Shown: piece after piece, positions 1-64,000 of the stretch
How the letters are laid out: each line of letters starts with the position of its first letter
Numbering within the stretch: position 1 is the first letter of the stretch
Assembly (NCBI GenBank): GCA_000165345.1
Contig: CM000430.1
Span: forward strand, 64,001 to 128,000
Direction of reading: 5' to 3'
DNA length: 64,000 nucleotides
Notes under the pieces: generated by a model
What the model saw: the letters and a program-made list of their open reading frames with translations, nothing else
The model's database searches: none
What the model was told of the DNA's origin: nothing
Made by a program: the position numbers and the translations under genes

Positions 1-10687: not shown

Positions 10688-12295
10688 ATGGCAATAAATA
10701 ATGCTGAAGAAATGGAACTTATGAAGAGGAGAAGAGTAGGAGCAGAATATCAAGAGAGTAGCCCAGGAGAAGGTACTGAGCAGAAACAGGAACGCCATGT
10801 TAATGTTCAATTTATAGATCCAGATGGCAATAAGGTAGGCGATGAATTCGATATAAACTTAGATGAAACCAATTTAAGGGACCTGAATGCTTTGGTTAAC
10901 CAACTTTTGGAGAATGAAGAAGATACTCCCTATAGTTTTTGCTTAAATGACTCAAATTTGGAGGTATCATTCTCACTTTCCGAAACATTTGATAAAATAG
11001 GAGGAATTTCTACAGAAGATGTTCTCAAAATTGTTTATTATCCAATGACTCCTTTTAAAATCTTACCAGCCACAAGGTGTACTAGTTCTTTACAAGGCCA
11101 TAAAGATGCAGTTTTATGTTGCTCCTTTAGTCCTGATAGTAATTTACTTGCGACAGGATCTGGTGATACAACAGTTAGACTCTGGGATCTTCTTACAGAA
11201 ACTCCTGAAATGTGTCTAAAAGGCCATTTAAATTGGGTTCTAACTTTAGCTTGGTCTCCAGATTCTACCTTATTAGCATCAGCAGGTATGGATAATGCTA
11301 TTTGCATTTGGAATCCATCCAAGGGTGATAAGGTATTTAGAAAGCTCAAAGGACATTCAAAGGCTGTAGTTTCATTAGCATGGCAACCTCTGCATCTAAT
11401 GAACTTCTCTGCTGAAACTAAAGTTAATGATGGTGAGGAAAATGCTACAGAATCAGGGTCGAACAACTTGTATTTCCCTAAATTAATAAGTGCATCCAAG
11501 GATTTTACCCTAAAGATTTGGAACATAACAACTGGAACAATAATTAATACTTTGTCATCCCATACTGAAATGATTACACATGTCAAATGGACTGGAATAA
11601 ACCAGGAATATGTTGTTAGTTCTTCTAGAGATTCGCTGATTAAGGTTTGGAACCCAGAAACTGGTCAACTTTTGAGAGATTTGAAAGGCCATGCTCACTG
11701 GGTTAATACTCTTGCCCTAAATACTGATTATATTACCAGATCAGCTTGTTACTACCCTACTGGGAAAAACCTGAAGCTAAACTTCAAATCCTTGCAAGAC
11801 AAGATCGCTGCAGCCAAACAATCTGTTGATAACTTTAAAAAAAGGTGCAAGTTTGAAAGGCTTCTCTCAGGTTCTGACGATAATACTATGTTCCTATGGG
11901 ATCCGCTTGGAGAAAATGGTAGAAAGCCAATTCATAGACTAACAGGGCATTTAAAAGTTGTTAACCATGTTGCCTTTTCTCCAGACGGAAGATATATTGC
12001 ATCTGCATCATTTGATAAAACTATTAGGCTCTGGGATGGACATTCTGGAAAGTTTATTGCGGTTCTTAGGGGCCATGTCGGTCCAGTATATATGATTTCA
12101 TGGTCAGTGGATAGCAGATTGATTGCATCTGCTTCTAGTGATAGTACGGTAAAAGTTTGGCACGTAAGCTCTAAAAAACTCAAGGAAGATCTCCCAGGTC
12201 ATGCTGACGAAGTTTACACTATTGACTGGTCTATAGATGGTTCAAGACTTTCATCAGGATCTAAAGATTGTATTGTGAAAATCTGGAGGCATTAA
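10688..12295 (+). CDS. NLE1: Notchless homolog (NLE1), ribosome-biogenesis WD40 protein with an N-terminal NLE domain.
   Basis: First ATG is at 10688; the track's 10682 is a GTG. The NLE domain (VQFIDPDGNKVGDEFDINLDETNLRDLNALVNQLL...) is followed by eight WD40 repeats. It aligns end to end with human NLE1 (TRCTSSLQGHKDAVLCCSFSPD.. / ..GSGDTTVRLWDL.. / ..HADEVYTIDWS...KIWRH). Confidence 0.85.
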   Translation: MAINNAEEMELMKRRRVGAEYQESSPGEGTEQKQERHVNVQFIDPDGNKVGDEFDINLDETNLRDLNALVNQLLENEEDTPYSFCLNDSNLEVSFSLSETFDKIGGISTEDVLKIVYYPMTPFKILPATRCTSSLQGHKDAVLCCSFSPDSNLLATGSGDTTVRLWDLLTETPEMCLKGHLNWVLTLAWSPDSTLLASAGMDNAICIWNPSKGDKVFRKLKGHSKAVVSLAWQPLHLMNFSAETKVNDGEENATESGSNNLYFPKLISASKDFTLKIWNITTGTIINTLSSHTEMITHVKWTGINQEYVVSSSRDSLIKVWNPETGQLLRDLKGHAHWVNTLALNTDYITRSACYYPTGKNLKLNFKSLQDKIAAAKQSVDNFKKRCKFERLLSGSDDNTMFLWDPLGENGRKPIHRLTGHLKVVNHVAFSPDGRYIASASFDKTIRLWDGHSGKFIAVLRGHVGPVYMISWSVDSRLIASASSDSTVKVWHVSSKKLKEDLPGHADEVYTIDWSIDGSRLSSGSKDCIVKIWRH

Positions 12296-12640
12296 AGAAT
12301 CTTTCACGCCTTTTCTACTAACTATTTATATATAATTTGAATATATTATTCGTATCAGGTTAAATAATATCAATATTTATAGTTTAATAAGAAAAATTAG
12401 ACTATTCATTTCATACCTTTTTATTTATTTATTTAATTAATAGGTTTGACTTTTATTTGTGTAATAACATTATTCCTAAATTCCCAAGTCATTAATATGG
12501 GATGAGAAAGATATTCTACAAAAGTAAAAACTTCATACTATTTGTTTGAAAGGTAAATCACCTCATTATTATTACTTTTAATATTCTTTTAATTTTTTTT
12601 TTTTTAAATCCATTATTACCTTTGATTATCTTCCAATTCG

Positions 12641-12653
12641 TTTTGGCGGCAAA
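12641..12653. promoter_or_regulatory. E2F-like TTTTGGCGGCAAA site ~160 bp upstream of the 12810 gene.
   Basis: GC motif in AT-rich DNA. Confidence 0.4.
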
Positions 12654-12809
12654 TGTCAATATTTACATGAAGGGATAAATCTGAAAATAGTTTTAAAAAA
12701 TTAATTAATTAAGGTAATAGTGGTTACAGTATGCTGAATAAACGACTTTAGAATAACTTATTAGTTAAACACAGTTACAATCAGAAACGGTTGGTATCGA
12801 GATTTAATC

Positions 12810-15800
12810 ATGAAAGCTATTAATGCAATATTTTTATTTGCAATCTTGATATCCAGTTATTTAACAGAATCTCATGGGTATCAAGAAGGTAACAATCAAT
12901 TCGAGTATACTGGTTATGTAGCTCCCAGTTTGGATGTATTTTTGAGAGAGTATGATGCTTTTGGTAGAGCTAAAGATGAATTTGAGTTGGATCAAAAATT
13001 ATTCACATTATTAGAAAATCCAAATTGTTGGTACAATCAAAGAGGTAAAAAAGTTATCCTTTTGTTTAATGAAACCAATTTCCCAGAGGAATATGCAATT
13101 CTTCGTAAATCTAGTAGGCTGTTTGGACCAAATAATAGATTGGAAACTGATTTTTTGATTTTAGAAGAAGAGGAAGAACGAGAACAATATATGGATTTTT
13201 ATGAAAATATCAAAGATAACCATGATTTAGATATTTCAGAGAACAGAAATAATTATAATGACATAATTGTTGATGAAAAGAATAGATATGCCTATTTGGA
13301 TAATTATTCAGAAAATAAGACATCTACTGTCCAAGATTTAATCTCGGAAGATTTAGAGAAGGAAAAGTATAAATCCAGGATTAAAAAACTTATTAAGATG
13401 AAGGAAAACGCCTTAAAGAAGATCTTTCAAACCTCAAATGATATTAGAAGCTTGGAGAGCTCTTTTATTATGCATTGTGATTTCCCTGACTGTAGCTTAT
13501 GTAATGACTTTCAATCACATTTAAATAGTAAATATATTGAACTAAATAAGTATAAACACAGATATAGAATGATAATATCTTTATTCAAAGAGTTTGTTGA
13601 TCATTCTAATAAGTTTGGTTTTGAATACTATTATGAAAATGAGAACATTGACAGAAATTTAAAGGGTAGAGTTAATGATACTAAGAAAGTGCAAAAAATT
13701 ATAAGAAGACCAAACTTTAACATAACAAAAGAATATAATCATATTTTAGATTTTGATTCAAATTATAATGAATTAAAAAGAATGTTGAATGAAGCTGAAA
13801 GAGAAATGGATATTTTAACACAAAAAACAAAAAAAGAAACTATTGGTAACAATAATTATGGAGAACCAGAAATGATTGAATGCACTGGAGAAAAACTTAG
13901 AGAATTAGTTAGTAGAAATGAAAGGTTATCACTTTTAATTAGAAGTGTAAAGTTTTTTATTGAGTCTCTATTTGAAAGAACATGTTCAGTATGCAATATG
14001 AAATCATTCAATGGTTTTACCAAATTTGGAGATATGATTGACACGCAAATACGTATTTTAAAGTACTATCAGTCTGAAAAGAATATGATTGAAGAAGATA
14101 TCCAGCTGTGTAATAATTTTTTCGAAAACAATGCTATTAAATTGGATGATCATTCTCAATCTAGGAAAAATTCTTATAGTTATGAATACAGCTATTTGCC
14201 AAAAAATGAATATAATGTAAAGATGAATAAAATATTTGAAAAGTATAAAGAGTATGGAAAAAATAAAGTAGATCTTGAGAAGTTGATTTACGGTTCCTCA
14301 AGAAATTTGCAAGTTGGTAATAAAGATTTCATGTGTGACATTAATAGCTCAGTTTTGATGAATGAGTTATCCAAAGAAATTATGAGCAGAATAATTTCCA
14401 GTGAAATTCAAAAAAGGGTATATTTAAAACGAAAAGAATGTAATTTCTGTTCTTACAATGACTGTCAGAAATGTTACGAAAATTCTATTAAACTTAAAAA
14501 CCTGGAAAATAATATTAAGGCTCAGAATAAACTTTACAAGGTTATTTTGGCTTATTTAGAATTGTGTGGCTTTGAACAAGTTATGATTAATTCTGAGTTT
14601 AGAGATCAGGGAAAAAAGAGTAAAACAGAATTTGAATACTTTGGAAAGGATGGTAGATTATGGTCTGTTGAGAAATACTTATCAGAACCTTTTATTGATA
14701 GAGTATTGAAATTAAATGGTCAGCTATCACCTTTTCTTAGAGCAAAAATTCTAGAGAGAATTAAGCTAACATTACAAGCTTTCATTAAAGTTTTTGAACT
14801 TTCGTATTTTAACATTGACAGACAAGAATGTAATTCATGTGAATATGGACTCTGTAATGATTGTTTTTATAAGTTTAGAGAAATAAATGATAAAAAAAAG
14901 CAAATTACGAAATACAACCATTTATTGAGAGTAGTGAACTTAGAATTAGAAAAATACTATATACAAATAAGAAAATCAAAAACCAACTCAAGAATTAAGG
15001 GTAATACAAAGGAATGGATTTTAATTACAGATAACAGCCTTAGAAAATGGGTTCCAAATAAACCAGAACTTGTTTTAAAATGTGATAAAGCAAGTTATTC
15101 AGAGGCATTCACTTACTATAATGAAATTTCATTAAAGAGAAAACATTTAAAAAATATGTTAAATCATATTTATAGCTCTATAATGCATAGCAACCTAAAA
15201 TTCTCAGAGTACCATTTTTCAAAACAAGCCAAAGAATGGGAGTCAACATGGAGAAAGAAAGTTTATTATGATGAGGTATTTAGTTATATTAATAGATACT
15301 TATCATCATGTGTTAATAAAAATGAGGAACTTAGCAATTCCTTTCATGATTACTTATATAAAAAATCTGAAATAAGAAGTCTATATAAGAGTTTCCAAGA
15401 ACACAGTGAGAATATTAATTGCTTGATGGAAAAGATCAAGGAAATTCATAATAGTGGTTACATTGTATGTTCAAAACTTTCATCAACAAATTGTTGTAAT
15501 GATTTTGTTAATCCAGATGACATTTATAAACTACTAAATTCAGAATTCAATGCATTTAAATTAATTAGGAAAAGGTTAAACCATTTAATATATAATGAGC
15601 ATTTGAATTATTTTGATCGCAATAAAGAGTATTCTGAAAATTATCATAAAGGAGAGATTAATAATCGTTTTTTGAGACATCTAAACATGAAAAATGAAAA
15701 ATTAAGAAATAAGAAAAGAGTCAAAGAAGAGAAATTAGATAAGATAACAGTTGAATATCAAGATATTATTAGGTCACCAATATCAGGAATGAGTAAGTAC

Positions 15801-16520
15801 TTGCATGAAAATGAAATTAACACTCGAAGTGAAAATCAGAGTATAATTCAATTAAGTCCAAAGTCTGAATTTCAATGTAGTAAGACAGAAATTTTGGTTT
15901 TACAAAAAATAACTTCACTACTAACACAAAATAAAAACAGGTTGAGGCTATTATGGAGTCTGAATAGTGTAAGATGCAAAATAGAGGATTGTTATAATTG
16001 TAAGATAAGGAATAAATTTCATGATAAATTAGGAAAAGAGTTGAAAATTTTGAGTAAAGTTTTGAATAGCGCAGCTGAACAGTTGAATCAATGTACTTTG
16101 GATTCTGAAGATAATGCTGTTAGTAAAGAAGATATTATTGAGTTCCAAAATACATTAATGAAACTTTCAAAGAAAGAAAGTAGTTTTAATTATGACTTGA
16201 AAAGATATTTTGATAATATTAAAGATTTTCAATGTGAAAAGAATGAAATTGAAAATATTTTAAATATTAAAGGGGAAAAAGGAATGAAGATATATTCTTG
16301 GATAGAGGAGACTCTAGTTGAGATCCAGACTTTAGATAACGAATATGAGGACGAGAATATGAAAAGCAAATACACAATTTGGACACAACAAGTTACTCAA
16401 CTACTTGATTTCTCAAAAGCATTAGATGAGAGATTACAAGAATGTATAAATATGATAGAAATGTGTATAGATCACTCTGAAGAGAATAATATAAATCAAG
16501 TGAACATACGACAGAATTAA
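12810..16520 (+). CDS. Large secreted Lys/Asn/Glu-rich protein (1236 aa) with a signal peptide and repeated CxxC-x4-CxxC modules.
   Basis: ATG at 12810. The N-terminus MKAINAIFLFAILISSYLTESHG is a predicted signal peptide. Recurring cysteine knots are CDFPDCSLC, CSVC, CNFCSYNDCQKC, CNSCEYGLCNDC and CKIEDCYNCK, about 130 aa apart. No match to a known family. Confidence 0.6.
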   Translation: MKAINAIFLFAILISSYLTESHGYQEGNNQFEYTGYVAPSLDVFLREYDAFGRAKDEFELDQKLFTLLENPNCWYNQRGKKVILLFNETNFPEEYAILRKSSRLFGPNNRLETDFLILEEEEEREQYMDFYENIKDNHDLDISENRNNYNDIIVDEKNRYAYLDNYSENKTSTVQDLISEDLEKEKYKSRIKKLIKMKENALKKIFQTSNDIRSLESSFIMHCDFPDCSLCNDFQSHLNSKYIELNKYKHRYRMIISLFKEFVDHSNKFGFEYYYENENIDRNLKGRVNDTKKVQKIIRRPNFNITKEYNHILDFDSNYNELKRMLNEAEREMDILTQKTKKETIGNNNYGEPEMIECTGEKLRELVSRNERLSLLIRSVKFFIESLFERTCSVCNMKSFNGFTKFGDMIDTQIRILKYYQSEKNMIEEDIQLCNNFFENNAIKLDDHSQSRKNSYSYEYSYLPKNEYNVKMNKIFEKYKEYGKNKVDLEKLIYGSSRNLQVGNKDFMCDINSSVLMNELSKEIMSRIISSEIQKRVYLKRKECNFCSYNDCQKCYENSIKLKNLENNIKAQNKLYKVILAYLELCGFEQVMINSEFRDQGKKSKTEFEYFGKDGRLWSVEKYLSEPFIDRVLKLNGQLSPFLRAKILERIKLTLQAFIKVFELSYFNIDRQECNSCEYGLCNDCFYKFREINDKKKQITKYNHLLRVVNLELEKYYIQIRKSKTNSRIKGNTKEWILITDNSLRKWVPNKPELVLKCDKASYSEAFTYYNEISLKRKHLKNMLNHIYSSIMHSNLKFSEYHFSKQAKEWESTWRKKVYYDEVFSYINRYLSSCVNKNEELSNSFHDYLYKKSEIRSLYKSFQEHSENINCLMEKIKEIHNSGYIVCSKLSSTNCCNDFVNPDDIYKLLNSEFNAFKLIRKRLNHLIYNEHLNYFDRNKEYSENYHKGEINNRFLRHLNMKNEKLRNKKRVKEEKLDKITVEYQDIIRSPISGMSKYLHENEINTRSENQSIIQLSPKSEFQCSKTEILVLQKITSLLTQNKNRLRLLWSLNSVRCKIEDCYNCKIRNKFHDKLGKELKILSKVLNSAAEQLNQCTLDSEDNAVSKEDIIEFQNTLMKLSKKESSFNYDLKRYFDNIKDFQCEKNEIENILNIKGEKGMKIYSWIEETLVEIQTLDNEYEDENMKSKYTIWTQQVTQLLDFSKALDERLQECINMIEMCIDHSEENNINQVNIRQN

Positions 16521-16766
16521 GAAACAGTATTATACAATCAAACTTTCTTAAAGAATTCAAAAACAATAGTGTGGGAATAAAATTAAGAAGCTATTGATTA
16601 ATAATGATAAAAACTACCATAATTAATGAATAATCTTAGGCATCCAAAGATCAGAGTTCCTCCAATGTTTGAACAAAAAATTGTTAAGATAATCAAACAT
16701 AAGCAAATCTTTTGAATTCAGAACTCCATATAATATATCCATTCAAAAAATATATATATACAGAAT

Positions 16767-16922
16767 TTACATCCCGAGCTTAGTTCTTAACCAGTGACGC
16801 TTCTTAACGTTGTATCTGATATCAGTATCGTTCTTCATGCGGAACCAGTGTGGTACAGCTCTGTTCTGCTTCATCTTCTTACCGAGACGCTTCTTTAACA
16901 TGAAACCTTTGTTTGCTCCCAT
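16767..16922 (-). CDS. RPL39: 60S ribosomal protein L39e (RPL39), 51 aa, intronless. Below the ORF-track size cut-off.
   Basis: Hand translation of the minus strand gives [51 protein letters not shown]. This matches the eukaryotic RPL39 consensus (..KKRLAKK.KQNRPIPQWIRMKT.N.IRYN.KRRHWRRTKLGL). Confidence 0.85.
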
Positions 16923-17097
16923 TTCGTCAACCTTTTATTGCAACAAATTTAAAAATATTGTTTAGTAAAATAAAAGTTATTTAACAATTGAAAGTTATTG
17001 CCTTTTACACTGTTTAATGTTGTTATTTATACGGTTGTATTAATTATAATATTATTAATATATTTAATTAGTTGACTAATAAATTATTATTTAGCAG

Positions 17098-17109
17098 GCG
17101 CCAAATTTA
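17098..17109. promoter_or_regulatory. E2F-like GGCGCCAAATTT site ~180 bp upstream of RPL39.
   Basis: GC motif in AT-rich intergenic DNA. Confidence 0.45.
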
Positions 17110-17385
17110 CTAAGACAAAAAAATGGCAGGTACTATACCGCTGGAATTTTGTCTCGTCTCGCTACTTTGTAAAAAATTTACGAAAATATTGTGTATATAG
17201 ATCTCGATTGTGAGATGAAAAAAAGATGAAAAAAAAAAATTGGAGAAAAAGTTGATGAGTAGGAGTTAAATAATAATAAGCTAATTAGTGAATACTATAA
17301 AAATACTATATAGTGAAATGAATGATATAAACTAAAGTAGATATGTATTGTAGGAAGTATGAAAACAAATAGAATAGCCTCATTT

Positions 17386-19560
17386 CTAAACCTCAGTGGA
17401 AATAACTTCCTGGATAGTTTCAAGCTCAATCTCGATAACTTCTTCTTGTTCTTCCCATTGTAAGGAATTAAGTAGGACTTCTTTTGCTGCAAGCCATTCT
17501 TTGTAAAGTGGTTGCTGAACCTTCCATTCTTGAATCTTTTGGAGAATAGCATTGAATTCATCCTCGTTGACTTTTCTCTTTTGGAGAACAATATTTCTCT
17601 TTTCAGATCTGACAGCCTCATCTTCAGCATCAAACTTTTTGCTGTAATCTTTAAGTTTTCTAGGAATTTCATCAAACTTTTCTTGTGAAAGAAGTGAAGG
17701 GGGATGAGGCCTCCAAATAAATTGGTAAAATGTCTCCAATGGTGAGTTGTAAAGTTGTCTGCCTTGGAAAGACCAAACTATGAAACCTGTTTCTGTGCTG
17801 TATTTATATGCACCTTCAGCTAACTTTGATTGGAAAGCTGTTGTAACATATCTACCGGTAGGATCCCATTGAATCCAGTTACACATAAAATGCTCATCTT
17901 TTTGCAAGATATCAAATTTGTTTTCATTTGTGAGCTGACAGAATGTTAAATTTCCTCCAGATCCACCTAAAACAAAATAGCTACCAAGTGGACTCCATTT
18001 AATTGTGTCAACAGGAGATGTTAAATAATATGAGCATACAAAGTCAGTTTGTGTTGCATTCACTTGGTAAAATCTCAGTGTTTGGGATCTTGTAACATCA
18101 TCTACAACAACAATGGCAAATCTATTAGATGATTCCCAGGATAAGCACTTGACAGTAACACCTTCAATATGTACAGTATCAACAGGAACATTTTTCTCTT
18201 TTACTCTAAAGATCTCAAGCTGAGTATATTCTTTTTTTGCCTTTTTACCAGCTTTTCTAGAAACTAGAGCCTTAAGACACATATACTGACCTTTTGGTTG
18301 CCAGTGGACAGATGCCTCTCTAACATTAAAGACATTCTTTATTGCCAACTCTTTTCTATTCTTAATAGAAAGCAAAGTAAGTCTACCTGGTGTATCTCCT
18401 CTTTCTGGACACCAAATTGAAAGGTTGTCTTCTTCAGGGGACCAATCAAAGAACTGAAGTGGATACTTTAATGGGTTCTTATTACCTGTAGCAGGATCTT
18501 CTACAAGAGTCATTGTGGAAGATTCATAGACAAAAAGTTCTCCTTTATCGGAGCAATGTGCAAGATAATTTCCAGTTGGACTCCAAAGGAAATGTAAACC
18601 ACTATCAGTTCCATTATTGTTAAGTGTCATAGTTGGTGTGGAAAAGCATCTTAAAAGTCGTCCAGAAAGTACATGCCATACTTTTACTGCCTTATCAAAC
18701 CTTGAATCTGGAGAAGAACCATCCCATGTTAATAAATATTCTTCATTTGGGCTGAAATCAATGAATTTAACATCTTTGTGTTCAAATCTAATCTTCTTAT
18801 CCCAATCATCACCTCCCCAAAGTGCAACACCCTGACGATGGAATGTCACTAAGTAAGAACCCATTGGACTCCATTGCACAGAAAAATCTGTCCAAACTCT
18901 TTTTCCTCCTTTAGCTCTTTCACCGTCATAAATTAATTCAGGAATTCTTTGAATAGAATCAAATGAATAGATCTCAGTTGCGCTTTGGTATCTAATAACA
19001 AATTGTTCTCTACACCTTGGCCCCATTAACCAATTTCTTACATCATCTCGACTGAATAAAGTCGGTGGTGGGTATAGAGTTTCAAAATGTCCTGGAGCTG
19101 ATTCATCTTGTTCAATAATTCTTTTTACATCATCAAACATTACTGTATTAAATTTTGTCTGTTTATCAAATGGTGCCTTTGAAAGTGCTTGGCAAACAGT
19201 TTCTGCTTGGAATGAATTCGAAAATGTCAATATAGCAACTCCTTTTGTGCTTCCATCTACATCCTGAGGTACATCAAGTAAAAAATTTTCGTCATACTCC
19301 ACTCTCATCATTTTAAGGGTTTGATTAATAATTGTTCTAAGAGCTTTAAGAAATCTCTCATATTTATCTGAGCCAATACATGGAAGTCCGAAAATAACAA
19401 AGCTTTTAGAAAATGAGTCTGATAAAGTCAGTGGTTCTTCTATTGTATTACATCTCTTGGAAATATATTCTTCAGTTTCCTCCCCATCATATGTGGAGTC
19501 ACTTAAATACTCCAAAAGATCAATATCTTCACCTAATTCTTCACGAGTAACTTTAAACAT
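17386..19560 (-). CDS. EIF3B: Eukaryotic translation initiation factor 3 subunit B (eIF3b/PRT1), RRM plus WD40 beta-propeller.
   Basis: ATG at 19560. The segment ...VQWSPMGSYLVTFHRQGVALWGGDDWDKKIRFEHKDVKFIDFSPNEEYLLTW... aligns with human EIF3B ([52 protein letters not shown]). Similarity continues across the propeller and C-terminal helix. Confidence 0.85.
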   Translation of the reverse strand: MFKVTREELGEDIDLLEYLSDSTYDGEETEEYISKRCNTIEEPLTLSDSFSKSFVIFGLPCIGSDKYERFLKALRTIINQTLKMMRVEYDENFLLDVPQDVDGSTKGVAILTFSNSFQAETVCQALSKAPFDKQTKFNTVMFDDVKRIIEQDESAPGHFETLYPPPTLFSRDDVRNWLMGPRCREQFVIRYQSATEIYSFDSIQRIPELIYDGERAKGGKRVWTDFSVQWSPMGSYLVTFHRQGVALWGGDDWDKKIRFEHKDVKFIDFSPNEEYLLTWDGSSPDSRFDKAVKVWHVLSGRLLRCFSTPTMTLNNNGTDSGLHFLWSPTGNYLAHCSDKGELFVYESSTMTLVEDPATGNKNPLKYPLQFFDWSPEEDNLSIWCPERGDTPGRLTLLSIKNRKELAIKNVFNVREASVHWQPKGQYMCLKALVSRKAGKKAKKEYTQLEIFRVKEKNVPVDTVHIEGVTVKCLSWESSNRFAIVVVDDVTRSQTLRFYQVNATQTDFVCSYYLTSPVDTIKWSPLGSYFVLGGSGGNLTFCQLTNENKFDILQKDEHFMCNWIQWDPTGRYVTTAFQSKLAEGAYKYSTETGFIVWSFQGRQLYNSPLETFYQFIWRPHPPSLLSQEKFDEIPRKLKDYSKKFDAEDEAVRSEKRNIVLQKRKVNEDEFNAILQKIQEWKVQQPLYKEWLAAKEVLLNSLQWEEQEEVIEIELETIQEVISTEV

Positions 19561-19800
19561 AATTCATATGCATATATTTCCCTCTTCAATTCTAGAAGTT
19601 ACTAATAGTTAGAGCTTAGATTATTCTAGTATATAAGTGTATTTTATATACCCAAGTATTAGAACCAGAGTATATTTCAAACTTTTTAATAAATCTTCTT
19701 TCCAAAAAAAAAGAAAGCAAGGCTTTATGTCAAATTTTTTTCCTATTAAATTACGTCTCATAAAGTTAGTTTTAAATATTAAACAATATACTTAATAAAA

Positions 19801-19807
19801 TGGCGCC
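19801..19807. promoter_or_regulatory. E2F-like TGGCGCC site ~240 bp upstream of eIF3b.
   Basis: GC motif in AT-rich intergenic DNA. Confidence 0.35.
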
Positions 19808-20215
19808 TAAACACAAATATTTTTGTAGTAAATACAAAAAAAAAAAAATAAATAGCAAATTAATATTTAAAGAAGAAAAACAAGTCATATTTCTTCTTAC
19901 TAAAATATTTCTTGTTCATCTAATATAAATTACCATATTGATTGAGTTACACTTTAAAGGGAAATATCGATCTATTCTGATAAATTCATATTTATATGAG
20001 GTTAAATTTAGTGATTTAGGATTAATCAGTTCGATGACTCGATATACTGTGTGAAATATGTGCTTTATTAGAGTGAACTAATGCTTATTCTAAAGGGAAA
20101 ATAGTATTTAATGTGAATAAATTATATGTAAATAATCAAACTTAATAATAAAAAAAAATTGTATGAATTTTTGGTATATATATGTATATTTTTCTCACAG
20201 ACTTGATATGTTAGA

Positions 20216-21037
20216 TCACTCAGCAACTCTAGCTAATAAAATTTCTGCTGCTTCTGAGACATCTCTGTTGTTGCTTTTGGTAAGAATTTGTAGTTTCTCA
20301 ACGACTCCACATTTTCGAATAGCGCGTGTATATTCCAATAATTCTTCGTTTTGGTCAATAATTAGATCTTCAATATGATACACTGCTTCCAAGGGAGTAT
20401 ACCAACTTTCTGGCTTATCAACATTTTTTGTAGGGGGATTGAGAAGACTTACTAATACTGTAATTCCACCAAGTCTCATAAATTCTTTTCTCTGATTAAG
20501 TCCTAATATGAAGATATTTCTAGCTGTTTGTGCGGAAGCTGCTCTAAGTCCATCTATTTCGCTTGACATACATTTTACTAAGTATGGAAGCACCCCGCAA
20601 TCAAACATGACGTTACAACATTCAACGTTGTTAACACTTAGAAATGAAAGCGCTACAATTGCACCATCAATTCTATCTTCTTCTTTGCTTTTAAGTAACT
20701 CTAATAGACCTTGAATTCCACCTTTCTTTCTAATTTCATCTTTGAGTTCTGGCTGGCTGTCTCTTGCAGCGAGAATTGCCAATTGAGTTGCAGCTAATGC
20801 TCCAACAGTTTTAGGATCAGCTGCCCAAGGATGCATTGGTTCATCTAATTTATCAATTGGTTGGGTTGAAGATAAAAGGTTAATAAATTCTTGTATATCA
20901 TTTTTATCATATGCTAAATCAAACCTGGAAATATCATCTCCTAAAGCTTCACTTCTATTCATCTTTTCTTGGGCTAACTTCTTTGCCTCCTCACTTTCTC
21001 TTCCAGAACAGCATCCTGACGAAAGAGTACTACCCAT
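20216..21037 (-). CDS. ARO: Armadillo-repeats-only (ARO)-like protein: N-terminally acylated (MGxxxS myristoylation plus a CC palmitoylation site) armadillo protein of ~273 aa.
   Basis: ATG at 21037. MGSTLSSGCCSGRE carries Gly2 and Ser6 for N-myristoylation and an adjacent Cys pair. The rest is helical ARM-type repeats (LLELLKSKEE..AIVALSFLS.., GGITVLVSLL..). Size and acylation motif fit the apicomplexan rhoptry-positioning protein ARO. Confidence 0.55.
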   Translation of the reverse strand: MGSTLSSGCCSGRESEEAKKLAQEKMNRSEALGDDISRFDLAYDKNDIQEFINLLSSTQPIDKLDEPMHPWAADPKTVGALAATQLAILAARDSQPELKDEIRKKGGIQGLLELLKSKEEDRIDGAIVALSFLSVNNVECCNVMFDCGVLPYLVKCMSSEIDGLRAASAQTARNIFILGLNQRKEFMRLGGITVLVSLLNPPTKNVDKPESWYTPLEAVYHIEDLIIDQNEELLEYTRAIRKCGVVEKLQILTKSNNRDVSEAAEILLARVAE

Positions 21038-21396
21038 TTTATTGCTATTTGTCTAGATACTTATGTTATTAATTAAGGAAGAATTTTTGATTATAGAAAA
21101 AATCAATCTGATCACAATATAATATGCCTTTATTCTCTGTAAATGTGTTATTAATGAAAATAAATATGATCTTGGAGTACAAAGATGAAAATATGTATGC
21201 ACAGCGTGATTTTAAGGGAAAAATGACCAATTTTATTATCCTTGTACTAAAATATTATTATTGCAACAATAATAATGTTAATAATGGTCTAAGTTATATT
21301 TAATATCTTTATATTTACCTTTGCTATTATTTACTATTATCTCTTCCAATTTACACATATAACATTTTTTTCTTTTACATGGTAACTTTGCCCGAT

Positions 21397-21432
21397 GCGT
21401 CACGTCTACTGCCCGTGCATGCAGGTAAAATA
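21397..21432. promoter_or_regulatory. Composite ACGT box (GCGTCACGTC) plus TGCATGCAGGTAAAAT (AP2-type TGCATGCA box), ~360-395 bp upstream of ARO.
   Basis: The 16-mer TGCATGCAGGTAAAAT recurs exactly at 46085..46100, upstream of Hop2. Confidence 0.5.
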
Positions 21433-21561
21433 TTCTTGTGAAGATGGAAAAATGAAATGAAAAAGTAAATAAATAATTAATAAAAAATAAAAATGGAGGG
21501 TCAATAAATATTGTAATTGCATCTATTTGTTTCTAGCATTGTAATATGTATAATTATTGAA

Positions 21562-34096: not shown

Positions 34097-37000
34097 ATTT
34101 CATTCCAAAAATTATATCAATGGAAATTATATATTAATCATAAATATCTTCAAATTCAACAATTTCTCAATTCTAATATATGTAGAAATATTATTATAGA
34201 ATTAAGAAATTTATCAAAAGAAACAAAATTTACTATACAAATTTCTGATTTATTATATCGTAATTTTATTATGAGAAGAATATTAAATGGAATAATATAT
34301 TGGAAATTTCAAAGTCAATATCAAAAAGAATGTAGAAATAAATATCAATTACTTGAAAATTATATTAATAAAAAATTAATTAATAAAATATTTATTAATT
34401 GGAAAAAAGAATGTCAAGATTATATTATTTATTATAAATTTATTAAAAGTATACAATTACCAATCAAAAAAAGAGTTTTTATTATTTTTAAAGGTAATTA
34501 TATATTCAATAAATATAATTATAATTGTATTCGAATATTTTTTATATCATGGAATTCTTTAACAAATAAAAAAAGAATATTAAAAGAAAAATGTCAAAAT
34601 TTCTATCAATTTTATATTTTAAAAAGATTAATAGAAAGAGTATTTAAACAATGGAGAATAAAATATTATCAGAAATTGAATATATATCAATTTTATGATA
34701 ATATTATTATTAAAAAACCTATGAAAACAATTTTTTATTATTGGAATAATAAAACAATTCAAAGATTAAAAAATGAAAAAGAATTAACAACCAAAATAAT
34801 TAATAGAGAAAAAAAGGATTATTTAAGAATGATGATAATTATTTATAAAATGAATAAAATTTATTATCAAATCAATTTTGGAATTATTAAAAGAATATTT
34901 AATATATGGAAGAAATTATATATGATTGAAAAATTTCATAGAATGAAATTATTAAAACAATATATAATATATTGGAGACATTATTCAATAAAAAGAATAA
35001 TATATAGAGATAAGATTAATATATTTATACAAGAAAGATCAAAAAGATTAATAGAAGAATATTATATAAGAATGATTATATTATATAGAAAAAGAATACA
35101 AATAAAAGAAAAATATGAATATATAAGAAATAGAATAAGAAATAGAAATTTATTAAAAATTATTCAAATATGGAAACAAAGATTTAATAATAGAATAAAG
35201 AAAAAGAATGATTATCAATATTTATTAATAATACATAATAATTATATATTAAAGATGTCAATTCGAATTTGGAAGGAGAGAATGTTAAAAGAGGAAAGAT
35301 ATAGATTAATAATCAATCAAGAAGAAATGAAAAGAATATATAATTTAAAGAGTAGAATATTAAATTATTGGAGAAAAATTTGGAAACCACATCATTATAT
35401 AAAAGTATCAAATGAATTAATAAAGATATTGAATAGAATAATAATACATAATTCATTTCATAAATTATTAAGAATAACATTTTATTCATATAAATATAAT
35501 AAAGATGAGGATAAGAATTGGATTAATATGATAAGAATGAATAATAATATAATAATAAATAAAAGAATTGGATATAGTTATTATATGGAATGTAGATGTA
35601 CTAGTAATGAATTAATAAGAGGATGTTTATTATTAAAAGATAATAATTTATGGATAATGAATATATTATCAAAAATACAAGAAATAAGAAATAATACAAT
35701 ATATGATATGTTATTAAGAATGAGAGAATATATAAGAATAAGAAAGAATTATGAGAAAGGTATAAATGATTTGGAGAAGAATTTAAGAAGAATAATATTA
35801 TCAAGAGTTTGGATAGAGATGATTAATAATATAGAAAGAATATGGATGATAGGAAGATTAATAATAATAATAAGAAATAGAAGAGAGGAGAGAATAAAGA
35901 GACAAGTATTAGTAAGATGGGTGAATAAATATAATGAGAATTATAGGAATAAATGTATAATAGAATATATGAGAAGAATATATGGTAATACAATAAAGAT
36001 TAAATGTTATTTAATTTGGTCAATAAAATTTGAGATAATAAAAAAGAAGAAGAGATTAAAAGAAAGATATGAGAAATATTTAAGAGTTTATATAATAGAA
36101 TATACAATAAGAAGAATGAATGAATATTATTTATATAATAAATGGTTAATATGGTGTAAGAAAGCTTATGATAGAATAGAATGGGTACATGATTTTAGAT
36201 TAAAATCGATATTATTTATAAATTGGAGAAGATATTCAAAAAAGCAGAAAATATTAAGGGATGAATTATATATATTATATAATAAAGTAAAGATAAGAAA
36301 GAAAGGATATATATTAATAGAATGGGTGAATAGGATAAGAATATTATTAAGAATGAGAAATGATGCTGAGAATTATTATTTGAATAATATAATATATAGA
36401 AGAAGATTTAAAGATTGTTTTAATATATGGAGAGGATTATCATTAAGATTAAGAAATCAAAAGAAGAAGATAATGGATTATTTGGAGAATAAGAATAAGA
36501 ATTTGAAGATTACATGTTTTAAACTTTGGAGATTTTTTATTTATTATAGAAAGACAAGGAATTCAAGATTTGAGAAGATAACAAATATAATAAGATTGAA
36601 TCATTTAAATATGATGGTTTATAGAATATTTTATTCATGGAAATTAAAGATGATAGAATTAAGATCTTTAAAGAATTCAATATTTTCATTTTGGAATTCT
36701 GGTATGGGTTTGGAGATGGAGGAGAGTGGATTGGGAGTGGAGGATGGTGAGAGGGGAGGAAGAAGAGGGAGAGGAGTTGGAGGAGAAGGAAGGGTTGGAG
36801 GAAGAGGAAGGGGAGGGATGGGAGGAGAAATGGAAAGGGGAGGGATGGGAGGAGAAATGGAAAGGGGAGAAATGGTAAGAGGAGAAATGGTAAGAGGAGA
36901 AATGATAAGAGGAGAAATAGAAAGAAGAAGCGAAATAAAAGAAAGAAGAGAGATGAACGAGCTCATTTCTCCATCAACTTTTAATTCTCCTTCTCAATAC

Positions 37001-38350
37001 TCTTTGGAGTTTTCAGTGGATTCACCTTCATTTAAGTTAAAAGAGGAGGAGGATGGTGTAGGGGAGGAAGATTTAGATAATGGAGAGAAAAGAAGAAAAG
37101 GAAAGGGGGAGAAAAAAGATGTTGAGAGAAAGGATTATGGATTCATGAGTATATTTTCATCAAGTGGAAATTCTTCATTAGAGTTAGTATCTCAAAGGTT
37201 GGAATCAACACGTCAAGATGATTTGAGAGGTGTAGTTAAAGAAAGAGAAATTCAAGGTCAAGCAAGGAATAATTATGGGAATTCATCTCCATCATCTACT
37301 CGTGAATATGTTAATAGGTTACTTTCCTCTTCTTCTTCTTCTTCTTCTTTGTCTGCTTTATCCGATATTTCAGAAAAAGTTTCAATAAAAGACTCTCCAT
37401 ATACTAATTCCAAGACAAAAAGATCTCATAATTCTTATTCAAAAGCTAGAAGATCATTTTCTCCTTTCCTTCAATATTCTGTGTCTTCTTCTTCTTCCTC
37501 TTTACAGTCACTATCATATTCAGATGGTGACTTGGAGATTGATGAACTACATTCTGCAACAAAGTTAAAGATAAATAGAACTCGTAAGGATCAAAATTCG
37601 TTAGACTGGAATTCACCTTCATTATCTCCACAACAACCACCATCTTCATTATCTCTTCCTCCTCCACCATCTTCATTATCTCCTCCTCCACAAGTGACTT
37701 CATCATCTCTACAACCTTCATTATCTTCTTCACCGCCTCCAATATCTCGACAATCTCTATCTTTACCACAACAGCAATCTAATCCATCTTCACCTTCACT
37801 TCCACATCTATCTTTACCTCCTCCTCCTCCTCCACAATATTCGAGTTATAAATCTTCAAATTCAAGTAATAATGATTCAATGATAATAAATCGATCAAAT
37901 TTATCTTCAAAGTTACCTCTTCCATTTCCAATTCCTATTCAACAACAGCCACAATTACAAATGGTAAATCAGGATGTGAAACAATTGTATGATTCAAATT
38001 TCACTTCTTCTTCTTCTTCTTCTTCCTCTTATTTTTCCTCTGCTTTTTCACCCTCTTCTTACTCAAAGAAAATTACTGAAGATCCAAATTTATTATTAGT
38101 AAAACTTGATACTGATACAAATCAAACAATTAAAGATCTTCCTCAAGATCCTTATCATATCTCAAGTTCTAGTCCAATCTTTAAAACAATCAAGACTGAT
38201 TTAAACAATATTCCTAATCAAAACTTTAAAGATGACCAACAAATTGAGTCCAATATAAACATAAAACCCACTCATTCTCAAAACAATAATATATTCACTT
38301 CTTCTATTTCTTCCTCTTCATCCTCATCTTTCCCTTCTCAGTCTTCATAA
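34097..38350 (+). CDS. Giant low-complexity protein. It has an Sfi1-like centrin-binding repeat region (~23 W-containing ~33-aa repeats), then a Gly/Arg/Glu (RGG-like) block, then a Ser/Pro-rich tail. The 5' end is undefined because of the gap.
   Basis: The ORF is open from the gap to the stop at 38350. Repeats such as LIERVFKQWR, IIKRIFNIWKK, LLKQYIIYWRH, LKMSIRIWKE and LINKIFINWKK fit the Sfi1 consensus [LI][LI]x3[FLI]x2W[KR]. This segment is extremely AT-rich (~20% GC). Then GRGGRRGRGVGGEGRVGGRGRGGMGGEMERG.., then SSSSSS / PPPPSSLS tracts. Confidence 0.5.
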   Translation: MSFQKLYQWKLYINHKYLQIQQFLNSNICRNIIIELRNLSKETKFTIQISDLLYRNFIMRRILNGIIYWKFQSQYQKECRNKYQLLENYINKKLINKIFINWKKECQDYIIYYKFIKSIQLPIKKRVFIIFKGNYIFNKYNYNCIRIFFISWNSLTNKKRILKEKCQNFYQFYILKRLIERVFKQWRIKYYQKLNIYQFYDNIIIKKPMKTIFYYWNNKTIQRLKNEKELTTKIINREKKDYLRMMIIIYKMNKIYYQINFGIIKRIFNIWKKLYMIEKFHRMKLLKQYIIYWRHYSIKRIIYRDKINIFIQERSKRLIEEYYIRMIILYRKRIQIKEKYEYIRNRIRNRNLLKIIQIWKQRFNNRIKKKNDYQYLLIIHNNYILKMSIRIWKERMLKEERYRLIINQEEMKRIYNLKSRILNYWRKIWKPHHYIKVSNELIKILNRIIIHNSFHKLLRITFYSYKYNKDEDKNWINMIRMNNNIIINKRIGYSYYMECRCTSNELIRGCLLLKDNNLWIMNILSKIQEIRNNTIYDMLLRMREYIRIRKNYEKGINDLEKNLRRIILSRVWIEMINNIERIWMIGRLIIIIRNRREERIKRQVLVRWVNKYNENYRNKCIIEYMRRIYGNTIKIKCYLIWSIKFEIIKKKKRLKERYEKYLRVYIIEYTIRRMNEYYLYNKWLIWCKKAYDRIEWVHDFRLKSILFINWRRYSKKQKILRDELYILYNKVKIRKKGYILIEWVNRIRILLRMRNDAENYYLNNIIYRRRFKDCFNIWRGLSLRLRNQKKKIMDYLENKNKNLKITCFKLWRFFIYYRKTRNSRFEKITNIIRLNHLNMMVYRIFYSWKLKMIELRSLKNSIFSFWNSGMGLEMEESGLGVEDGERGGRRGRGVGGEGRVGGRGRGGMGGEMERGGMGGEMERGEMVRGEMVRGEMIRGEIERRSEIKERREMNELISPSTFNSPSQYSLEFSVDSPSFKLKEEEDGVGEEDLDNGEKRRKGKGEKKDVERKDYGFMSIFSSSGNSSLELVSQRLESTRQDDLRGVVKEREIQGQARNNYGNSSPSSTREYVNRLLSSSSSSSSLSALSDISEKVSIKDSPYTNSKTKRSHNSYSKARRSFSPFLQYSVSSSSSSLQSLSYSDGDLEIDELHSATKLKINRTRKDQNSLDWNSPSLSPQQPPSSLSLPPPPSSLSPPPQVTSSSLQPSLSSSPPPISRQSLSLPQQQSNPSSPSLPHLSLPPPPPPQYSSYKSSNSSNNDSMIINRSNLSSKLPLPFPIPIQQQPQLQMVNQDVKQLYDSNFTSSSSSSSSYFSSAFSPSSYSKKITEDPNLLLVKLDTDTNQTIKDLPQDPYHISSSSPIFKTIKTDLNNIPNQNFKDDQQIESNINIKPTHSQNNNIFTSSISSSSSSSFPSQSS
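36720..36935. repeat. Coding minisatellite (~18-21 nt units, GGAGAAATGGTAAGAGGA-like) encoding GEMERG/GEMVRG repeats.
   Basis: Tandem near-identical units are visible in the sequence. Confidence 0.6.
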
Positions 38351-38582
38351 TGACACCACTTATTACAAATATCGCTATTTACTCAACTCAATGTCACCAA
38401 AGGGACAACACTCTTAAAACTACCATAACGAAGCCATTCTTAACACCACCATAAAGACACTACTCTTAACACAACTCATAACATTACTATTAAAATCACT
38501 CCCAACTCTACTTCTACTCTATTACTATTCTCAGTTTTATACCCCAAAGCTAATTTCCTTTAGTCCCACTACCACTACCAAG

Positions 38583-38658
38583 AATTCCCGCCCATTTCTA
38601 TGCATGCATGGATTTTACAACTTACGTGTCAATTGACACGTAATTTGCATGCAAAAAT
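38583..38658. promoter_or_regulatory. Dense cis-element cluster. E2F-like TTCCCGCCC (38586..38594), TGCATGCATG (38601..38610), a perfect 22-bp palindrome TTACGTGTCAATTGACACGTAA (38622..38643) and TTTGCATGCAAAAA (38645..38658).
   Basis: Seen directly in the sequence. The ACGTGT + TGCATGCA pairing recurs at 42490..42518, 46040..46100 and 21397..21432. Confidence 0.5.
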
Positions 38659-38734
38659 TATTAATTTATATTGAAAGAGAAGGAGAAAGGGAGGAAAAAA
38701 AGAGAGGAGGGAACAGAAAAAGACATAGTAGGAC

Positions 38735-38815
38735 AAGACAAAGTAAAGCGAGACAAAGCAAAGCAAGACGACAAAGCAAAGCAAGAAGACAAAGCAAAGC
38801 AAGACAAGGTAAAAC
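38735..38815. repeat. Tandem ~18-nt repeat (A/G)ACAAAGCAAAGCAAGAC x4, followed by an (ATT/ACT)n trinucleotide run at ~38845..38890.
   Basis: Seen in the sequence. It lies inside the small ORFs 38649..38834 and 38671..38895. Confidence 0.6.
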
Positions 38816-38999
38816 TAGGCCAAGTTTATTTTAATTTTATCCGTATGCAATTATTATTACTGCTATTACTATTACTATTATTATTACTATTTTGAAATTT
38901 TTAAATAATAGAGTAATACATATTGGGAGGTGAAATATTATAATTCTATTTATTTTATTCTCTTCTCTGAATGTAATATTCGTTTACTTGATTCTTAAT

Positions 39000-40415
39000 T
39001 CAAGCACTCATATCTAAAATAAATCCATACTTGACAGAATCAGGATCATTTAGTTTTCGAGGATCAATTTGAGCTCCAAATGTTGCTGAGATATTTTTTG
39101 TAAAATTATGAGTCAAAGAATATGCCATTTTTAAATTATTCATTACTTTAAATCTTAAATCAGTACTCTTCATATTATTAGTCATAGATCCAAAGGAAAT
39201 CTTACCTCCTATTGTATATTGAACTTTATCTGAAAATTTTGTTAAATAATTTTCATAATAAGTTTTTGATACTTTATTTTTGGTGATTAATCCTAATCCA
39301 TTATCTTCAATTTGTTGAATATTATCTTCATTATTATTTCCATTATTATTTTCAGTATTATAAGATATCATTAAGCCTAAAGTTAAATAATTTCTAACTA
39401 AATTGTTTAATATTAATCCTCCTGTAAATCCAGATAACTTATTATTTTGATGATTTGTATTAGTTTGTAATGATAAAACATAATTTGGTGTTAAAATAGA
39501 AATTGGACTTAATGTTGATGATCCTCCTATTCCTTCATATAAATCATTATTATCATTAGTATTATTATTATTACAAATCATACTATTCTTAAAACGTGAT
39601 CCAAAATTTTCTTTCTTATGTATTAAACCTTGATAATTAAATTGTTCATATCCTTGAGATCTTTCATTAATTGTATCTTTACAAGATCTCATAAATAAAG
39701 GTCCTTTAAGCATTAATCCCAACATTAATTTTAATGAATTCTTATTATTATTATTATGGGGTAAATTTATATTTGATGAAGATATCATTGATCCAAGACT
39801 TAAACTATTAATACAAGAAAATGGTCTTAAAGTTATTGTATTACTTAACATCATACCAATACTATCTTTATTTTCTTTATTAGATTTATTCAAACATCCT
39901 AATGTTTTTATTGTAGGAGATATTCTAAATCTTGATTGAATATATTCACCTTGAATATCTCCTCCAATTTCTAAACAACCTGATCCATTATTAGTATTAT
40001 TATATGATCCCAATGAATTTGTTAATTTTGGAAACCTTTCATATTTTGATGTTAAACTTATACCATAATATGGTTTTGTTTTTACTTCCATTATAGAAAT
40101 CCCATTCATATCCATTTTTGTTTCCATTTGTGATGAACATATATTCCATTTTAATGTTGAATTTCCATCCAATGAGAATATTTGTTTACTATTATTATTA
40201 CTATTATTTTCTCCACAACATCCATTTCCATCATTACAACATTTTGACTTATTTCCATTTTTTCCTCCATTAGAAGGTGTTGAAATATTATAACTAAATG
40301 AAGGATTCTTGCAAATACTTGTGAGATTTAACTCTAATAATTTATCTTTTTCTGTTGGATACTTGGACTTAAATAATCCAATTACTTCCTTATTAAAATC
40401 ACCAACTAGTACCAT
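39000..40415 (-). CDS. TOM40: Eukaryotic-porin-family beta-barrel protein, most likely mitochondrial/mitosomal outer-membrane Tom40, with Asn-rich low-complexity insertions.
   Basis: ATG at 40415. The N-terminus ..FKSKYPTEKDKLLE.. resembles the Tom40 NPGTFEE motif. The C-terminus ..KYGFILDMSA resembles the Tom40/VDAC terminal beta-strand (KFGFGL..). Alternating-hydrophobic strands run throughout. N-rich inserts include NNSNNNS, NNTNNGSG, CNNNNTNDNND and NTENNNGNNNEDN. Confidence 0.45.
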   Translation of the reverse strand: MVLVGDFNKEVIGLFKSKYPTEKDKLLELNLTSICKNPSFSYNISTPSNGGKNGNKSKCCNDGNGCCGENNSNNNSKQIFSLDGNSTLKWNICSSQMETKMDMNGISIMEVKTKPYYGISLTSKYERFPKLTNSLGSYNNTNNGSGCLEIGGDIQGEYIQSRFRISPTIKTLGCLNKSNKENKDSIGMMLSNTITLRPFSCINSLSLGSMISSSNINLPHNNNNKNSLKLMLGLMLKGPLFMRSCKDTINERSQGYEQFNYQGLIHKKENFGSRFKNSMICNNNNTNDNNDLYEGIGGSSTLSPISILTPNYVLSLQTNTNHQNNKLSGFTGGLILNNLVRNYLTLGLMISYNTENNNGNNNEDNIQQIEDNGLGLITKNKVSKTYYENYLTKFSDKVQYTIGGKISFGSMTNNMKSTDLRFKVMNNLKMAYSLTHNFTKNISATFGAQIDPRKLNDPDSVKYGFILDMSA

Positions 40416-40688
40416 TTTTTTTAATGTGTTTTCTTTTATTTTATATAATTTAAATTGTAAATCTTATTATTAATACTAAATTACTTATTATTAATATTAT
40501 TCTTTTCAATTTATTATTTTATATTAAAATACAAACTGATATATATAATATTATTAAATGTATATTATATTTTTTTCTGTGTTTAAATAAATAATCCCTA
40601 ATTCAATCAAATTTATATTTAACCTTTAAAATTCATTCAATTAATTACTCCCTCTTTATCCAAACAACCAAAAAACTAACCAACAAAT

Positions 40689-40711
40689 CCCCCCCCCCTC
40701 CCACTCCCCCA
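40689..40711. promoter_or_regulatory. C-rich tract CCCCCCCCCCTCCCACTCCCCC ~280 bp upstream of Tom40. A similar CCCCCTCCCGCTCG lies at 30597..30610 upstream of family member 5.
   Basis: Homopolymeric C/G tracts are rare in this AT-rich sequence. Confidence 0.35.
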
Positions 40712-40866
40712 CAAAAAATAAACTATTATTAAAATTATTGAAATTATTAAAAAAAAAAATTATTAAATAGAAAATATCATATTTACTCTATTAAATATAT
40801 ATATATATATCTATATATATTTATTTAATCATTATTCCATATTTTCTATATTAATATTTGTTATTT

Positions 40867-42003
40867 TTACTTTGATAATGTATTTGTTACAATATCTTCA
40901 ATTGTACTAAATACCTGCTTAATCATTTTACCTCCATTTTGATTACTCTTTTTATTATCATTTTTTTTATTATTTTCATCAACATCATCCTCCTTTTCTA
41001 AATCCTTTACTTCATCATTATTATTATTAGACTTCTTCTTTAATCCATCAAAAACATCATTAACCTTCTCTTCAACTCTTTCTAATAAACCCTTCTTTGC
41101 TAATACTCTCAAATTGGATGTATTATTATAATATACAATTTCTGGTGTTTTGATTGGTGATGCTGTATCATTATACCTTTTACCATCACTACTTATACTT
41201 GTTTCATTATATAATGGATTATTCTTAATATTTTTATCACGATTATTATCTTCATTTTCATCATCATCTTCTTCTTCATCCCTATCTTGTACTATAATTC
41301 TCTCATTACCACTCAAACCAGCTCTATTAAAACCTGTTAATGTTGGAAACCTTTGTAAATAATCACTTTCCCTATTCAATAAATTATTAACAGGATTGTT
41401 TCCTGATGAAGAAGTTTGATTTCTTTGCATTAAAGATTCATTAGAATTCTGTAAATCATTATTTTGATTTCCATTAGATAATATTCCATCTTGTAAATCA
41501 TTAATAAATCCAGGTGTCATATTTTCCATAGGAATCATTACATCCATCTTTCTTTCATTTGATTCAGATTCATTACCTAAATATCTAAAATATGGTCCAG
41601 GTAATGGAGCATATGGTAATGGTGAAACATATCCAACTGGTCGTGTAAATACTCCTCCTGGTCTAGAGGTTGTTCTTGTGTATGAATATGAATAATTATA
41701 TGGATATCCTGGCACTCCTGCATATGGATATTGATATGAATATGTATATGGATATTGATATGAATAAGTATATGAATATGGGTATTGATATTGATATGGA
41801 TATGAGTAATACACAGGTTGTTCTACAAAATATGGACGATCCACAAATACTGTTTGATCTCCTACATAGCCTCCTCTTCTATGTCCAAGTGATCTTACTT
41901 CAGTAGTAGAATTCTTTTCTTGTTTTTGAGACTTAACTACATTTCCCAAGCATGCCAATATTAATATTATAACTGTTGTATTTTTTAATGTAAACTTGAC
42001 CAT
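40867..42003 (-). CDS. Secreted Tyr/Pro-repeat protein (378 aa) with an Asn/Asp/Glu-rich C-terminal half.
   Basis: ATG at 42003. Signal peptide MVKFTLKNTTVIILILACLGNVVKS. The core is YYSYPYQYQYPYSYTYSYQYPYTYSYQYPYAGVPGYPYNYSYSY, then PLPYAPLPGPYFRY. At the DNA level these are (TATCCATAT/TCATAT)-type repeats at ~41680-41830. Confidence 0.6.
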   Translation of the reverse strand: MVKFTLKNTTVIILILACLGNVVKSQKQEKNSTTEVRSLGHRRGGYVGDQTVFVDRPYFVEQPVYYSYPYQYQYPYSYTYSYQYPYTYSYQYPYAGVPGYPYNYSYSYTRTTSRPGGVFTRPVGYVSPLPYAPLPGPYFRYLGNESESNERKMDVMIPMENMTPGFINDLQDGILSNGNQNNDLQNSNESLMQRNQTSSSGNNPVNNLLNRESDYLQRFPTLTGFNRAGLSGNERIIVQDRDEEEDDDENEDNNRDKNIKNNPLYNETSISSDGKRYNDTASPIKTPEIVYYNNTSNLRVLAKKGLLERVEEKVNDVFDGLKKKSNNNNDEVKDLEKEDDVDENNKKNDNKKSNQNGGKMIKQVFSTIEDIVTNTLSK

Positions 42004-42489
42004 CTTTAATACTTGAAAAAAATTGGATATAAATATTGAAAAAAAAATTTCTAAATCTTCTTTATTTAATGTTTAAAAAAAATTGATTTATTTATATTAG
42101 TATTTATTTTATAGCTTCAATTGTCTTTATACCTTCTTCAGTCAATATTGAAACTATAAATATTATCACGATGATAAATAGTATTAATAATATTTTTATT
42201 GATTATTACTTGCAATAAAATATATATATATATATTATCAACTATATTTAATACAATAATTAAAAGTTATTATTATTCTCTTGAACAACCTTCAATTATT
42301 GTTATATATCTGAAAATTGAATTATATTTAAAATAAAAATAAAAATATTTTTATTAAAAATAAAATTCAAATTAATATACAAAAAATAAAAAAAGTAAAT
42401 TTTGTTATCTATTGTCCTCCTCATTATCTTTGGAAATTATTGATTCTTTTTATTACACGAATTTATTGTCCACATTAATATTATGATTA

Positions 42490-42518
42490 TTGCATGCATG
42501 CAATTTTACACGTGTTGT
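42490..42518. promoter_or_regulatory. TTGCATGCATGCAA palindrome plus TTTTACACGTGTTG (ACGTG box), ~490 bp upstream of the Tyr/Pro-repeat gene.
   Basis: Near-identical arrangement to 38601..38630 (TGCATGCATG-GATTTTACAACTTACGTGTC). Confidence 0.5.
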
Positions 42519-42721
42519 ATAAATCTTAATACCGGTATCAAATTAATGATGATATATATACGTAATAAATTACTTAATAATAAAATAATTCGTAATTATT
42601 ACGAATTAATTATTTATTAAAATTATTAATTATTACGTAATTATTATGTAATATATGTATATATATATTTTTTAATAATTAATATTAAAGGAAAAAAATA
42701 TTAAAATAATATTTAAAGGGC

Positions 42722-44149
42722 TTAACTAAATTTAATAGTAGAAAACTCTTTCTCAAAGCTATCAAATCTTTTTATAGCTTTTGATCTATTCAAATTTACA
42801 ATATCCATTGGATTATCATTTGAATATTCAACAAATCCACTCAAACCAGTAATATTCTCAAAATCTGTAAACTTTAAAACAGTATCTAAAAATTCACTCT
42901 CTGATTTAAGTAATTCATTTATAAAAGAAGGTATTGAATATCCAACTTTTGAACCTAATTTGCTTATTAATGGTATAATGTTTTCCTCACAACCTATTAA
43001 TTTATTTATAAAATCTTCAGGATCATTGATTATTCTCATCATCTGAAAATGATGTAAAATCTTATCTTTTTTTTCTTTTGATGCTAACTTTATATTAAAT
43101 ACTACACTTTCCTCTAATATATTGACTAAGTCATACCAGAAATCTTGCTCTTCCATCGGATCATTAAAAACCAATACTATTACTGTATTTTCATCAAAAT
43201 TTAATCCATTCTTTCCATCAATATTTTGAATAAATTTCATGATTTCCCTGCTTGGACGACCTACTTCCATATATTCAATATTATTTATCTTTATCATTAT
43301 ATTATATATCTCAATATGTTTCAAATATACTTGATGGGATATTATCATCTTATATTTAACATTTGCAATACTATTATTCTCTTTTTTAAGTCCTGCATTT
43401 ATTCTCATTTTTTCTTCTTCCCTTTTTTCTTTCTCTCTTTTGCTATTATATATATATTTTTTATAACTCACTATTCTTCCTTCCTCATAACAATCAAATA
43501 ACCAATCTAAATTTACTATTGTTTGGATATTATTTTTTTCTTTAACTTTATCAATAATTTCTCCTTCAAATTCTTCATTATTACAAATAAGTGCCAACTT
43601 TGTAACACTTGCTTTTAGTGGAACTTTGACCAAGTCATTATCATCATTACTTTCATTTTCATTTTTATTGTCATCATCAAATATTACTCTTGCTCCCATT
43701 TGCGTTTCTACAAATGAAACTAAAATACCAATATCATCCTTCTTACGTATATATTTTGGGCTCTTTTCTCTATTATTAAATCCTCCTATTGTTTTACTAT
43801 AACCTATAATATAAATCTGAAACCCTTTCAAAATATTATATTTAAAATTGCCATTTGGTCTAAAAAAAGGATGCCATTCTAATGAATAATTCCATTCGTC
43901 ATTCACTGATAACCATATCCAAAATGGAGTTCTTAATTTCTGATAATCTATACTTGTATGCCTATATCTATATCCTTTTGAATAATTACATATTAAATAA
44001 TCAACATCATCATCCATAATCTCACTATTTAATTCCAAAACTGTTCCCCCATTATTCTCAATATATTTTTTCCTTATCAGATTATTTTCATCATTTTCTT
44101 CAAATCCACTCAGTAGAAACCTCTTATTATTCCATATTTCTGAATTCAT
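42722..44149 (-). CDS. Tandem-BRCT-domain protein (475 aa).
   Basis: ATG at 44149. The first BRCT is KRFLLSGFEENDENNLIRKKYIENNGGTVLELNSEIMDDDVDYLICNY...LRTPFWIWLSVNDEW. The second is GFQIYIIGYSKT...ASVTKLALICNNEEFEGEIIDKVKEKNNIQTIVNLDWLFDC. The C-terminal half is helical. Confidence 0.65.
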   Translation of the reverse strand: MNSEIWNNKRFLLSGFEENDENNLIRKKYIENNGGTVLELNSEIMDDDVDYLICNYSKGYRYRHTSIDYQKLRTPFWIWLSVNDEWNYSLEWHPFFRPNGNFKYNILKGFQIYIIGYSKTIGGFNNREKSPKYIRKKDDIGILVSFVETQMGARVIFDDDNKNENESNDDNDLVKVPLKASVTKLALICNNEEFEGEIIDKVKEKNNIQTIVNLDWLFDCYEEGRIVSYKKYIYNSKREKEKREEEKMRINAGLKKENNSIANVKYKMIISHQVYLKHIEIYNIMIKINNIEYMEVGRPSREIMKFIQNIDGKNGLNFDENTVIVLVFNDPMEEQDFWYDLVNILEESVVFNIKLASKEKKDKILHHFQMMRIINDPEDFINKLIGCEENIIPLISKLGSKVGYSIPSFINELLKSESEFLDTVLKFTDFENITGLSGFVEYSNDNPMDIVNLNRSKAIKRFDSFEKEFSTIKFS

Positions 44150-44453
44150 TTTATTATTAATATAAAAATTATTTGTTATTACTCACGCAATAAACAAAAT
44201 AAAAACTTTTTATATCTGAAATATAATCATTTATTATCTGAATATAAATTCGCTAATTTAAATGCATACAATACTGCAAAAAAAATTGAACTCATTTACT
44301 TTCTTATTTATTATTAGAACTTTAAATACAATAAATGTACGTAATTCTTGATTTTTTATTCTCAAACTTATAATATTCTTGGCAGTAAACTAATAGTTAT
44401 TTTTATTATTATATTGTTATTTCCCAATATTACCAATTACATTATTTTTATTT

Positions 44454-44463
44454 GGGCGCCAAT
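44454..44463. promoter_or_regulatory. E2F-like GGGCGCCAAT site between the BRCT gene start and the Hop2 3' end.
   Basis: GC motif in AT-rich DNA, ~300 bp upstream of the BRCT gene ATG. Confidence 0.4.
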
Positions 44464-44515
44464 GATTTGTGTGTGTGGGGCGAGTTATTATTAATAATGG
44501 TTATATAATGATTAC

Positions 44516-45879
44516 TTAAACCATCTCAATTCCTATTTCTTCCATCAAATCTGAAGCCTAAAAATTAATTACATATTTATAATGATTTTATTCAAGTAAA
44601 ATTATTGATCATAATCCACTTGAATTAAAAACAACTTACCTTCCTTTCCATAGATTCTGAAAAAGTGTCCACTGCAGATTTACATGCAGATTTGAGCTTC
44701 TTTAACTTTGCCTGAAATTCAATAAATGATAAATTTTAAAATTAATATTAAAAAAATAACTTACCTGCTTTTTTAACAAGCTATTCTTTAACTCTTTTAA
44801 TTCATTAACTGGAATAATCTCACAATCGTCATCTAACATTTTTTCCTTTCTTGAAATCTCCTCTTTAAGTGATTTATTCTTTAAAATGCAAATAAAAATA
44901 ATTAAAGATAACATTTTAGAAAAGAATTAATGCGTTATAATATTTTATATATCAAATTTTTAAATTTATATTATAAACTTACCTTAAGATTTTCTTGCAT
45001 TATTTTCTCTTCTAATTCGTCAATAGTTAATGGAACACTTATATTTCTTGTTTCTTGTTTAAGTTGTTTAAGCCTCACTTCCAAATCATTCAATTCTGAC
45101 TCGCAAACAGAAATACTTTTATCCAAAGCTTCCATTTCATCCTTGTTTAATTCTTTACAGTCACTTTGGTCTACTAAATATACTTTTTGTTTTCCATACT
45201 CCTTGCATATAAACTTCCCCTCGACAGCAAGACGTTCCATTTCATCAGTTACTTGCTTCTTTGAGTATACATTATGCAAATTATCAACCACATTTTGTAC
45301 TGAATATGGACGATTCTGCTCTTTCATATAGTTAAATATTGCCTCTCCTGCATCTCCTGCTGCTGATCCTCCCCCTGAATTTGCAACATTCCTCTTTGTC
45401 AAATTCTTTGGAGCAGACAGTTTCTTTTTCTTTGCCGGCTTTGTACTTTTATCTTCATCATCAGATTCTAATTCATCTTCCACTGAACTTTCTTTAGATG
45501 ATTGTTTTTTTGGTTTTGCAGGTTTTGAGTTAATAGACTCCCCCCCTTTTTTCTTTGTTGTACTTTTTTTGCCTTTTTTACCCTTTTCAAATTCTTCTTC
45601 TTCTAAATCCAAGTCATTTTCATCATCTTCATCATCACTATCTTCGTCTCCTTCATCTATAAAATCCATTTCCTCATCAAAATCACTCTCAAAATCATCC
45701 AATTCATCATCTTCATCATCAAAATCTGTGTATTTTACAACTTTTCTAGAATTTCTTGATGGTCTAACTTGAGATTTACTTTCCATATTATCATCTTCCA
45801 TTTTACTCTGTTGTGTTTCATCCAATCCTGTTCCTTCTTCTTCCATATTATTACCTTCTTCTTTGCTTCTTTTTACCAT
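44516..45879 (-). CDS. HOP2: Hop2/TBPIP meiotic homologous-pairing protein with a long acidic/lysine-rich N-terminal extension. Four exons: join(~44516..44557, ~44641..44710, ~44764..44877, ~44983..45879).
   Basis: ATG at 45879. Winged helix ..EAIFNYMKEQNRPYSVQNVVDNLHNVYSKKQVTDEMERLAVEGKFICKEYGKQKVYLVDQSD aligns with human HOP2 (YLQEQNRPYSAQDV...EGKIKEKTYGKQKIYFADQ). The track ORF reads through a GTAAGT donor after ..QENLK. Downstream exons NKSLKEEISRKEKMLDDDCEIIPVNELKELKNSLLKKQ | AKLKKLKSACKSAVDTFSESMERK | ASDLMEEIGIEMV* are each flanked by GTAAGT...(T)nAG introns of ~55-95 nt. The C-terminal EEIGIE matches the HOP2 tail FFEEVGIETDED. Confidence 0.65.
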
Positions 45880-46039
45880 TTTTTCTTGAATTTTTTTATT
45901 TTAATAAACAACTTATTATCTTAATTTAAATTTACTTTTAAATTTATAAATTCATTCATTCACCCTCATTTTAAATTTTTTTTATAATTTATTCCAACTT
46001 TATTTCATATTATTTATTAACTAATCTGCACTGATGCCT

Positions 46040-46100
46040 CTTACGTGTTAATTTTTGCCCCTCTTGCAATTCCACATGCAAATTTGCATGCAGGTAAAAT
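46040..46100. promoter_or_regulatory. TTACGTGTTAATTTTTG plus CATGCAAATTTGCATGCAGGTAAAAT module ~160-220 bp upstream of Hop2.
   Basis: The same 16-mer TGCATGCAGGTAAAAT occurs at 21417..21432. The ACGTGT half matches the 38622 palindrome arm. Confidence 0.5.
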
Positions 46101-46328
46101 AAAATCATATACCGGTAATTTTGCGGATATATGGATAAATAAATTTAAAAATATTTTGGTAAAATTAAATGAATTATTAAACTGAAAAAACCTTATTAAA
46201 AATTTATAATAAAAGCTAAACTAGAAGAAATAATCAAATCTAAATATATTAAACAAATAGAATGCTTTTTATATAGATTAGTTTCACTCTTTAAGAAACT
46301 GTCTATAAAGAAATTCAATTGTTCATAC

Positions 46329-47255
46329 TTAAGATTTAACTTTGTTTTTACCAGAAACATTTAATCCAATAATAGTCTTGAAAGAATCATAAACCCACCA
46401 TTGCATCCCTGTTAATGTACCAATCATAATAATTCTTGTGCCCAAACCTGCTGTACACAAGTTCTTTATACCGATTTCTCTAGTCATAGATAATACGTTA
46501 ATTCTTTTGGAGCTATTATATGCAGCTTTTCCAAGCTGAGAAATTATAGTATCAGCTGGGTGTGATACAATAGCGCATATAATTCCAGATAAATAGCCTG
46601 ATAAAAATGTTATACCAAGCCTTGATTTCTTACTATATGATTCTTTAGGTTTAGTAAAGACTTTATCATAAAACATTTGATTAATTCTCTCAAAAAAATA
46701 GAATTTTGCCATTGTATAAGGAATTTGACGATACCATAAAGGCTTAATACTTCCAAAAGGAAATTTTGTTTCTGATCTATATTTATACATATTACTAGCT
46801 GATTTTAGAAAAGAGTTTGGTAATAAATCTGGCCTTGTACAAGTTTGCATTTTTATTTTTATCATTTCCATTGGACATAATGCTATGTCTGCAAAAAATT
46901 CTGCTGTTGCTGATGCTCCAAGCCAAATCAATCCTTTATGAGATTCTTTATTTGTTGTTAGAATCTTGCTAGAATATAAATCTTTAAAGTATTCATACAA
47001 GCCATATTTTAACGCACCTTGTGCTGAATAACCAATTAAAGTTGGTGCCCATCCTAATCTCAGTGCCTTTACTCCTTCAAATCTTATTATTTTAGATAAA
47101 GTTGGAACTAAGCTCCTAAATTTATCTGGGTAAACTTGTATTCTGCATTTAGCTACATCTATTGGAACAATTGCGGTGTGGGTTAGACCACAACTTAATG
47201 CTCCACCTAATGCACAGTTTAAGTAATAGTTTACATTTCTTTTCTTTTCTTTCAT
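46329..47255 (-). CDS. PIC: Mitochondrial phosphate carrier protein (SLC25A3/PiC family).
   Basis: The first ATG is probably codon 4 of the track ORF, because the track's 47264 reads GTG. [32 protein letters not shown]...[20 protein letters not shown]...[21 protein letters not shown]...[15 protein letters not shown]...[10 protein letters not shown] align closely with the human SLC25A3 blocks [31 protein letters not shown] / [21 protein letters not shown] / RQIPYTMMKF. Confidence 0.9.
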   Translation of the reverse strand: [308 protein letters not shown]

Positions 47256-47439
47256 AAGTAACACTGAATTTTGAAATTTACTCCTCTTTAATAATTTTGT
47301 TTTTTCATTTCAATATATATTATTACTTATTTTACTAATAGGCAATATTCTTTCAAAATTTTACTTTTAATATAATACTACACCTTTTCTTCTTCTAATA
47401 TTAATTATATTAAGATTATATATGTATATATTTATTTAA

Positions 47440-47510
47440 ATATACACATATATCATATCATATCATATATATATATATATATATATATGATATGATATAT
47501 ATATAAATAG
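47440..47510. repeat. Palindromic (CATAT)n-(AT)n-(ATATG)n microsatellite in the PiC/PSMB3 intergenic region.
   Basis: catatcatatcatatatatatatatatatatatatgatatgatat is a self-complementary inverted repeat. Confidence 0.75.
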
Positions 47511-47737
47511 ATATAATATAAACCTCTGCAGCTATATATGCATGTATTCTTTTAAACCTCTATAATAGTAATTTTTGAATCTAATTATATCGCAAATATT
47601 AAAGCCAACCTGTTTTGCAATCCAATCAATTATTTTTTTTTTTACTACATCACGAAAACATTTTTTACTTTTTCCTTAGTATTTATTATATAATCAATTT
47701 TTCATTTTTATAGTTTTTTTTTCTAGTAATACAATGA

Positions 47738-47830
47738 GGCGCCAACTTCCGATACCCTACCATTTTGCCGCTCATGTGTGGCGGCATGGCTAATGCTGAT
47801 TTTGGGGGGTATGGGGGGCTTACCTTGAGA
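47738..47830. promoter_or_regulatory. GC island in the region between the diverging PiC and PSMB3 genes. It contains GGCGCCAAC (E2F-like), an inverted repeat GCCGCTCATGTGTGGCGGC, and G runs GGGGGGTATGGGGGGC.
   Basis: Seen in the sequence. It sits ~480 bp from the PiC start and ~470-560 bp from the PSMB3 start. Confidence 0.45.
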
Positions 47831-48035
47831 AATAGCTGAATTTTTTTTGTGTTAATATATAATTTTTAAAAAGAAATTCTGGAAAACATAAAAAAGAGGG
47901 AAAGTTGGATTAAAAAAATTGTTTACAATCTTTAATACGATTGAATTTGCAATAGTATAGCACAGTAAATATTAAATTGGATTGTATTAAAGAATTTTAG
48001 GATATTTATATATTAATATATAAATACAGATTCTC

Positions 48036-48067
<32 letters not shown>

Positions 48068-48298
48068 TTAAAATCTTTAATAAAGTAAAAGAACAAGGCA
48101 ATTAGATTTATTTTGAAATATATCAAGTGTGTATACAAGTTTGAATATATTATTCAGCTAATACTTTTCTCAATATATACAAATTAAATCTCAGTAAGAC
48201 AATAAACAATAACACTACATTGTATAGATCCTGTGGATTTAGTACTGCTTACGATAAAACTAAGTTTTTTCAGTGAGAAATATACTAGATAATCAAAA

Positions 48299-48981
48299 AT
48301 GGTAAGTTATCTACAGATCAAAATTTTCTAAAAAAATGATTAACGCTTTTCCATTAAAATATTTAGTCTATTATGACTTATAATGGTGGTGCCATTTTGG
48401 CAATGAAGGGAAAAGAGTGTGTTGCATTTGCAACAGATATGAGACTTGGATCTAATGGATACAGAACTATAAGTACTGATTTTGATAAAGTTATTAGACC
48501 AAGCTCAAAAACATTGATGGGATTTTCAGGTTTAGCTACTGATATTCACACTCTAACAAACTTAATCAAATTTAAAACAAACTTGTATCATTTAAGGGAA
48601 GAAAGAGAAATTGGTGTTAAAGCACTTAGCCATATGACAGCTTCAATATTATATAGTAAACGTTTCAGTCCATATTTTGTGGAACCAATTGTAGCAGGTC
48701 TTGATAATAATAATGTGCCTTTTATTGCTGGGTATGATCTTATTGGATGCTTATCAGTATGTAGCGAATTTGCAATTTCCGGAACCGCTGATAATCAACT
48801 TTTTGGTATCTGTGAATCATACTATAGACCTGATTTAGAACCTGATGAACTTATGGAAATCGTCTCACAATGTATGCTTTCCGGTATAGATAGAGATGCA
48901 TTTTCTGGATGGGGTTGCAAAGTTTATCTACTTACTCCTGAAAAGCTCGTCACCAAAACTTTAAAATCAAGAATGGATTAA
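48299..48981 (+). CDS. PSMB3: Proteasome subunit beta type-3 (PSMB3), two exons: join(48299..48301, 48367..48981). Exon 1 is the ATG alone. Intron 48302..48366 (65 nt, GTAAGT...ATTTAG).
   Basis: The track ORF starts at the internal Met (MTYNGGAILAMKGKECVAFATD..). Upstream, aaaaATG|GTAAGTTATC...AATATTTAG|TCTATTATGACT restores the conserved N-terminus MSIMTYNGGA (human PSMB3 starts MSIMSYNGGA). Full-length alignment continues to ..KLVTKTLKSRMD (human ..KITTRTLKARMD). Confidence 0.9.
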
Positions 48982-49484
48982 TTTCCTATTTCTTGATCCA
49001 CTTAATTGCTACTTTAATAATCAATTTTGTATTGATAATTAAATCCTTTTAATGGTTTTTACTTATCTACTTTAGTCTTCATTATTATTATTATTATCAT
49101 TTTTATTTTTATTACAACACTTCCATAGTAAGAAATTGAAGTAAACCAAGGTTAAATCTAGAGGATTAAGTCTAATCAACCATAATTGTTGAAATAAATT
49201 GAGAAATTTCTAGTAGAAGATAATAGGTTAAACAAAATGGGTATTTTGGTGTTACATCAAAAGCCCGCCATCACTTAAGTAAATCAGTTTCTATGCTATT
49301 GATATATTAATTTGTTTTACCTATAAAACTTGCCAATCTGTGCAAAAAAGTTTAAATATTAGCATTTATTTAAAGTAAATCTTTCCCATTACACTGTTTT
49401 ATCCTAGAACTACACTCTTTAATATCATTAGTCTAAAAACTTTAAAGAAAAAAATTTATAAACTAATATATTGTTGATTTGTTC

Positions 49485-49534
49485 ATGCATGCAAACTAAT
49501 GAAATTAGAACGATGACGTAATGGGCGCCAAAAT
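49485..49534. promoter_or_regulatory. Motif cluster CATGCATGCA plus TGACGTAA (CRE-like) plus GGGCGCCAAAA (E2F-like) in a 3'-3' intergenic region.
   Basis: The location between the PSMB3 stop and the 3' end of the 7TM gene is unexpected for promoter elements. This suggests an unannotated transcript. Confidence 0.35.
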
Positions 49535-49981
49535 TCCAATTCGAGATTTTAAAATCTACATTAGATGTAATATTTATAGAATTTTTTTTTCTATAGTTGT
49601 TTTATATTTCATGATACACATACATACACACTGTAATTTTTTCTTTTTGAATTTTTCTCCAACTTATGGTATATTATTGATTAGACCTCACCCGGTCTCA
49701 CTCAATGTTCGAATAATCTCGGGAATAAATTAAATTTTCATTCCGGACTAAATTGAATTAAAATATAGAAATATGTTAGATTTACTAAAAGATATATCTA
49801 AAAAGATTAGATAGATTTAAAAAAAAAGATAAGGTGAGATTAATTTGTGATTCTTTTTTTTAAAATAATATTTATTGAAAACTAATTATTCTTGTAAATA
49901 TTTTTCATTACAACTTATAATGATCAAATAATATATTGCGCAAACAGTTCCCGCATTTTAGTCAAATGTGATATTTGGAAC

Positions 49982-51700
49982 TTAGGTAGCAAGCATTGCT
50001 TTATTTTCGGGAATATTTTCAGAATCTTTGGTTGGTATTGTGAGATTATAAATCTGATAAATTTCTCTGGAATCAATAATTGCCACAGCAGCAAGAGTAC
50101 AGATTGTAGCTACCCCACAAGTAAGCATTAATTTCCAGTAAAGTTTATAAACAATAGAATTATATTCTCTATTTTCATACTTTGCGAGCCTGATAATAGA
50201 ATCAATAACTATAATCAAGAATGATTGAATAACAAGAATCCCAAATTTCCACCCTCCTTGATAAGGTTGAAGAGCTTCTTTACTAGGCCAATAAATAAGC
50301 ATAATTCCATAAATTGAAATAGTTAAAGAAATTATTAGAATTATATTATAAAGAAAGGCCTTAGATGGATGAATAACATTTAGTACCGAAACAAAAATAT
50401 TGATTGGAAGAAGTTGTATCATTAATATATAGCTTACAATGACAATTTTTGGTTGAAAATAAGTTTCTGTACTGGTTGGAATCATAAATGGAGGAACCTT
50501 CCAAACCTGATAAGGGCCTGTTCTCCTTATAGCTGTAACAATTTGTTCTGATCCTCCAAAGTATTCAACAAAAAGATCCCAAAGCCATATATAGCATATA
50601 CTTTGATAAGTAGATTGTATTACATTAAACATTCCATATCCAATTGGAGCAATACACGAGAGGAATTGCATAAGTACAGTAATTGGGAAACTCAAAAATA
50701 TATATAAATATAGACTCACAATTTTTACAGGAAAGACAGTATTTGTAATATTTCTGACCTGTTCTCCACCTTTTCTAAGCTTGCGATATTTTCGAATAGA
50801 AAATCCAATAACCATAATTAAGCTAATAGTAATAAAAATCAGTGCAACTTTAACTTCTTGAAGTCCGTCTTTATTAAATGCTGTTTTAATATCCGGAAAT
50901 TTAGAGTCCAACTCTGATTCTATTAGAGAAAACTTTGTATTTTCTACTGATCTTCTTGAATCTAAGTTAGATCCTATTCCATTTAATTCCACTTGGCTTG
51001 ATACTTGTCCAACTTTACCAACCTGAATTTTTTGTGGAGATATCTTTTGACTATTAGATTTTTGTGAATCCATTTGGGTTTGGGATGGTTTTGAAGAAGG
51101 TGTTGATGAAGATGGCTGAGATGAAGAATTCCGAGGTGGAGGAGCTGGTTGGGATGGAGACTGCTGTGGAGGAGACTGTTTTGGGGGAGACTGCTGCGAA
51201 GAGGACTGCTGCGAAGAGGACTGCTGCGAAGAGGATTGCTGAGGTGGAGGAGCTGGTTGGGATGAAGACTGCTTAGGTGGGGACTGCTGAGAAGAAGGCA
51301 TTGATGGAGCACTGGATGTCTGGCTCTGAGTGTTCCCTCCTTCTTTCGGCACTGAAGGAACTTGTATAACTTCTTTCGAATTTGGAGTTCCAGATCGTTC
51401 GTTTACACTAACTGAAACTATTGGAATATTAATTGGTGCGCTATCCTTGGATAAACCTGGCCCTAGTGTAGGAACTGGAGCAGGAGTAGGTTTAGGTGCA
51501 GGAGTAGGTGCAGGAGCAGGAATGGGTGCAGGAGCAGGAGTAGGCGCAGGCGTAGGAGCAGGAGTAGGCGCAGGAGTAGGCGCAGGAGTAGGCGCAGGAG
51601 TAGGCGCAGGAGCAGGAGCAGGAGCAGCCTGATTTGCGCTCGTGTTTGGAGCGGTGAGAGTTTGAGATGCGTCACTCTTATTGGGAGCCTCTCTAACCAT
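49982..51700 (-). CDS. Seven-transmembrane membrane protein with a long N-terminal Pro/Ala/Thr (PAPT) mucin-like repeat and a Ser/Gln-rich region. No N-terminal signal peptide is seen.
   Basis: ATG at 51700. N-terminus MVREAPNKSD... Then (PAPT)n. Then QQSSSQQSSS repeats. Then seven hydrophobic helices (VKVALIFITISLIMVIGFSI ... LMLTCGVATICTLAAVAII). Confidence 0.55.
   Translation of the reverse strand: MVREAPNKSDASQTLTAPNTSANQAAPAPAPAPTPAPTPAPTPAPTPAPTPAPTPAPAPIPAPAPTPAPKPTPAPVPTLGPGLSKDSAPINIPIVSVSVNERSGTPNSKEVIQVPSVPKEGGNTQSQTSSAPSMPSSQQSPPKQSSSQPAPPPQQSSSQQSSSQQSSSQQSPPKQSPPQQSPSQPAPPPRNSSSQPSSSTPSSKPSQTQMDSQKSNSQKISPQKIQVGKVGQVSSQVELNGIGSNLDSRRSVENTKFSLIESELDSKFPDIKTAFNKDGLQEVKVALIFITISLIMVIGFSIRKYRKLRKGGEQVRNITNTVFPVKIVSLYLYIFLSFPITVLMQFLSCIAPIGYGMFNVIQSTYQSICYIWLWDLFVEYFGGSEQIVTAIRRTGPYQVWKVPPFMIPTSTETYFQPKIVIVSYILMIQLLPINIFVSVLNVIHPSKAFLYNIILIISLTISIYGIMLIYWPSKEALQPYQGGWKFGILVIQSFLIIVIDSIIRLAKYENREYNSIVYKLYWKLMLTCGVATICTLAAVAIIDSREIYQIYNLTIPTKDSENIPENKAMLAT
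51470..51630. repeat. Coding 12-nt minisatellite (GCAGGAGTAGGC)n encoding (PAPT)n. A second 18-nt repeat (CTGCTGCGAAGAGGACTG)n at ~51150-51260 encodes QQSSSQ repeats.
   Basis: Tandem near-perfect units are visible in the sequence. Confidence 0.7.
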
Positions 51701-52777
51701 TTAAGTTTGAGTTTGCTAAAATTTTACTGATAGAAAACCGGCACCACTGAGAATCAACTTCTTAAATTGAGGTTAATAAGCTTGTAGAGATTTTTGTCCT
51801 TCATATACCAACTTGATGATTCCACAATTTATACCAAGTTTATTGTTTGATTTTGTAACTTGTTTAAATTAATAGTTAAAAGGTTTTGTTACAAAAAATT
51901 AAGATATACACGTAATGCAAACTAATGATTTAATTACATGTAATTAAAGTGTCATAAATTAACCAAAAAATACACCTAAAATCACCAATTGACGTTGATC
52001 TCAATTTTAACCCAATAACAAGGTAATATTTATGTAATGAAATATTTTATAAACTCTTCTTAAATTGCTTTTTTTAGAATTTCATACATATAGAGGTGAC
52101 AATAACTATAATTTAAGTGTAATTATTTTTCTGCACCCTAATTTAATATAAATTGTGTGTACCCTATAATATAACTAAGATAAATTATCAATTATTAATT
52201 TACCAGAATGAAATAAAAACACATTATCCATATTTAATTTCTAATCAAAACAATTTGAGCCATAAAGACTCAATTGAAAGGAAAAACTAAATTTATAATT
52301 TTTTTTTTTAAATCAATATTCCTGTTTTCAAAGCTGTTGGAATTACTAGTTACTTCTATTTTTATATTAGTTACACACAAATTACCGCCAAATAAATTCC
52401 CAATTATATAGATATTTGTTTTGCCGCCAAATGGAACATTATGTTACCCACATTAAAAAAAAAAAGTAAAATCAAATATATTGTTACATGTACTAACTGA
52501 GAAATAATTTTTTTCTAATATATATATATATATTGTATATATATATGTATATATAAAGAAAGTGAATAATAAGCTATTGACGAAGTCTAACATAAAATTA
52601 ATTGTTTGAATTTACTTTATATTTAAAAACTCTTGAAACAAGATTGAGAATTTAAACAATACATCTCTTCTTGGATTTTAATAACTGAATTATTGTATTT
52701 TAGGTATAAAAGGTACCTTAAAACTATCGAATTTAAGGCATTAATTGATAGAGTTTTTTTCTTTGAGAAATAAAAAA

Positions 52778-53479
52778 ATGAATGCATTGGAGTTAATATC
52801 CATTGATTTATTTTTTCAGTTAATCAGTTATTTAATCATTGCAGGCTCTTGTATAGTAAAAATACCGCAAATTATTAAAATATTAAACTCAAGAAGCACA
52901 CAGGGAATTAGTAGCTTTAGCATATATGTTGAGATCCTCTCATCTTGTATATACTCATTTTCAAATTGGAGATTCAATGTTCCATGGTTACTTTGGGCTG
53001 ATAGTGCATTTATAGGTATTCAAAATGCATTTATTCTCATACTATGTGTGGTATATTCACAAAATAAGAAGAAGTTTCCAATTAACCAAATCTTTTATAT
53101 TACATCCATCTCTTTATTAATTGCAGCCCTTTATCAAGATATTATTCCTGTTCAAGTTTTAAGATACCTTTCCATTTCACCTCTTATATTTGTTGTTCTC
53201 TCAAGAGTTCCTCAAATAGTTAAGTGTTATATTGAAAGCAGTACTGGTCAGCTTTCATTTATTTCATTCTTCCTCCTTACTGGAGGCTCCTGGTCAAGAG
53301 TTGCCACTGTTTTATTTAGTGAATCTAAATCAAACACAATTTTACTACTGACTAATGTAATTTCTGCCCTCCTTAACACCGTTCCTTTAATGCAGATTGT
53401 TATTTTTAAGTATTGCTCAAGTATCTCAGAGAAAAATGGAATCGAACAAAAAAGACATAGTAAGAGAAAGGTAGAATGA
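52778..53479 (+). CDS. MPDU1: Mannose-P-dolichol utilization defect 1 (MPDU1/Lec35) homolog, PQ-loop protein.
   Basis: First ATG is at 52778; the track's 52745 is a TTG. IVKIPQIIKILNSRSTQGISSFS and VLSRVPQIVKCYIESSTGQLSFISFFLL correspond to the two PQ-loop repeats of human MPDU1 ([20 protein letters not shown] ... TGQLSAITVFLLF). Confidence 0.8.
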   Translation: MNALELISIDLFFQLISYLIIAGSCIVKIPQIIKILNSRSTQGISSFSIYVEILSSCIYSFSNWRFNVPWLLWADSAFIGIQNAFILILCVVYSQNKKKFPINQIFYITSISLLIAALYQDIIPVQVLRYLSISPLIFVVLSRVPQIVKCYIESSTGQLSFISFFLLTGGSWSRVATVLFSESKSNTILLLTNVISALLNTVPLMQIVIFKYCSSISEKNGIEQKRHSKRKVE

Positions 53480-53571
53480 TCTGATTTATATTAAATCTTA
53501 TTTAAATATTTGTCTTCAATTTTTTTCTAATCGTAATATCAAGAATATTTGCTTTATTATCGTGCTTATTA

Positions 53572-53594
53572 CATGCATGTTTTGGCGCCAAATG
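53572..53594. promoter_or_regulatory. CATGCATG box plus TTTGGCGCCAAATG (E2F-like palindrome) ~490 bp upstream of the 54078 gene. A second TTGGCGCCAAATTT lies at 53927..53940.
   Basis: Two near-perfect copies of the palindromic E2F consensus TTTGGCGCCAAA. Confidence 0.55.
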
Positions 53595-54077
53595 TATTTT
53601 TAAATATTATATTTGATAATATATGGGGAATGCCAGCCTAATAAAAAAAACTGATTTATTGAATCAATGAAAGATAGCTGTTGAACAAACTAATTTTATA
53701 ACCGTCAACACTTTTAAATATACTTTAGTTACTGATAAAAAAAAAATTAGTTTGGTGAGATTTACTCATGAACATTTTGTAAAATGTCTTTGTTCCTTGA
53801 ACTCTTTATAAATCATAAGAAATGGTTTGACTTTATTTAAACTTTAAATTCTCATCTGAATATTTCAACTGTCTATGATATCACATCTATCTAATCAATT
53901 AATATTTCCAATACTGAAAAAAATGTTGGCGCCAAATTTCCAATAAATATTTAGAAGATTACGGAAACAAAACAAAAGCAAATCAAAAACAGAATTATTG
54001 CTGTAATTTAATGGTATGATACAATTAAAAGAGTTCTAACTGCTTCTGGAGTTGAATTATAATAGGAGGAGGCTGTG

Positions 54078-57000
54078 ATGTATAGCTTGGAAGCAGACCT
54101 AAAGAACAAAAGTGGGCTAATCAAAAAAAACATGGGAAAAGAAGGTCAATTTGAAGCGAAATTAAGGCCTAGCTGCCCAAATATAGAAGATGAATTAAGA
54201 GCAATTTGTATACCATGCAAGAACAGTAGTCTTAATTATATTAAGGTAATGTGTGAAAAGGCCTTGCTAAGTTTTAGACATTATAGAGATGTAGTATATA
54301 AGACGGATTATGATGAGAATGGTGAAAGATTTAAACAATTTCCTGTTACTGATATATGTTCAGTTTGTAGAGAGGCCATAATAGCATCAACAAAGAACTC
54401 AGATTCAATTCAATTATCAATATTAGGTATGAACTGTATACAACAAATACTAATACCAGGGTTACTAGATACTTCTCACAAAATAACATTATTAGCAGTG
54501 CTTAACGAAGTCACAATTAAAGTTTCTACAACTATTAAAATTAAATCTAAGCAAACTTCAAGTAATTACCATAGTAATCACTCAAGTTCAAACAATGATA
54601 AAGAACAAGTACTGCTCAAAGTTATACAAACTGTACTATTATTTCTGTCTCCAGAAATACTTGAATTTAATGAAGCTATGATCACACTAATTGTTAGCAT
54701 AGTTTCGACTCTATTTAACTTATCAGGCTACTATCAATTAATTCAGATGTCACAACTTGCACTCAGACAGTTAGTAAATATTTCATTAGATTATATTGAT
54801 TCAAACACAGCTATCGAAGAAGATAATAGGGAAGTTTTAGAAGTTGTTCCTCTCTTATTAATTAAAGATATATCAGTAATGATAGATAAGAATATTGTAG
54901 AAAATGTCAAATTAGTTTCAAATAATAAAAGTTCAAAAGATAATTTAACACCACTTTCCTTATTAAAAGGAGGGATAACTATTCCATCGGAAATATGTTT
55001 GGACTTATGGTATGAAATTCTTGATAAGAATATATCTAATAGAAGATCCTTATTGGAAAACAATGAAGACTTAAGAAGCCTAATTCATAATGTACTATTT
55101 CCAACTTTAACAAAATGTATACAAAATGCATGTTCAGATTTAAATCCAAAAATGTCTCAAAATATCCACGAATTTGTTATGTTTGCAAGATTTATTAGAC
55201 TGTTTATAAGGATTTTAGAATTTAACTCGAGTAAGAAACTACAAGGTCCGTTTATTAAGGATTGTATTTGTAATTCCCTAATGAGCTTCATTCAAGCAAT
55301 TTCTGATGGAAATTACTCAAATATTCCAAGCTGGTCACTGCAATGCATTCTTGAAATGTTGAGTGAATTGGTTCAAAACTCAGATATATTGATTATAATT
55401 GGAAATTATAATGTAAAAGTACAAAATAAAAAGAAGGAAGCAGATGAAGAACCAAAAATGACTAACATCCTAGAACTTATTATTTCAACAATCAATCAAA
55501 TTCTAGTTTCTTTAAATGATCAACTTGATATTCTTCATTCAGCTGAAAACACTTTAAATTTATCGGTACCGTCATTTCTAAATGAGAAGATTTCTCTTCC
55601 TTCAATTCTTTTACCTCAACATAACAATACCAGAATTGAATGTGGTTACTTCATTATTAGTTCGTCTAAAAAAGCCTCCGAAAAAAGCATGAGACTAATT
55701 GATATTATTATGGAAGATGATCGTATTTATCATATTTCAAAATATAATTTTGGCGGGAACCTGGCAAATTTGGGGGGCGGCGCACATTTGCATGCAGGCA
55801 ATATGCAAAGTTTGTCAAATTTATCATCAGTTGTATTAATATCTCTAAAACCAATAGAAATATCGCTTCTAGTTTTTGATATTATTTTGAACATTTCAAC
55901 ATGCTTAAATAAAATTTATATGAACCAAATAAATGGTGATAGAGAAAAAACGATAGAATTTGAGAAATTAGTCTTCAATATTTGGGATCAATTTTATATA
56001 TTAATAAAGCAATGCATGGATTACTACCTTTTGAGATATTATGTATATAGAATTATTACTTTCCTATTTATGATCTCAAATTTACCAGAATTTAAAGGGA
56101 AATTGAGCAATATTTTGGAGTTAATTTTTGAAGCATTACAGAAATATTATAAGAATAATCAAATTTTAGAATCTAGAATTCTCAGTGATACAATTATGTT
56201 GGAAAAATTATTCTCAATTTATAAATGTTTTCTATCTATTTCGTATCAATTCAGCGAATGTTTGGATGAAGTTTCTTGGCAATTGTTATTTAGATATATG
56301 GAGTATATAGATCGTATATTGGACATAGGTCTGGGGCCAATGGTAAAATCTAGTGAAATAAAATCTAAATCTACGATAGATGTTGGAGATATAGAAGAAC
56401 TTGATCAAAGCTTATTGAGCCTGAAATCTGAACATTATTCATCAATTGAAAATGGGGAGTCTACTGAGATGAACAATATAAAGGATAAAGACGAAAAGGT
56501 ACGAGACGGACAAATAATTAAAACTCTTATGGCAGAATCAACTATTTTAAGAGCATCTCATCAAGTATTTCTAAAAGATCATATCAAGAATATTTCAGAA
56601 AATACTATGAATTGTGTGATTAAAGGTATTTACAAAGAACTAAGTTATAACATGTACAAAGAAAACCTGGATATTCAAGTTTTTGACTATATGCTTAAAC
56701 AATTGAGCTCTATTATTCAATCAATATACGATAAAATGAGCTATAATCTGTTCATTCCAATATGGAATGACAAAATTATTCCTCTTTTATTGGAAACTAT
56801 CAAGCAAAACAATTATTGTCACACCGGTATTGCATGCGCGCAAAACCAAGATACATGCGATTTGCAAAATTGCATGCACACTAACAATGATTATCCACAT
56901 AAAAAAAATAATGACGTGGAGCTAAATAAAAATAAGAAAATAATCAGAAATAATGTTGAAAATGTTGAAATGTTTAATAGTGTAATGAATTTTTTATCAT

Positions 57001-60000
57001 CAACAATAACAACCATTTTTCAATATGTAGATGAAGATAATTCAATATTGATGGAGAATAATGTTCAGACAAGCCTTTTGAATCCTTATTTAATCTTGAC
57101 TGGTTCATTTCCAATATATAATACTTTGTTATTGCGCTCATTATATTCCATTATGTGTTCAACAATACCAAAACTTGACGACTCTACATGGATATTAATT
57201 AATGTATTGATTAACAATATAATTCAAGAAAGATATTGTAGATATATCAAATACCTCAAGTATGAAAATTCTGAAAGTAATGAAAATATTTTTATTAATG
57301 GTTCATTATCGTTTTTGGAATCATCAACTACTGAAGGTTTAAATTGTGAAAACAATCAAATTGATAGTATAAATATTGATACAGATAATGATATTGAATT
57401 GCTTCAAGCACTATTTTCATTGATAGAGTATATTAGTAATGAATCAGAAATACGTTTTTTAGGAAATACAAATAAGATATCGTCATCTTGGAATCTACTG
57501 ATTGAATCTATTGCCGTATTTGGTCGCATAAATATTTCCATAGAAAACATGGCATTTCAAGCTGTGAGTTTACTTTGGAAATTAACAGATTTAATTGGAG
57601 CATCTCTCTCTAAAAATTCTCAGGAAGATATTGGAAATGAATCAGAAAAGGAATCTAATCAAATTTTGGTCTTTGACCAAAGAAATGTTAAGATTAATAT
57701 GAATAAGGTTAACAAAGTTTATTATTCTGATTATACTAGCATTGATATTATATGGTTGAATATTATACTTCAGTTGGAGGACTTATGTAAGGATCCACGT
57801 CAAGAAATAAGGAATTGTTCACTTAGAAGCTTATTTTCTGCATTAACAACGCATTGTAAATACATTAAGAATCAGCTACTGAAATCAATTATTGTAAGGA
57901 TACTTGAGAACGTTTTAACAGTTAGTATTGAACAGTACAACAACTCGTACAAAGAAACCAATTTTGAGAATTTACAAAGCTTTGATTCTATTTCAAAAGA
58001 TAACTGTGAAAATAAAGAAACTGCATCATTATCTTTATTAACGAAGGATTCTGTTTATTTAAATTACAATTCAATGAATTCATCTTTGGAGTTTGAAAAG
58101 ACTATTCCAGTTCCGCAAAATTATGACTCTAATTTGAATAAGGTTTGTAAAAAAGATGATTTACCGTCGTTATCTACGAGTTTTATAAGAAATTCTCAAC
58201 AAAATCAGCTTTGGGAAGGAACACTAGCTATTTCTATTGATGGAGCTTTAAGAGTAATTAAGGAATTATCCCAGAACAATGCACTGAGTGCACAAGAATC
58301 TCAGAATATATGCTATGAGTGTACAATGTTTCTATACAAAATTATATCTTCTTTGCTATCTTTTAACAATCAAGTCTATGAAAATTCTCTTGGTTTTGAA
58401 AAACATCACTCTATTATATATACAAAAGATATACAAATCACCTCAATTAAAACTTTGTATGAATTACTTGTTATTTCTATGAAAATTGGTAATAAACAAC
58501 TATGGAATTCAGGTTTTAATATTTACAAAGAAATTATTGATCGGATTATTATACAAAGTACTGAAACTTTGAAAAAATTACAAAGAGCTGAAGAATTTAT
58601 TCATAATCCAACTCGCGAGACCTGCAAAGATGATTCAATTTATAAGTTATATAATAGCTATGTTCAAAAGTTAATCAAGTTCTATTTATCTGATAAGTTA
58701 GCAGAATCTTTACTTCAGTCAGTTGTTGACTTACTTATTTTAATCAAAAATGAAGAAAATATGTCAAAATATATCATTTTTGATGAATCTTTTACTCAAT
58801 TGACAATATTATTGGATTTAATTATTTCAATCATTACTTCTACTGATACTTTTATACATCATACAGTACCATTATCCAATTTAAACTATCCAGAATTACC
58901 AGATAACTTTCAAAATAAATTTGATGAAATCACTACAAAGCAATTCATTCATCAAAGAAATAAACAAGGATTATTTCGTAATTTTTGCGAGTATTATAAA
59001 AATCAATATGAAAAAAATAATGATCATGATCAAAGCTTATCTCTAAAACCATTATTATGCTATCCTATATGGGGCAGAGACAAGGAAGATTCTACTTCAT
59101 TGCTTTTTACTCCAAAATTTGTTAACTTTGAAAAAGATCATCAAGAAGCTGCTATTGTTAATTCATGTAAAGATTCTAATCATCATGGAAGAAGTCTAAA
59201 TCGCCTGATATATATTGATTGTTATAACAACAGTGATTTTATACATAGCAATTGTTTTAAAAAAGTTGGAGATATTTCACTTTTGAAAGTATTCTATCAG
59301 AAAAGAAATAATCAATCAGATTATCAACTTGAAGAGTCTCGAGATTATAATATGGTTTATTTACTTAGAAATATTAATAATTTCGATATGTTTAGACCTG
59401 AAGCTAATTATTGTTATTATTTAGAATCCAAACAAAGTGGCTACAAAGCTATTAATCATACAATCAATCCAGAAAAAAGTCATGATACTGGTACCAAATC
59501 ATACTTATGTTCTATCAAAAATAACAATGATTATCTTTCATCCTCTATTAATGGTGAAATTAGATTTATAACAACCATACAAAATATTGGAATGGAGGCA
59601 TTACAATTTTATATGATGAGCTTATTATCATTTGATAAAGTTGATATTAGTAATTTGAAAGAAATCTCTCATCAAAATTTTTTAATACCATTAGTAATTA
59701 AAAAGCTTTTGGATACTTTGGTTATACATAGGGATTTATTTCTTGATACTAATAAAATTGGAATTTCTAGTAAAATCATATCATTACTGGTTGGATTTAA
59801 TCGAAATATTATTTTAAAAAATATGGAAATTCTTCAGTTATTAAATATTAATCAAATTCATTCAATAATTCAAATGATTATAATTTTACCATATATTTTT
59901 GAAAAGTTATTATTAATTATAGAATTAGATCAAGAAAGAATATATGGAATTTGGATGGTAGCAAAAGAAGCTATATTAGTTATTATACATGATTGGATAT

Positions 60001-61094
60001 CATTTATAAGGTTCTTAAAGATCGAATTTGAAAAAATTGATAAAAATTATTCGAATTCTATTAAAAATGATTTAAATCAAATTATTTTGGACAATATTTG
60101 GCCATTATTTATTGATATTATTGCAAATATGATCAAGGAAGAACATGGATTTGGACTTAAAGTTGTTTCAACTAATATATTCAACAAAAATTCACAAAAA
60201 ATTAATAATTATATTGAAAACTATTATTTATATTTTGATATACTATTAGTTAATATTGCTATGGATTTTATTTTTAAATTAAATGAATTTAATAGAAAAG
60301 ATGATATGATTGAAGATCTAGAGATTCTTGAATTACCTTATCAATATTACAAAACTATTATAAGTTATTTTGACGATTTTATTAATGATAATAAATTTAA
60401 AGATGGATTTGAATTAAGAAATAAATGTTATTTAGAAGAATATAAGAGTTTTAATAGTGCAGAAAATACTAATTTTGGAGTATTCAATAGAAATGGTAGT
60501 AATAATAATATGACACAAAATAATCATCAAACTTTGAATATTAATTATCAAACATTGAAGATATATATAATCGAAAAATTATTTGTTTTGTACGATCAGT
60601 TGAATATTAAATTAAGTACAATAAATAGAATGATATTAAAATTAACAATAGAACAAGATGAAAATCAATTGAATCTAGTGAGTTTAAAAGTCAAGGATTT
60701 GATTATTTGTATTGAAGAATTGGGAGACATATTAAATAGAATGACAAGTAATATGTTTAAAAGTTTTTCTATGGAAGATTTACAAAGTGGATTAAGGCCA
60801 ATGCCACATTTAAAAATTGAAGAAATGCAATCTTTATTAGTTATGATTGAGAAACATTATAAAGCATTGAGAAGATTTGAAGAAGAGAATATGGATGAAA
60901 CTAATGAGATACAAATTGAGATTTTGAAGATGAGAAAGAGATGTTTTGGGAATTATATAGAAAATGTATTACCAGAATTAATAGAATGTGTAACATGTAA
61001 AGATCAAAGTATTCGTCAAAGATTGAAGATTATTTTATCTATTTTATCAAAGGATATATCAAAAGATTATAAATCATTATTAGTCCCATATTAA
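54078..61094 (+). CDS. Very large (2338 aa) helical-repeat (HEAT/ARM-like) hypothetical protein.
   Basis: First ATG is at 54078; the track's 54075 is a GTG. A 7-kb open frame in AT-rich DNA. Leu/Ile/Asn-rich amphipathic helix pairs throughout. No confidently recognisable family. Two internal GC islands carry promoter-type motifs. Confidence 0.55.
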   Translation: MYSLEADLKNKSGLIKKNMGKEGQFEAKLRPSCPNIEDELRAICIPCKNSSLNYIKVMCEKALLSFRHYRDVVYKTDYDENGERFKQFPVTDICSVCREAIIASTKNSDSIQLSILGMNCIQQILIPGLLDTSHKITLLAVLNEVTIKVSTTIKIKSKQTSSNYHSNHSSSNNDKEQVLLKVIQTVLLFLSPEILEFNEAMITLIVSIVSTLFNLSGYYQLIQMSQLALRQLVNISLDYIDSNTAIEEDNREVLEVVPLLLIKDISVMIDKNIVENVKLVSNNKSSKDNLTPLSLLKGGITIPSEICLDLWYEILDKNISNRRSLLENNEDLRSLIHNVLFPTLTKCIQNACSDLNPKMSQNIHEFVMFARFIRLFIRILEFNSSKKLQGPFIKDCICNSLMSFIQAISDGNYSNIPSWSLQCILEMLSELVQNSDILIIIGNYNVKVQNKKKEADEEPKMTNILELIISTINQILVSLNDQLDILHSAENTLNLSVPSFLNEKISLPSILLPQHNNTRIECGYFIISSSKKASEKSMRLIDIIMEDDRIYHISKYNFGGNLANLGGGAHLHAGNMQSLSNLSSVVLISLKPIEISLLVFDIILNISTCLNKIYMNQINGDREKTIEFEKLVFNIWDQFYILIKQCMDYYLLRYYVYRIITFLFMISNLPEFKGKLSNILELIFEALQKYYKNNQILESRILSDTIMLEKLFSIYKCFLSISYQFSECLDEVSWQLLFRYMEYIDRILDIGLGPMVKSSEIKSKSTIDVGDIEELDQSLLSLKSEHYSSIENGESTEMNNIKDKDEKVRDGQIIKTLMAESTILRASHQVFLKDHIKNISENTMNCVIKGIYKELSYNMYKENLDIQVFDYMLKQLSSIIQSIYDKMSYNLFIPIWNDKIIPLLLETIKQNNYCHTGIACAQNQDTCDLQNCMHTNNDYPHKKNNDVELNKNKKIIRNNVENVEMFNSVMNFLSSTITTIFQYVDEDNSILMENNVQTSLLNPYLILTGSFPIYNTLLLRSLYSIMCSTIPKLDDSTWILINVLINNIIQERYCRYIKYLKYENSESNENIFINGSLSFLESSTTEGLNCENNQIDSINIDTDNDIELLQALFSLIEYISNESEIRFLGNTNKISSSWNLLIESIAVFGRINISIENMAFQAVSLLWKLTDLIGASLSKNSQEDIGNESEKESNQILVFDQRNVKINMNKVNKVYYSDYTSIDIIWLNIILQLEDLCKDPRQEIRNCSLRSLFSALTTHCKYIKNQLLKSIIVRILENVLTVSIEQYNNSYKETNFENLQSFDSISKDNCENKETASLSLLTKDSVYLNYNSMNSSLEFEKTIPVPQNYDSNLNKVCKKDDLPSLSTSFIRNSQQNQLWEGTLAISIDGALRVIKELSQNNALSAQESQNICYECTMFLYKIISSLLSFNNQVYENSLGFEKHHSIIYTKDIQITSIKTLYELLVISMKIGNKQLWNSGFNIYKEIIDRIIIQSTETLKKLQRAEEFIHNPTRETCKDDSIYKLYNSYVQKLIKFYLSDKLAESLLQSVVDLLILIKNEENMSKYIIFDESFTQLTILLDLIISIITSTDTFIHHTVPLSNLNYPELPDNFQNKFDEITTKQFIHQRNKQGLFRNFCEYYKNQYEKNNDHDQSLSLKPLLCYPIWGRDKEDSTSLLFTPKFVNFEKDHQEAAIVNSCKDSNHHGRSLNRLIYIDCYNNSDFIHSNCFKKVGDISLLKVFYQKRNNQSDYQLEESRDYNMVYLLRNINNFDMFRPEANYCYYLESKQSGYKAINHTINPEKSHDTGTKSYLCSIKNNNDYLSSSINGEIRFITTIQNIGMEALQFYMMSLLSFDKVDISNLKEISHQNFLIPLVIKKLLDTLVIHRDLFLDTNKIGISSKIISLLVGFNRNIILKNMEILQLLNINQIHSIIQMIIILPYIFEKLLLIIELDQERIYGIWMVAKEAILVIIHDWISFIRFLKIEFEKIDKNYSNSIKNDLNQIILDNIWPLFIDIIANMIKEEHGFGLKVVSTNIFNKNSQKINNYIENYYLYFDILLVNIAMDFIFKLNEFNRKDDMIEDLEILELPYQYYKTIISYFDDFINDNKFKDGFELRNKCYLEEYKSFNSAENTNFGVFNRNGSNNNMTQNNHQTLNINYQTLKIYIIEKLFVLYDQLNIKLSTINRMILKLTIEQDENQLNLVSLKVKDLIICIEELGDILNRMTSNMFKSFSMEDLQSGLRPMPHLKIEEMQSLLVMIEKHYKALRRFEEENMDETNEIQIEILKMRKRCFGNYIENVLPELIECVTCKDQSIRQRLKIILSILSKDISKDYKSLLVPY

Positions 61095-61309
61095 AGATAA
61101 ATGATGAAGAAAATACATTAATTTGGTTGATTTTCAGATTCTTCTTTTTTCCTTTTTCTGGATTGATATTAATAATATGTTAAATAAATTTCTCATTAAA
61201 GAAAGAAAAAAAAAGTATTATAATGTTATTAACTTACCTTTCAATCCTTTTCTTCTCAATCATTCTTTTTTCTTAATAATGGAATTCAAATATTAATTAA
61301 CTTAAGGAA

Positions 61310-61954
61310 TTAAAAGGAAAAAAACGTACCCAACTCAGAAGGAAATAAATAATGTCTTATTTTCCCTTTAACATTGGATATATCAATATTATGATTATTG
61401 TTATTATTATTATTATTACTATTACTATCATCTTGAATAATATACTTGGCTCCTTTCTTTGAGGATTCAGTAAATTTGGCCCAAATAGCAAAATGATGAA
61501 ATACTATTGATCCAGCAATAGCAACATTTAATGATGCTGTTCCATTTCCATAAAGAGGAATATGAATTAAATAATCACAAAGTTTAATATATTTTTGACT
61601 AAGTCCAGTACCTTCATTACCAAGTAGAAAAGCCGTCGATCTTTTAAAAGGATGAGGATATATAGGCCTGGATTCATCACTTATTTCAATTCCAACAAGA
61701 TCCATTTCTTTTTCTTTAATAATATCAACAACTTGATCAATGTTTTCATACTGTGTTAAACTCAAATGTGGAAGAGTTCCTTTATTTCCAAAAGTCATCA
61801 ATTTCTTTTCTCCTACTACGAGTACTTCAGAGACTCCAAATCCGCATGCACTTCTAAGTAATGTTCCAAAGTTTTGTCTTTTAGAAATATTGGATAAAAC
61901 TAGATAAAATTCTGGGAGATCCTTAGGATCTTTATTTATTTTAATATCATCCAT
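61310..61954 (-). CDS. SpoU/TrmH-family (SPOUT) RNA 2'-O-ribose methyltransferase.
   Basis: ATG at 61954. LVLSNISKRQNFGTLLRSACGFGV (motif 1), LLGNEGTGLS (motif 2) and IPLYGNGTASLNVAIAGSIVFH (motif 3) match the SPOUT class. The 3' end may include a short intron (GTACGT near 61320) that is not modelled. Confidence 0.7.
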   Translation of the reverse strand: MDDIKINKDPKDLPEFYLVLSNISKRQNFGTLLRSACGFGVSEVLVVGEKKLMTFGNKGTLPHLSLTQYENIDQVVDIIKEKEMDLVGIEISDESRPIYPHPFKRSTAFLLGNEGTGLSQKYIKLCDYLIHIPLYGNGTASLNVAIAGSIVFHHFAIWAKFTESSKKGAKYIIQDDSNSNNNNNNNNHNIDISNVKGKIRHYLFPSELGTFFSF

Positions 61955-62256
61955 TATAATATTAAATTTATTAATATTGGCAAAGACTTCTTTTTCTTTT
62001 TTTTTTTCCTCTCTCCCCTCTTGACTAACTCTAAATAAATATAATTATTCCTTAAGAAGCTTAACAGTCGTCGCTATATATTCCTCTCTTTTTCCAAAAA
62101 TCTTTCTTAATGTTTTATTTGAGCTGATAATATCTAAAAATTCATTAATATTAATGCAATTTTATCATTTATTTCTTTTCAACTTTATTTTCTACATCAA
62201 ATTATTAATATACAATAAATATATATATATATATATTTTTAATATCCGGTACCCGT

Positions 62257-62290
62257 GATGGCGCCGGCGGGTAAATTGGTGGGGTTGACT
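62257..62290. promoter_or_regulatory. GC island GATGGCGCCGGCGGGTAAATTGGTGGGGTTGAC between the diverging SpoU gene and the 62862 gene.
   Basis: E2F-like GGCGCC/GGCGGG core. It is flanked by (AT)n microsatellites at ~62215-62240, 62395-62440 and 62650-62700. Confidence 0.4.
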
Positions 62291-62861
62291 TTGGAAACAA
62301 AATATTAAAAAGGGATCAAAGGTTTGTAAAATTAAAAAAAATAAAGAGATTTAAAGGAGGAGGAATCAAAGCCAGGAAAAATAATTATATTCAAATTGAT
62401 ATATAAATATATATATATATATATATAAATATATATGTATTTATTTATGTGTTAATATATATATGCATGTATTTTTACGGATGTGGCTATATGAGTTAGT
62501 ATTAAATCGTGGAAAAACACCAAATATTGAAGATAGAAGATAAAACTGAAAAGTAGCTTTATATTAACAGAAACTATATTTATAAAGGACTAAATTATTA
62601 CAAAAATTAACTTTATACTTGTTTTAAGATAGATGTGTTAAAACAAAATCATAAATATTAATATATATATATATATATATATTAATATATATATATATAT
62701 TTACTGTATATATATTAATATTAATATTTAATATTTTAAGCAGAGGAAAAAGAAAAAAAATAGATTATAATAAGGAATTATTAATTACTAATGTGGTAAA
62801 ACAAAACTTTTGATGAAACATTTTTTTTGATTAAAGGCTATTAAAAAAAAAATAATTAAAA

Positions 62862-64000: not shown

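What the first reader, a model, noticed from the sequence alone, without database searches (positions are those of the whole stretch)
34097..38350. Sfi1-like centrin-binding repeat giant with RGG and Ser/Pro tails, extreme AT bias and an assembly gap at its 5' end
About 23 tryptophan-containing repeats at ~33-aa spacing fit [LI][LI]x3[FLI]x2W[KR], the Sfi1 centrin-binding consensus. Such proteins form centrosome/basal-body fibres in apicomplexans. The gene segment is far more AT-rich than its neighbours. It is followed by coding minisatellites (GEMERG repeats) and poly-Ser/Pro tracts. Its start falls in an N gap. Repeat collapse or misassembly is therefore plausible, and the true gene may be longer.
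Basis: partly seen in the sequence, partly recalled or inferred. Interest (0 to 1): 0.5.

Follow-up and report, generated by a model that had tools for sequence, protein, structure and literature searches.

The report
Cryptosporidium Sfi1-like centrin-scaffold gene, truncated
The window holds the last 60% of a real, genus-conserved Cryptosporidium parvum gene for a very long helical protein with tryptophan repeats every 33 residues, matching the centrin-binding Sfi1 motif; its start is missing because a 100-kb contig is flipped in this old assembly, a known error.

Summary
ORF 34100-38350 (+) is the C-terminal 1416 codons of one 2370-codon gene (cgd2_10 + cgd2_470) of C. parvum chromosome 2. 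The N-terminal 954 codons are missing. The cause is not repeat collapse: the contig left of the 100-N gap is the chromosome-end contig in reverse orientation, as Isaza et al. 2015 already reported.

The repeats are real. Lag 33 is the only significant self-similarity period (z 5.4 in the window, 8.3 full length), and it survives masking of W. Across 11 Cryptosporidium orthologues, some only 28% identical, 43 of 51 tryptophans are invariant. Hydrophobic residues peak at W-16, W-8/-7 and W-3, with K/R at W+1. These are the positions of Kilmartin's Sfi1 consensus AX7LLX3[F/L]X2W[K/R]. The ~1820-residue repeat domain has three prolines and an almost constant length across the genus.

No profile method (Pfam, PDB, 1.8 billion proteins) links it to any protein outside Cryptosporidium. 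It is therefore Sfi1-like by motif only, like Plasmodium PfSlp. Centrin binding and centrosomal location are untested.

UniProt already auto-names the orthologues "Sfi1 spindle body domain-containing", whereas the 2015 apicomplexan centrosome inventory lists Sfi1 as absent from Cryptosporidium. Interest is modest.

The parts
33997..34096 (.). Assembly gap of 100 N. Low-quality bases with single N start at 33968. The gap joins two contigs that are not neighbours in the real chromosome.
   Evidence: for the N runs. map the right side to about 104.8 kb of gapless chromosome 2. map the left side to about 5.4 kb from the chromosome end, in the opposite orientation.
34100..38350 (+). C-terminal 1416 codons plus stop of the 2370-codon Sfi1-like gene. 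The window lacks codons 1-954.
   Evidence: translation; full ORF in CP029781.1, CP044421.1 and CM109962.1; ORF statistics.
34271..38350 (+). Deposited gene model cgd2_470 (EAK88889.1 / XP_626284.1, 1359 aa), named 'very low complexity large protein, possible unreal ORF?'. It starts at an internal Met.
   Evidence: exact sequence and names; the peptide QNSLDWNSPSL, numbered 1108-1118 in cgd2_470, is window residues 1165-1175, which fits a start at window residue 58.
34100..36703 (+). Window part of the repeat domain (window residues 1-868, full-length residues 955-1822). It holds about 20 repeats of modal period 33 aa and 22 genus-invariant W, at window residues 8, 68, 101, 151, 185, 215, 270, 292, 358, 391, 424, 428, 571, 607, 640, 682, 685, 709, 742, 777, 810 and 847. 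It has only 3 prolines (residues 121, 207, 430), all invariant.
   Evidence: AlphaFold2 predicts 93% helix with helices up to 221 residues, at low confidence.
35384..35812 (+). Conserved non-repeat island that interrupts the array (window residues 429-571). Its motifs are P-H-x-Y-I-K, L-H-x-S-F-H-K-L-L and S-Y-x-x-E-C-R-C. The invariant W are 143 residues apart here.
   Evidence: invariant columns P1384, H1404, F1407, H1408, E1451, C1452, C1454; the repeat profile scores near zero here; helix breaks.
36518..36703 (+). Last two repeats, FKLWRFFIYYRKTRNSRFEKITNII...YRIFYSWKLKMIELRSLKNSIFSFWNSG. This is the most conserved stretch of the whole protein across the genus.
   Evidence: run of invariant columns 1759-1815; coordinates.
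36701..36955 (+). Gly/Arg/Glu/Met-rich coding minisatellite with RGG-type and GEMERG/GEMVRG units. Base composition is G 48%, C 0.8%. It is lineage-specific and varies in length between strains and between C. parvum and C. hominis.
   Evidence: arrays 36752-36925, periods 15/27/30/42; composition; 6-17 gapped positions in this segment against 0 in the repeat domain; the segment is short or absent in other species.
36956..38347 (+). Ser/Pro-rich, probably disordered C-terminal tail. Four short motifs are conserved: FMSIFSSSG (37142-37177), YVNRLLSSS (37301-37348), SDGDLEIDELH (37517-37555) and LPQDPYxISS (38135-38176). A PPS-type 27-nt repeat lies at 37617-37709. The tail has 13 S/T-P sites.
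22609..33967 (.). Chromosome-2 subtelomeric contig placed in the wrong orientation. In gapless assemblies it continues for about 5.3 kb into TTTAGG telomere repeats, not into this gene.
   Evidence: Isaza et al. 2015, PMC4637869, describe the inverted region whose correction merges cgd2_10 and cgd2_470.

Best explanation
The ORF is the C-terminal 60% of the single Cryptosporidium Sfi1-like gene (cgd2_10 + cgd2_470). The window most likely comes from the 2004 C. parvum Iowa II chromosome 2 (inferred).

Shown:
- It is a real, genus-wide conserved gene of about 2100-2370 codons.
- Its first ~1820 residues are a proline-free helical array of 33-residue repeats. Each repeat is centred on an invariant Trp preceded by hydrophobic residues at -3, -4, -7/-8 and -16.
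- A variable low-complexity tail follows.
- The 5' truncation is an assembly orientation error.

Inferred:
- Each repeat is a docking site for one centrin. The W / Phe(-3) / Leu(-7) triad would sit in the C-lobe pocket, as in yeast Sfi1p-Cdc31p and human SFI1-centrin.
- The protein would then form a centrin-coated rod with about 40 sites, about 270 nm long if fully helical (1.5 A per residue).
- The rod would sit at the juxtanuclear centrin-positive MTOC. It would be needed for that structure's duplication before each of the three nuclear divisions of merogony, as for TgSfi1 (outer centrosome core) and PfSlp (outer centriolar plaque).
- The S/T-P-rich tail with conserved short motifs would be the regulated or partner-binding end.

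The extreme AT richness reflects mutational bias acting on positions where only helix propensity and the periodic hydrophobic pattern are constrained. Orthologues in other Cryptosporidium species swap K/I/N for R/L/V and keep every W.
For: Real gene:
- ORF statistics.
- One uninterrupted ORF in three gapless assemblies.
- Orthologues at 69-32% identity in chipmunk genotype I, C. felis, C. canis, C. bovis/xiaoi and C. muris/andersoni/serpentis, and in C. meleagridis.

Repeats:
- Lag 33 is the only periodic signal in C. parvum, C. felis and C. muris, and it remains with W masked.
- A profile built only from the repeats outside the window scores the window domain at 190 bits, against 50 +/- 8.5 for shuffles.

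Constraint:
- 84% of W are invariant, against 4-19% for other residue types.
- There are no indels in 1822 residues between C. parvum and C. hominis.
- Domain length is 1807-1830 aa in eight species and 1904 aa in the three species of the C. muris group, with 3-4 prolines in the former group, despite K:R ratios running from 258:125 to 113:328.

Match to Sfi1:
- Over 473 repeat instances, hydrophobic occupancy is 90% at W-3 (F commonest), 77% at W-16, 74% at W-4 and 60% at W-7 (L commonest). K/R is 42% at W+1. The published consensus is AX7LLX3[F/L]X2W[K/R], with 33-mers in human SFI1 and proline-poor repeat regions.
- 13 copies of [FLW]xxW[KR] against 1.8 expected, and 3 hits to Kilmartin's two-repeat pattern against 0.03 expected.
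- AlphaFold2 gives 93% helix with helices up to 221 residues and no 33-residue helix-turn-helix pattern, at low pLDDT.

Context:
- PfSlp was named from motif counts without detectable homology and then shown to bind centrin.
- C. parvum has a centrin-1 dot that duplicates before each mitosis.
- UniProt auto-names the C. hominis and C. muris orthologues 'Sfi1 spindle body domain-containing protein'.
Against: - No statistical sequence link to any bona fide Sfi1. The Pfam-A copy used returned only a few far-sub-threshold hits to unrelated families and no match named Sfi1, for the window part, the full protein, 300-residue segments and five orthologues, including the less biased C. felis and C. 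canis.
- Profiles of the repeats and of the whole family find no PDB Sfi1 chain at E<=10.
- phmmer over 1.84 billion representatives and a three-species profile search find only Cryptosporidium proteins.
- K/R at W+1 is present in only ~42% of repeats, and the consensus Ala at -16 is replaced by I/L/V.
- The repeats start at residue ~10, with no N-terminal non-repeat domain.
- The only published localisation used an anti-peptide antibody to the tail in non-dividing sporozoites. [quoted passage not shown]
- The AlphaFold models have pLDDT ~50.
Confidence: 0.7

Rival explanations
1. It is a genus-specific long helical rod whose W-centred 33-residue repeats arose independently. They would bind another EF-hand protein (calmodulin or a calmodulin-like light chain) or mediate self-assembly. 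The likeness to Sfi1 would be convergent, and the protein need not be centrosomal.
For: No homology outside Cryptosporidium by any profile method. Pfam returned no family above its cut-off and nothing named Sfi1. The sporozoite IFA was cytosolic and granular. The basic residue at W+1 is only partly conserved. There are twice as many repeats as in yeast or human Sfi1.
Against: Preferences coincide at five separate consensus positions plus the 33-residue period. Bona fide Sfi1 proteins are themselves too divergent for sequence searches (24.5% identity between two Saccharomyces species; PfSlp). IQ motifs are absent.
Confidence: 0.2
2. It is an alpha-solenoid of TPR/HAT-type ~34-residue helix-turn-helix repeats that forms a compact superhelix, not a single extended helix.
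For: The period is close to 34 aa. HAT repeats also carry a conserved aromatic or Trp residue (from general knowledge, not tested here).
Against: Only 3 prolines in 1822 residues, and none in the first 1074. No credible TPR or HAT Pfam hit in any orthologue; the only TPR-named row is E=5.5 at 7.8 bits against a cut-off of 27. AlphaFold2 predicts uninterrupted helices of 138-221 residues rather than ~15-residue hairpins, at low confidence.
Confidence: 0.05
3. It is not a gene: a chance open frame in low-complexity AT-rich DNA, as the original annotators suspected ('possible unreal ORF?').
For: The original annotation name. GC is 17%. No domain hits.
Against: P(open frame) is about 3e-51, while the other frames hold 50-131 stops. 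Colinear orthologues exist across the genus, with W, F and Y selectively invariant. Length differences between strains all keep the frame.
Confidence: 0.01

Closest known systems
Plasmodium falciparum Sfi1-like protein PfSlp (PF3D7_0710000; Wenz et al. 2023, PMC10180636)
   Same: Both are giant apicomplexan proteins from AT-rich genomes with no detectable sequence homology to Sfi1. Both are recognised by an excess of [FLW]xxW[KR] motifs concentrated towards the N-terminus, followed by a long non-repeat C-terminal part.
   Different: PfSlp has been shown to co-precipitate with centrins and to sit at the outer centriolar plaque. Nothing of that kind exists for the Cryptosporidium protein. No sequence similarity between the two was detected.
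Toxoplasma gondii TgSfi1 (TGME49_274000; Suvorova et al. 2015, PMC4348508)
   Same: [quoted passage not shown] It is an outer-core centrosome protein needed for centrosome duplication. The layout here is the same: repeats over the first ~77%, then a disordered tail.
   Different: TgSfi1 is detectable from human SFI1 by BLAST (e-13 in that paper's Table 1). The same table lists 'none' for Cryptosporidium. The protein here has more conserved repeats (43 invariant W) and is not found by sequence searches.
Yeast Sfi1p and human SFI1 (Kilmartin 2003, PMC2173958)
   Same: The consensus positions AX7LLX3[F/L]X2W[K/R] match. The modal period of 33 residues is that of human SFI1. The repeat region is nearly proline-free.
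   Different: Those proteins have 17-23 repeats flanked by N- and C-terminal non-repeat domains. Here there are ~40 repeats starting at residue ~10. Ala at -16 is replaced by I/L/V. Two or three conserved non-repeat islands interrupt the array. The Pfam copy used gave no match named Sfi1, and no PDB Sfi1 chain matched.

Membership tests
Sfi1 / Sfi1-like centrin-binding repeat proteins | Multiple internal repeats with consensus AX7LLX3[F/L]X2W[K/R] (Kilmartin 2003) | tested here: met
   The position-wise preferences match: hydrophobic 90% at W-3, 60% at W-7, 54% at W-8 and 77% at W-16, and K/R 42% at W+1, over 473 repeat instances. The consensus was read. Deviations: I/L/V replaces Ala at -16, and K/R is not dominant. 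Only 6 window repeats meet a strict full regex.
Sfi1 / Sfi1-like centrin-binding repeat proteins | Repeat spacing of 23-36 residues, with 33 predominant in human SFI1 | tested here: met
   Lag 33 is the only significant period (z 5.4-8.9). 16 of 50 consecutive W-W gaps are 32-35 aa, against 2.2 expected.
Sfi1 / Sfi1-like centrin-binding repeat proteins | Excess of the minimal motif [FLW]xxW[KR], and hits to Kilmartin's pattern [FWL]xxW[KRH]x21-34[FWL]xxW[KRH] (at least 2 required) | tested here: met
   13 minimal motifs in the full protein and 9 in the window, against 1.8 and 1.0 expected; 0 of 1000 shuffles reach these counts. Pattern hits number 3 (full) and 2 (window).
Sfi1 / Sfi1-like centrin-binding repeat proteins | Proline-poor repeat region that forms a continuous alpha-helix | tested here: met
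   3 prolines in 1822 residues, all invariant. AlphaFold2 gives 93% helix with helices up to 221 residues, but mean pLDDT is only 50-52.
Sfi1 / Sfi1-like centrin-binding repeat proteins | Repeats placed centrally between non-repeat N- and C-terminal domains | tested here: inconclusive
   The first invariant W is at residue 34, so there is essentially no N-terminal domain. A C-terminal non-repeat tail of 207-548 aa is present. TgSfi1 and PfSlp are also N-terminally weighted.
Sfi1 / Sfi1-like centrin-binding repeat proteins | Significant match to the Pfam Sfi1 model or to a bona fide Sfi1 sequence | tested here: not met
   No family match above its cut-off and none named Sfi1 in the Pfam-A copy used, for the window part, the full length, segments or five orthologues. 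No PDB Sfi1 chain matched. Only Cryptosporidium proteins were found in the large searches. Two caveats: I had no known Sfi1 sequence to use as a positive control for that Pfam copy, and UniProt does name two orthologues as Sfi1 domain-containing.
Sfi1 / Sfi1-like centrin-binding repeat proteins | Direct binding of one centrin per repeat | not testable with these tools
   This needs pull-down or ITC, or multimer structure prediction. No centrin gene lies in the window.
Sfi1 / Sfi1-like centrin-binding repeat proteins | Localisation at the centrosome, spindle pole body or basal body | not testable with these tools
   The only published datum is an anti-peptide IFA in sporozoites: 'cytosol with some granular signals' (PMC8710574). 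It is not supportive, but it was done in a non-dividing stage.
IQ-motif calmodulin-binding repeat proteins | Repeated [FILV]Qxxx[RK]Gxxx[RK] at 23-27 residue spacing | tested here: not met
   0 strict motifs and 2 loose motifs against 1.5 expected. The period is 33, not 23-27.
TPR/HAT alpha-solenoid repeats | 34-residue helix-turn-helix units recognised by TPR/HAT profiles | tested here: not met
   No credible TPR or HAT Pfam hit; the only TPR-named row is E=5.5 at 7.8 bits. There are almost no prolines. The predicted helices are many times longer than a TPR helix.

The most novel reading that the evidence does not exclude
The repeat domain may act as a length-conserved molecular ruler. It is 1807-1830 residues in eight species, with no indels between C. 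parvum and C. hominis, and would be about 270 nm long if helical. With about 40 centrin sites it has twice the count of yeast or human Sfi1. It could form a centrin-coated elastic or contractile fibre that spans from the juxtanuclear MTOC towards the apical complex of budding merozoites. That would make it closer to the giant centrin-binding fibre proteins of ciliates than to a compact half-bridge component. It would also be the main centrin scaffold of an apicomplexan for which a published inventory lists no Sfi1.
Probability: 0.15. Interest if true: 0.55.

Novelty: new member of a known kind. Interest (0 to 1): 0.3.

Why it matters
Cryptosporidium cell division is poorly understood, and few MTOC components are known. 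The 2015 inventory of apicomplexan centrosome proteins lists Sfi1 as absent from Cryptosporidium. The reference C. parvum record calls this gene a possibly unreal ORF, split in two by an assembly error.

Recognising it as the genus-wide Sfi1-like protein gives a concrete candidate partner for centrin-1, the only centrosome marker now used in C. parvum. It also gives a gene to tag or deplete when studying MTOC duplication in merogony.

The protein is a clean example of one that keeps function-defining periodic residues and its exact length while composition drifts from K/I/N-rich to R/L/V-rich. That explains why homology searches miss it.

The variable G/R/E/M minisatellite could serve as a typing marker. 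None of this is conceptually new, and automated UniProt names already point the same way.

Tried and rejected
- Pfam scans of the window part, the full protein, seven 300-residue segments and five orthologues returned no family match above its cut-off and none named Sfi1.
- Profile searches of PDB sequences with the repeat alignment A1 and the family alignment A2 gave only chance hits: VP3 at E 0.52 and a TOK channel at E 1.4.
- The search for homologous proteins with the window repeat domain and with the N-terminal 420 residues returned nothing, not even the 96%-identical C. hominis protein. Local phmmer scores that pair at 1816 bits. The failure therefore lies in the word-index candidate step for this low-complexity sequence and is not evidence of absence.
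- A profile of the three less biased orthologues (A3) found only Cryptosporidium proteins.
- HMMER's composition correction (null2) turns repeat-profile scores negative. Cross-validation was therefore run without null2 against shuffled controls.
- AlphaFold2, with a single sequence and with a 7-row alignment, gave pLDDT ~50. Only secondary structure was used, and no fold search was run because low-confidence models give meaningless matches.
- Repeat collapse as the cause of truncation is rejected. The repeat domain is indel-free between species, and the missing part is intact in gapless assemblies.
- IQ-motif and TPR/HAT readings are rejected.
- dN/dS was not computed, because no C. hominis DNA was fetched.

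Full report
**Where the window comes from**

From position 34097 onward the window is 100% identical over 16.3 kb to Cryptosporidium parvum IOWA-ATCC chromosome 2, CP044421.1. The 1359-residue product starting at 34271 is exactly EAK88889.1 / XP_626284.1 of C. parvum Iowa II. That entry is named 'very low complexity large protein, possible unreal ORF?'. It is cgd2_470: the peptide QNSLDWNSPSL, numbered 1108-1118 in cgd2_470 by Gao et al. 2021, sits at the matching place. I infer that the window is from the 2004 Iowa II assembly.

**The observation**

- Frame 3 is open from 34100, directly after the 100-N gap at 33997-34096, to the stop at 38348-38350. That is 1416 codons.
- At the local base composition (A 50, T 33, G 13, C 3.9%) one random codon in eight is a stop. 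867 open codons therefore have a probability of about 3e-51. The other five frames hold 50-131 stops. This is coding sequence.
- The first 865 residues hold 27 Trp.
- Eight consecutive W-W distances are 32-35 residues, against a shuffle mean of 1.2 and a maximum of 6 in 5000.
- A scan of BLOSUM62 self-similarity at all lags from 5 to 119, not anchored on W, gives lag 33 as the only outlier. The z-score is 5.4 in the window part and 8.3 in the full domain. The signal remains when every W is replaced by Ala (z 4.8 and 6.6).
- The GC content of the repeat part is 17%, against 28% for the window.
- Tandem Repeats Finder reports coding arrays of period 15/27/30 nt at 36752-36925 (the RGG / GEMERG units) and a 27-nt array at 37617-37709 in the Ser/Pro tail.

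**The gap and the true gene**

In three gapless assemblies the same locus is one uninterrupted ORF of 2363-2370 codons. The window ORF starts at codon 955, so 2859 nt are missing.

The sequence left of the gap is not the missing part.
- Window 22609-33967 aligns to the first 16.7 kb of chromosome 2 in reverse orientation. In the gapless record that stretch runs on for about 5.3 kb into TTTAGG telomere repeats.
- The right side of the gap maps to about 104.8 kb of the same record.
- The terminal ~100-kb contig is therefore flipped in the window's assembly.

Isaza et al. 2015 reported exactly this: an inverted region on chromosome 2 of the Iowa reference whose correction merges cgd2_10 and cgd2_470 into one gene (PMC4637869). 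The 445-residue cgd2_10 product begins with the same residues as the full-length protein. 'Repeat collapse' is not the cause.

**Conservation**

A phmmer search of the window repeat domain against 1.84 billion representative proteins returned seven hits, all colinear. By cluster look-up, six are from named Cryptosporidium species and one is an unnamed protein assembled from a public sequencing run that aligns the same way.

| Species or source | Identity to query |
|---|---|
| chipmunk genotype I | 69% |
| unnamed species from a public run | 44% |
| C. bovis / xiaoi | 36% |
| C. felis | 35% |
| C. canis | 35% |
| C. muris / andersoni / serpentis | 32% |

C. meleagridis was added.

An 11-species alignment gave these results:
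- 43 of the 51 Trp in the C. parvum repeat domain are invariant (84%). The figures for Tyr, Phe, Leu, Ile and Lys are 19%, 17%, 12%, 4% and 4%.
- 22 of the invariant W lie in the window.

Further evidence of constraint:
- Between C. parvum and C. hominis the 1825-residue repeat region compared has 48 substitutions and no indel. The minisatellite and the tail carry 11-17 and 16 gapped positions and 7-11% substitutions.
- The repeat domain is 1807-1830 residues long in eight species and 1904 in the three species of the C. muris group. It has 3-4 prolines in the former group. Over the same species, K:R goes from 258:125 (C. parvum) to 113:328 and Ile from 296 to 88.
- A profile built only from the 19 repeats outside the window scores the window domain at 190 bits, against 50 +/- 8.5 (maximum 77) for 200 shuffles.

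The 'possible unreal ORF' reading is excluded.

**What the repeat looks like**

Over 43 invariant W in 11 species (473 instances), one search gives:

| Position | Occupancy |
|---|---|
| W-3 | 90% hydrophobic, Phe commonest |
| W-16 | 77% hydrophobic |
| W-4 | 74% hydrophobic |
| W-7 | 60% hydrophobic, Leu commonest |
| W-8 | 54% hydrophobic |
| W+1 | 42% K/R |

The background is 46% hydrophobic and 21% K/R, measured on the C. parvum sequence.

Kilmartin 2003 defines the Sfi1 repeat as AX7LLX3[F/L]X2W[K/R]. That places its consensus residues at -16, -8, -7, -3, 0 and +1. The same paper describes human SFI1 as almost entirely 33-mers and the repeat regions as nearly proline-free (PMC2173958). 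The agreement covers five positions plus the period.

Two deviations stand out. I/L/V replaces Ala at -16, and the basic residue at +1 is only a plurality.

Further tests:
- Kilmartin's own search pattern ([FWL]xxW[KRH]x21-34[FWL]xxW[KRH], at least two hits) is met three times in the full protein and twice in the window, against 0.03 and 0.02 expected.
- The minimal motif [FLW]xxW[KR], used to name Plasmodium PfSlp, occurs 13 and 9 times, against 1.8 and 1.0 expected (PMC10180636).
- Seven other long ORFs of the window have none.
- IQ motifs are absent.
- AlphaFold2 predicts 93% helix, with helices of up to 221 residues and no 33-residue hairpin pattern. This holds with a single sequence and with a 7-row alignment, but mean pLDDT is only ~50. 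I take it as weak support against a TPR/HAT-type solenoid.

**Anatomy in the window**

1. The repeat array runs from 34100 to 36703.
2. A conserved non-repeat island at 35384-35812 interrupts it. The island starts at the invariant Pro of WKPHHY and holds the LHxSFHKLL and SYxxECRC motifs.
3. The last two repeats (36518-36703) are the most conserved stretch of the protein.
4. A G/R/E/M minisatellite follows at 36701-36955. It is specific to the C. parvum / C. hominis lineage and varies in length.
5. A Ser/Pro-rich tail follows at 36956-38347. It has 13 S/T-P sites and four conserved short motifs: FMSIFSSSG, YVNRLLSSS, SDGDLEIDELH and LPQDPYxISS.

**What could not be shown**

No profile method links the family to any protein outside the genus.
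- The Pfam-A copy available returned only a few far-sub-threshold hits to unrelated families and no match named Sfi1, for any form of the protein or its orthologues.
- PDB sequence searches with two profiles gave only chance hits.
- The large searches found Cryptosporidium only.
- I had no bona fide Sfi1 sequence to use as a positive control for that Pfam copy.

UniProt does name the C. hominis and C. muris orthologues 'Sfi1 spindle body domain-containing protein', and an NCBI record of C. meleagridis says 'SF1 domain containing protein'. Some annotation pipeline has therefore made the link.

The one published localisation, an anti-peptide antibody against the tail in sporozoites, gave cytosolic staining with some granules. 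This does not support a centrosomal site. It was, however, done in a non-dividing stage with an unvalidated serum.

**Mechanism proposed (inferred)**

- Each repeat binds one centrin through the W / Phe(-3) / Leu(-7) face of a continuous helix. This would give a centrin-coated rod with about 40 sites.
- The rod would sit at the juxtanuclear centrin-1 dot, which duplicates before each nuclear division in C. parvum meronts (bioRxiv 10.1101/2025.09.30.679541).
- It would be required for that duplication, as TgSfi1 is for the outer centrosome core (PMC4348508).
- The tail would be the regulated end.
- The extreme AT richness is the genome's mutational bias showing through at positions where only helix propensity and the periodic pattern matter. 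This fits the wholesale K/I/N to R/L/V exchange seen in other species.

**Novelty**

- The gene, its split by an inversion, and an automated Sfi1 label on its orthologues are all on record.
- In the searched library only two papers mention cgd2_470 and none links it to Sfi1.
- The 2015 inventory of apicomplexan centrosome proteins lists Sfi1 as 'none' for Cryptosporidium.

It is a new, uncharacterised member of a known kind. It is useful to people working on Cryptosporidium mitosis but not surprising.

Noticed in passing
window 24205-33167 (+): A head-to-tail array of seven small ORFs (134-261 aa) lies in the chromosome-2 subtelomere. Each has an N-terminal hydrophobic signal-like segment followed, 30-50 residues in, by a shared short motif (HSFLNLR, FSILQIK, VSFLKLR, MSLIKLK, FSLLKLT, FSLLQMN, HSLIKLS), then low-complexity Ser/Gly/Pro-rich sequence. 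One ORF (27221-28006) ends in SRSKSRSRSK repeats. The array looks like a subtelomeric secreted-protein family, and the conserved motif could be a processing or export signal. Pfam found nothing for the three ORFs tested.
   Followed up: partly
window 38597-38653, and window-wide: TGCATGCA occurs 10 times in the window, against 0.5 expected and 0 of 100 shuffles reaching 10. Two copies flank a near-perfect 30-nt palindrome (38618-38647, CAACTTACGTGTCAA/TTGACACGTAATTTG). A GGCGGGAA-like element lies just upstream of them (~38585-38600). All this sits between the 3' ends of two convergent genes, an odd place for promoter-type motifs. It may mark an unannotated transcript.
   Followed up: partly
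window 38737-38805: An 18-nt tandem repeat, GACAAAGCAAAGCAAGAC, is present in 4 copies in the same 3' intergenic region.
   Followed up: no
L002 (CP044421.1) 12066-19178 and L004 (CP141119.1) 12067-19160: The old split persists in newer annotations. The IOWA-ATCC DNA has an intact 2370-codon ORF, but its annotation still lists two genes of 1359 and 441 aa. In CP141119.1 the frame of this gene is broken and the models are 1092 and 218 aa.
   Followed up: partly
window 39000-40415 (-): The 471-aa neighbour gives a sub-threshold match to Pfam Porin_3 (eukaryotic porin): E 1.3e-4, 21.9 bits against a cut-off of 28.4, over its last 65 residues only. It may be a divergent beta-barrel of the mitosome outer membrane.
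   Followed up: no
window 34100-36960: Composition drifts along the gene. The first kilobase is 13% GC with a GC skew of 0.18 and is rich in Q, K and N. The next two kilobases have a GC skew of 0.69-0.74 (almost no C; R encoded by AGA, plus E and G). The minisatellite reaches 48% G and 0.8% C. The cause of this purine-strand asymmetry was not examined.
   Followed up: no

What the first reader, a model, noticed from the sequence alone, without database searches (positions are those of the whole stretch)
38380..38895. Unexplained locus between two convergent genes: CA-skewed tract, dense promoter-like module with a 22-bp palindrome, then a repeat-containing small ORF
Downstream of the Sfi1-like stop lies a ~200-bp tract with strong strand asymmetry, rich in C and A with almost no G. 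Next comes an E2F-like TTCCCGCCC, TGCATGCATG, the perfect palindrome TTACGTGTCAATTGACACGTAA and TTTGCATGCAAAAA. Then a GA-rich tract follows. After it come four copies of (A/G)ACAAAGCAAAGCAAGAC and an (ATT/ACT)n run. This forms small ORFs at 38649..38834 and 38671..38895. They encode a Lys/Asp-rich peptide ending in poly-Leu. The region would be expected to be only 3' UTR, because it lies between the convergent Sfi1-like and Tom40 genes. The motif density suggests an independent transcription unit, perhaps a lncRNA or a tail-anchored micro-protein.
Basis: seen in the sequence. Interest (0 to 1): 0.5.

Follow-up and report, generated by a model that had tools for sequence, protein, structure and literature searches.

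The report
Conserved promoter-like module between convergent genes
In the gap between two tail-to-tail Cryptosporidium parvum genes sits a ~90-bp cluster of transcription-factor sites conserved across related species, most likely a promoter for a non-coding (antisense) RNA of a kind already known in this parasite; the repeats and small ORFs beside it are fast-evolving filler, not a gene.

Summary
The window is Cryptosporidium parvum.

Comparing the same gene gap in nine further Cryptosporidium species or lineages splits the locus into two parts:
- **Conserved module (38571-38667).** It holds an E2F-like site (TTCCCGCCC), two GCATGCA ApiAP2-type sites and the 22-bp palindrome. It is the only part of the gap that still aligns with chipmunk genotype I and C. 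ubiquitum (z about 10, 0 of 300 shuffles). Such a cluster never appears in 300 shuffles of the window.
- **Lineage-specific low-complexity DNA.** This covers the CA-rich tract, the purine tract, the 18-nt repeats and the ATT/ACT run. The 18-nt array has 4 copies in C. parvum but about 1 in C. hominis and C. tyzzeri.

The small ORFs are not genes. They shift frame, shorten or vanish in the relatives, and the "Lys/Asp-rich, poly-Leu" ORF starts at TTG.

The module uses the motifs published for C. parvum promoters, which also lie within 100 bp upstream of its many lncRNAs. My best reading is a promoter for non-coding, probably antisense, transcription. Transcription itself could not be tested. 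This is a new member of a known kind, of modest interest.

The parts
34271..38350 (+). 3' part of the large upstream ORF ('Sfi1-like'; 2363-2370 aa in complete assemblies). Stop codon at 38348-38350.
   Evidence: No Pfam family was found, so the label is unverified.
38351..38584 (+). G-poor CA/CT-rich tract containing a 26-nt tandem repeat (38409-38481, 2.8 copies). Probably the 3' UTR or flank of the upstream gene. About 115 bp of it, including the 26-nt repeat, is present only in C. parvum, C. hominis and C. tyzzeri.
38571..38667 (.). Conserved module. It is the only stretch of the intergenic region that still aligns with chipmunk genotype I and C. ubiquitum.
   Evidence: Smith-Waterman z about 10, 0 of 300 shuffles. 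Alignment. Its motif content is kept in C. canis and L015 and is absent in C. felis, C. ryanae and C. bovis.
38585..38593 (-). E2F-like site. TTCCCGCCC on the + strand is GGGCGGGAA on the - strand.
   Evidence: The core GGCGGGAA matches the core of Motif 4, TTTGGCGGGAAV (PMC3734150). It resembles listed lncRNA-upstream instances such as TTCCCGCCCAA and TGCCCGCCCAT. It has 3 mismatches to the full 12-mer, so it is absent from the 2-mismatch list.
38601..38610 (.). First ApiAP2-type site, TGCATGCATG (AP2_1, BGCATGCAH). It lies 8 nt from the E2F-like site, and that spacing is kept at 8-10 nt in C. meleagridis, C. ubiquitum and C. canis.
   Evidence: PMC3734150; PMC4117751.
38622..38643 (.). Perfect 22-bp palindrome TTACGTGTCAATTGACACGTAA, an inverted pair of ACGTGT-type half-sites around CAATTG. 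No factor has been assigned to it.
   Evidence: it is perfect in all C. parvum isolates, C. hominis and C. tyzzeri. The half-sites are kept with a longer spacer in C. ubiquitum, and one half has decayed in each of C. meleagridis and chipmunk genotype I.
38646..38653 (.). Second ApiAP2-type site, TGCATGCA. It contains the ATG of the 61-aa ORF.
38676..38736 (+). Purine-rich (GA) tract. It resembles the published GAGA-like upstream motif family but does not match its consensus exactly. Its length and sequence vary between species.
38737..38805 (+). 18-nt tandem repeat GACAAAGCAAAGCAAGAC, 4 copies. The expansion is specific to C. parvum (about 1 copy in C. hominis and C. tyzzeri). Copy number is the same in the 13 C. 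parvum contigs examined.
38850..38891 (+). (ATT/ACT)n microsatellite. A short version is present in the relatives and its length varies.
38649..38834 (+). 61-aa ATG ORF, judged spurious because it is not conserved. It is called as a gene only by the automatic caller on raw Logan contigs, not in any NCBI annotation.
38671..38895 (+). 74-aa ORF with a TTG start, judged spurious. It is the translation of the repeats.
38932..38962 (-). Conserved A/T block with AATAAA-type hexamers 40-70 nt downstream of the Tom40-like stop codon. Putative poly(A) signal of that gene (inference).
39000..40415 (-). Convergent downstream gene ('Tom40-like', 471 aa). It is 100% identical to the C. parvum Iowa II hypothetical protein EAK88890.1 / CPATCC_000904.

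Best explanation
The core of the locus (38571-38667) is a conserved cluster of transcription-factor binding sites. It holds one E2F/DP1-type site, two GCATGCA sites of the type bound by several C. parvum ApiAP2 domains, and an inverted pair of ACGTGT-type sites for an unassigned factor.

It most likely acts as a promoter placed between the 3' ends of two convergent genes. Transcription from it would start within about 100 nt on one or both sides. On the + strand it would run through the purine tract and repeats into the antisense of the Tom40-like gene. On the - strand it would run into the antisense of the Sfi1-like gene. The product would be non-coding RNA.

The surrounding CA tract, GA tract, 18-nt repeats and ATT/ACT run are fast-evolving low-complexity spacer or 5'/3' transcript sequence. 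The small ORFs are by-products of those repeats.

Shown: the motif identity, the non-randomness of the cluster, its conservation, and the non-conservation of the ORFs and repeats.
Inferred: that the sites are bound, that RNA starts here, and its direction and function.
For: **1. Organism and context.** The window is C. parvum. The convergent gene pair is syntenic in every species fetched.

**2. Phylogenetic footprint.**
- The intergenic region shrinks from 649 bp in C. parvum to 419, 248 and 319 bp in C. meleagridis, chipmunk genotype I and C. ubiquitum.
- The best local alignment to the last two is exactly 38571-38667 and 38577-38664 (z 10.2 and 10.8, 0 of 300 shuffles). The flanking protein is only 72% and 59% identical there.
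- C. canis and an unidentified species (L015) keep E2F-like and GCATGCA sites, and L015 also keeps ACGTGT, in a different arrangement. That fits a cluster of binding sites better than a fixed RNA structure.

**3. The motifs are the published C. parvum promoter vocabulary.**
- E2F-like TTTGGCGGGAAV and AP2_1 BGCATGCAH are over-represented upstream of co-expressed genes (PMC3734150).
- TGCAT(GCA) is bound by four C. parvum AP2 domains (PMC4117751).
- E2F is the dominant motif in sporozoite open chromatin (bioRxiv 10.1101/2025.01.17.633476).
- The same two motifs are the top motifs within 100 bp upstream of C. parvum lncRNAs. Those lncRNAs are mostly antisense and biased to the 3' end of the sense gene (PMC7840661).

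**4. The motifs mark regulatory DNA in this window.**
- 15 of 16 E2F 8-mers are intergenic.
- Both motifs are enriched 17- to 37-fold over shuffles, and the cluster never arises by chance.

**5. ACGTGT next to GCATGCA is a recurrent element.** ACACGTGT followed by TGCATGCATGCA, upstream of the neighbouring 378-aa gene, is kept in eight of the nine species fetched, including C. felis, C. ryanae and C. bovis (C. ubiquitum shows only ACGTGT). CTTACGTGTTAATT plus GCATGCA lies upstream of the gene at 44971-45879.

**6. A precedent in the same window.** Another apparent convergent gap carrying an E2F site (16520-17386) hides a real small gene, RPL39. E2F sites in such gaps therefore do mark promoters.

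**7. There is nothing coding to drive.** The ORFs are not conserved, and no Rfam family matches.

**8. The module is not needed for 3' end formation.** C. felis manages the same gene pair with a 16-bp gap and no module.
Against: - No RNA evidence could be examined.
- None of twelve 13- to 25-mers from 38220-39064 (both strands covered), nor the motif instance TTCCCGCCCAT, occurs in the lncRNA FASTA and tables of Li et al. 2021. Both files are truncated in storage. Their pipeline also discards transcripts that look like read-through of the upstream same-strand gene.
- CPATCC_0009040 and CPATCC_0009050 appear in that supplement only in the mRNA cluster table.
- The E2F-like site has 3 mismatches to the full 12-mer consensus.
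- The purine tract does not match the GAGA-like consensus exactly.
- The module is missing in C. felis, C. ryanae and C. bovis, so whatever it does is lineage-restricted.
- The direction of transcription cannot be inferred from sequence.
Confidence: 0.55

Rival explanations
1. A regulatory element that produces no stable transcript. In this reading it is a distal enhancer or silencer, or a boundary between the two convergent transcription units. The bound E2F/AP2 factors would modulate or separate the neighbours rather than initiate an RNA of their own.
For: The binding-site evidence is the same as for the best explanation. No lncRNA is listed at the locus in the held part of Li et al. 2021.
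Against: In this very compact genome these motifs are described as promoter-proximal. More than half of the open-chromatin peaks are annotated as bidirectional promoters (bioRxiv 10.1101/2025.01.17.633476). No enhancer or insulator class has been described in the Cryptosporidium papers read here. C. felis needs no such element.
Confidence: 0.15
2. An RNA-level element. The palindrome would form a hairpin in the 3' UTR of the upstream (+ strand) gene and act in 3'-end formation, stability or localisation.
For: - The 42-nt core folds at -13.8 kcal/mol, z -4.6.
- Across six species 96% of stem cells pair on the + strand.
- All four one-sided changes are G-U compatible on the + strand only.
- In C. 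ubiquitum the stem is kept while the loop grows from 4 to 13 nt.
Against: - No pair has changes on both sides, and no shuffle control is exceeded.
- Four of five transitions being compatible has p of about 0.19.
- Any palindrome folds on both strands.
- One arm has decayed in each of C. meleagridis and chipmunk genotype I.
- C. canis and L015 keep the GCATGCA/E2F content but have no hairpin.
- An RNA hairpin does not explain the conserved E2F and GCATGCA sites.
- An ATTAAA hexamer lies at about 38490, upstream of the module (sequence, inference).
- C. felis lacks the element.
Confidence: 0.1
3. A small protein-coding gene: the first reader's Lys/Asp-rich or Arg/Ser-rich micro-protein with a poly-Leu tail anchor.
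For: An ATG ORF of 61 aa exists and a promoter-like module lies just upstream.
Against: [quoted passage not shown] It is absent from more distant relatives.
- It is composed of microsatellite translations.
- The 74-aa ORF has no ATG start.
- It is not annotated in any NCBI assembly.
Confidence: 0.03
4. A CENH3-bound (holocentromere-type) site marked by the GA-rich repeat.
For: A 2025-26 preprint reports about 400 dispersed CENH3 windows in C. parvum typified by GA-rich motifs, 58 of them intergenic (10.1101/2025.09.30.679541). The locus has a 130-nt purine tract that is 84% A+G.
Against: - The locus maps to about 108.6-109.3 kb of a 992-kb chromosome, taken here to be chromosome 2 by size.
- No chromosome 2 window in that preprint's S2 or S3 tables lies there or at the mirror position of about 883 kb.
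- The GA tract is the non-conserved part of the locus.
- The preprint itself notes that GA repeats occur at many unbound places.
Confidence: 0.03
5. A chance aggregation of motifs in neutral spacer.
For: AT-rich genomes throw up palindromes: one of 22 bp or more arose in 8 of 100 shuffles.
Against: The cluster arose in 0 of 300 shuffles. The module is the sole conserved island in an otherwise unalignable spacer.
Confidence: 0.02

Closest known systems
Cryptosporidium parvum E2F/DP1 plus ApiAP2 (AP2_1, GCATGCA) upstream regulatory regions (Oberstaller et al. 2013, PMC3734150; Oberstaller et al. 2014, PMC4117751)
   Same: It uses the same motifs (the GGCGGGAA core and BGCATGCAH twice). It is intergenic, short and compact, and conserved between species. 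The same motif pair is seen at ordinary 5' regions in this window.
   Different: It sits between two 3' ends, with no annotated gene to drive. It also carries a 22-bp ACGTGT-CAATTG-ACACGT palindrome that is not among the motifs named in the main text of those papers.
Promoters of C. parvum antisense and intergenic lncRNAs (Li et al. 2021, PMC7840661; 766 lncRNA genes in the CpBGF annotation, PMC12179316)
   Same: Those lncRNAs start mostly near the 3' end of the sense gene. E2F/DP1 and ApiAP2_1 are the top motifs within 100 bp upstream, and 17 lncRNAs have both.
   Different: No transcript at this locus was found in the held part of the 2021 set. The CpBGF annotation could not be consulted.
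The gCATGCa promoter element of Toxoplasma gondii (about 82 nt upstream of 44% of transcription start sites; PMC7854901) and the TGCATGCA site of PF14_0633/cgd2_3490 ApiAP2 domains
   Same: The palindromic core is the same and it has a promoter-proximal role across Apicomplexa.
   Different: The organism is different. Here the element is combined with E2F, a factor family retained only in Cryptosporidium among Apicomplexa (PMC3734150; bioRxiv 10.1101/2025.01.17.633476).
Micro- and minisatellites in low-complexity intergenic DNA
   Same: The 18-nt, 26-nt and ATT/ACT arrays are head-to-tail repeats whose copy number differs between sister species.
   Different: No copy-number variation was seen among the 13 C. 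parvum contigs sampled.

Membership tests
C. parvum E2F/ApiAP2 promoter module | E2F-like motif (core GGCGGGAA / TTSSCGCC) | tested here: met
   TTCCCGCC at 38585-38592. The core matches exactly; there are 3 mismatches to the 12-mer TTTGGCGGGAAV.
C. parvum E2F/ApiAP2 promoter module | AP2_1 motif BGCATGCAH | tested here: met
   Two exact matches, at 38601-38609 and 38646-38654.
C. parvum E2F/ApiAP2 promoter module | Evolutionary conservation of the sites relative to the flanks | tested here: met
C. parvum E2F/ApiAP2 promoter module | Lies within about 100-200 bp upstream of a transcription start site, in open chromatin | not testable with these tools
   No RNA-seq, Iso-Seq, CAGE or ATAC tracks are available here.
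C. parvum lncRNA (antisense or intergenic) | A transcript longer than 200 nt is detected | not testable with these tools
   Only an indirect check was possible. There is no match in the held part of the Li et al. 2021 lncRNA FASTA and tables.
C. parvum lncRNA (antisense or intergenic) | No conserved coding potential | tested here: met
   The ORFs are not conserved.
C. parvum lncRNA (antisense or intergenic) | E2F/DP1 and/or ApiAP2_1 motif within 100 bp upstream | tested here: inconclusive
   The motifs are present, but the start site is unknown.
Small ORF-encoded or tail-anchored protein | ORF kept open, in frame, with similar sequence in related species | tested here: not met
   61 aa, 66 aa (frame-shifted), 27 aa, 28 aa, then none.
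Small ORF-encoded or tail-anchored protein | Eukaryotic ATG start for the poly-Leu ORF | tested here: not met
   The 74-aa ORF starts at TTG.
Known structured RNA family (Rfam 15) | Covariance-model match at the gathering score | tested here: not met
   No match in the whole window. Only chance-level hits with E above 1 in 38200-39100.
Conserved RNA hairpin | Compensatory (two-sided) base-pair changes | tested here: inconclusive
   96% of cells are paired, but there are 0 pairs with changes on both sides and the counts do not exceed the shuffles.
CENH3-associated GA-rich site (holocentromere preprint) | Listed CENH3-enriched 400-bp window | tested here: not met
   No chromosome 2 window lies at about 108.6-109.3 kb or at the mirror position. 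The assembly and coordinate equivalence is assumed.
Tom40 / eukaryotic porin (label of the neighbouring gene) | Pfam Porin_3 match above the gathering score | tested here: not met
   21.9 bits against 28.4, E 1.3e-4, C-terminal strands only. There is no PDB sequence-profile hit. The fold was not tested.
Sfi1 (label of the neighbouring gene) | Pfam Sfi1 repeat match | tested here: not met
   No family at E of 1 or below for the window ORF fragments. Only a W-[KR] periodic pattern is visible by eye.

The most novel reading that the evidence does not exclude
The inverted ACGTGT pair (TTACGTGTCAATTGACACGTAA) is the binding site of a Cryptosporidium transcription factor that has not yet been assigned a motif. 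This factor would work in a fixed partnership with the GCATGCA-binding ApiAP2s, since the same pairing is conserved across nearly the whole genus at the neighbouring promoter. The tail-to-tail module would then be a lineage-specific (C. parvum to C. ubiquitum) bidirectional promoter whose antisense RNAs tune the two convergent genes.
Probability: 0.2. Interest if true: 0.45.

Novelty: new member of a known kind. Interest (0 to 1): 0.3.

Why it matters
If the module is a promoter, this locus adds one more case to the roughly 400-766 lncRNA genes already annotated in C. parvum. It is a clean, compact example: about 90 bp, all sites identifiable, and natural variants available in sister species. 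That makes it suitable for testing how E2F and ApiAP2 sites cooperate and whether 3'-end promoters regulate the overlapped genes.

The more useful by-product is the ACGTGT element. It is not named in the motif papers read here, yet it sits beside GCATGCA in three intergenic regions of this window, and at one of them the pairing is conserved across nearly the whole genus. It is a candidate new cis-element.

For annotation, the result is a warning. The 61-aa ORF that automatic callers report on raw contigs should not be annotated as a protein.

Tried and rejected
- **Rfam.** I searched the whole window at gathering scores and 38200-39100 at E up to 10. Nothing credible came back.
- **Transcript evidence from Logan contigs.** All contigs returned for the 61-aa ORF are multi-gene genomic contigs. 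None comes from the RNA-seq runs listed by Li et al., so they say nothing about transcription.
- **Li et al. 2021 supplements.** I searched for sequence fragments on both strands, for the gene ids and for the exact motif instance. There was no lncRNA at the locus. Both files are truncated in storage.
- **Other paper supplements.** Those of the small-RNA paper and the T2T annotation paper are not held.
- **RNA hairpin test on six species.** The stem is well paired, but there is no compensatory change, so the test is inconclusive.
- **CENH3/holocentromere idea.** It was prompted by the GA tract, but the locus is not among the reported windows.
- **Neighbour labels.** A PDB profile search for the Tom40-like protein and Pfam searches for the Sfi1-like ORF gave no support beyond a sub-threshold porin hit.
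- **Within-species variation.** There are two C. parvum haplotypes differing by 5 SNPs in 750 bp. Two of the SNPs lie just outside the motif cores (38593, 38610). There is no repeat-number variation. This is too little diversity to measure constraint.
- **GAGA-like consensus.** The purine tract gives no exact match.
- **snoRNA.** I considered a C/D snoRNA between the module and the Tom40-like stop codon. No C box (TGATGA) is seen on either strand by eye.
Full report
**What the window is**

The 471-aa ORF at 39000-40415 (- strand) is 100% identical to a hypothetical protein of Cryptosporidium parvum Iowa II (EAK88890.1, CPATCC_000904). It has orthologues only in other Cryptosporidium species, at 85% down to 36% identity. 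In complete assemblies the locus lies about 105-115 kb into a 992-kb chromosome. The window is an older draft with runs of N.

The gene pair is convergent in every species fetched. The large + strand gene (2363-2370 aa in complete assemblies) ends at 38350 and the 471-aa gene ends at 39000.
- 'Tom40' rests on a sub-threshold Pfam Porin_3 hit, and a profile search found no solved relative.
- 'Sfi1-like' has no Pfam support.

This does not affect the finding.

**Checking the observation**

Every listed feature is present at the stated place:
- the G-poor tract (10 G in 201 nt)
- TTCCCGCCC at 38585-38593
- TGCATGCATG at 38601-38610
- the perfect 22-bp palindrome at 38622-38643
- TTTGCATGCAAAAA at 38644-38657
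- a purine tract
- four copies of an 18-nt unit at 38737-38805
- an ATT/ACT run at 38850-38891
- the two small ORFs

Three refinements:
- The CA tract has its own 26-nt tandem repeat. Its skew continues that of the last kilobase of the upstream ORF, so it is not a separate element.
- The 74-aa 'Lys/Asp-rich, poly-Leu' ORF starts at TTG, which the bacterial ORF table allows but a eukaryote would not use.
- The ATG of the 61-aa ORF is the ATG inside the second GCATGCA motif.

The motif cluster is far beyond chance:
- E2F-type 8-mers are expected 0.43 times per shuffled window and occur 16 times.
- TGCATGCA is expected 0.59 times and occurs 10 times.
- An E2F site with two TGCATGCA within 100 bp appeared in none of 300 shuffles.

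The palindrome alone is less exceptional. One of 22 bp or more arose in 8 of 100 shuffles, although this is the only non-(AT)n palindrome of that length in the window.

**Comparison with relatives is decisive**

I fetched the orthologous gap from nine further species or lineages. It varies widely in length:

| Species | Gap length (bp) |
|---|---|
| C. parvum | 649 |
| C. hominis | 603 |
| C. tyzzeri | 550 |
| C. meleagridis | 419 |
| C. bovis | 370 |
| C. ubiquitum | 319 |
| C. canis | 283 |
| chipmunk genotype I | 248 |
| unidentified species (L015) | 245 |
| C. ryanae | 215 |
| C. felis | 16 |

*The module.* Against chipmunk genotype I and C. ubiquitum, the best local alignment of the whole C. 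parvum gap is exactly the motif block. It spans 38571-38667 and 38577-38664, with z about 10 and 0 of 300 shuffles reaching the score. The flanking protein is only 72% and 59% identical in those species.

Within the block:
- The E2F-like site, the first GCATGCA (8-10 nt away) and the ACGTGT half-sites are retained in C. meleagridis and C. ubiquitum; in chipmunk genotype I the first GCATGCA has decayed and the E2F-like site is altered.
- The palindrome is perfect in all C. parvum isolates, C. hominis and C. tyzzeri.
- In C. ubiquitum it keeps both arms around a longer spacer.
- It has lost one arm in each of C. meleagridis and chipmunk genotype I.
- C. canis keeps the E2F-like site plus (GCAT)n.
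- L015 keeps GCATGCA, ACGTGT and GGCGGG in a different order.
- C. felis, C. ryanae and C. bovis have none of it.

*The repeats and ORFs.*
- The 18-nt array is a C. parvum-specific expansion, with about one copy in C. hominis and C. tyzzeri.
- The 26-nt repeat tract is confined to the C. parvum/hominis/tyzzeri group.
- The purine tract and the ATT/ACT run change length in every species.
- The small ORF is 61 aa, a frame-shifted 66 aa, 27 aa and 28 aa in the four closest species, and is absent beyond them.

The micro-protein idea is therefore rejected. The 61-aa 'gene' appears only in automatic calls on raw Logan contigs.

**What the module is made of**

The motifs belong to the published promoter vocabulary of this parasite:
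- E2F-like (TTTGGCGGGAAV, DTTGSCGCCH) and AP2_1 (BGCATGCAH) are the main motif families upstream of co-expressed C. parvum genes (PMC3734150).
- TGCAT(GCA) is bound by four C. parvum AP2 domains (PMC4117751).
- E2F is the dominant motif in sporozoite open chromatin, where over half the peaks are read as bidirectional promoters (bioRxiv 10.1101/2025.01.17.633476).
- In Toxoplasma, gCATGCa sits about 82 nt upstream of 44% of start sites (PMC7854901).

In this window 15 of 16 E2F 8-mers are intergenic. One apparent convergent gap with an E2F site (16520-17386) turns out to hide a 51-aa RPL39 gene. Such sites in 'gaps' do mark real promoters.

The palindrome's half-site also recurs beside GCATGCA at ordinary 5' regions:
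- CTTACGTGTTAATT plus GCATGCA lies upstream of the gene at 44971-45879.
- ACACGTGT followed by TGCATGCATGCA lies upstream of the 378-aa gene. That pair is kept in eight of the nine species fetched, including C. felis, C. ryanae and C. bovis; C. ubiquitum shows only ACGTGT.

I found no paper that names ACGTGT as a Cryptosporidium motif.

**How it most likely works**

The best-supported reading is a promoter between two 3' ends that drives non-coding transcription. It could run rightwards through the purine tract and repeats into the antisense of the 471-aa gene, leftwards into the antisense of the large gene, or both.

This matches what is already described for C. parvum:
- 396 lncRNAs were found in 2021 and 766 are in the newest annotation.
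- They are mostly antisense and biased to the 3' end of the sense gene.
- E2F/DP1 and ApiAP2_1 are the top motifs within 100 bp upstream, and 17 lncRNAs have both (PMC7840661, PMC12179316).

The C. felis arrangement, a 16-bp gap with no module, argues that the module is not needed to terminate or process the two mRNAs.

The binding of factors, the existence of the RNA and its direction are all inferred, not shown. Evidence against:
- None of twelve sequence tags spanning 38220-39064 (both strands covered), nor the motif instance TTCCCGCCCAT, occurs in the held part of the Li et al. supplement.
- The neighbouring gene ids appear there only in the mRNA cluster table.
- That evidence is weak. The files are truncated in storage, and the pipeline removes transcripts that look like read-through of the upstream same-strand gene.

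**Rivals**

- *RNA hairpin in the upstream gene's 3' UTR.* The stem is 96% paired across six species, and all one-sided changes are G-U compatible on the + strand only. However, no pair shows a two-sided change and the controls are not exceeded. It also leaves the E2F and GCATGCA conservation unexplained.
- *CENH3 (holocentromere) site.* The GA tract and a recent preprint suggested this. The locus is not among the reported windows on the 992-kb chromosome (taken to be chromosome 2 by size), and the GA tract is the non-conserved part.
- *Enhancer or boundary without its own transcript.* This cannot be excluded.
- *Chance.* Excluded by the conservation.

**Verdict**

One component, the ACGTGT inverted pair, may be an undescribed cis-element. 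Interest is modest, and one look at stranded RNA-seq or Iso-Seq tracks would settle it.

Noticed in passing
window 42440-42545 (intergenic 42004-42721); orthologous positions in L001, L007, L009-L015: A composite module lies about 490 bp upstream of the 378-aa gene. Read on the - strand it is GATACCGGTATTA..ACACGTGTAAAATTGCATGCATGCAAT..AATGTGGACAATAAATTCGTGT. Its ACACGTGT-GCATGCA core is kept in eight of the nine Cryptosporidium species fetched, including C. felis, C. ryanae and C. bovis (C. ubiquitum shows only ACGTGT). It combines ACACGTGT, TGCATGCATGCA and the reverse complement of the lncRNA-upstream motif TTGTCCACAT of Li et al. 2021.
   Followed up: partly
window 16767-16922 (- strand): An intronless 51-aa RPL39 gene ([51 protein letters not shown]) sits in what looks like a convergent gap between long ORFs. 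A GGCGCCAA E2F-type site lies about 175 bp upstream, at 17097.
   Followed up: yes
window 48982-49981: A third apparent convergent gap (1 kb) carries TGCATGCA (49486), TGACGTAA and GGGCGCCAAAA (49513-49532). It has no ORF longer than 70 aa and no Rfam hit. It could be another unannotated small or spliced gene, or an ncRNA promoter.
   Followed up: partly
window 46041-46090: CTTACGTGTTAATT, which matches the left arm of the palindrome at 13 of 14 positions, lies 35 nt from the 16-bp palindrome CATGCAAATTTGCATG. The pair sits about 165-210 bp upstream of the TBPIP/Hop2-domain gene at 44971-45879.
   Followed up: partly
window 38345, 38485, 38513, 38593, 38610: Two C. parvum haplotypes among 13 contigs differ at these five positions. 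The last two flank, but do not hit, the E2F and GCATGCA cores. The 18-nt repeat number is invariant.
   Followed up: yes
window 21000-34300 (N at 25877, 26410, 26795-26796, 33968-34096): This draft-quality stretch has scattered N, a 100-N gap and only fragmentary ORFs. Complete assemblies annotate a single 2363-2370-aa protein here, so the 5' half of the large upstream gene is broken in this window.
   Followed up: no
window 38348-38353: The large upstream ORF ends in a tandem in-frame stop, TAA TGA.
   Followed up: no

What the first reader, a model, noticed from the sequence alone, without database searches (positions are those of the whole stretch)
40867..42003. Secreted Tyr/Pro-repeat protein, a candidate dityrosine cross-linked wall component
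After a signal peptide the protein carries ~45 residues of almost pure Y-P-Y-Q/S-Y repeats (YPYQYQYPYSYTYSYQYPYTYSYQYPY...YPYNYSYSY), then PLPYAPLPGPY, then a long Asn/Asp/Glu-rich acidic tail. Tyrosine-rich secreted proteins are the substrates for peroxidase-mediated dityrosine cross-linking in coccidian oocyst walls. Cryptosporidium wall proteins described so far are mainly Cys-rich COWPs, so a Tyr-rich wall candidate would be notable.
Basis: inference. Interest (0 to 1): 0.5.

Follow-up and report, generated by a model that had tools for sequence, protein, structure and literature searches.

The report
Tyrosine-rich female-gamete protein of Cryptosporidium
This is a real Cryptosporidium parvum gene (cgd2_490) for a secreted, disordered, tyrosine-rich protein made by female gametes and abundant in oocysts; it is laid out like the tyrosine-rich wall precursors of Eimeria, a class that Cryptosporidium was thought to lack, but its place in the wall and any tyrosine cross-linking are unproven.

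Summary
The minus-strand ORF 40867-42003 is the annotated C. parvum Iowa II protein EAK88888.1 (378 aa). By gene order it is cgd2_490. After a signal peptide, residues 64-108 hold 21 Tyr in 45 residues in strict Y-x alternation. Orthologues exist only in Cryptosporidium but across the whole genus, including syntenic genes in C. muris and C. serpentis. All share one layout: signal peptide, invariant RSLGH, a Tyr/Pro domain, invariant RYL, a variable linker (acidic in C. parvum) and conserved C-terminal helices. Mature proteins have no Cys (one of ten has one).

The transcript is female-specific (log2 about 1.4 asexual, 8.6-10.7 female). The protein is in an oocyst-wall proteome signature and is abundant in oocyst proteomes. 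Tandel et al. 2019 listed it among "oocyst wall proteins". No localisation exists.

The layout matches published descriptions of Eimeria GAM56/GAM82, where RxL-type motifs flank a Tyr-alternating domain. No sequence homology is detectable.

Dityrosine cross-linking is unsupported: the literature states that Cryptosporidium walls lack dityrosines.

Verdict: a plausible GAM-like wall precursor, a new member of a known kind, of moderate interest.

The parts
40867..42003 (-). Complete single-exon CDS, 378 aa plus stop. It is C. parvum EAK88888.1/Q5CU33, and cgd2_490 by gene order.
   Evidence: exact sequence match. The gene ID is inferred from neighbours: cgd2_500 BRCT, cgd2_510 Hop2 and cgd2_520 mitochondrial carrier.
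41929..42003 (-). Signal peptide, residues 1-25 (predicted cleavage VKS|QK).
   Evidence: It is the only hydrophobic segment. Hydrophobic N-termini are present in all orthologues. A C. canis orthologue is annotated 'signal peptide protein'.
41881..41895 (-). Invariant RSLGH motif (residues 37-41), the N-terminal RxL(G) flank of the Tyr domain. Candidate processing site.
   Evidence: Invariant in all 16 sequences aligned, including C. muris and C. serpentis. Eimeria GAMs have RxL/RxLG in the same position. Cleavage itself is inferred.
41680..41814 (-). Core Tyr/Pro repeat, residues 64-108: 21 Tyr in 45 residues, strict Y-x alternation.
   Evidence: Tyr positions 65, 66, 68, 70, 84, 86, 90 and 104 are invariant genus-wide.
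41722..41804 (.). DNA tandem array behind the repeat: period 6 (CCATAT = Pro-Tyr on the coding strand) nested in period 24 (an 8-residue unit).
   Evidence: Tandem Repeats Finder. C. parvum and C. hominis differ by a YQ indel here.
41590..41622 (-). PLPYAPLPGPY proline-rich stretch, residues 128-138.
   Evidence: P133 and Y138 are invariant in all 10 species of alignment A2. The stretch becomes PPPPPY in the C. bovis clade, C. felis and the gastric species.
41575..41586 (-). Invariant RYL (RYLG in most species), residues 140-143. This is the C-terminal RxL flank of the Tyr domain and a candidate processing site.
   Evidence: R140, Y141 and L142 are invariant. All or nearly all Tyr of every orthologue lie between RSLGH and RYL.
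41122..41577 (-). Acidic, Asn/Asp/Glu-rich linker, residues 143-294, variable in length and sequence, with 8 N-x-S/T sequons.
   Evidence: pI 4.26. Poorly aligned and length-variable across species. pLDDT below 50.
41017..41121 (-). Conserved predicted helix, residues 295-329 (NLRVLAKKGLLERVEEKVNDVFDGLKKK).
   Evidence: AlphaFold2 helices 295-302 and 306-329. Conserved in intestinal species and recognisable in C. muris.
40873..40935 (-). Conserved amphipathic C-terminal helix, residues 357-377 (KMIKQVFSTIEDIVTNTL).
   Evidence: AlphaFold2 helix 357-377. Helical hydrophobic moment 0.57. It aligns with C. muris ILNDVIGSIETVVTNVV within a BLASTP local alignment covering residues 301-376 (E = 1e-5).
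42004..42721 (-). Upstream intergenic region, presumed promoter, holding one TGCATGCA at -499 and one CCAAT at -23.
   Evidence: The motif names follow Oberstaller 2013. No function was tested.

Best explanation
cgd2_490 encodes a genus-wide Cryptosporidium precursor protein. It is transcribed in the female gamete and enters the secretory pathway through its signal peptide. It ends up in the oocyst as a structural wall or wall-associated component.

The protein is intrinsically disordered and has two halves. The first is a basic domain of about 100 residues carrying 15-27 tyrosines in Y-x alternation, bounded by two invariant RxL motifs (RSLGH and RYL). The second is a variable half (acidic in C. 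parvum) that ends in two conserved helices, the last of them clearly amphipathic.

I propose that it behaves like the Eimeria GAM56/GAM82 wall precursors. It would be stored in wall-forming bodies and cut at or near the RxL motifs. This would release a basic Tyr-rich peptide of about 12 kDa (pI about 9) that becomes insoluble in the proteinaceous inner wall. The insolubility would come from tyrosine-mediated interactions: beta-strand or pi-stacking self-assembly, or a covalent link other than the fluorescent dityrosine typical of Eimeria. The acidic C-terminal fragment of about 27 kDa would stay extractable.

Shown: the sequence features, their conservation, and (from published data) female-specific transcription and presence in oocysts.

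Inferred: storage in wall-forming bodies, cleavage, incorporation into the wall, and the mode of assembly.
For: Sequence and conservation
- Strict Y-x repeat far beyond chance.
- Tyr columns are more conserved than their neighbours (0.78 vs 0.54).
- Orthologues with the same layout occur across the genus: 13 by sequence search, plus syntenic genes in C. muris and C. serpentis.
- 15-27 Tyr in the 76-106 residues bounded by RSLGH and RYL in every species, which is all or nearly all of each protein's Tyr. Mature proteins have no Cys, except one Cys in one of ten.
- AlphaFold2 predicts disorder (mean pLDDT 42.9) apart from the signal peptide and the C-terminal helices. Eimeria GAM56 has likewise been described as an intrinsically unstructured protein (title of Mai 2011, cited).

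Published expression and proteomics
- log2 expression is 1.4 in asexual stages, 8.6 in females in vitro and 10.7 in females in vivo.
- In bulk samples the three triplicate groups read about 5.4, 0.05 and 8.2. By the design I take these to be sporozoites, 24 h culture and 48 h culture.
- The gene is in the 85-gene oocyst-wall proteome signature (criterion) and in the 15-gene 'oocyst wall proteins' heat-map list.
- TMT log2 abundance is 21.8 in excysted oocysts. Only 2 of the first 48 proteins of that table are higher.
- After AP2-F ablation the transcript rises (+1.36), while crystalloid-body genes fall.

Parallel with Eimeria
- GAM56/82 are described as a signal peptide plus a Tyr domain in which Tyr alternates with Ser/Gly/Pro. 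That domain is flanked N-terminally by RxL/RxLG/RNMG and C-terminally by RRL. The N-terminal motifs are thought to mark processing sites, because they flank the small wall peptides.

Consistency with mass spectrometry
- The Tyr core sits in a 67-residue tryptic peptide that standard proteomics cannot see. All detection therefore reports on the C-terminal half.
Against: - No localisation of this protein exists.
- The wall-proteome signature also holds cytosolic and sporozoite proteins.
- If cgd2_490 is one of the five POWPs, those were found only in trace amounts in purified walls.
- High abundance in SDS/DTT extracts of excysted oocysts, and recovery of 3 peptides in an antibody pull-down from cells 3 h after infection, show that at least part of the protein is soluble.
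- No homology to Eimeria GAMs or to any non-Cryptosporidium protein was detected in an exhaustive profile search. The resemblance rests on layout and composition only.
- The resemblance to GAMs comes from a paper's description, not from an alignment I could make.
- The role of the RxL motifs as cleavage sites is conjecture.
Confidence: 0.5

Rival explanations
1. One reading: the Tyr-rich domain is a substrate of a peroxidase and is built into the wall through dityrosine bonds, as in Eimeria.
For: - The composition and Y-x-Y spacing suit oxidative Tyr coupling.
- In Eimeria, Tyr-rich GAM proteins are assumed to be cross-linked by peroxidases.
- The female gamete strongly up-regulates redox enzymes, among them an amine oxidase (cgd3_3430, log2 1.3 to 10.7-11.9) and a glutathione peroxidase (cgd3_460), and the amine oxidase has an Eimeria orthologue. 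From general enzymology, amine oxidases produce H2O2.
- The statement that Cryptosporidium lacks dityrosines cites the Eimeria dityrosine paper and a genome database rather than chemistry on Cryptosporidium walls.
Against: - Bushkin 2013 states that dityrosine cross-linked proteins are absent from Cryptosporidium walls.
- Lists of autofluorescent coccidian oocysts name Cyclospora, Cystoisospora and Sarcocystis, not Cryptosporidium.
- No haem peroxidase, peroxidasin, tyrosinase, multicopper oxidase or NADPH oxidase appears by name in the Tandel tables I searched. Three of the five files with hits (the expression and orthologue tables) were truncated when stored.
Confidence: 0.15
2. The protein is made by the female or zygote but works inside the oocyst or on or for the sporozoite rather than as a wall building block. 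Examples are oocyst-lumen matrix, residual body, sporozoite tethers, or a secreted factor released at excystation.
For: - It is extractable and abundant in excysted oocyst lysates.
- Peptides were recovered from host cells 3 h after infection in an anti-DG8 pull-down (log2 enrichment 3.89, 3 unique peptides, 6 PSMs).
- Residual mRNA in the triplicate I take to be sporozoites (about log2 5.4).
- Several genes grouped with it in the 2019 'oocyst wall proteins' list carry LCCL/CCp-type domains, one of them (cgd2_790) falls on AP2-F ablation with the crystalloid-body genes, so that list is not proof of wall location.
Against: - The pull-down signal is below the authors' own threshold of more than 30 PSMs, and the inoculum was 150 million oocysts, so wall debris and oocyst contents were present.
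- Detection is blind to the Tyr domain. A soluble C-terminal fragment is compatible with a wall-bound N-terminal fragment.
- A strictly conserved Tyr-alternating domain has no known precedent in apicomplexan invasion proteins (own knowledge).
Confidence: 0.25
3. It is a crystalloid-body protein of the sporozoite, like the CCp/LCCL proteins listed beside it.
For: It is female-specific, has a signal peptide, and was listed together with CCp1-3 (cgd7_1730, cgd7_300, cgd2_790).
Against: - On AP2-F ablation crystalloid-body transcripts fall (cgd2_790: -1.25) whereas cgd2_490 rises (+1.36).
- It has none of the adhesive domains described for crystalloid proteins (no Pfam domain).
Confidence: 0.05
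4. The repeat is a neutral low-complexity expansion in a fast-evolving protein and has no specific role.
For: - The DNA is a slippage-prone period-6/24 array.
- Repeat number varies between species, and even between C. parvum and C. hominis.
- The middle of the protein evolves fast.
Against: - The domain, its Tyr positions and both flanking motifs are kept from intestinal to gastric species, while the rest of the protein diverges beyond BLAST recognition.
- Synteny is conserved.
- Expression is strong and stage-specific.
Confidence: 0.03

Closest known systems
Eimeria gametocyte antigens GAM56 and GAM82 (Tyr-rich oocyst wall precursors of wall-forming bodies type II)
   Same: - Signal peptide and macrogamete expression.
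- Intrinsically disordered.
- A Tyr-rich domain in which Tyr alternates with small residues and Pro.
- The domain is bounded by conserved Arg-x-Leu-type motifs (RxL/RxLG on the N-side, RRL on the C-side in Eimeria; RSLGH and RYL(G) here).
- A variable, non-conserved C-terminal region.

   Different: - No detectable sequence homology.
- In Eimeria the Tyr positions are described as poorly conserved, whereas here many are invariant across the genus.
- GAM56 has a CxxC after the RRL motif. This protein has no Cys.
- Wall location, processing and dityrosine/DOPA cross-links are reported for Eimeria but untested here, and dityrosines are reported absent from Cryptosporidium walls.
- Conserved amphipathic C-terminal helices are not described for the GAMs.
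Toxoplasma gondii small Tyr-rich oocyst proteins (Fritz et al. 2012; e.g. TGME49_116550, _081590, _087250)
   Same: The class is defined by composition, not homology: a signal sequence and more than 5% Tyr, found in oocyst wall or sporocyst fractions, with no BLAST similarity to the Eimeria GAMs. cgd2_490 has 8.5% Tyr overall, 9.1% in the mature protein and 26% between the two motifs.
   Different: - No sequence relationship was detected.
- Toxoplasma walls autofluoresce and peroxidase homologues were found in the oocyst fractions. Neither is known for Cryptosporidium.
Cryptosporidium oocyst wall proteins COWP1-9
   Same: Same organism; signal peptide; no TM segment; female-gamete expression; co-listed as oocyst wall proteins.
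   Different: COWPs are Cys-rich, with a Cys every 10th-12th residue, and all nine have been localised to the wall or suture. This protein has no Cys after the signal peptide, is disordered, and has not been localised.
Plant extensins (hydroxyproline-rich wall glycoproteins with Tyr-x-Tyr cross-linking motifs)
   Same: Secreted, Pro- and Tyr-containing, extended wall proteins in which Y-x-Y motifs are the sites of oxidative coupling (isodityrosine). This comparison is from my own knowledge and was not tested.
   Different: No Ser-(Pro)n repeats, no relationship by sequence, a different kingdom. It is offered only as an analogy for how Y-x-Y spacing can be used.

Membership tests
Coccidian Tyr-rich gametocyte/oocyst-wall precursor class (Eimeria GAM56/GAM82; Toxoplasma Tyr-rich proteins) | N-terminal signal peptide, no membrane anchor | tested here: met
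   Single hydrophobic N-terminal segment, no other hydrophobic window. Conserved in orthologues.
Coccidian Tyr-rich gametocyte/oocyst-wall precursor class (Eimeria GAM56/GAM82; Toxoplasma Tyr-rich proteins) | More than 5% Tyr, concentrated in a domain where Tyr alternates with Ser/Gly/Pro | tested here: met
   8.5% Tyr overall and 47% in residues 64-108; 26% in residues 41-142. Tyr alternates with P/S/T/Q.
Coccidian Tyr-rich gametocyte/oocyst-wall precursor class (Eimeria GAM56/GAM82; Toxoplasma Tyr-rich proteins) | Conserved Arg-x-Leu-type motifs flanking the Tyr-rich domain (Eimeria GAMs) | tested here: met
   RSLGH (37-41) and RYL (140-142) are invariant in all species, and 15-27 Tyr (all or nearly all of each protein's Tyr) lie between them. 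This is a motif-level match only.
Coccidian Tyr-rich gametocyte/oocyst-wall precursor class (Eimeria GAM56/GAM82; Toxoplasma Tyr-rich proteins) | Detectable sequence homology to GAM56/GAM82 | tested here: not met
   The exhaustive profile search of 1.84 billion representatives returned only Cryptosporidium proteins. The same search also missed the syntenic C. muris orthologue, so its reach for this composition is limited. Toxoplasma members of the class also lack such homology.
Coccidian Tyr-rich gametocyte/oocyst-wall precursor class (Eimeria GAM56/GAM82; Toxoplasma Tyr-rich proteins) | Macrogamete-specific expression | tested here: met
   Published RNA-seq: log2 1.4 asexual, 8.6 female in vitro, 10.7 female in vivo. 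This relies on the assignment of the ORF to cgd2_490 by gene order.
Coccidian Tyr-rich gametocyte/oocyst-wall precursor class (Eimeria GAM56/GAM82; Toxoplasma Tyr-rich proteins) | Storage in wall-forming bodies and incorporation into the oocyst wall | not testable with these tools
   Only indirect evidence: the wall-proteome signature. No tagging or immuno-EM was found (one search returned no papers).
Coccidian Tyr-rich gametocyte/oocyst-wall precursor class (Eimeria GAM56/GAM82; Toxoplasma Tyr-rich proteins) | Proteolytic processing into small Tyr-rich peptides | not testable with these tools
   Predicted fragment H41-L142 is 12.2 kDa with pI 9.1. There are no experimental data.
Coccidian Tyr-rich gametocyte/oocyst-wall precursor class (Eimeria GAM56/GAM82; Toxoplasma Tyr-rich proteins) | Dityrosine/DOPA cross-links and blue UV autofluorescence of the wall | not testable with these tools
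   The literature states that Cryptosporidium walls lack dityrosines. This counts against this feature but was not measured on this protein.
COWP family (Cryptosporidium oocyst wall proteins) | Cys-rich repeats, with a Cys every 10th-12th residue | tested here: not met
   Zero Cys after the signal peptide in 9 of 10 species and one Cys in the tenth. No Pfam domain.
POWPs (five 'possible oocyst wall proteins' of Chatterjee et al. 2010) | Identified by mass spectrometry in excysted, purified oocyst walls | tested here: inconclusive
   The Tandel 2019 list has nine COWP-family IDs (my reading of the IDs), cgd7_4810, and five others that include cgd2_490. Five POWPs are reported. The identity is my inference, because the 2010 paper could not be read.

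The most novel reading that the evidence does not exclude
Cryptosporidium, held up as the model of a purely cysteine/disulfide (COWP) and lipid wall, also has an Eimeria-type tyrosine-based wall component. On this reading, RxL-flanked, Tyr-alternating, disordered precursors made by the female gamete are an ancestral apicomplexan wall-hardening device that predates the split of Cryptosporidium from the coccidia. The Tyr domain would be covalently coupled by chemistry that escapes the classic blue-autofluorescence test, or would be too scarce to be seen by it.
Probability: 0.15. Interest if true: 0.7.

Novelty: new member of a known kind. Interest (0 to 1): 0.45.

Why it matters
The oocyst wall is what makes Cryptosporidium resistant to chlorine and transmissible by water. 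Its protein inventory is still essentially the nine COWPs.

The field repeats a dichotomy: Eimeria has Tyr-rich, dityrosine walls and Cryptosporidium has Cys-rich, disulfide walls. A genus-wide, female-specific, abundant, Cys-free, Tyr-rich secreted protein with a GAM-like layout would blur that dichotomy.

It would also add a non-COWP structural candidate that is easy to test with the tagging and knockout tools already used for COWP2-9.

There is a practical blind spot as well. The Tyr domain lies in a 67-residue tryptic peptide, so ordinary proteomics cannot report on its fate.

Tried and rejected
- **Pfam.** Scan of the protein: no family.
- **Exhaustive profile search.** The search of 1.84 billion representatives found only Cryptosporidium sequences. 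It even missed the C. muris orthologue, which I then found by synteny through Hop2.
- **Search through the porin-like neighbour.** This did not reach gastric species.
- **AlphaFold2.** The model was low confidence (pLDDT 42.9), so I ran no fold search; matches would have been meaningless.
- **PDB profile search.** Only insignificant hits to helical or acidic proteins, E at least 0.078.
- **Literature that could not be reached.** The hyperLOPIT paper (Guerin 2023), Walzer 2024, Chatterjee 2010 and Samuelson 2013 are not held. I therefore could not check the hyperLOPIT compartment, the single-cell expression wave or the POWP numbering. Full-text searches for Q5CU33, CPATCC_000903 and cgd2_490 found no papers.
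- **Plus-strand ORF 41670-41906.** This 78-aa ORF (MNMYMDIDMN...) is rejected as a mirror-frame artefact of the repeat.
- **Crystalloid-body reading.** Considered and largely rejected on the AP2-F data.
- **Promoter scan.** It gave one TGCATGCA and one CCAAT, and no E2F or GCACAC motif. This is too little to classify the gene.
Full report
**What is there**

The window is Cryptosporidium parvum Iowa II, from a contig of about 0.99 Mb. The minus-strand ORF 40867-42003 translates to a 378-aa protein identical to EAK88888.1 / Q5CU33 / CPATCC_000903. It is 96% identical to the C. hominis orthologue. No Pfam family matches it.

I assigned the CryptoDB gene ID by gene order. The ORFs at 42722-44149 (BRCT), 44971-45879 (Hop2/TBPIP) and 46329-47264 (mitochondrial carrier) match cgd2_500 'BRCT domain containing protein', cgd2_510 'Homologous-pairing protein 2' and cgd2_520 'Mitochondrial carrier protein' in a published table. 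No ORF of 50 aa or more lies between the BRCT gene and the target. The target is therefore cgd2_490, and the porin-like gene at 39000-40415 is cgd2_480. This assignment is an inference, but a tight one.

**Check of the observation**

- The N-terminus is the only hydrophobic segment.
- Residues 64-108 contain 21 Tyr and 6 Pro in 45 residues, with unbroken (Y-x)n runs at 66-94 and 100-108.
- 26 of the 32 Tyr lie in residues 57-142.
- Y-x-Y occurs 18 times, against a mean of 2.6 (maximum 10) in 10,000 shuffles.
- PLPYAPLPGPY follows at residues 128-138. After that the protein is acidic and Asn-rich: net charge -14 over residues 143-290 and pI 4.26 for 143-294.
- At DNA level the repeat is a period-6 array (CCA-TAT) nested in a period-24 array at 41722-41804.
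- The plus-strand ORF across the repeat is a mirror-frame artefact.

**Conservation and anatomy**

Sequence searches find orthologues only in Cryptosporidium: 13 clusters by word-seeded search, and nothing further in an exhaustive profile search of 1.84 billion representatives.

The gastric lineage was not reached by sequence. I therefore went through the conserved neighbour Hop2 to the C. muris and C. serpentis contigs. In both, a gene of 268-269 aa sits between the BRCT and porin-like orthologues, in the same place as in C. parvum. Its product has the same layout. Adjacent locus tags in six other species show the same synteny. The gene is therefore genus-wide.

The alignment gives this architecture:
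- signal peptide;
- a short spacer;
- invariant RSLGH (residues 37-41);
- (V/I)(E/Q)(Q/R)PVYY followed by the Y-x repeat, mostly Y-P in the gastric species;
- a proline stretch;
- invariant RYL (140-142, usually RYLG);
- a linker that varies in length and sequence (acidic in C. parvum);
- two conserved predicted helices, residues 295-329 and 357-377. The last is clearly amphipathic, with hydrophobic moment 0.57.

In all ten species examined, the 76-106 residues bounded by RSLGH and RYL carry 15-27 Tyr, which is all or nearly all of each protein's Tyr. The mature protein has no Cys in nine of the ten and one Cys in the tenth. Tyr columns are more conserved than the other columns of that segment (0.78 vs 0.54).

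AlphaFold2 with the family alignment gives mean pLDDT 42.9. The only regular elements are the signal peptide and the C-terminal helices. The protein is thus predicted to be intrinsically disordered. I ran no fold search on such a model. A profile search of PDB sequences gave nothing significant.

**What published data say about cgd2_490**

- *Transcript.* In the supplement of Tandel et al. 2019 the transcript is essentially off in sorted asexual stages (log2 about 1.4). It is on in sorted females in vitro (about 8.6) and higher in females from mice (about 10.7). In the bulk-sample table the three triplicate groups read about 5.4, about 0.05 and about 8.2. By the experimental design I take these to be sporozoites, 24 h culture and 48 h culture; the column labels were not visible.
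- *Orthology.* Their orthology table lists the gene with no Eimeria counterpart in the visible rows, among other genes likewise listed without one.
- *Wall proteome.* It is in their 85-gene 'oocyst_proteomics_20' signature. [quoted passage not shown] It also contains actin, Hsp70, Hsp90 and GP900, so it is not clean.
- *Wall-protein list.* It is one of 15 genes plotted as 'oocyst wall proteins' for their Fig. 4b. By my reading of the IDs, nine of the 15 are COWP-family genes. One is cgd7_4810, which the authors tagged. The remaining five are cgd7_300, cgd2_790, cgd7_3120, cgd7_1730 and cgd2_490. They equal in number the five 'possible oocyst wall proteins' (POWPs) that Chatterjee et al. 2010 found in trace amounts in purified walls. 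I infer that cgd2_490 is one of them, but I could not read that paper.
- *Oocyst abundance.* In the TMT proteome of excysted oocysts of Bacchetti et al. 2025, cgd2_490 has log2 average intensity 21.8. Only 2 of the first 48 proteins in that table are higher.
- *AP2-F ablation.* After conditional loss of the female factor AP2-F, crystalloid-body transcripts fall but cgd2_490 rises by 1.36 log2 units.
- *Pull-down.* In an anti-DG8 pull-down from cells 3 h after infection, cgd2_490 is enriched (log2 3.89) with 3 unique peptides and 6 PSMs. This is below the authors' threshold, and the experiment used a 150-million-oocyst inoculum.
- *Main-text mentions.* No paper in the library mentions cgd2_490 in its main text. 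I found no localisation and no comment on its tyrosine content.

**Comparison with the tyrosine-rich wall proteins of coccidia**

The class is compositional. Fritz et al. 2012 defined Toxoplasma members as signal-sequence proteins with more than 5% Tyr, and found no BLAST similarity to Eimeria GAM56/82.

Wiedmer et al. 2017 describe the consensus of Eimeria GAM56 and GAM82 as follows:
- a signal peptide;
- Tyr-rich domains in which Tyr alternates with Ser, Gly or Pro;
- conserved RNMG/RxL/RxLG motifs on the N-terminal side;
- RRL motifs on the C-terminal side;
- a variable C-terminus.

The N-terminal motifs flank the small Tyr-rich peptides found in Eimeria, and those authors assume the RRL motif is also a processing site.

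The Cryptosporidium protein has the same order of parts. Both flanking Arg-x-Leu motifs are invariant from C. parvum to C. muris. If cleavage occurred there, it would release a 12.2-kDa peptide of pI 9.1 with 26% Tyr, and an acidic remainder of 26.8 kDa with pI 4.6.

This is a resemblance of layout, not demonstrated homology. I could compare only with the published description, not with Eimeria sequences.

**Mechanism**

The best-supported reading is a GAM-like precursor. It would be made by the macrogamete, routed through the secretory pathway, probably stored in wall-forming bodies and processed. Its Tyr domain would become part of the proteinaceous wall.

The steps differ in how well they are supported:
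- The sequence features, their conservation, female transcription and presence in oocysts are shown.
- Location, cleavage and assembly are inferred.

- Bushkin et al. 2013 state that dityrosine-cross-linked proteins are absent from Cryptosporidium walls.
- Later work treats Cryptosporidium as the disulfide paradigm.
- Lists of autofluorescent coccidian oocysts omit it.
- The only peroxidases named in the expression tables I could search are glutathione and thioredoxin peroxidases. A copper-type amine oxidase is among the most female-specific genes. Some of those tables were truncated in storage.

I therefore favour non-covalent assembly of the alternating-Tyr strands, or a non-dityrosine link. 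I give dityrosine itself about 0.15.

The absence claim cites the Eimeria paper and a genome database, not chemistry on Cryptosporidium walls, so it is not a strong negative.

There is one practical point. The Tyr core lies in a 67-residue tryptic peptide. All mass-spectrometric detections therefore report on the C-terminal half. A soluble C-terminal fragment is compatible with an insoluble N-terminal one.

**Rivals**

- An oocyst-internal or sporozoite-associated role (0.25). This rests on extractability and the weak 3 h pull-down signal.
- A crystalloid-body role (0.05). The AP2-F data contradict it.
- A neutral low-complexity expansion (0.03). Genus-wide conservation of Tyr positions and flanks contradicts it.

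**Novelty and verdict**

The gene is annotated 'uncharacterized protein'. It was already on a published list of oocyst-wall candidates, so the wall idea is not new. Its expression and proteomic presence are already known.

Three things appear not to have been noted in the literature I could reach:
- it is a Tyr-rich, Cys-free, disordered protein with the GAM-type layout;
- that layout is conserved across the whole genus, gastric species included;
- this sits awkwardly with the textbook statement that Cryptosporidium lacks the tyrosine-based wall system.

I file it as a new member of a known kind, the compositional class of coccidian Tyr-rich gametocyte/wall precursors. Interest is moderate (0.45), and a direct experimental path exists.

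Noticed in passing
window 40688-40712 (intergenic, between the cgd2_490 stop and the cgd2_480 start): A run of C's on the plus strand (ccccccccctcccactccccc; GTGGGGGAGTGGGAGGGGGGGGGG on the gene strand) in a genome of 28% G+C. It lies about 155-180 nt downstream of the cgd2_490 stop codon. It could form a G-quadruplex, or be a 3'UTR or promoter element.
   Followed up: no
window 24205-33167, plus strand: A tandem cluster of seven small ORFs for secreted Ser-rich proteins. It is probably the mucin cluster cgd2_390-450 (MUC1-7) named. All share, 35-50 residues from the N-terminus, a short motif of the type [FS]-S-[LI]-[LI]-[KQN]-[LMI] (SFLNLR, FSILQIK, SFLKLR, MSLIKLK, FSLLKLT, FSLLQMN, HSLIKLS). 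Several have a CCC/CCCC run soon after it. This may be a shared processing or targeting signal.
   Followed up: no
window 39000-40415, minus strand (cgd2_480): The neighbouring 471-aa 'uncharacterized protein' has a weak eukaryotic-porin (Porin_3) match at its C-terminus (E = 1.3e-4, below the Pfam cut-off). It is abundant in the oocyst proteome (log2 21.3). It may be a divergent VDAC/Tom40-like beta-barrel of the mitosome, with long Asn-rich insertions. The C. muris orthologue is 341 aa, without the insertions.
   Followed up: partly
window 44971-45879, minus strand (cgd2_510, Hop2): The plain ORF is 302 aa, but annotated orthologues in C. hominis, C. tyzzeri and C. meleagridis are 364-373 aa at 91-98% identity. 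The real gene probably has an upstream exon or intron that the ORF list does not show. The gene is female-specific in Tandel 2019.
   Followed up: no
L002 14657-15133 (C. muris) and L003 5221-5697 (C. serpentis): The gastric species carry an extra 158-aa gene between the cgd2_490 and cgd2_480 orthologues. It has no counterpart in the 450-bp C. parvum intergenic region.
   Followed up: no
window 42502-42509 (499 nt upstream of the cgd2_490 ATG): A single palindromic TGCATGCA, in a 718-bp intergenic region with no 8-mer of 6 or more G+C. 'AP2_1-like motifs' are named upstream of Class II COWP genes by Oberstaller 2013, but the excerpt I read does not give their sequence; equating TGCATGCA with AP2_1 is from my own recollection.
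   Followed up: partly
L001 (Logan SRR31860995, 1297-bp contig), protein P0013: A divergent orthologue from an unidentified Cryptosporidium-like organism. It has the RSLGH, Tyr-domain and RYLG layout but a different, shorter C-terminus (233 aa) that lacks the conserved helices. The cause could be a frameshift, an assembly artefact, an intron or real divergence.
   Followed up: no
window 25956-26540: One ORF of the mucin cluster translates with an X, so the window holds an ambiguous base there.
   Followed up: no

What the first reader, a model, noticed from the sequence alone, without database searches (positions are those of the whole stretch)
55748..55798. Promoter-like GC island (canonical E2F site plus TGCATGCAGG) embedded inside the 7-kb coding frame of the giant HEAT-like gene
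Inside the uninterrupted 2338-codon frame, the sequence TTTTGGCGGGAAC-CTGGCAAATTT-GGGGGGCGGCGCAC-ATTTGCATGCAGGC combines the exact E2F consensus with the TGCATGCAGG element. Elsewhere in the window this pairing appears only in intergenic promoters. A second cluster lies at 56831..56880 (TTGCATGCGCGCAAAA ... ATTTGCAAAATTGCATGCAC). They encode FGGNLANLGGGAHLHAG and HTGIACAQNQDTCDLQNCMH. The islands could be internal promoters for a shorter isoform or nested transcript, or evidence that two genes are fused in this frame. They could also be coincidental G/C-rich codons.
Basis: seen in the sequence. Interest (0 to 1): 0.55.

Follow-up and report, generated by a model that had tools for sequence, protein, structure and literature searches.

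The report
Conserved promoter-like modules inside a gene
Two short GC-rich stretches inside a 7-kb Cryptosporidium parvum gene (cgd2_560) carry the parasite's standard promoter motifs. At least one is conserved across seven species far beyond what the encoded protein requires, so they look like real regulatory DNA written into coding sequence, but no transcript from them has yet been shown.

Summary
The window is C. parvum chromosome 2. The giant ORF (54078..61094, +) is cgd2_560, a single gene in 10 Cryptosporidium species.

- **Island 1 (55749-55798):** E2F site, G-box and TGCATGCAGG.
- **Island 2 (56823-56921):** ACCGGTAT, three (T)GCATGC-type sites, TCCACAT and GACGTGG.

These are the two most GC-rich 60-mers of the CDS. 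Both lie in indel-rich loops that a low-confidence AlphaFold model leaves as unmodelled coil.

Island 2 is the strongest synonymous-constraint region of the gene (best window P=1.5e-5; 0 of 500 permutations). It contains the longest nucleotide run invariant in seven species (CCGGTATTGCATG). All three GCATGC and the only TTGGCG of the CDS sit in the islands and are positionally retained, including in GC-rich C. canis.

The same four blocks co-occur at only two other places in the window. Both are upstream of strongly female-specific genes: cgd2_490 and HOP2/cgd2_510.

Island 1 fails the synonymous test but shows motif retention with turnover.

Gene fusion, an overlapping ORF and a structured RNA are not supported.

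Best reading: transcription-factor-binding modules embedded in coding DNA, probably an intragenic, sexual-stage promoter. Transcription itself is untested, and no published lncRNA was found there.

The parts
54078..61094 (+). Host gene cgd2_560 (EAK88885.1 / Q5CU26), a 2338-aa all-alpha 'Armadillo-like helical' protein. It is one continuous ORF.
   Evidence: ORF and translation. Exact match to C. parvum Iowa II. Orthologues in 10 species. cgd number assigned by synteny of Pfam hits with the annotated list. No Pfam or PDB relative.
55749..55759 (.). Island 1: E2F/DP-type site TTTGGCGGGAA, encoding F-G-G.
   Evidence: It is the only TTGGCG in the 7-kb CDS and is positionally kept in 5 of 6 other species, including C. 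canis. C. hominis and C. meleagridis weaken it to GGT but gain GGCGCC 25 nt downstream. The SRR31860986 species loses it but has GCGGCAA nearby.
55772..55777 (.). Island 1: G-box (G.GGGG) run.
   Evidence: Sequence. Present in 4 of 7 clade species. G-box motif and its AP2 binders: PMC3734150, PMC4117751.
55789..55798 (.). Island 1: TGCATGCAGG, matching the ApiAP2_1 / TGCATGYR motif.
   Evidence: GCATGC is kept in 4 of 6 other species. In C. ubiquitum the site is mutated, but CATGCAGG appears 24 nt upstream. C. canis and the SRR31860986 species carry a second GCATGCAG 12 nt downstream.
56823..56838 (.). Island 2: ACCGGTAT abutting TGCATGCG. CCGGTATTGCATG (56824-56836) is invariant in seven species.
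   Evidence: It is the longest invariant nucleotide run in the whole CDS; only 3 runs reach 11 nt or more. The same CCGGTA plus TGCATG pairing is conserved upstream of HOP2 in C. parvum, C. ubiquitum and C. canis.
56853..56858 (.). Island 2: middle (A/G)CATGC site.
   Evidence: CATGC is invariant in seven species. It reads GCATGC in C. meleagridis and C. canis.
56869..56879 (.). Island 2: TTGCATGCAC (TGCATGCA at 56871-56878).
   Evidence: GCATGC is kept in both GC-rich species. Only 1.6-2.4% of hexamers in the CDS are kept in both.
56892..56900 (.). Island 2: T(A/G)TCCACAT block.
   Evidence: TCCACAT is invariant in seven species. The exact 9-mer TGTCCACAT occurs once elsewhere in the window, 16 nt from the intergenic TGCATGCATGCA at 42491.
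56910..56921 (.). Island 2: AATGACGTGGAG block with an ACGTG core. It is built from codons that are non-preferred in C. parvum.
   Evidence: Invariant in 6 of 7 species; the chipmunk genotype has CTG. ACGTG lies within 100 nt of roughly half of the GCATGC loci in the window.
56784..56927 (.). Region of excess synonymous conservation centred on island 2.
   Evidence: Best 9-column window P=1.5e-5, second-best P=3.7e-4. None of 500 codon-matched permutations reached the best value.
42467..42538 (.). Comparator: intergenic module with TGTCCACAT, TGCATGCATGCA, CACGTG and ATACCGGTAT, upstream of cgd2_490 (- strand, ATG at 42003).
   Evidence: cgd2_490 is listed as female specific, log2FC 7.19 (PMC11078545 S3).
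46043..46116 (.). Comparator: intergenic module with ACGTG, TCCACAT, TGCATGCAGG and ACCGGTA, 165-240 nt upstream of HOP2/cgd2_510 (- strand, ATG at 45879).
   Evidence: HOP2 is listed as female specific, log2FC 5.24. The core is conserved in C. ubiquitum and C. canis.
53926..53936 (.). Control: the gene's own promoter E2F site, TTGGCGCCAAA, about 150 nt upstream of the ATG.
   Evidence: An E2F-type site (GGCGCC, or TTTGGCGC in C. muris) is kept about 142-215 nt upstream of the ATG in all 10 species.

Best explanation
The two islands are clusters of transcription-factor binding sites written into the coding DNA of cgd2_560. They sit in two loops where the protein appears to tolerate almost any sequence.

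- **Island 1** combines three common C. parvum upstream motifs: E2F/DP, the G-box and ApiAP2 TGCATGCA.
- **Island 2** combines ACCGGTAT, three TGCATG-type sites, TCCACAT and an ACGTG core. In this window the same set sits upstream of two macrogamont-specific genes.

The most likely function is an intragenic promoter switched on in the sexual (female) stage by TGCATGYR-binding AP2 factors such as cgd2_3490. It would produce either a sense transcript for a C-terminal isoform or an antisense RNA over the 5' part of the gene.

**Shown here:**
- the motifs are present;
- they are rare in coding DNA;
- island 2 is conserved beyond codon constraint;
- the motifs are retained or turned over across seven species;
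- the same composite recurs at real upstream regions.

**Inferred, not shown:** factor binding, transcription initiation, its direction and its stage.
For: 1. Island 2 is the top synonymous-constraint region of the gene. Seven of nine amino-acid-invariant codons are nucleotide-invariant against 1.6 expected (P=1.2e-4). In the gene-wide scan the best window has P=1.5e-5, reached by 0 of 500 permutations.
2. The longest seven-species invariant run in 7 kb is CCGGTATTGCATG.
3. All 3 GCATGC and the single TTGGCG of the CDS lie in the islands. They are positionally kept in 4-5 of 6 species, although C. canis and the SRR31860986 species share only about 38% of codons at identical residues.
4. The conserved third positions resist both AT pressure (TGC, GAC, GTG, GAG in C. 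parvum) and GC pressure (ATT, GCA, CCA, CAT in C. canis).
5. Island 1 shows motif turnover: lost sites are replaced nearby in C. ubiquitum, the C. hominis/C. meleagridis pair and the SRR31860986 species.
6. The homologous loops of C. ryanae, C. bovis and C. muris have none of these motifs.
7. The four island-2 blocks co-occur within 120 nt at 3 places in the window against 0.0014 expected. The other two places are upstream of cgd2_490 and HOP2, both strongly female specific.
8. CCGGTA plus tandem TGCATG is conserved in the HOP2 promoter of three species.
9. TGCATGYR is the motif enriched upstream of 65 macrogamont genes and is bound by cgd2_3490 and cgd1_3520 (PMC11078545). E2F/DP1 and BGCATGCAH are the top motifs within 100 bp upstream of C. 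parvum lncRNAs (PMC7840661).
10. A control GCATGC in the well-conserved SpoU coding sequence is not conserved.
11. Both islands fall in coil with pLDDT below 50 in the AlphaFold model.
12. cgd2_560 TPM rises from about 30 at 18-48 hpi to 76 and 101 at 72 hpi.
Against: - No transcript start was observed.
- Twelve antisense 24-mer probes along the gene matched none of the published lncRNA sequences. The held file is truncated and short RNAs could be missed.
- cgd2_560 is classed 'Unresolved', not female specific.
- Island 1 alone shows no excess synonymous conservation (1 of 9 against 1.7 expected). It is a C. parvum/C. hominis divergence hotspot (5 differences in 55 nt, P=0.007).
- Part of island 2 encodes a conserved Cys/His pattern, C-x6/7-C-x4-C-x-H-x4-(C/Y)-P-H. 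That could carry protein-level constraint on first and second codon positions.
- The sub-blocks ACGTG, ACCGGT and TCCACAT were chosen after the first intergenic instance had been seen, so the co-occurrence statistic is partly post hoc.
- ATGACGT itself is not enriched in the window.
- The order and orientation of the blocks differ among the three instances, so the direction of any transcript cannot be inferred.
- The AlphaFold model is shallow (10 sequences, mean pLDDT 56). It also leaves a well-conserved segment at low confidence.
Confidence: 0.55

Rival explanations
1. Protein-level constraint plus chance. Island 2 encodes a small Cys/His-rich (zinc-knuckle-like) loop and island 1 a Gly-rich linker. 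The promoter-like words are then by-products of those residues and of codon choice.
For: The Cys and His positions of island 2, and FGG and HAG of island 1, are conserved as residues in the seven-species clade. Several invariant codons (ATT, GCA, CCA, CAT) are the preferred codons of C. parvum.
Against: - Synonymous sites should drift under this reading. Only 13.6% of amino-acid-invariant codons are nucleotide-invariant gene-wide, against 7 of 9 here.
- The GC-rich species prefer other codons for Ala, His, Ile and Pro, yet keep these ones.
- The same nucleotide blocks recur in non-coding DNA upstream of two genes.
- Motif turnover in island 1 changes residues but keeps the motifs.
- The loops are modelled as coil with pLDDT below 50.
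Confidence: 0.13
2. An RNA-level element. The conserved blocks act in the mRNA, as a local structure or as binding sites for an RNA-binding protein, for example for translational control in female stages.
For: The + strand of 56800-56940 folds somewhat better than shuffles (z=-2.3) and the - strand does not (z=-0.4). CATGC can pair with GCATG, and TCCAC with GTGGA. The comparator modules could lie in 5' UTRs.
Against: - There is no covariation support. The covariation term is +0.39, with 1 compensatory pair out of 20 and several broken pairs in the divergent species.
- Palindromic GCATGC copies pair trivially.
- No Rfam match at E<=1.
- TGCATGCA and the G-box are DNA motifs bound by AP2 domains on protein-binding arrays (PMC4117751).
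Confidence: 0.1
3. Real factor-binding DNA that does not start transcription. It would act as a distal enhancer or chromatin boundary for the flanking female-specific genes cgd2_550 and cgd2_580, or as a roadblock or nucleosome-organising site inside a very long gene.
For: Both neighbours are listed as female specific. No lncRNA was found over the gene. About 10% of the ATAC-seq peaks in sporozoites were not classed as upstream regulatory (888 of 984 were).
Against: Regulatory distances in this genome are short: the mean intergenic distance is 504 bp (PMC7840661). The islands lie 1.7-6 kb from the neighbouring starts, and each neighbour has its own motif-bearing upstream region.
Confidence: 0.17
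4. A relic of a gene fusion: the islands are former intergenic promoters now read through.
For: Promoter-type motifs lie deep inside a very long ORF.
Against: - The ORF is continuous and homologous along its length in all 10 species, including the gastric C. muris.
- The motif-bearing loops are specific to the intestinal clade, whereas the outgroups have other loop sequences at the same places.
- A relic would decay rather than show the strongest synonymous constraint in the gene.
Confidence: 0.03

Closest known systems
Upstream motifs of C. parvum lncRNAs (Li et al. 2021, PMC7840661)
   Same: E2F/DP1 and ApiAP2_1 (BGCATGCAH) are the two top motifs within 100 bp upstream of 396 mostly antisense lncRNAs. 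They co-occur upstream of 17 of them. Transcription units that overlap coding sequence are common in this compact genome.
   Different: No listed lncRNA was found over cgd2_560. Most of those lncRNAs lie at the 3' end of the sense gene and may use intergenic bidirectional promoters. The islands here are 1.7 and 2.7 kb inside the coding sequence, and their conservation at synonymous sites was not part of that study.
TGCATGYR macrogamont promoter motif / AP2 cgd2_3490 regulon (PMC11078545)
   Same: TGCATGCA (twice) and TGCATGCG match the motif. The island-2 composite is shared with the upstream regions of two genes listed there as female specific, cgd2_490 and cgd2_510.
   Different: That motif was defined on upstream regions with coding sequence removed. 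cgd2_560 itself is 'Unresolved'. The partner blocks ACCGGTAT, TCCACAT and ACGTG were not mentioned in the passages of that paper read here.
E2F-like, G-box and AP2_1 upstream motif families of C. parvum (PMC3734150, PMC4117751; ATAC-seq preprint 10.1101/2025.01.17.633476)
   Same: Island 1 carries one copy of each of these three motif families within 50 bp. E2F motifs dominate open chromatin upstream of genes.
   Different: All those analyses excluded coding sequence. Here the motifs are translated as part of a protein loop.
Dual-use codons / exonic transcription-factor sites and intragenic (cryptic) promoters in yeast and other eukaryotes (own knowledge; yeast examples PMC6886497, PMC2581627 listed)
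   Same: Coding DNA that also carries regulatory information, visible as local synonymous constraint. Internal promoters can give truncated isoforms or antisense RNA.
   Different: Here whole composite modules occupy lineage-specific loops. The protein sequence there looks like a passenger of the DNA code, rather than the regulatory sites being squeezed into a constrained protein.

Membership tests
Cryptosporidium E2F/DP upstream element | Sequence matches TTTSSCGC / GGCGGGAA / [C/G]GCGC[G/C]. | tested here: met
   TTTGGCGGGAA at 55749-55759. C. hominis and C. meleagridis add GGCGCC. Island 2 has no strict match.
Cryptosporidium E2F/DP upstream element | Lies in an intergenic upstream region, typically 100-200 nt before an ATG. 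| tested here: not met
   The site lies 1671 nt inside the CDS. The gene's own promoter site sits about 150 nt upstream of the ATG, and an equivalent site is kept in all 10 species.
Cryptosporidium E2F/DP upstream element | Bound by E2F/DP, or lies in open chromatin. | not testable with these tools
   ATAC-seq peak coordinates are not held.
ApiAP2_1 / TGCATGYR (macrogamont) element | Sequence matches [T/C]GCATGC[A/G] or TGCATG[T/C][G/A]. | tested here: met
   Matches at 55789, 56831 and 56871. Motif definitions.
ApiAP2_1 / TGCATGYR (macrogamont) element | Sits upstream of a gene with a female-specific expression profile. | tested here: inconclusive
   The host gene is 'Unresolved', with a 2.5-3-fold rise at 72 hpi. 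The two other instances of the composite are upstream of female-specific genes. Gene-level, unstranded TPM cannot reveal an internal transcript.
Promoter of an annotated C. parvum lncRNA (Li et al. 2021) | A catalogued lncRNA starts within about 100 nt of the motifs. | tested here: inconclusive
   Twelve antisense 24-mer probes spaced 240-1000 nt apart were not found in the lncRNA FASTA supplement. The stored file is truncated, and sense-overlapping RNAs were not catalogued.
Synonymous-constraint element in coding sequence (dual-use codons) | Synonymous sites are significantly more conserved than the gene's own baseline. | tested here: met
   Island 2: 7 of 9 against 1.6 expected; gene-wide best window P=1.5e-5, reached by 0 of 500 permutations. 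Island 1 on its own does not meet it (1 of 9 against 1.7 expected).
Structured RNA element | Conserved base pairs supported by compensatory changes, or a match to a known family. | tested here: not met
   Covariation term +0.39, with 1 of 20 pairs compensatory. No Rfam match at E<=1.
Overlapping (dual-coding) ORF | An alternative-frame ORF with a start codon is conserved across species. | tested here: not met
   The 52-aa +1-frame ORF at 56767-56925 is interrupted between its ATG and the island in C. hominis, C. meleagridis, the chipmunk genotype and the SRR31860986 species. The minus-frame ORFs are also broken.
Gene-fusion junction | The two halves exist as separate genes in some relatives. 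| tested here: not met
   A single continuous ORF in all 10 species retrieved.

The most novel reading that the evidence does not exclude
In the intestinal Cryptosporidium clade, a female-gamont-type promoter module (ACCGGTAT plus tandem TGCATGYR plus partner blocks) has been installed inside a disordered loop of a constitutively expressed 7-kb gene and kept there by selection on the DNA. The loop's amino acids (GIAC..C..CMH..PH..NDVE) would then be dictated by the regulatory code rather than by protein function. The module would fire in sexual stages to give a truncated C-terminal isoform or a silencing antisense RNA. It would be a first documented case of stage-specific intragenic promoters shaping protein sequence in an apicomplexan.
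Probability: 0.35. Interest if true: 0.65.

Novelty: new member of a known kind. Interest (0 to 1): 0.5.

Why it matters
Gene regulation in Cryptosporidium is poorly understood. The published motif studies consulted here deliberately excluded coding sequence, although it covers more than 70% of the genome.

This locus shows that promoter-grade motif clusters can sit deep inside a gene and be held by selection across species. It also points to a composite (ACCGGTAT with tandem TGCATGYR) shared with female-specific promoters.

If it is confirmed:
- It gives a concrete, testable example of stage-specific internal transcription.
- It gives a cheap way to find more cases: synonymous-constraint scans across the sequenced species.
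- It warns that synonymous recoding of Cryptosporidium genes for genetics may not be neutral.

Tried and rejected
- **Pfam and PDB profile searches** of the protein found nothing useful.
- **Rfam** on 55.4-57.4 kb gave no match.
- **RNAalifold** on island 2 found hairpins but no covariation, so an RNA structure was not adopted.
- **Overlapping ORFs.** Alternative-frame ORFs coincide with both islands but are not conserved, so dual coding was rejected.
- **Splice-site reading.** CCG|GTATTG and GCAG|GTAA could be read as 5' splice sites. I rejected this because the GT..AG span in island 2 is 95 nt (not a multiple of 3), C. parvum lacks the GT in island 1, and all indels across species are in frame.
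- **Locus-tag mapping.** I first assumed that NCBI tag CPATCC_000896 equals CryptoDB CPATCC_0008960. This is wrong: the sequences of the neighbouring lncRNAs Cp_lnc_340 and Cp_lnc_341 are not in the window. The gene was instead identified as cgd2_560 by synteny.
- **ATGACGT** as a longer form of the last block is not enriched (4 found against 2.2 expected).
- **ATAC-seq peak tables** of the 2025 preprint are not held.
- **Literature searches** for Cryptosporidium intragenic promoters or transcript starts found nothing specific.
Full report
**Identity of the locus**

The window is AT-rich (about 27-30% GC) and densely coding. The 2338-codon ORF at 54078..61094 (+) is identical to C. parvum Iowa II EAK88885.1 / Q5CU26, a 'large low complexity protein'.

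It has full-length orthologues in C. hominis (97% identity), C. meleagridis, chipmunk genotype I, C. ubiquitum, C. canis, an unnamed species assembled from SRR31860986, C. ryanae, C. bovis, C. serpentis and C. muris.

Pfam hits on the neighbouring ORFs (BRCT, TBPIP/Hop2, mitochondrial carrier, proteasome beta, Ost-alpha, PQ-loop, SpoU) match the annotated order cgd2_500 to cgd2_570 in a published expression table. [quoted passage not shown] It has no Pfam or PDB relative.

**Check of the observation**

The quoted sequences and peptides are present, within one base of the stated start.

- **Island 1** holds TTTGGCGGGAA (55749-55759), a G-box run GGGGGG (55772-55777) and TGCATGCAGG (55789-55798).
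- **Island 2** holds ACCGGTAT-TGCATGCG (56823-56838), CATGC (56854-56858), TGCATGCA (56871-56878), TCCACAT (56894-56900) and AATGACGTGGAG (56910-56921).

The motif counts exceed chance:

- TGCATGCA occurs 10 times in the window against 0.53 expected.
- The E2F pattern gives 10 strand-hits against 0.10 expected.
- 16 of 19 E2F-type sites are non-coding, although about 64% of the window is ORF.
- Pairs of an E2F site with (T)GCATG(C) occur otherwise only in two intergenic regions.

The islands are the two most GC-rich 60-mers of the CDS. One correction: island 2 has no strict E2F site.

**Conservation beyond codons**

I fetched the orthologous DNA for nine species and built a codon alignment. 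Seven species form a clade in which the two loops are alignable. In C. ryanae, C. bovis and C. muris the loops have different lengths, different sequences and none of the motifs.

The clade is deep enough to be informative. C. canis and the SRR31860986 species are about 63% identical to C. parvum in nucleotides. They have 47% GC against 27%, and share only 38% of codons at identical residues.

Against that background:

- The longest nucleotide run invariant in all seven species in the 7-kb CDS is CCGGTATTGCATG in island 2. Only three runs reach 11 nt.
- All three GCATGC hexamers and the single TTGGCG of the C. parvum CDS lie in the islands. They are positionally kept in 4-5 of the 6 other species.
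- Both island-2 GCATGC sites are kept in both GC-rich species. That is true of only 2.4% of all hexamers, and 1.6% of those in poorly conserved protein context.
- In island 2, 7 of 9 amino-acid-invariant degenerate codons are nucleotide-invariant, against 1.6 expected from codon-matched rates in the same gene (P=1.2e-4).
- A sliding scan puts the two best windows of the whole gene at 56847-56927 (P=1.5e-5) and 56784-56834 (P=3.7e-4). None of 500 codon-matched permutations reached the best value.
- The conserved third positions run against AT bias in C. parvum (TGC, GAC, GTG, GAG). They also run against GC bias in C. canis and the SRR31860986 species (ATT, GCA, CCA, CAT).
- As a control, a GCATGC in the strongly conserved RSACGFG segment of the neighbouring SpoU gene drifts normally. 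It reads GCATGT in two species and GCCTGC in C. canis.

**Island 1 behaves differently**

Island 1 shows no excess synonymous conservation (1 of 9 against 1.7 expected). It is a C. parvum/C. hominis divergence hotspot, with 5 differences in 55 nt against 2.2% for the gene (P=0.007).

Even so, every clade species keeps an E2F-type site and a TGCAT/GCATGC site in the loop, and lost sites are replaced close by:

- C. hominis and C. meleagridis weaken GGCGGG to GGCGGT but create GGCGCC 25 nt downstream.
- C. ubiquitum mutates CAT to CCT but has CATGCAGG 24 nt upstream.
- C. canis deletes 13 codons of spacer yet keeps TTTGGCGGG and has two CATGCAG copies.
- The SRR31860986 species loses TTTGGCGG but has GCGGCAA and two GCATGC.

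Retention with turnover is what selection on binding sites produces, not selection on residues.

**Other explanations tested**

- **Gene fusion.** The ORF is continuous in all species.
- **Overlapping ORF.** Alternative-frame ORFs coincide with both islands, as expected for GC-rich patches. Their start-to-island continuity is broken in several species.
- **RNA structure.** The + strand of island 2 folds modestly better than shuffles (z=-2.3). The hairpins are made of palindromic GCATGC copies and a 5-bp TCCAC/GTGGA stem, with no covariation support and broken pairs in the divergent species. Rfam finds nothing.
- **Protein constraint.** Island 2 encodes C-x6/7-C-x4-C-x-H-x4-(C/Y)-P-H, which may matter to the protein, but that cannot explain frozen third positions. 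An AlphaFold model of residues 470-1010 is helical repeats with both islands in coil at pLDDT below 50. The model is shallow and leaves one conserved segment at low confidence too.

**Link to real promoters**

The gene's own promoter is a useful positive control. An E2F-type site (GGCGCC, or TTTGGCGC in C. muris) lies about 142-215 nt upstream of the ATG in all 10 species.

Searching the window for the invariant blocks of island 2 gave an unexpected result. TGTCCACAT occurs exactly once elsewhere, 16 nt from the intergenic TGCATGCATGCA at 42491. That region also carries CACGTG and ATACCGGTAT.

A census then found a third place, 46043-46116, with ACGTG, TCCACAT, TGCATGCAGG and ACCGGTA. All four block types within 120 nt occur at 3 places against 0.0014 expected. 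None of 20,000 random placements gave 2 or more. Within non-coding DNA alone the figures are 2 observed against 0.0007 expected. The choice of sub-blocks was partly made after the first instance was seen, so the exact P value should not be leaned on.

The two intergenic instances lie upstream of cgd2_490 and cgd2_510 (HOP2, start confirmed). Both are listed as 'Female specific' (log2FC 7.19 and 5.24). Both are strongly reduced by macrogamont-differentiation inhibitors.

Aligning the HOP2 upstream region of C. parvum, C. ubiquitum and C. canis shows CCGGTA followed by CATGCA..TTGCATG(T/C)GG and a G-run conserved in all three. C. muris keeps a GCATGC cluster at about -90. So the 13-mer that is the most conserved stretch of the cgd2_560 coding sequence is the same pairing that is conserved in a genuine promoter.

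**What the literature says**

- E2F-like, G-box and TGCAT/GCATGCA are among the most over-represented C. parvum upstream motifs. cgd2_3490 binds [T/C]GCATGC[A/G], cgd8_810 binds the G-box, and cgd1_3520 binds both (PMC3734150, PMC4117751). Both studies excluded coding sequence.
- TGCATG(T/C)(G/A) is enriched upstream of 65 macrogamont genes, and cgd2_3490 is proposed as their regulator (PMC11078545).
- E2F motifs dominate sporozoite open chromatin, and 888 of 984 ATAC-seq peaks are upstream regulatory (10.1101/2025.01.17.633476).
- E2F/DP1 and BGCATGCAH are the top motifs within 100 bp upstream of 396 mostly antisense lncRNAs (PMC7840661).

**Most likely mechanism**

The islands are transcription-factor-binding modules embedded in coding DNA. 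By analogy with the two intergenic instances and with lncRNA promoters, they most probably start transcription inside cgd2_560, preferentially in sexual stages.

Gene-level TPM for cgd2_560 is flat at about 30 from 18 to 48 hpi and rises to 76 and 101 at 72 hpi. That is compatible with the idea but not specific to it.

The direction cannot be inferred:

- ACCGGTAT is the gene-distal block in both real promoters, which would predict sense transcription from island 2. The first in-frame ATG is at 56970.
- TCCACAT has the opposite orientation there, which would predict antisense.

**Evidence against**

- No transcript start has been seen.
- Twelve antisense probes found no catalogued lncRNA (the stored file is truncated).
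- The gene is classed 'Unresolved'.
- Island 1 lacks synonymous constraint.

My estimates are:

| Claim | Probability |
|---|---|
| Island 2 is a selected nucleotide-level element | about 0.85 |
| Both islands are DNA binding-site modules | about 0.65 |
| They act as an internal promoter | about 0.45 |

**Novelty**

Intragenic promoters, exonic transcription-factor sites and E2F/AP2-driven lncRNAs are known kinds. This is a new, well-supported instance in a genome where coding sequence has been left out of motif studies. It comes with a candidate composite (ACCGGTAT plus tandem TGCATGYR) tied to female-specific genes, so it is of moderate interest.

Noticed in passing
window 38585-38660: A dense promoter-like cluster: TTCCCGCC (the reverse complement of GGCGGGAA), ATGCATGCATGG, the palindrome TTACGTGTCAATTGACACGTAA and TTTGCATGCAAAA. 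It lies between the 3' ends of two convergent ORFs (34271-38350 + and 39000-40415 -). It is a candidate promoter for antisense or lncRNA transcription, in line with the reported 3'-end bias of C. parvum lncRNAs.
   Followed up: no
window 21416-21431 and 46085-46100: The identical 16-mer TGCATGCAGGTAAAAT occurs at two intergenic sites. Island 1 has TGCATGCAGGCAATAT, and C. meleagridis and chipmunk genotype I have TGCATGCAGGTAATA. This suggests a longer motif than TGCATGCA. CAGGTAA also resembles a 5' splice site.
   Followed up: partly
window 27028-27037 and 42529-42538: The 10-nt palindrome ATACCGGTAT occurs twice in intergenic DNA. Three of the 6 ACCGGT in the window lie within 100 nt of a GCATGC. 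No binding factor for it is known to me.
   Followed up: partly
L010 / L011 and window 45990-46000 (about 115 nt upstream of the HOP2 ATG): A second conserved block, TGGAATAAATTAT, lies in the HOP2 upstream region of C. parvum, C. ubiquitum and C. canis, closer to the ATG than the CCGGTA/TGCATG core.
   Followed up: no
window 55746-55800: Island 1 is a C. parvum / C. hominis divergence hotspot: 5 differences in 55 nt against 2.2% for the gene (P=0.007). The changes reshape the E2F-type sites, GGCGGG to GGCGGT and GGCGGCGCA to GGCGCCACA.
   Followed up: partly
window 35001-37000 (inside ORF 34271-38350) and 43001-46000: Extreme strand composition: GC skew of +0.69 to +0.74 at 35-37 kb, and -0.34 to -0.46 at 43-46 kb. 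This suggests low-complexity, strand-biased coding repeats.
   Followed up: no
window 51200-51700 (5' part of ORF 49982-51700, -; cgd2_540): This is the most GC-rich coding stretch of the window, with 60-mers up to 0.67 GC and the 1-kb bin at 0.43, far above the local 0.25-0.30.
   Followed up: no
window 56013-56018: TGCATG in the conserved KQCMDYY segment is kept in 5 of 6 clade species and also in C. ryanae. Protein constraint may suffice to explain it here, unlike in the islands.
   Followed up: partly
identifiers, not coordinates: NCBI locus tag CPATCC_000896 (this gene) is not CryptoDB CPATCC_0008960. The lncRNAs catalogued next to the latter (Cp_lnc_340, Cp_lnc_341) do not map to this window.
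   Followed up: yes
window 61766-61849 (5' part of the SpoU/cgd2_570 CDS, - strand): ATGTGGA and GCATGC lie 80 nt apart inside the first 190 nt of the coding sequence. The GCATGC is not conserved across species, so this pair looks like chance.
   Followed up: partly
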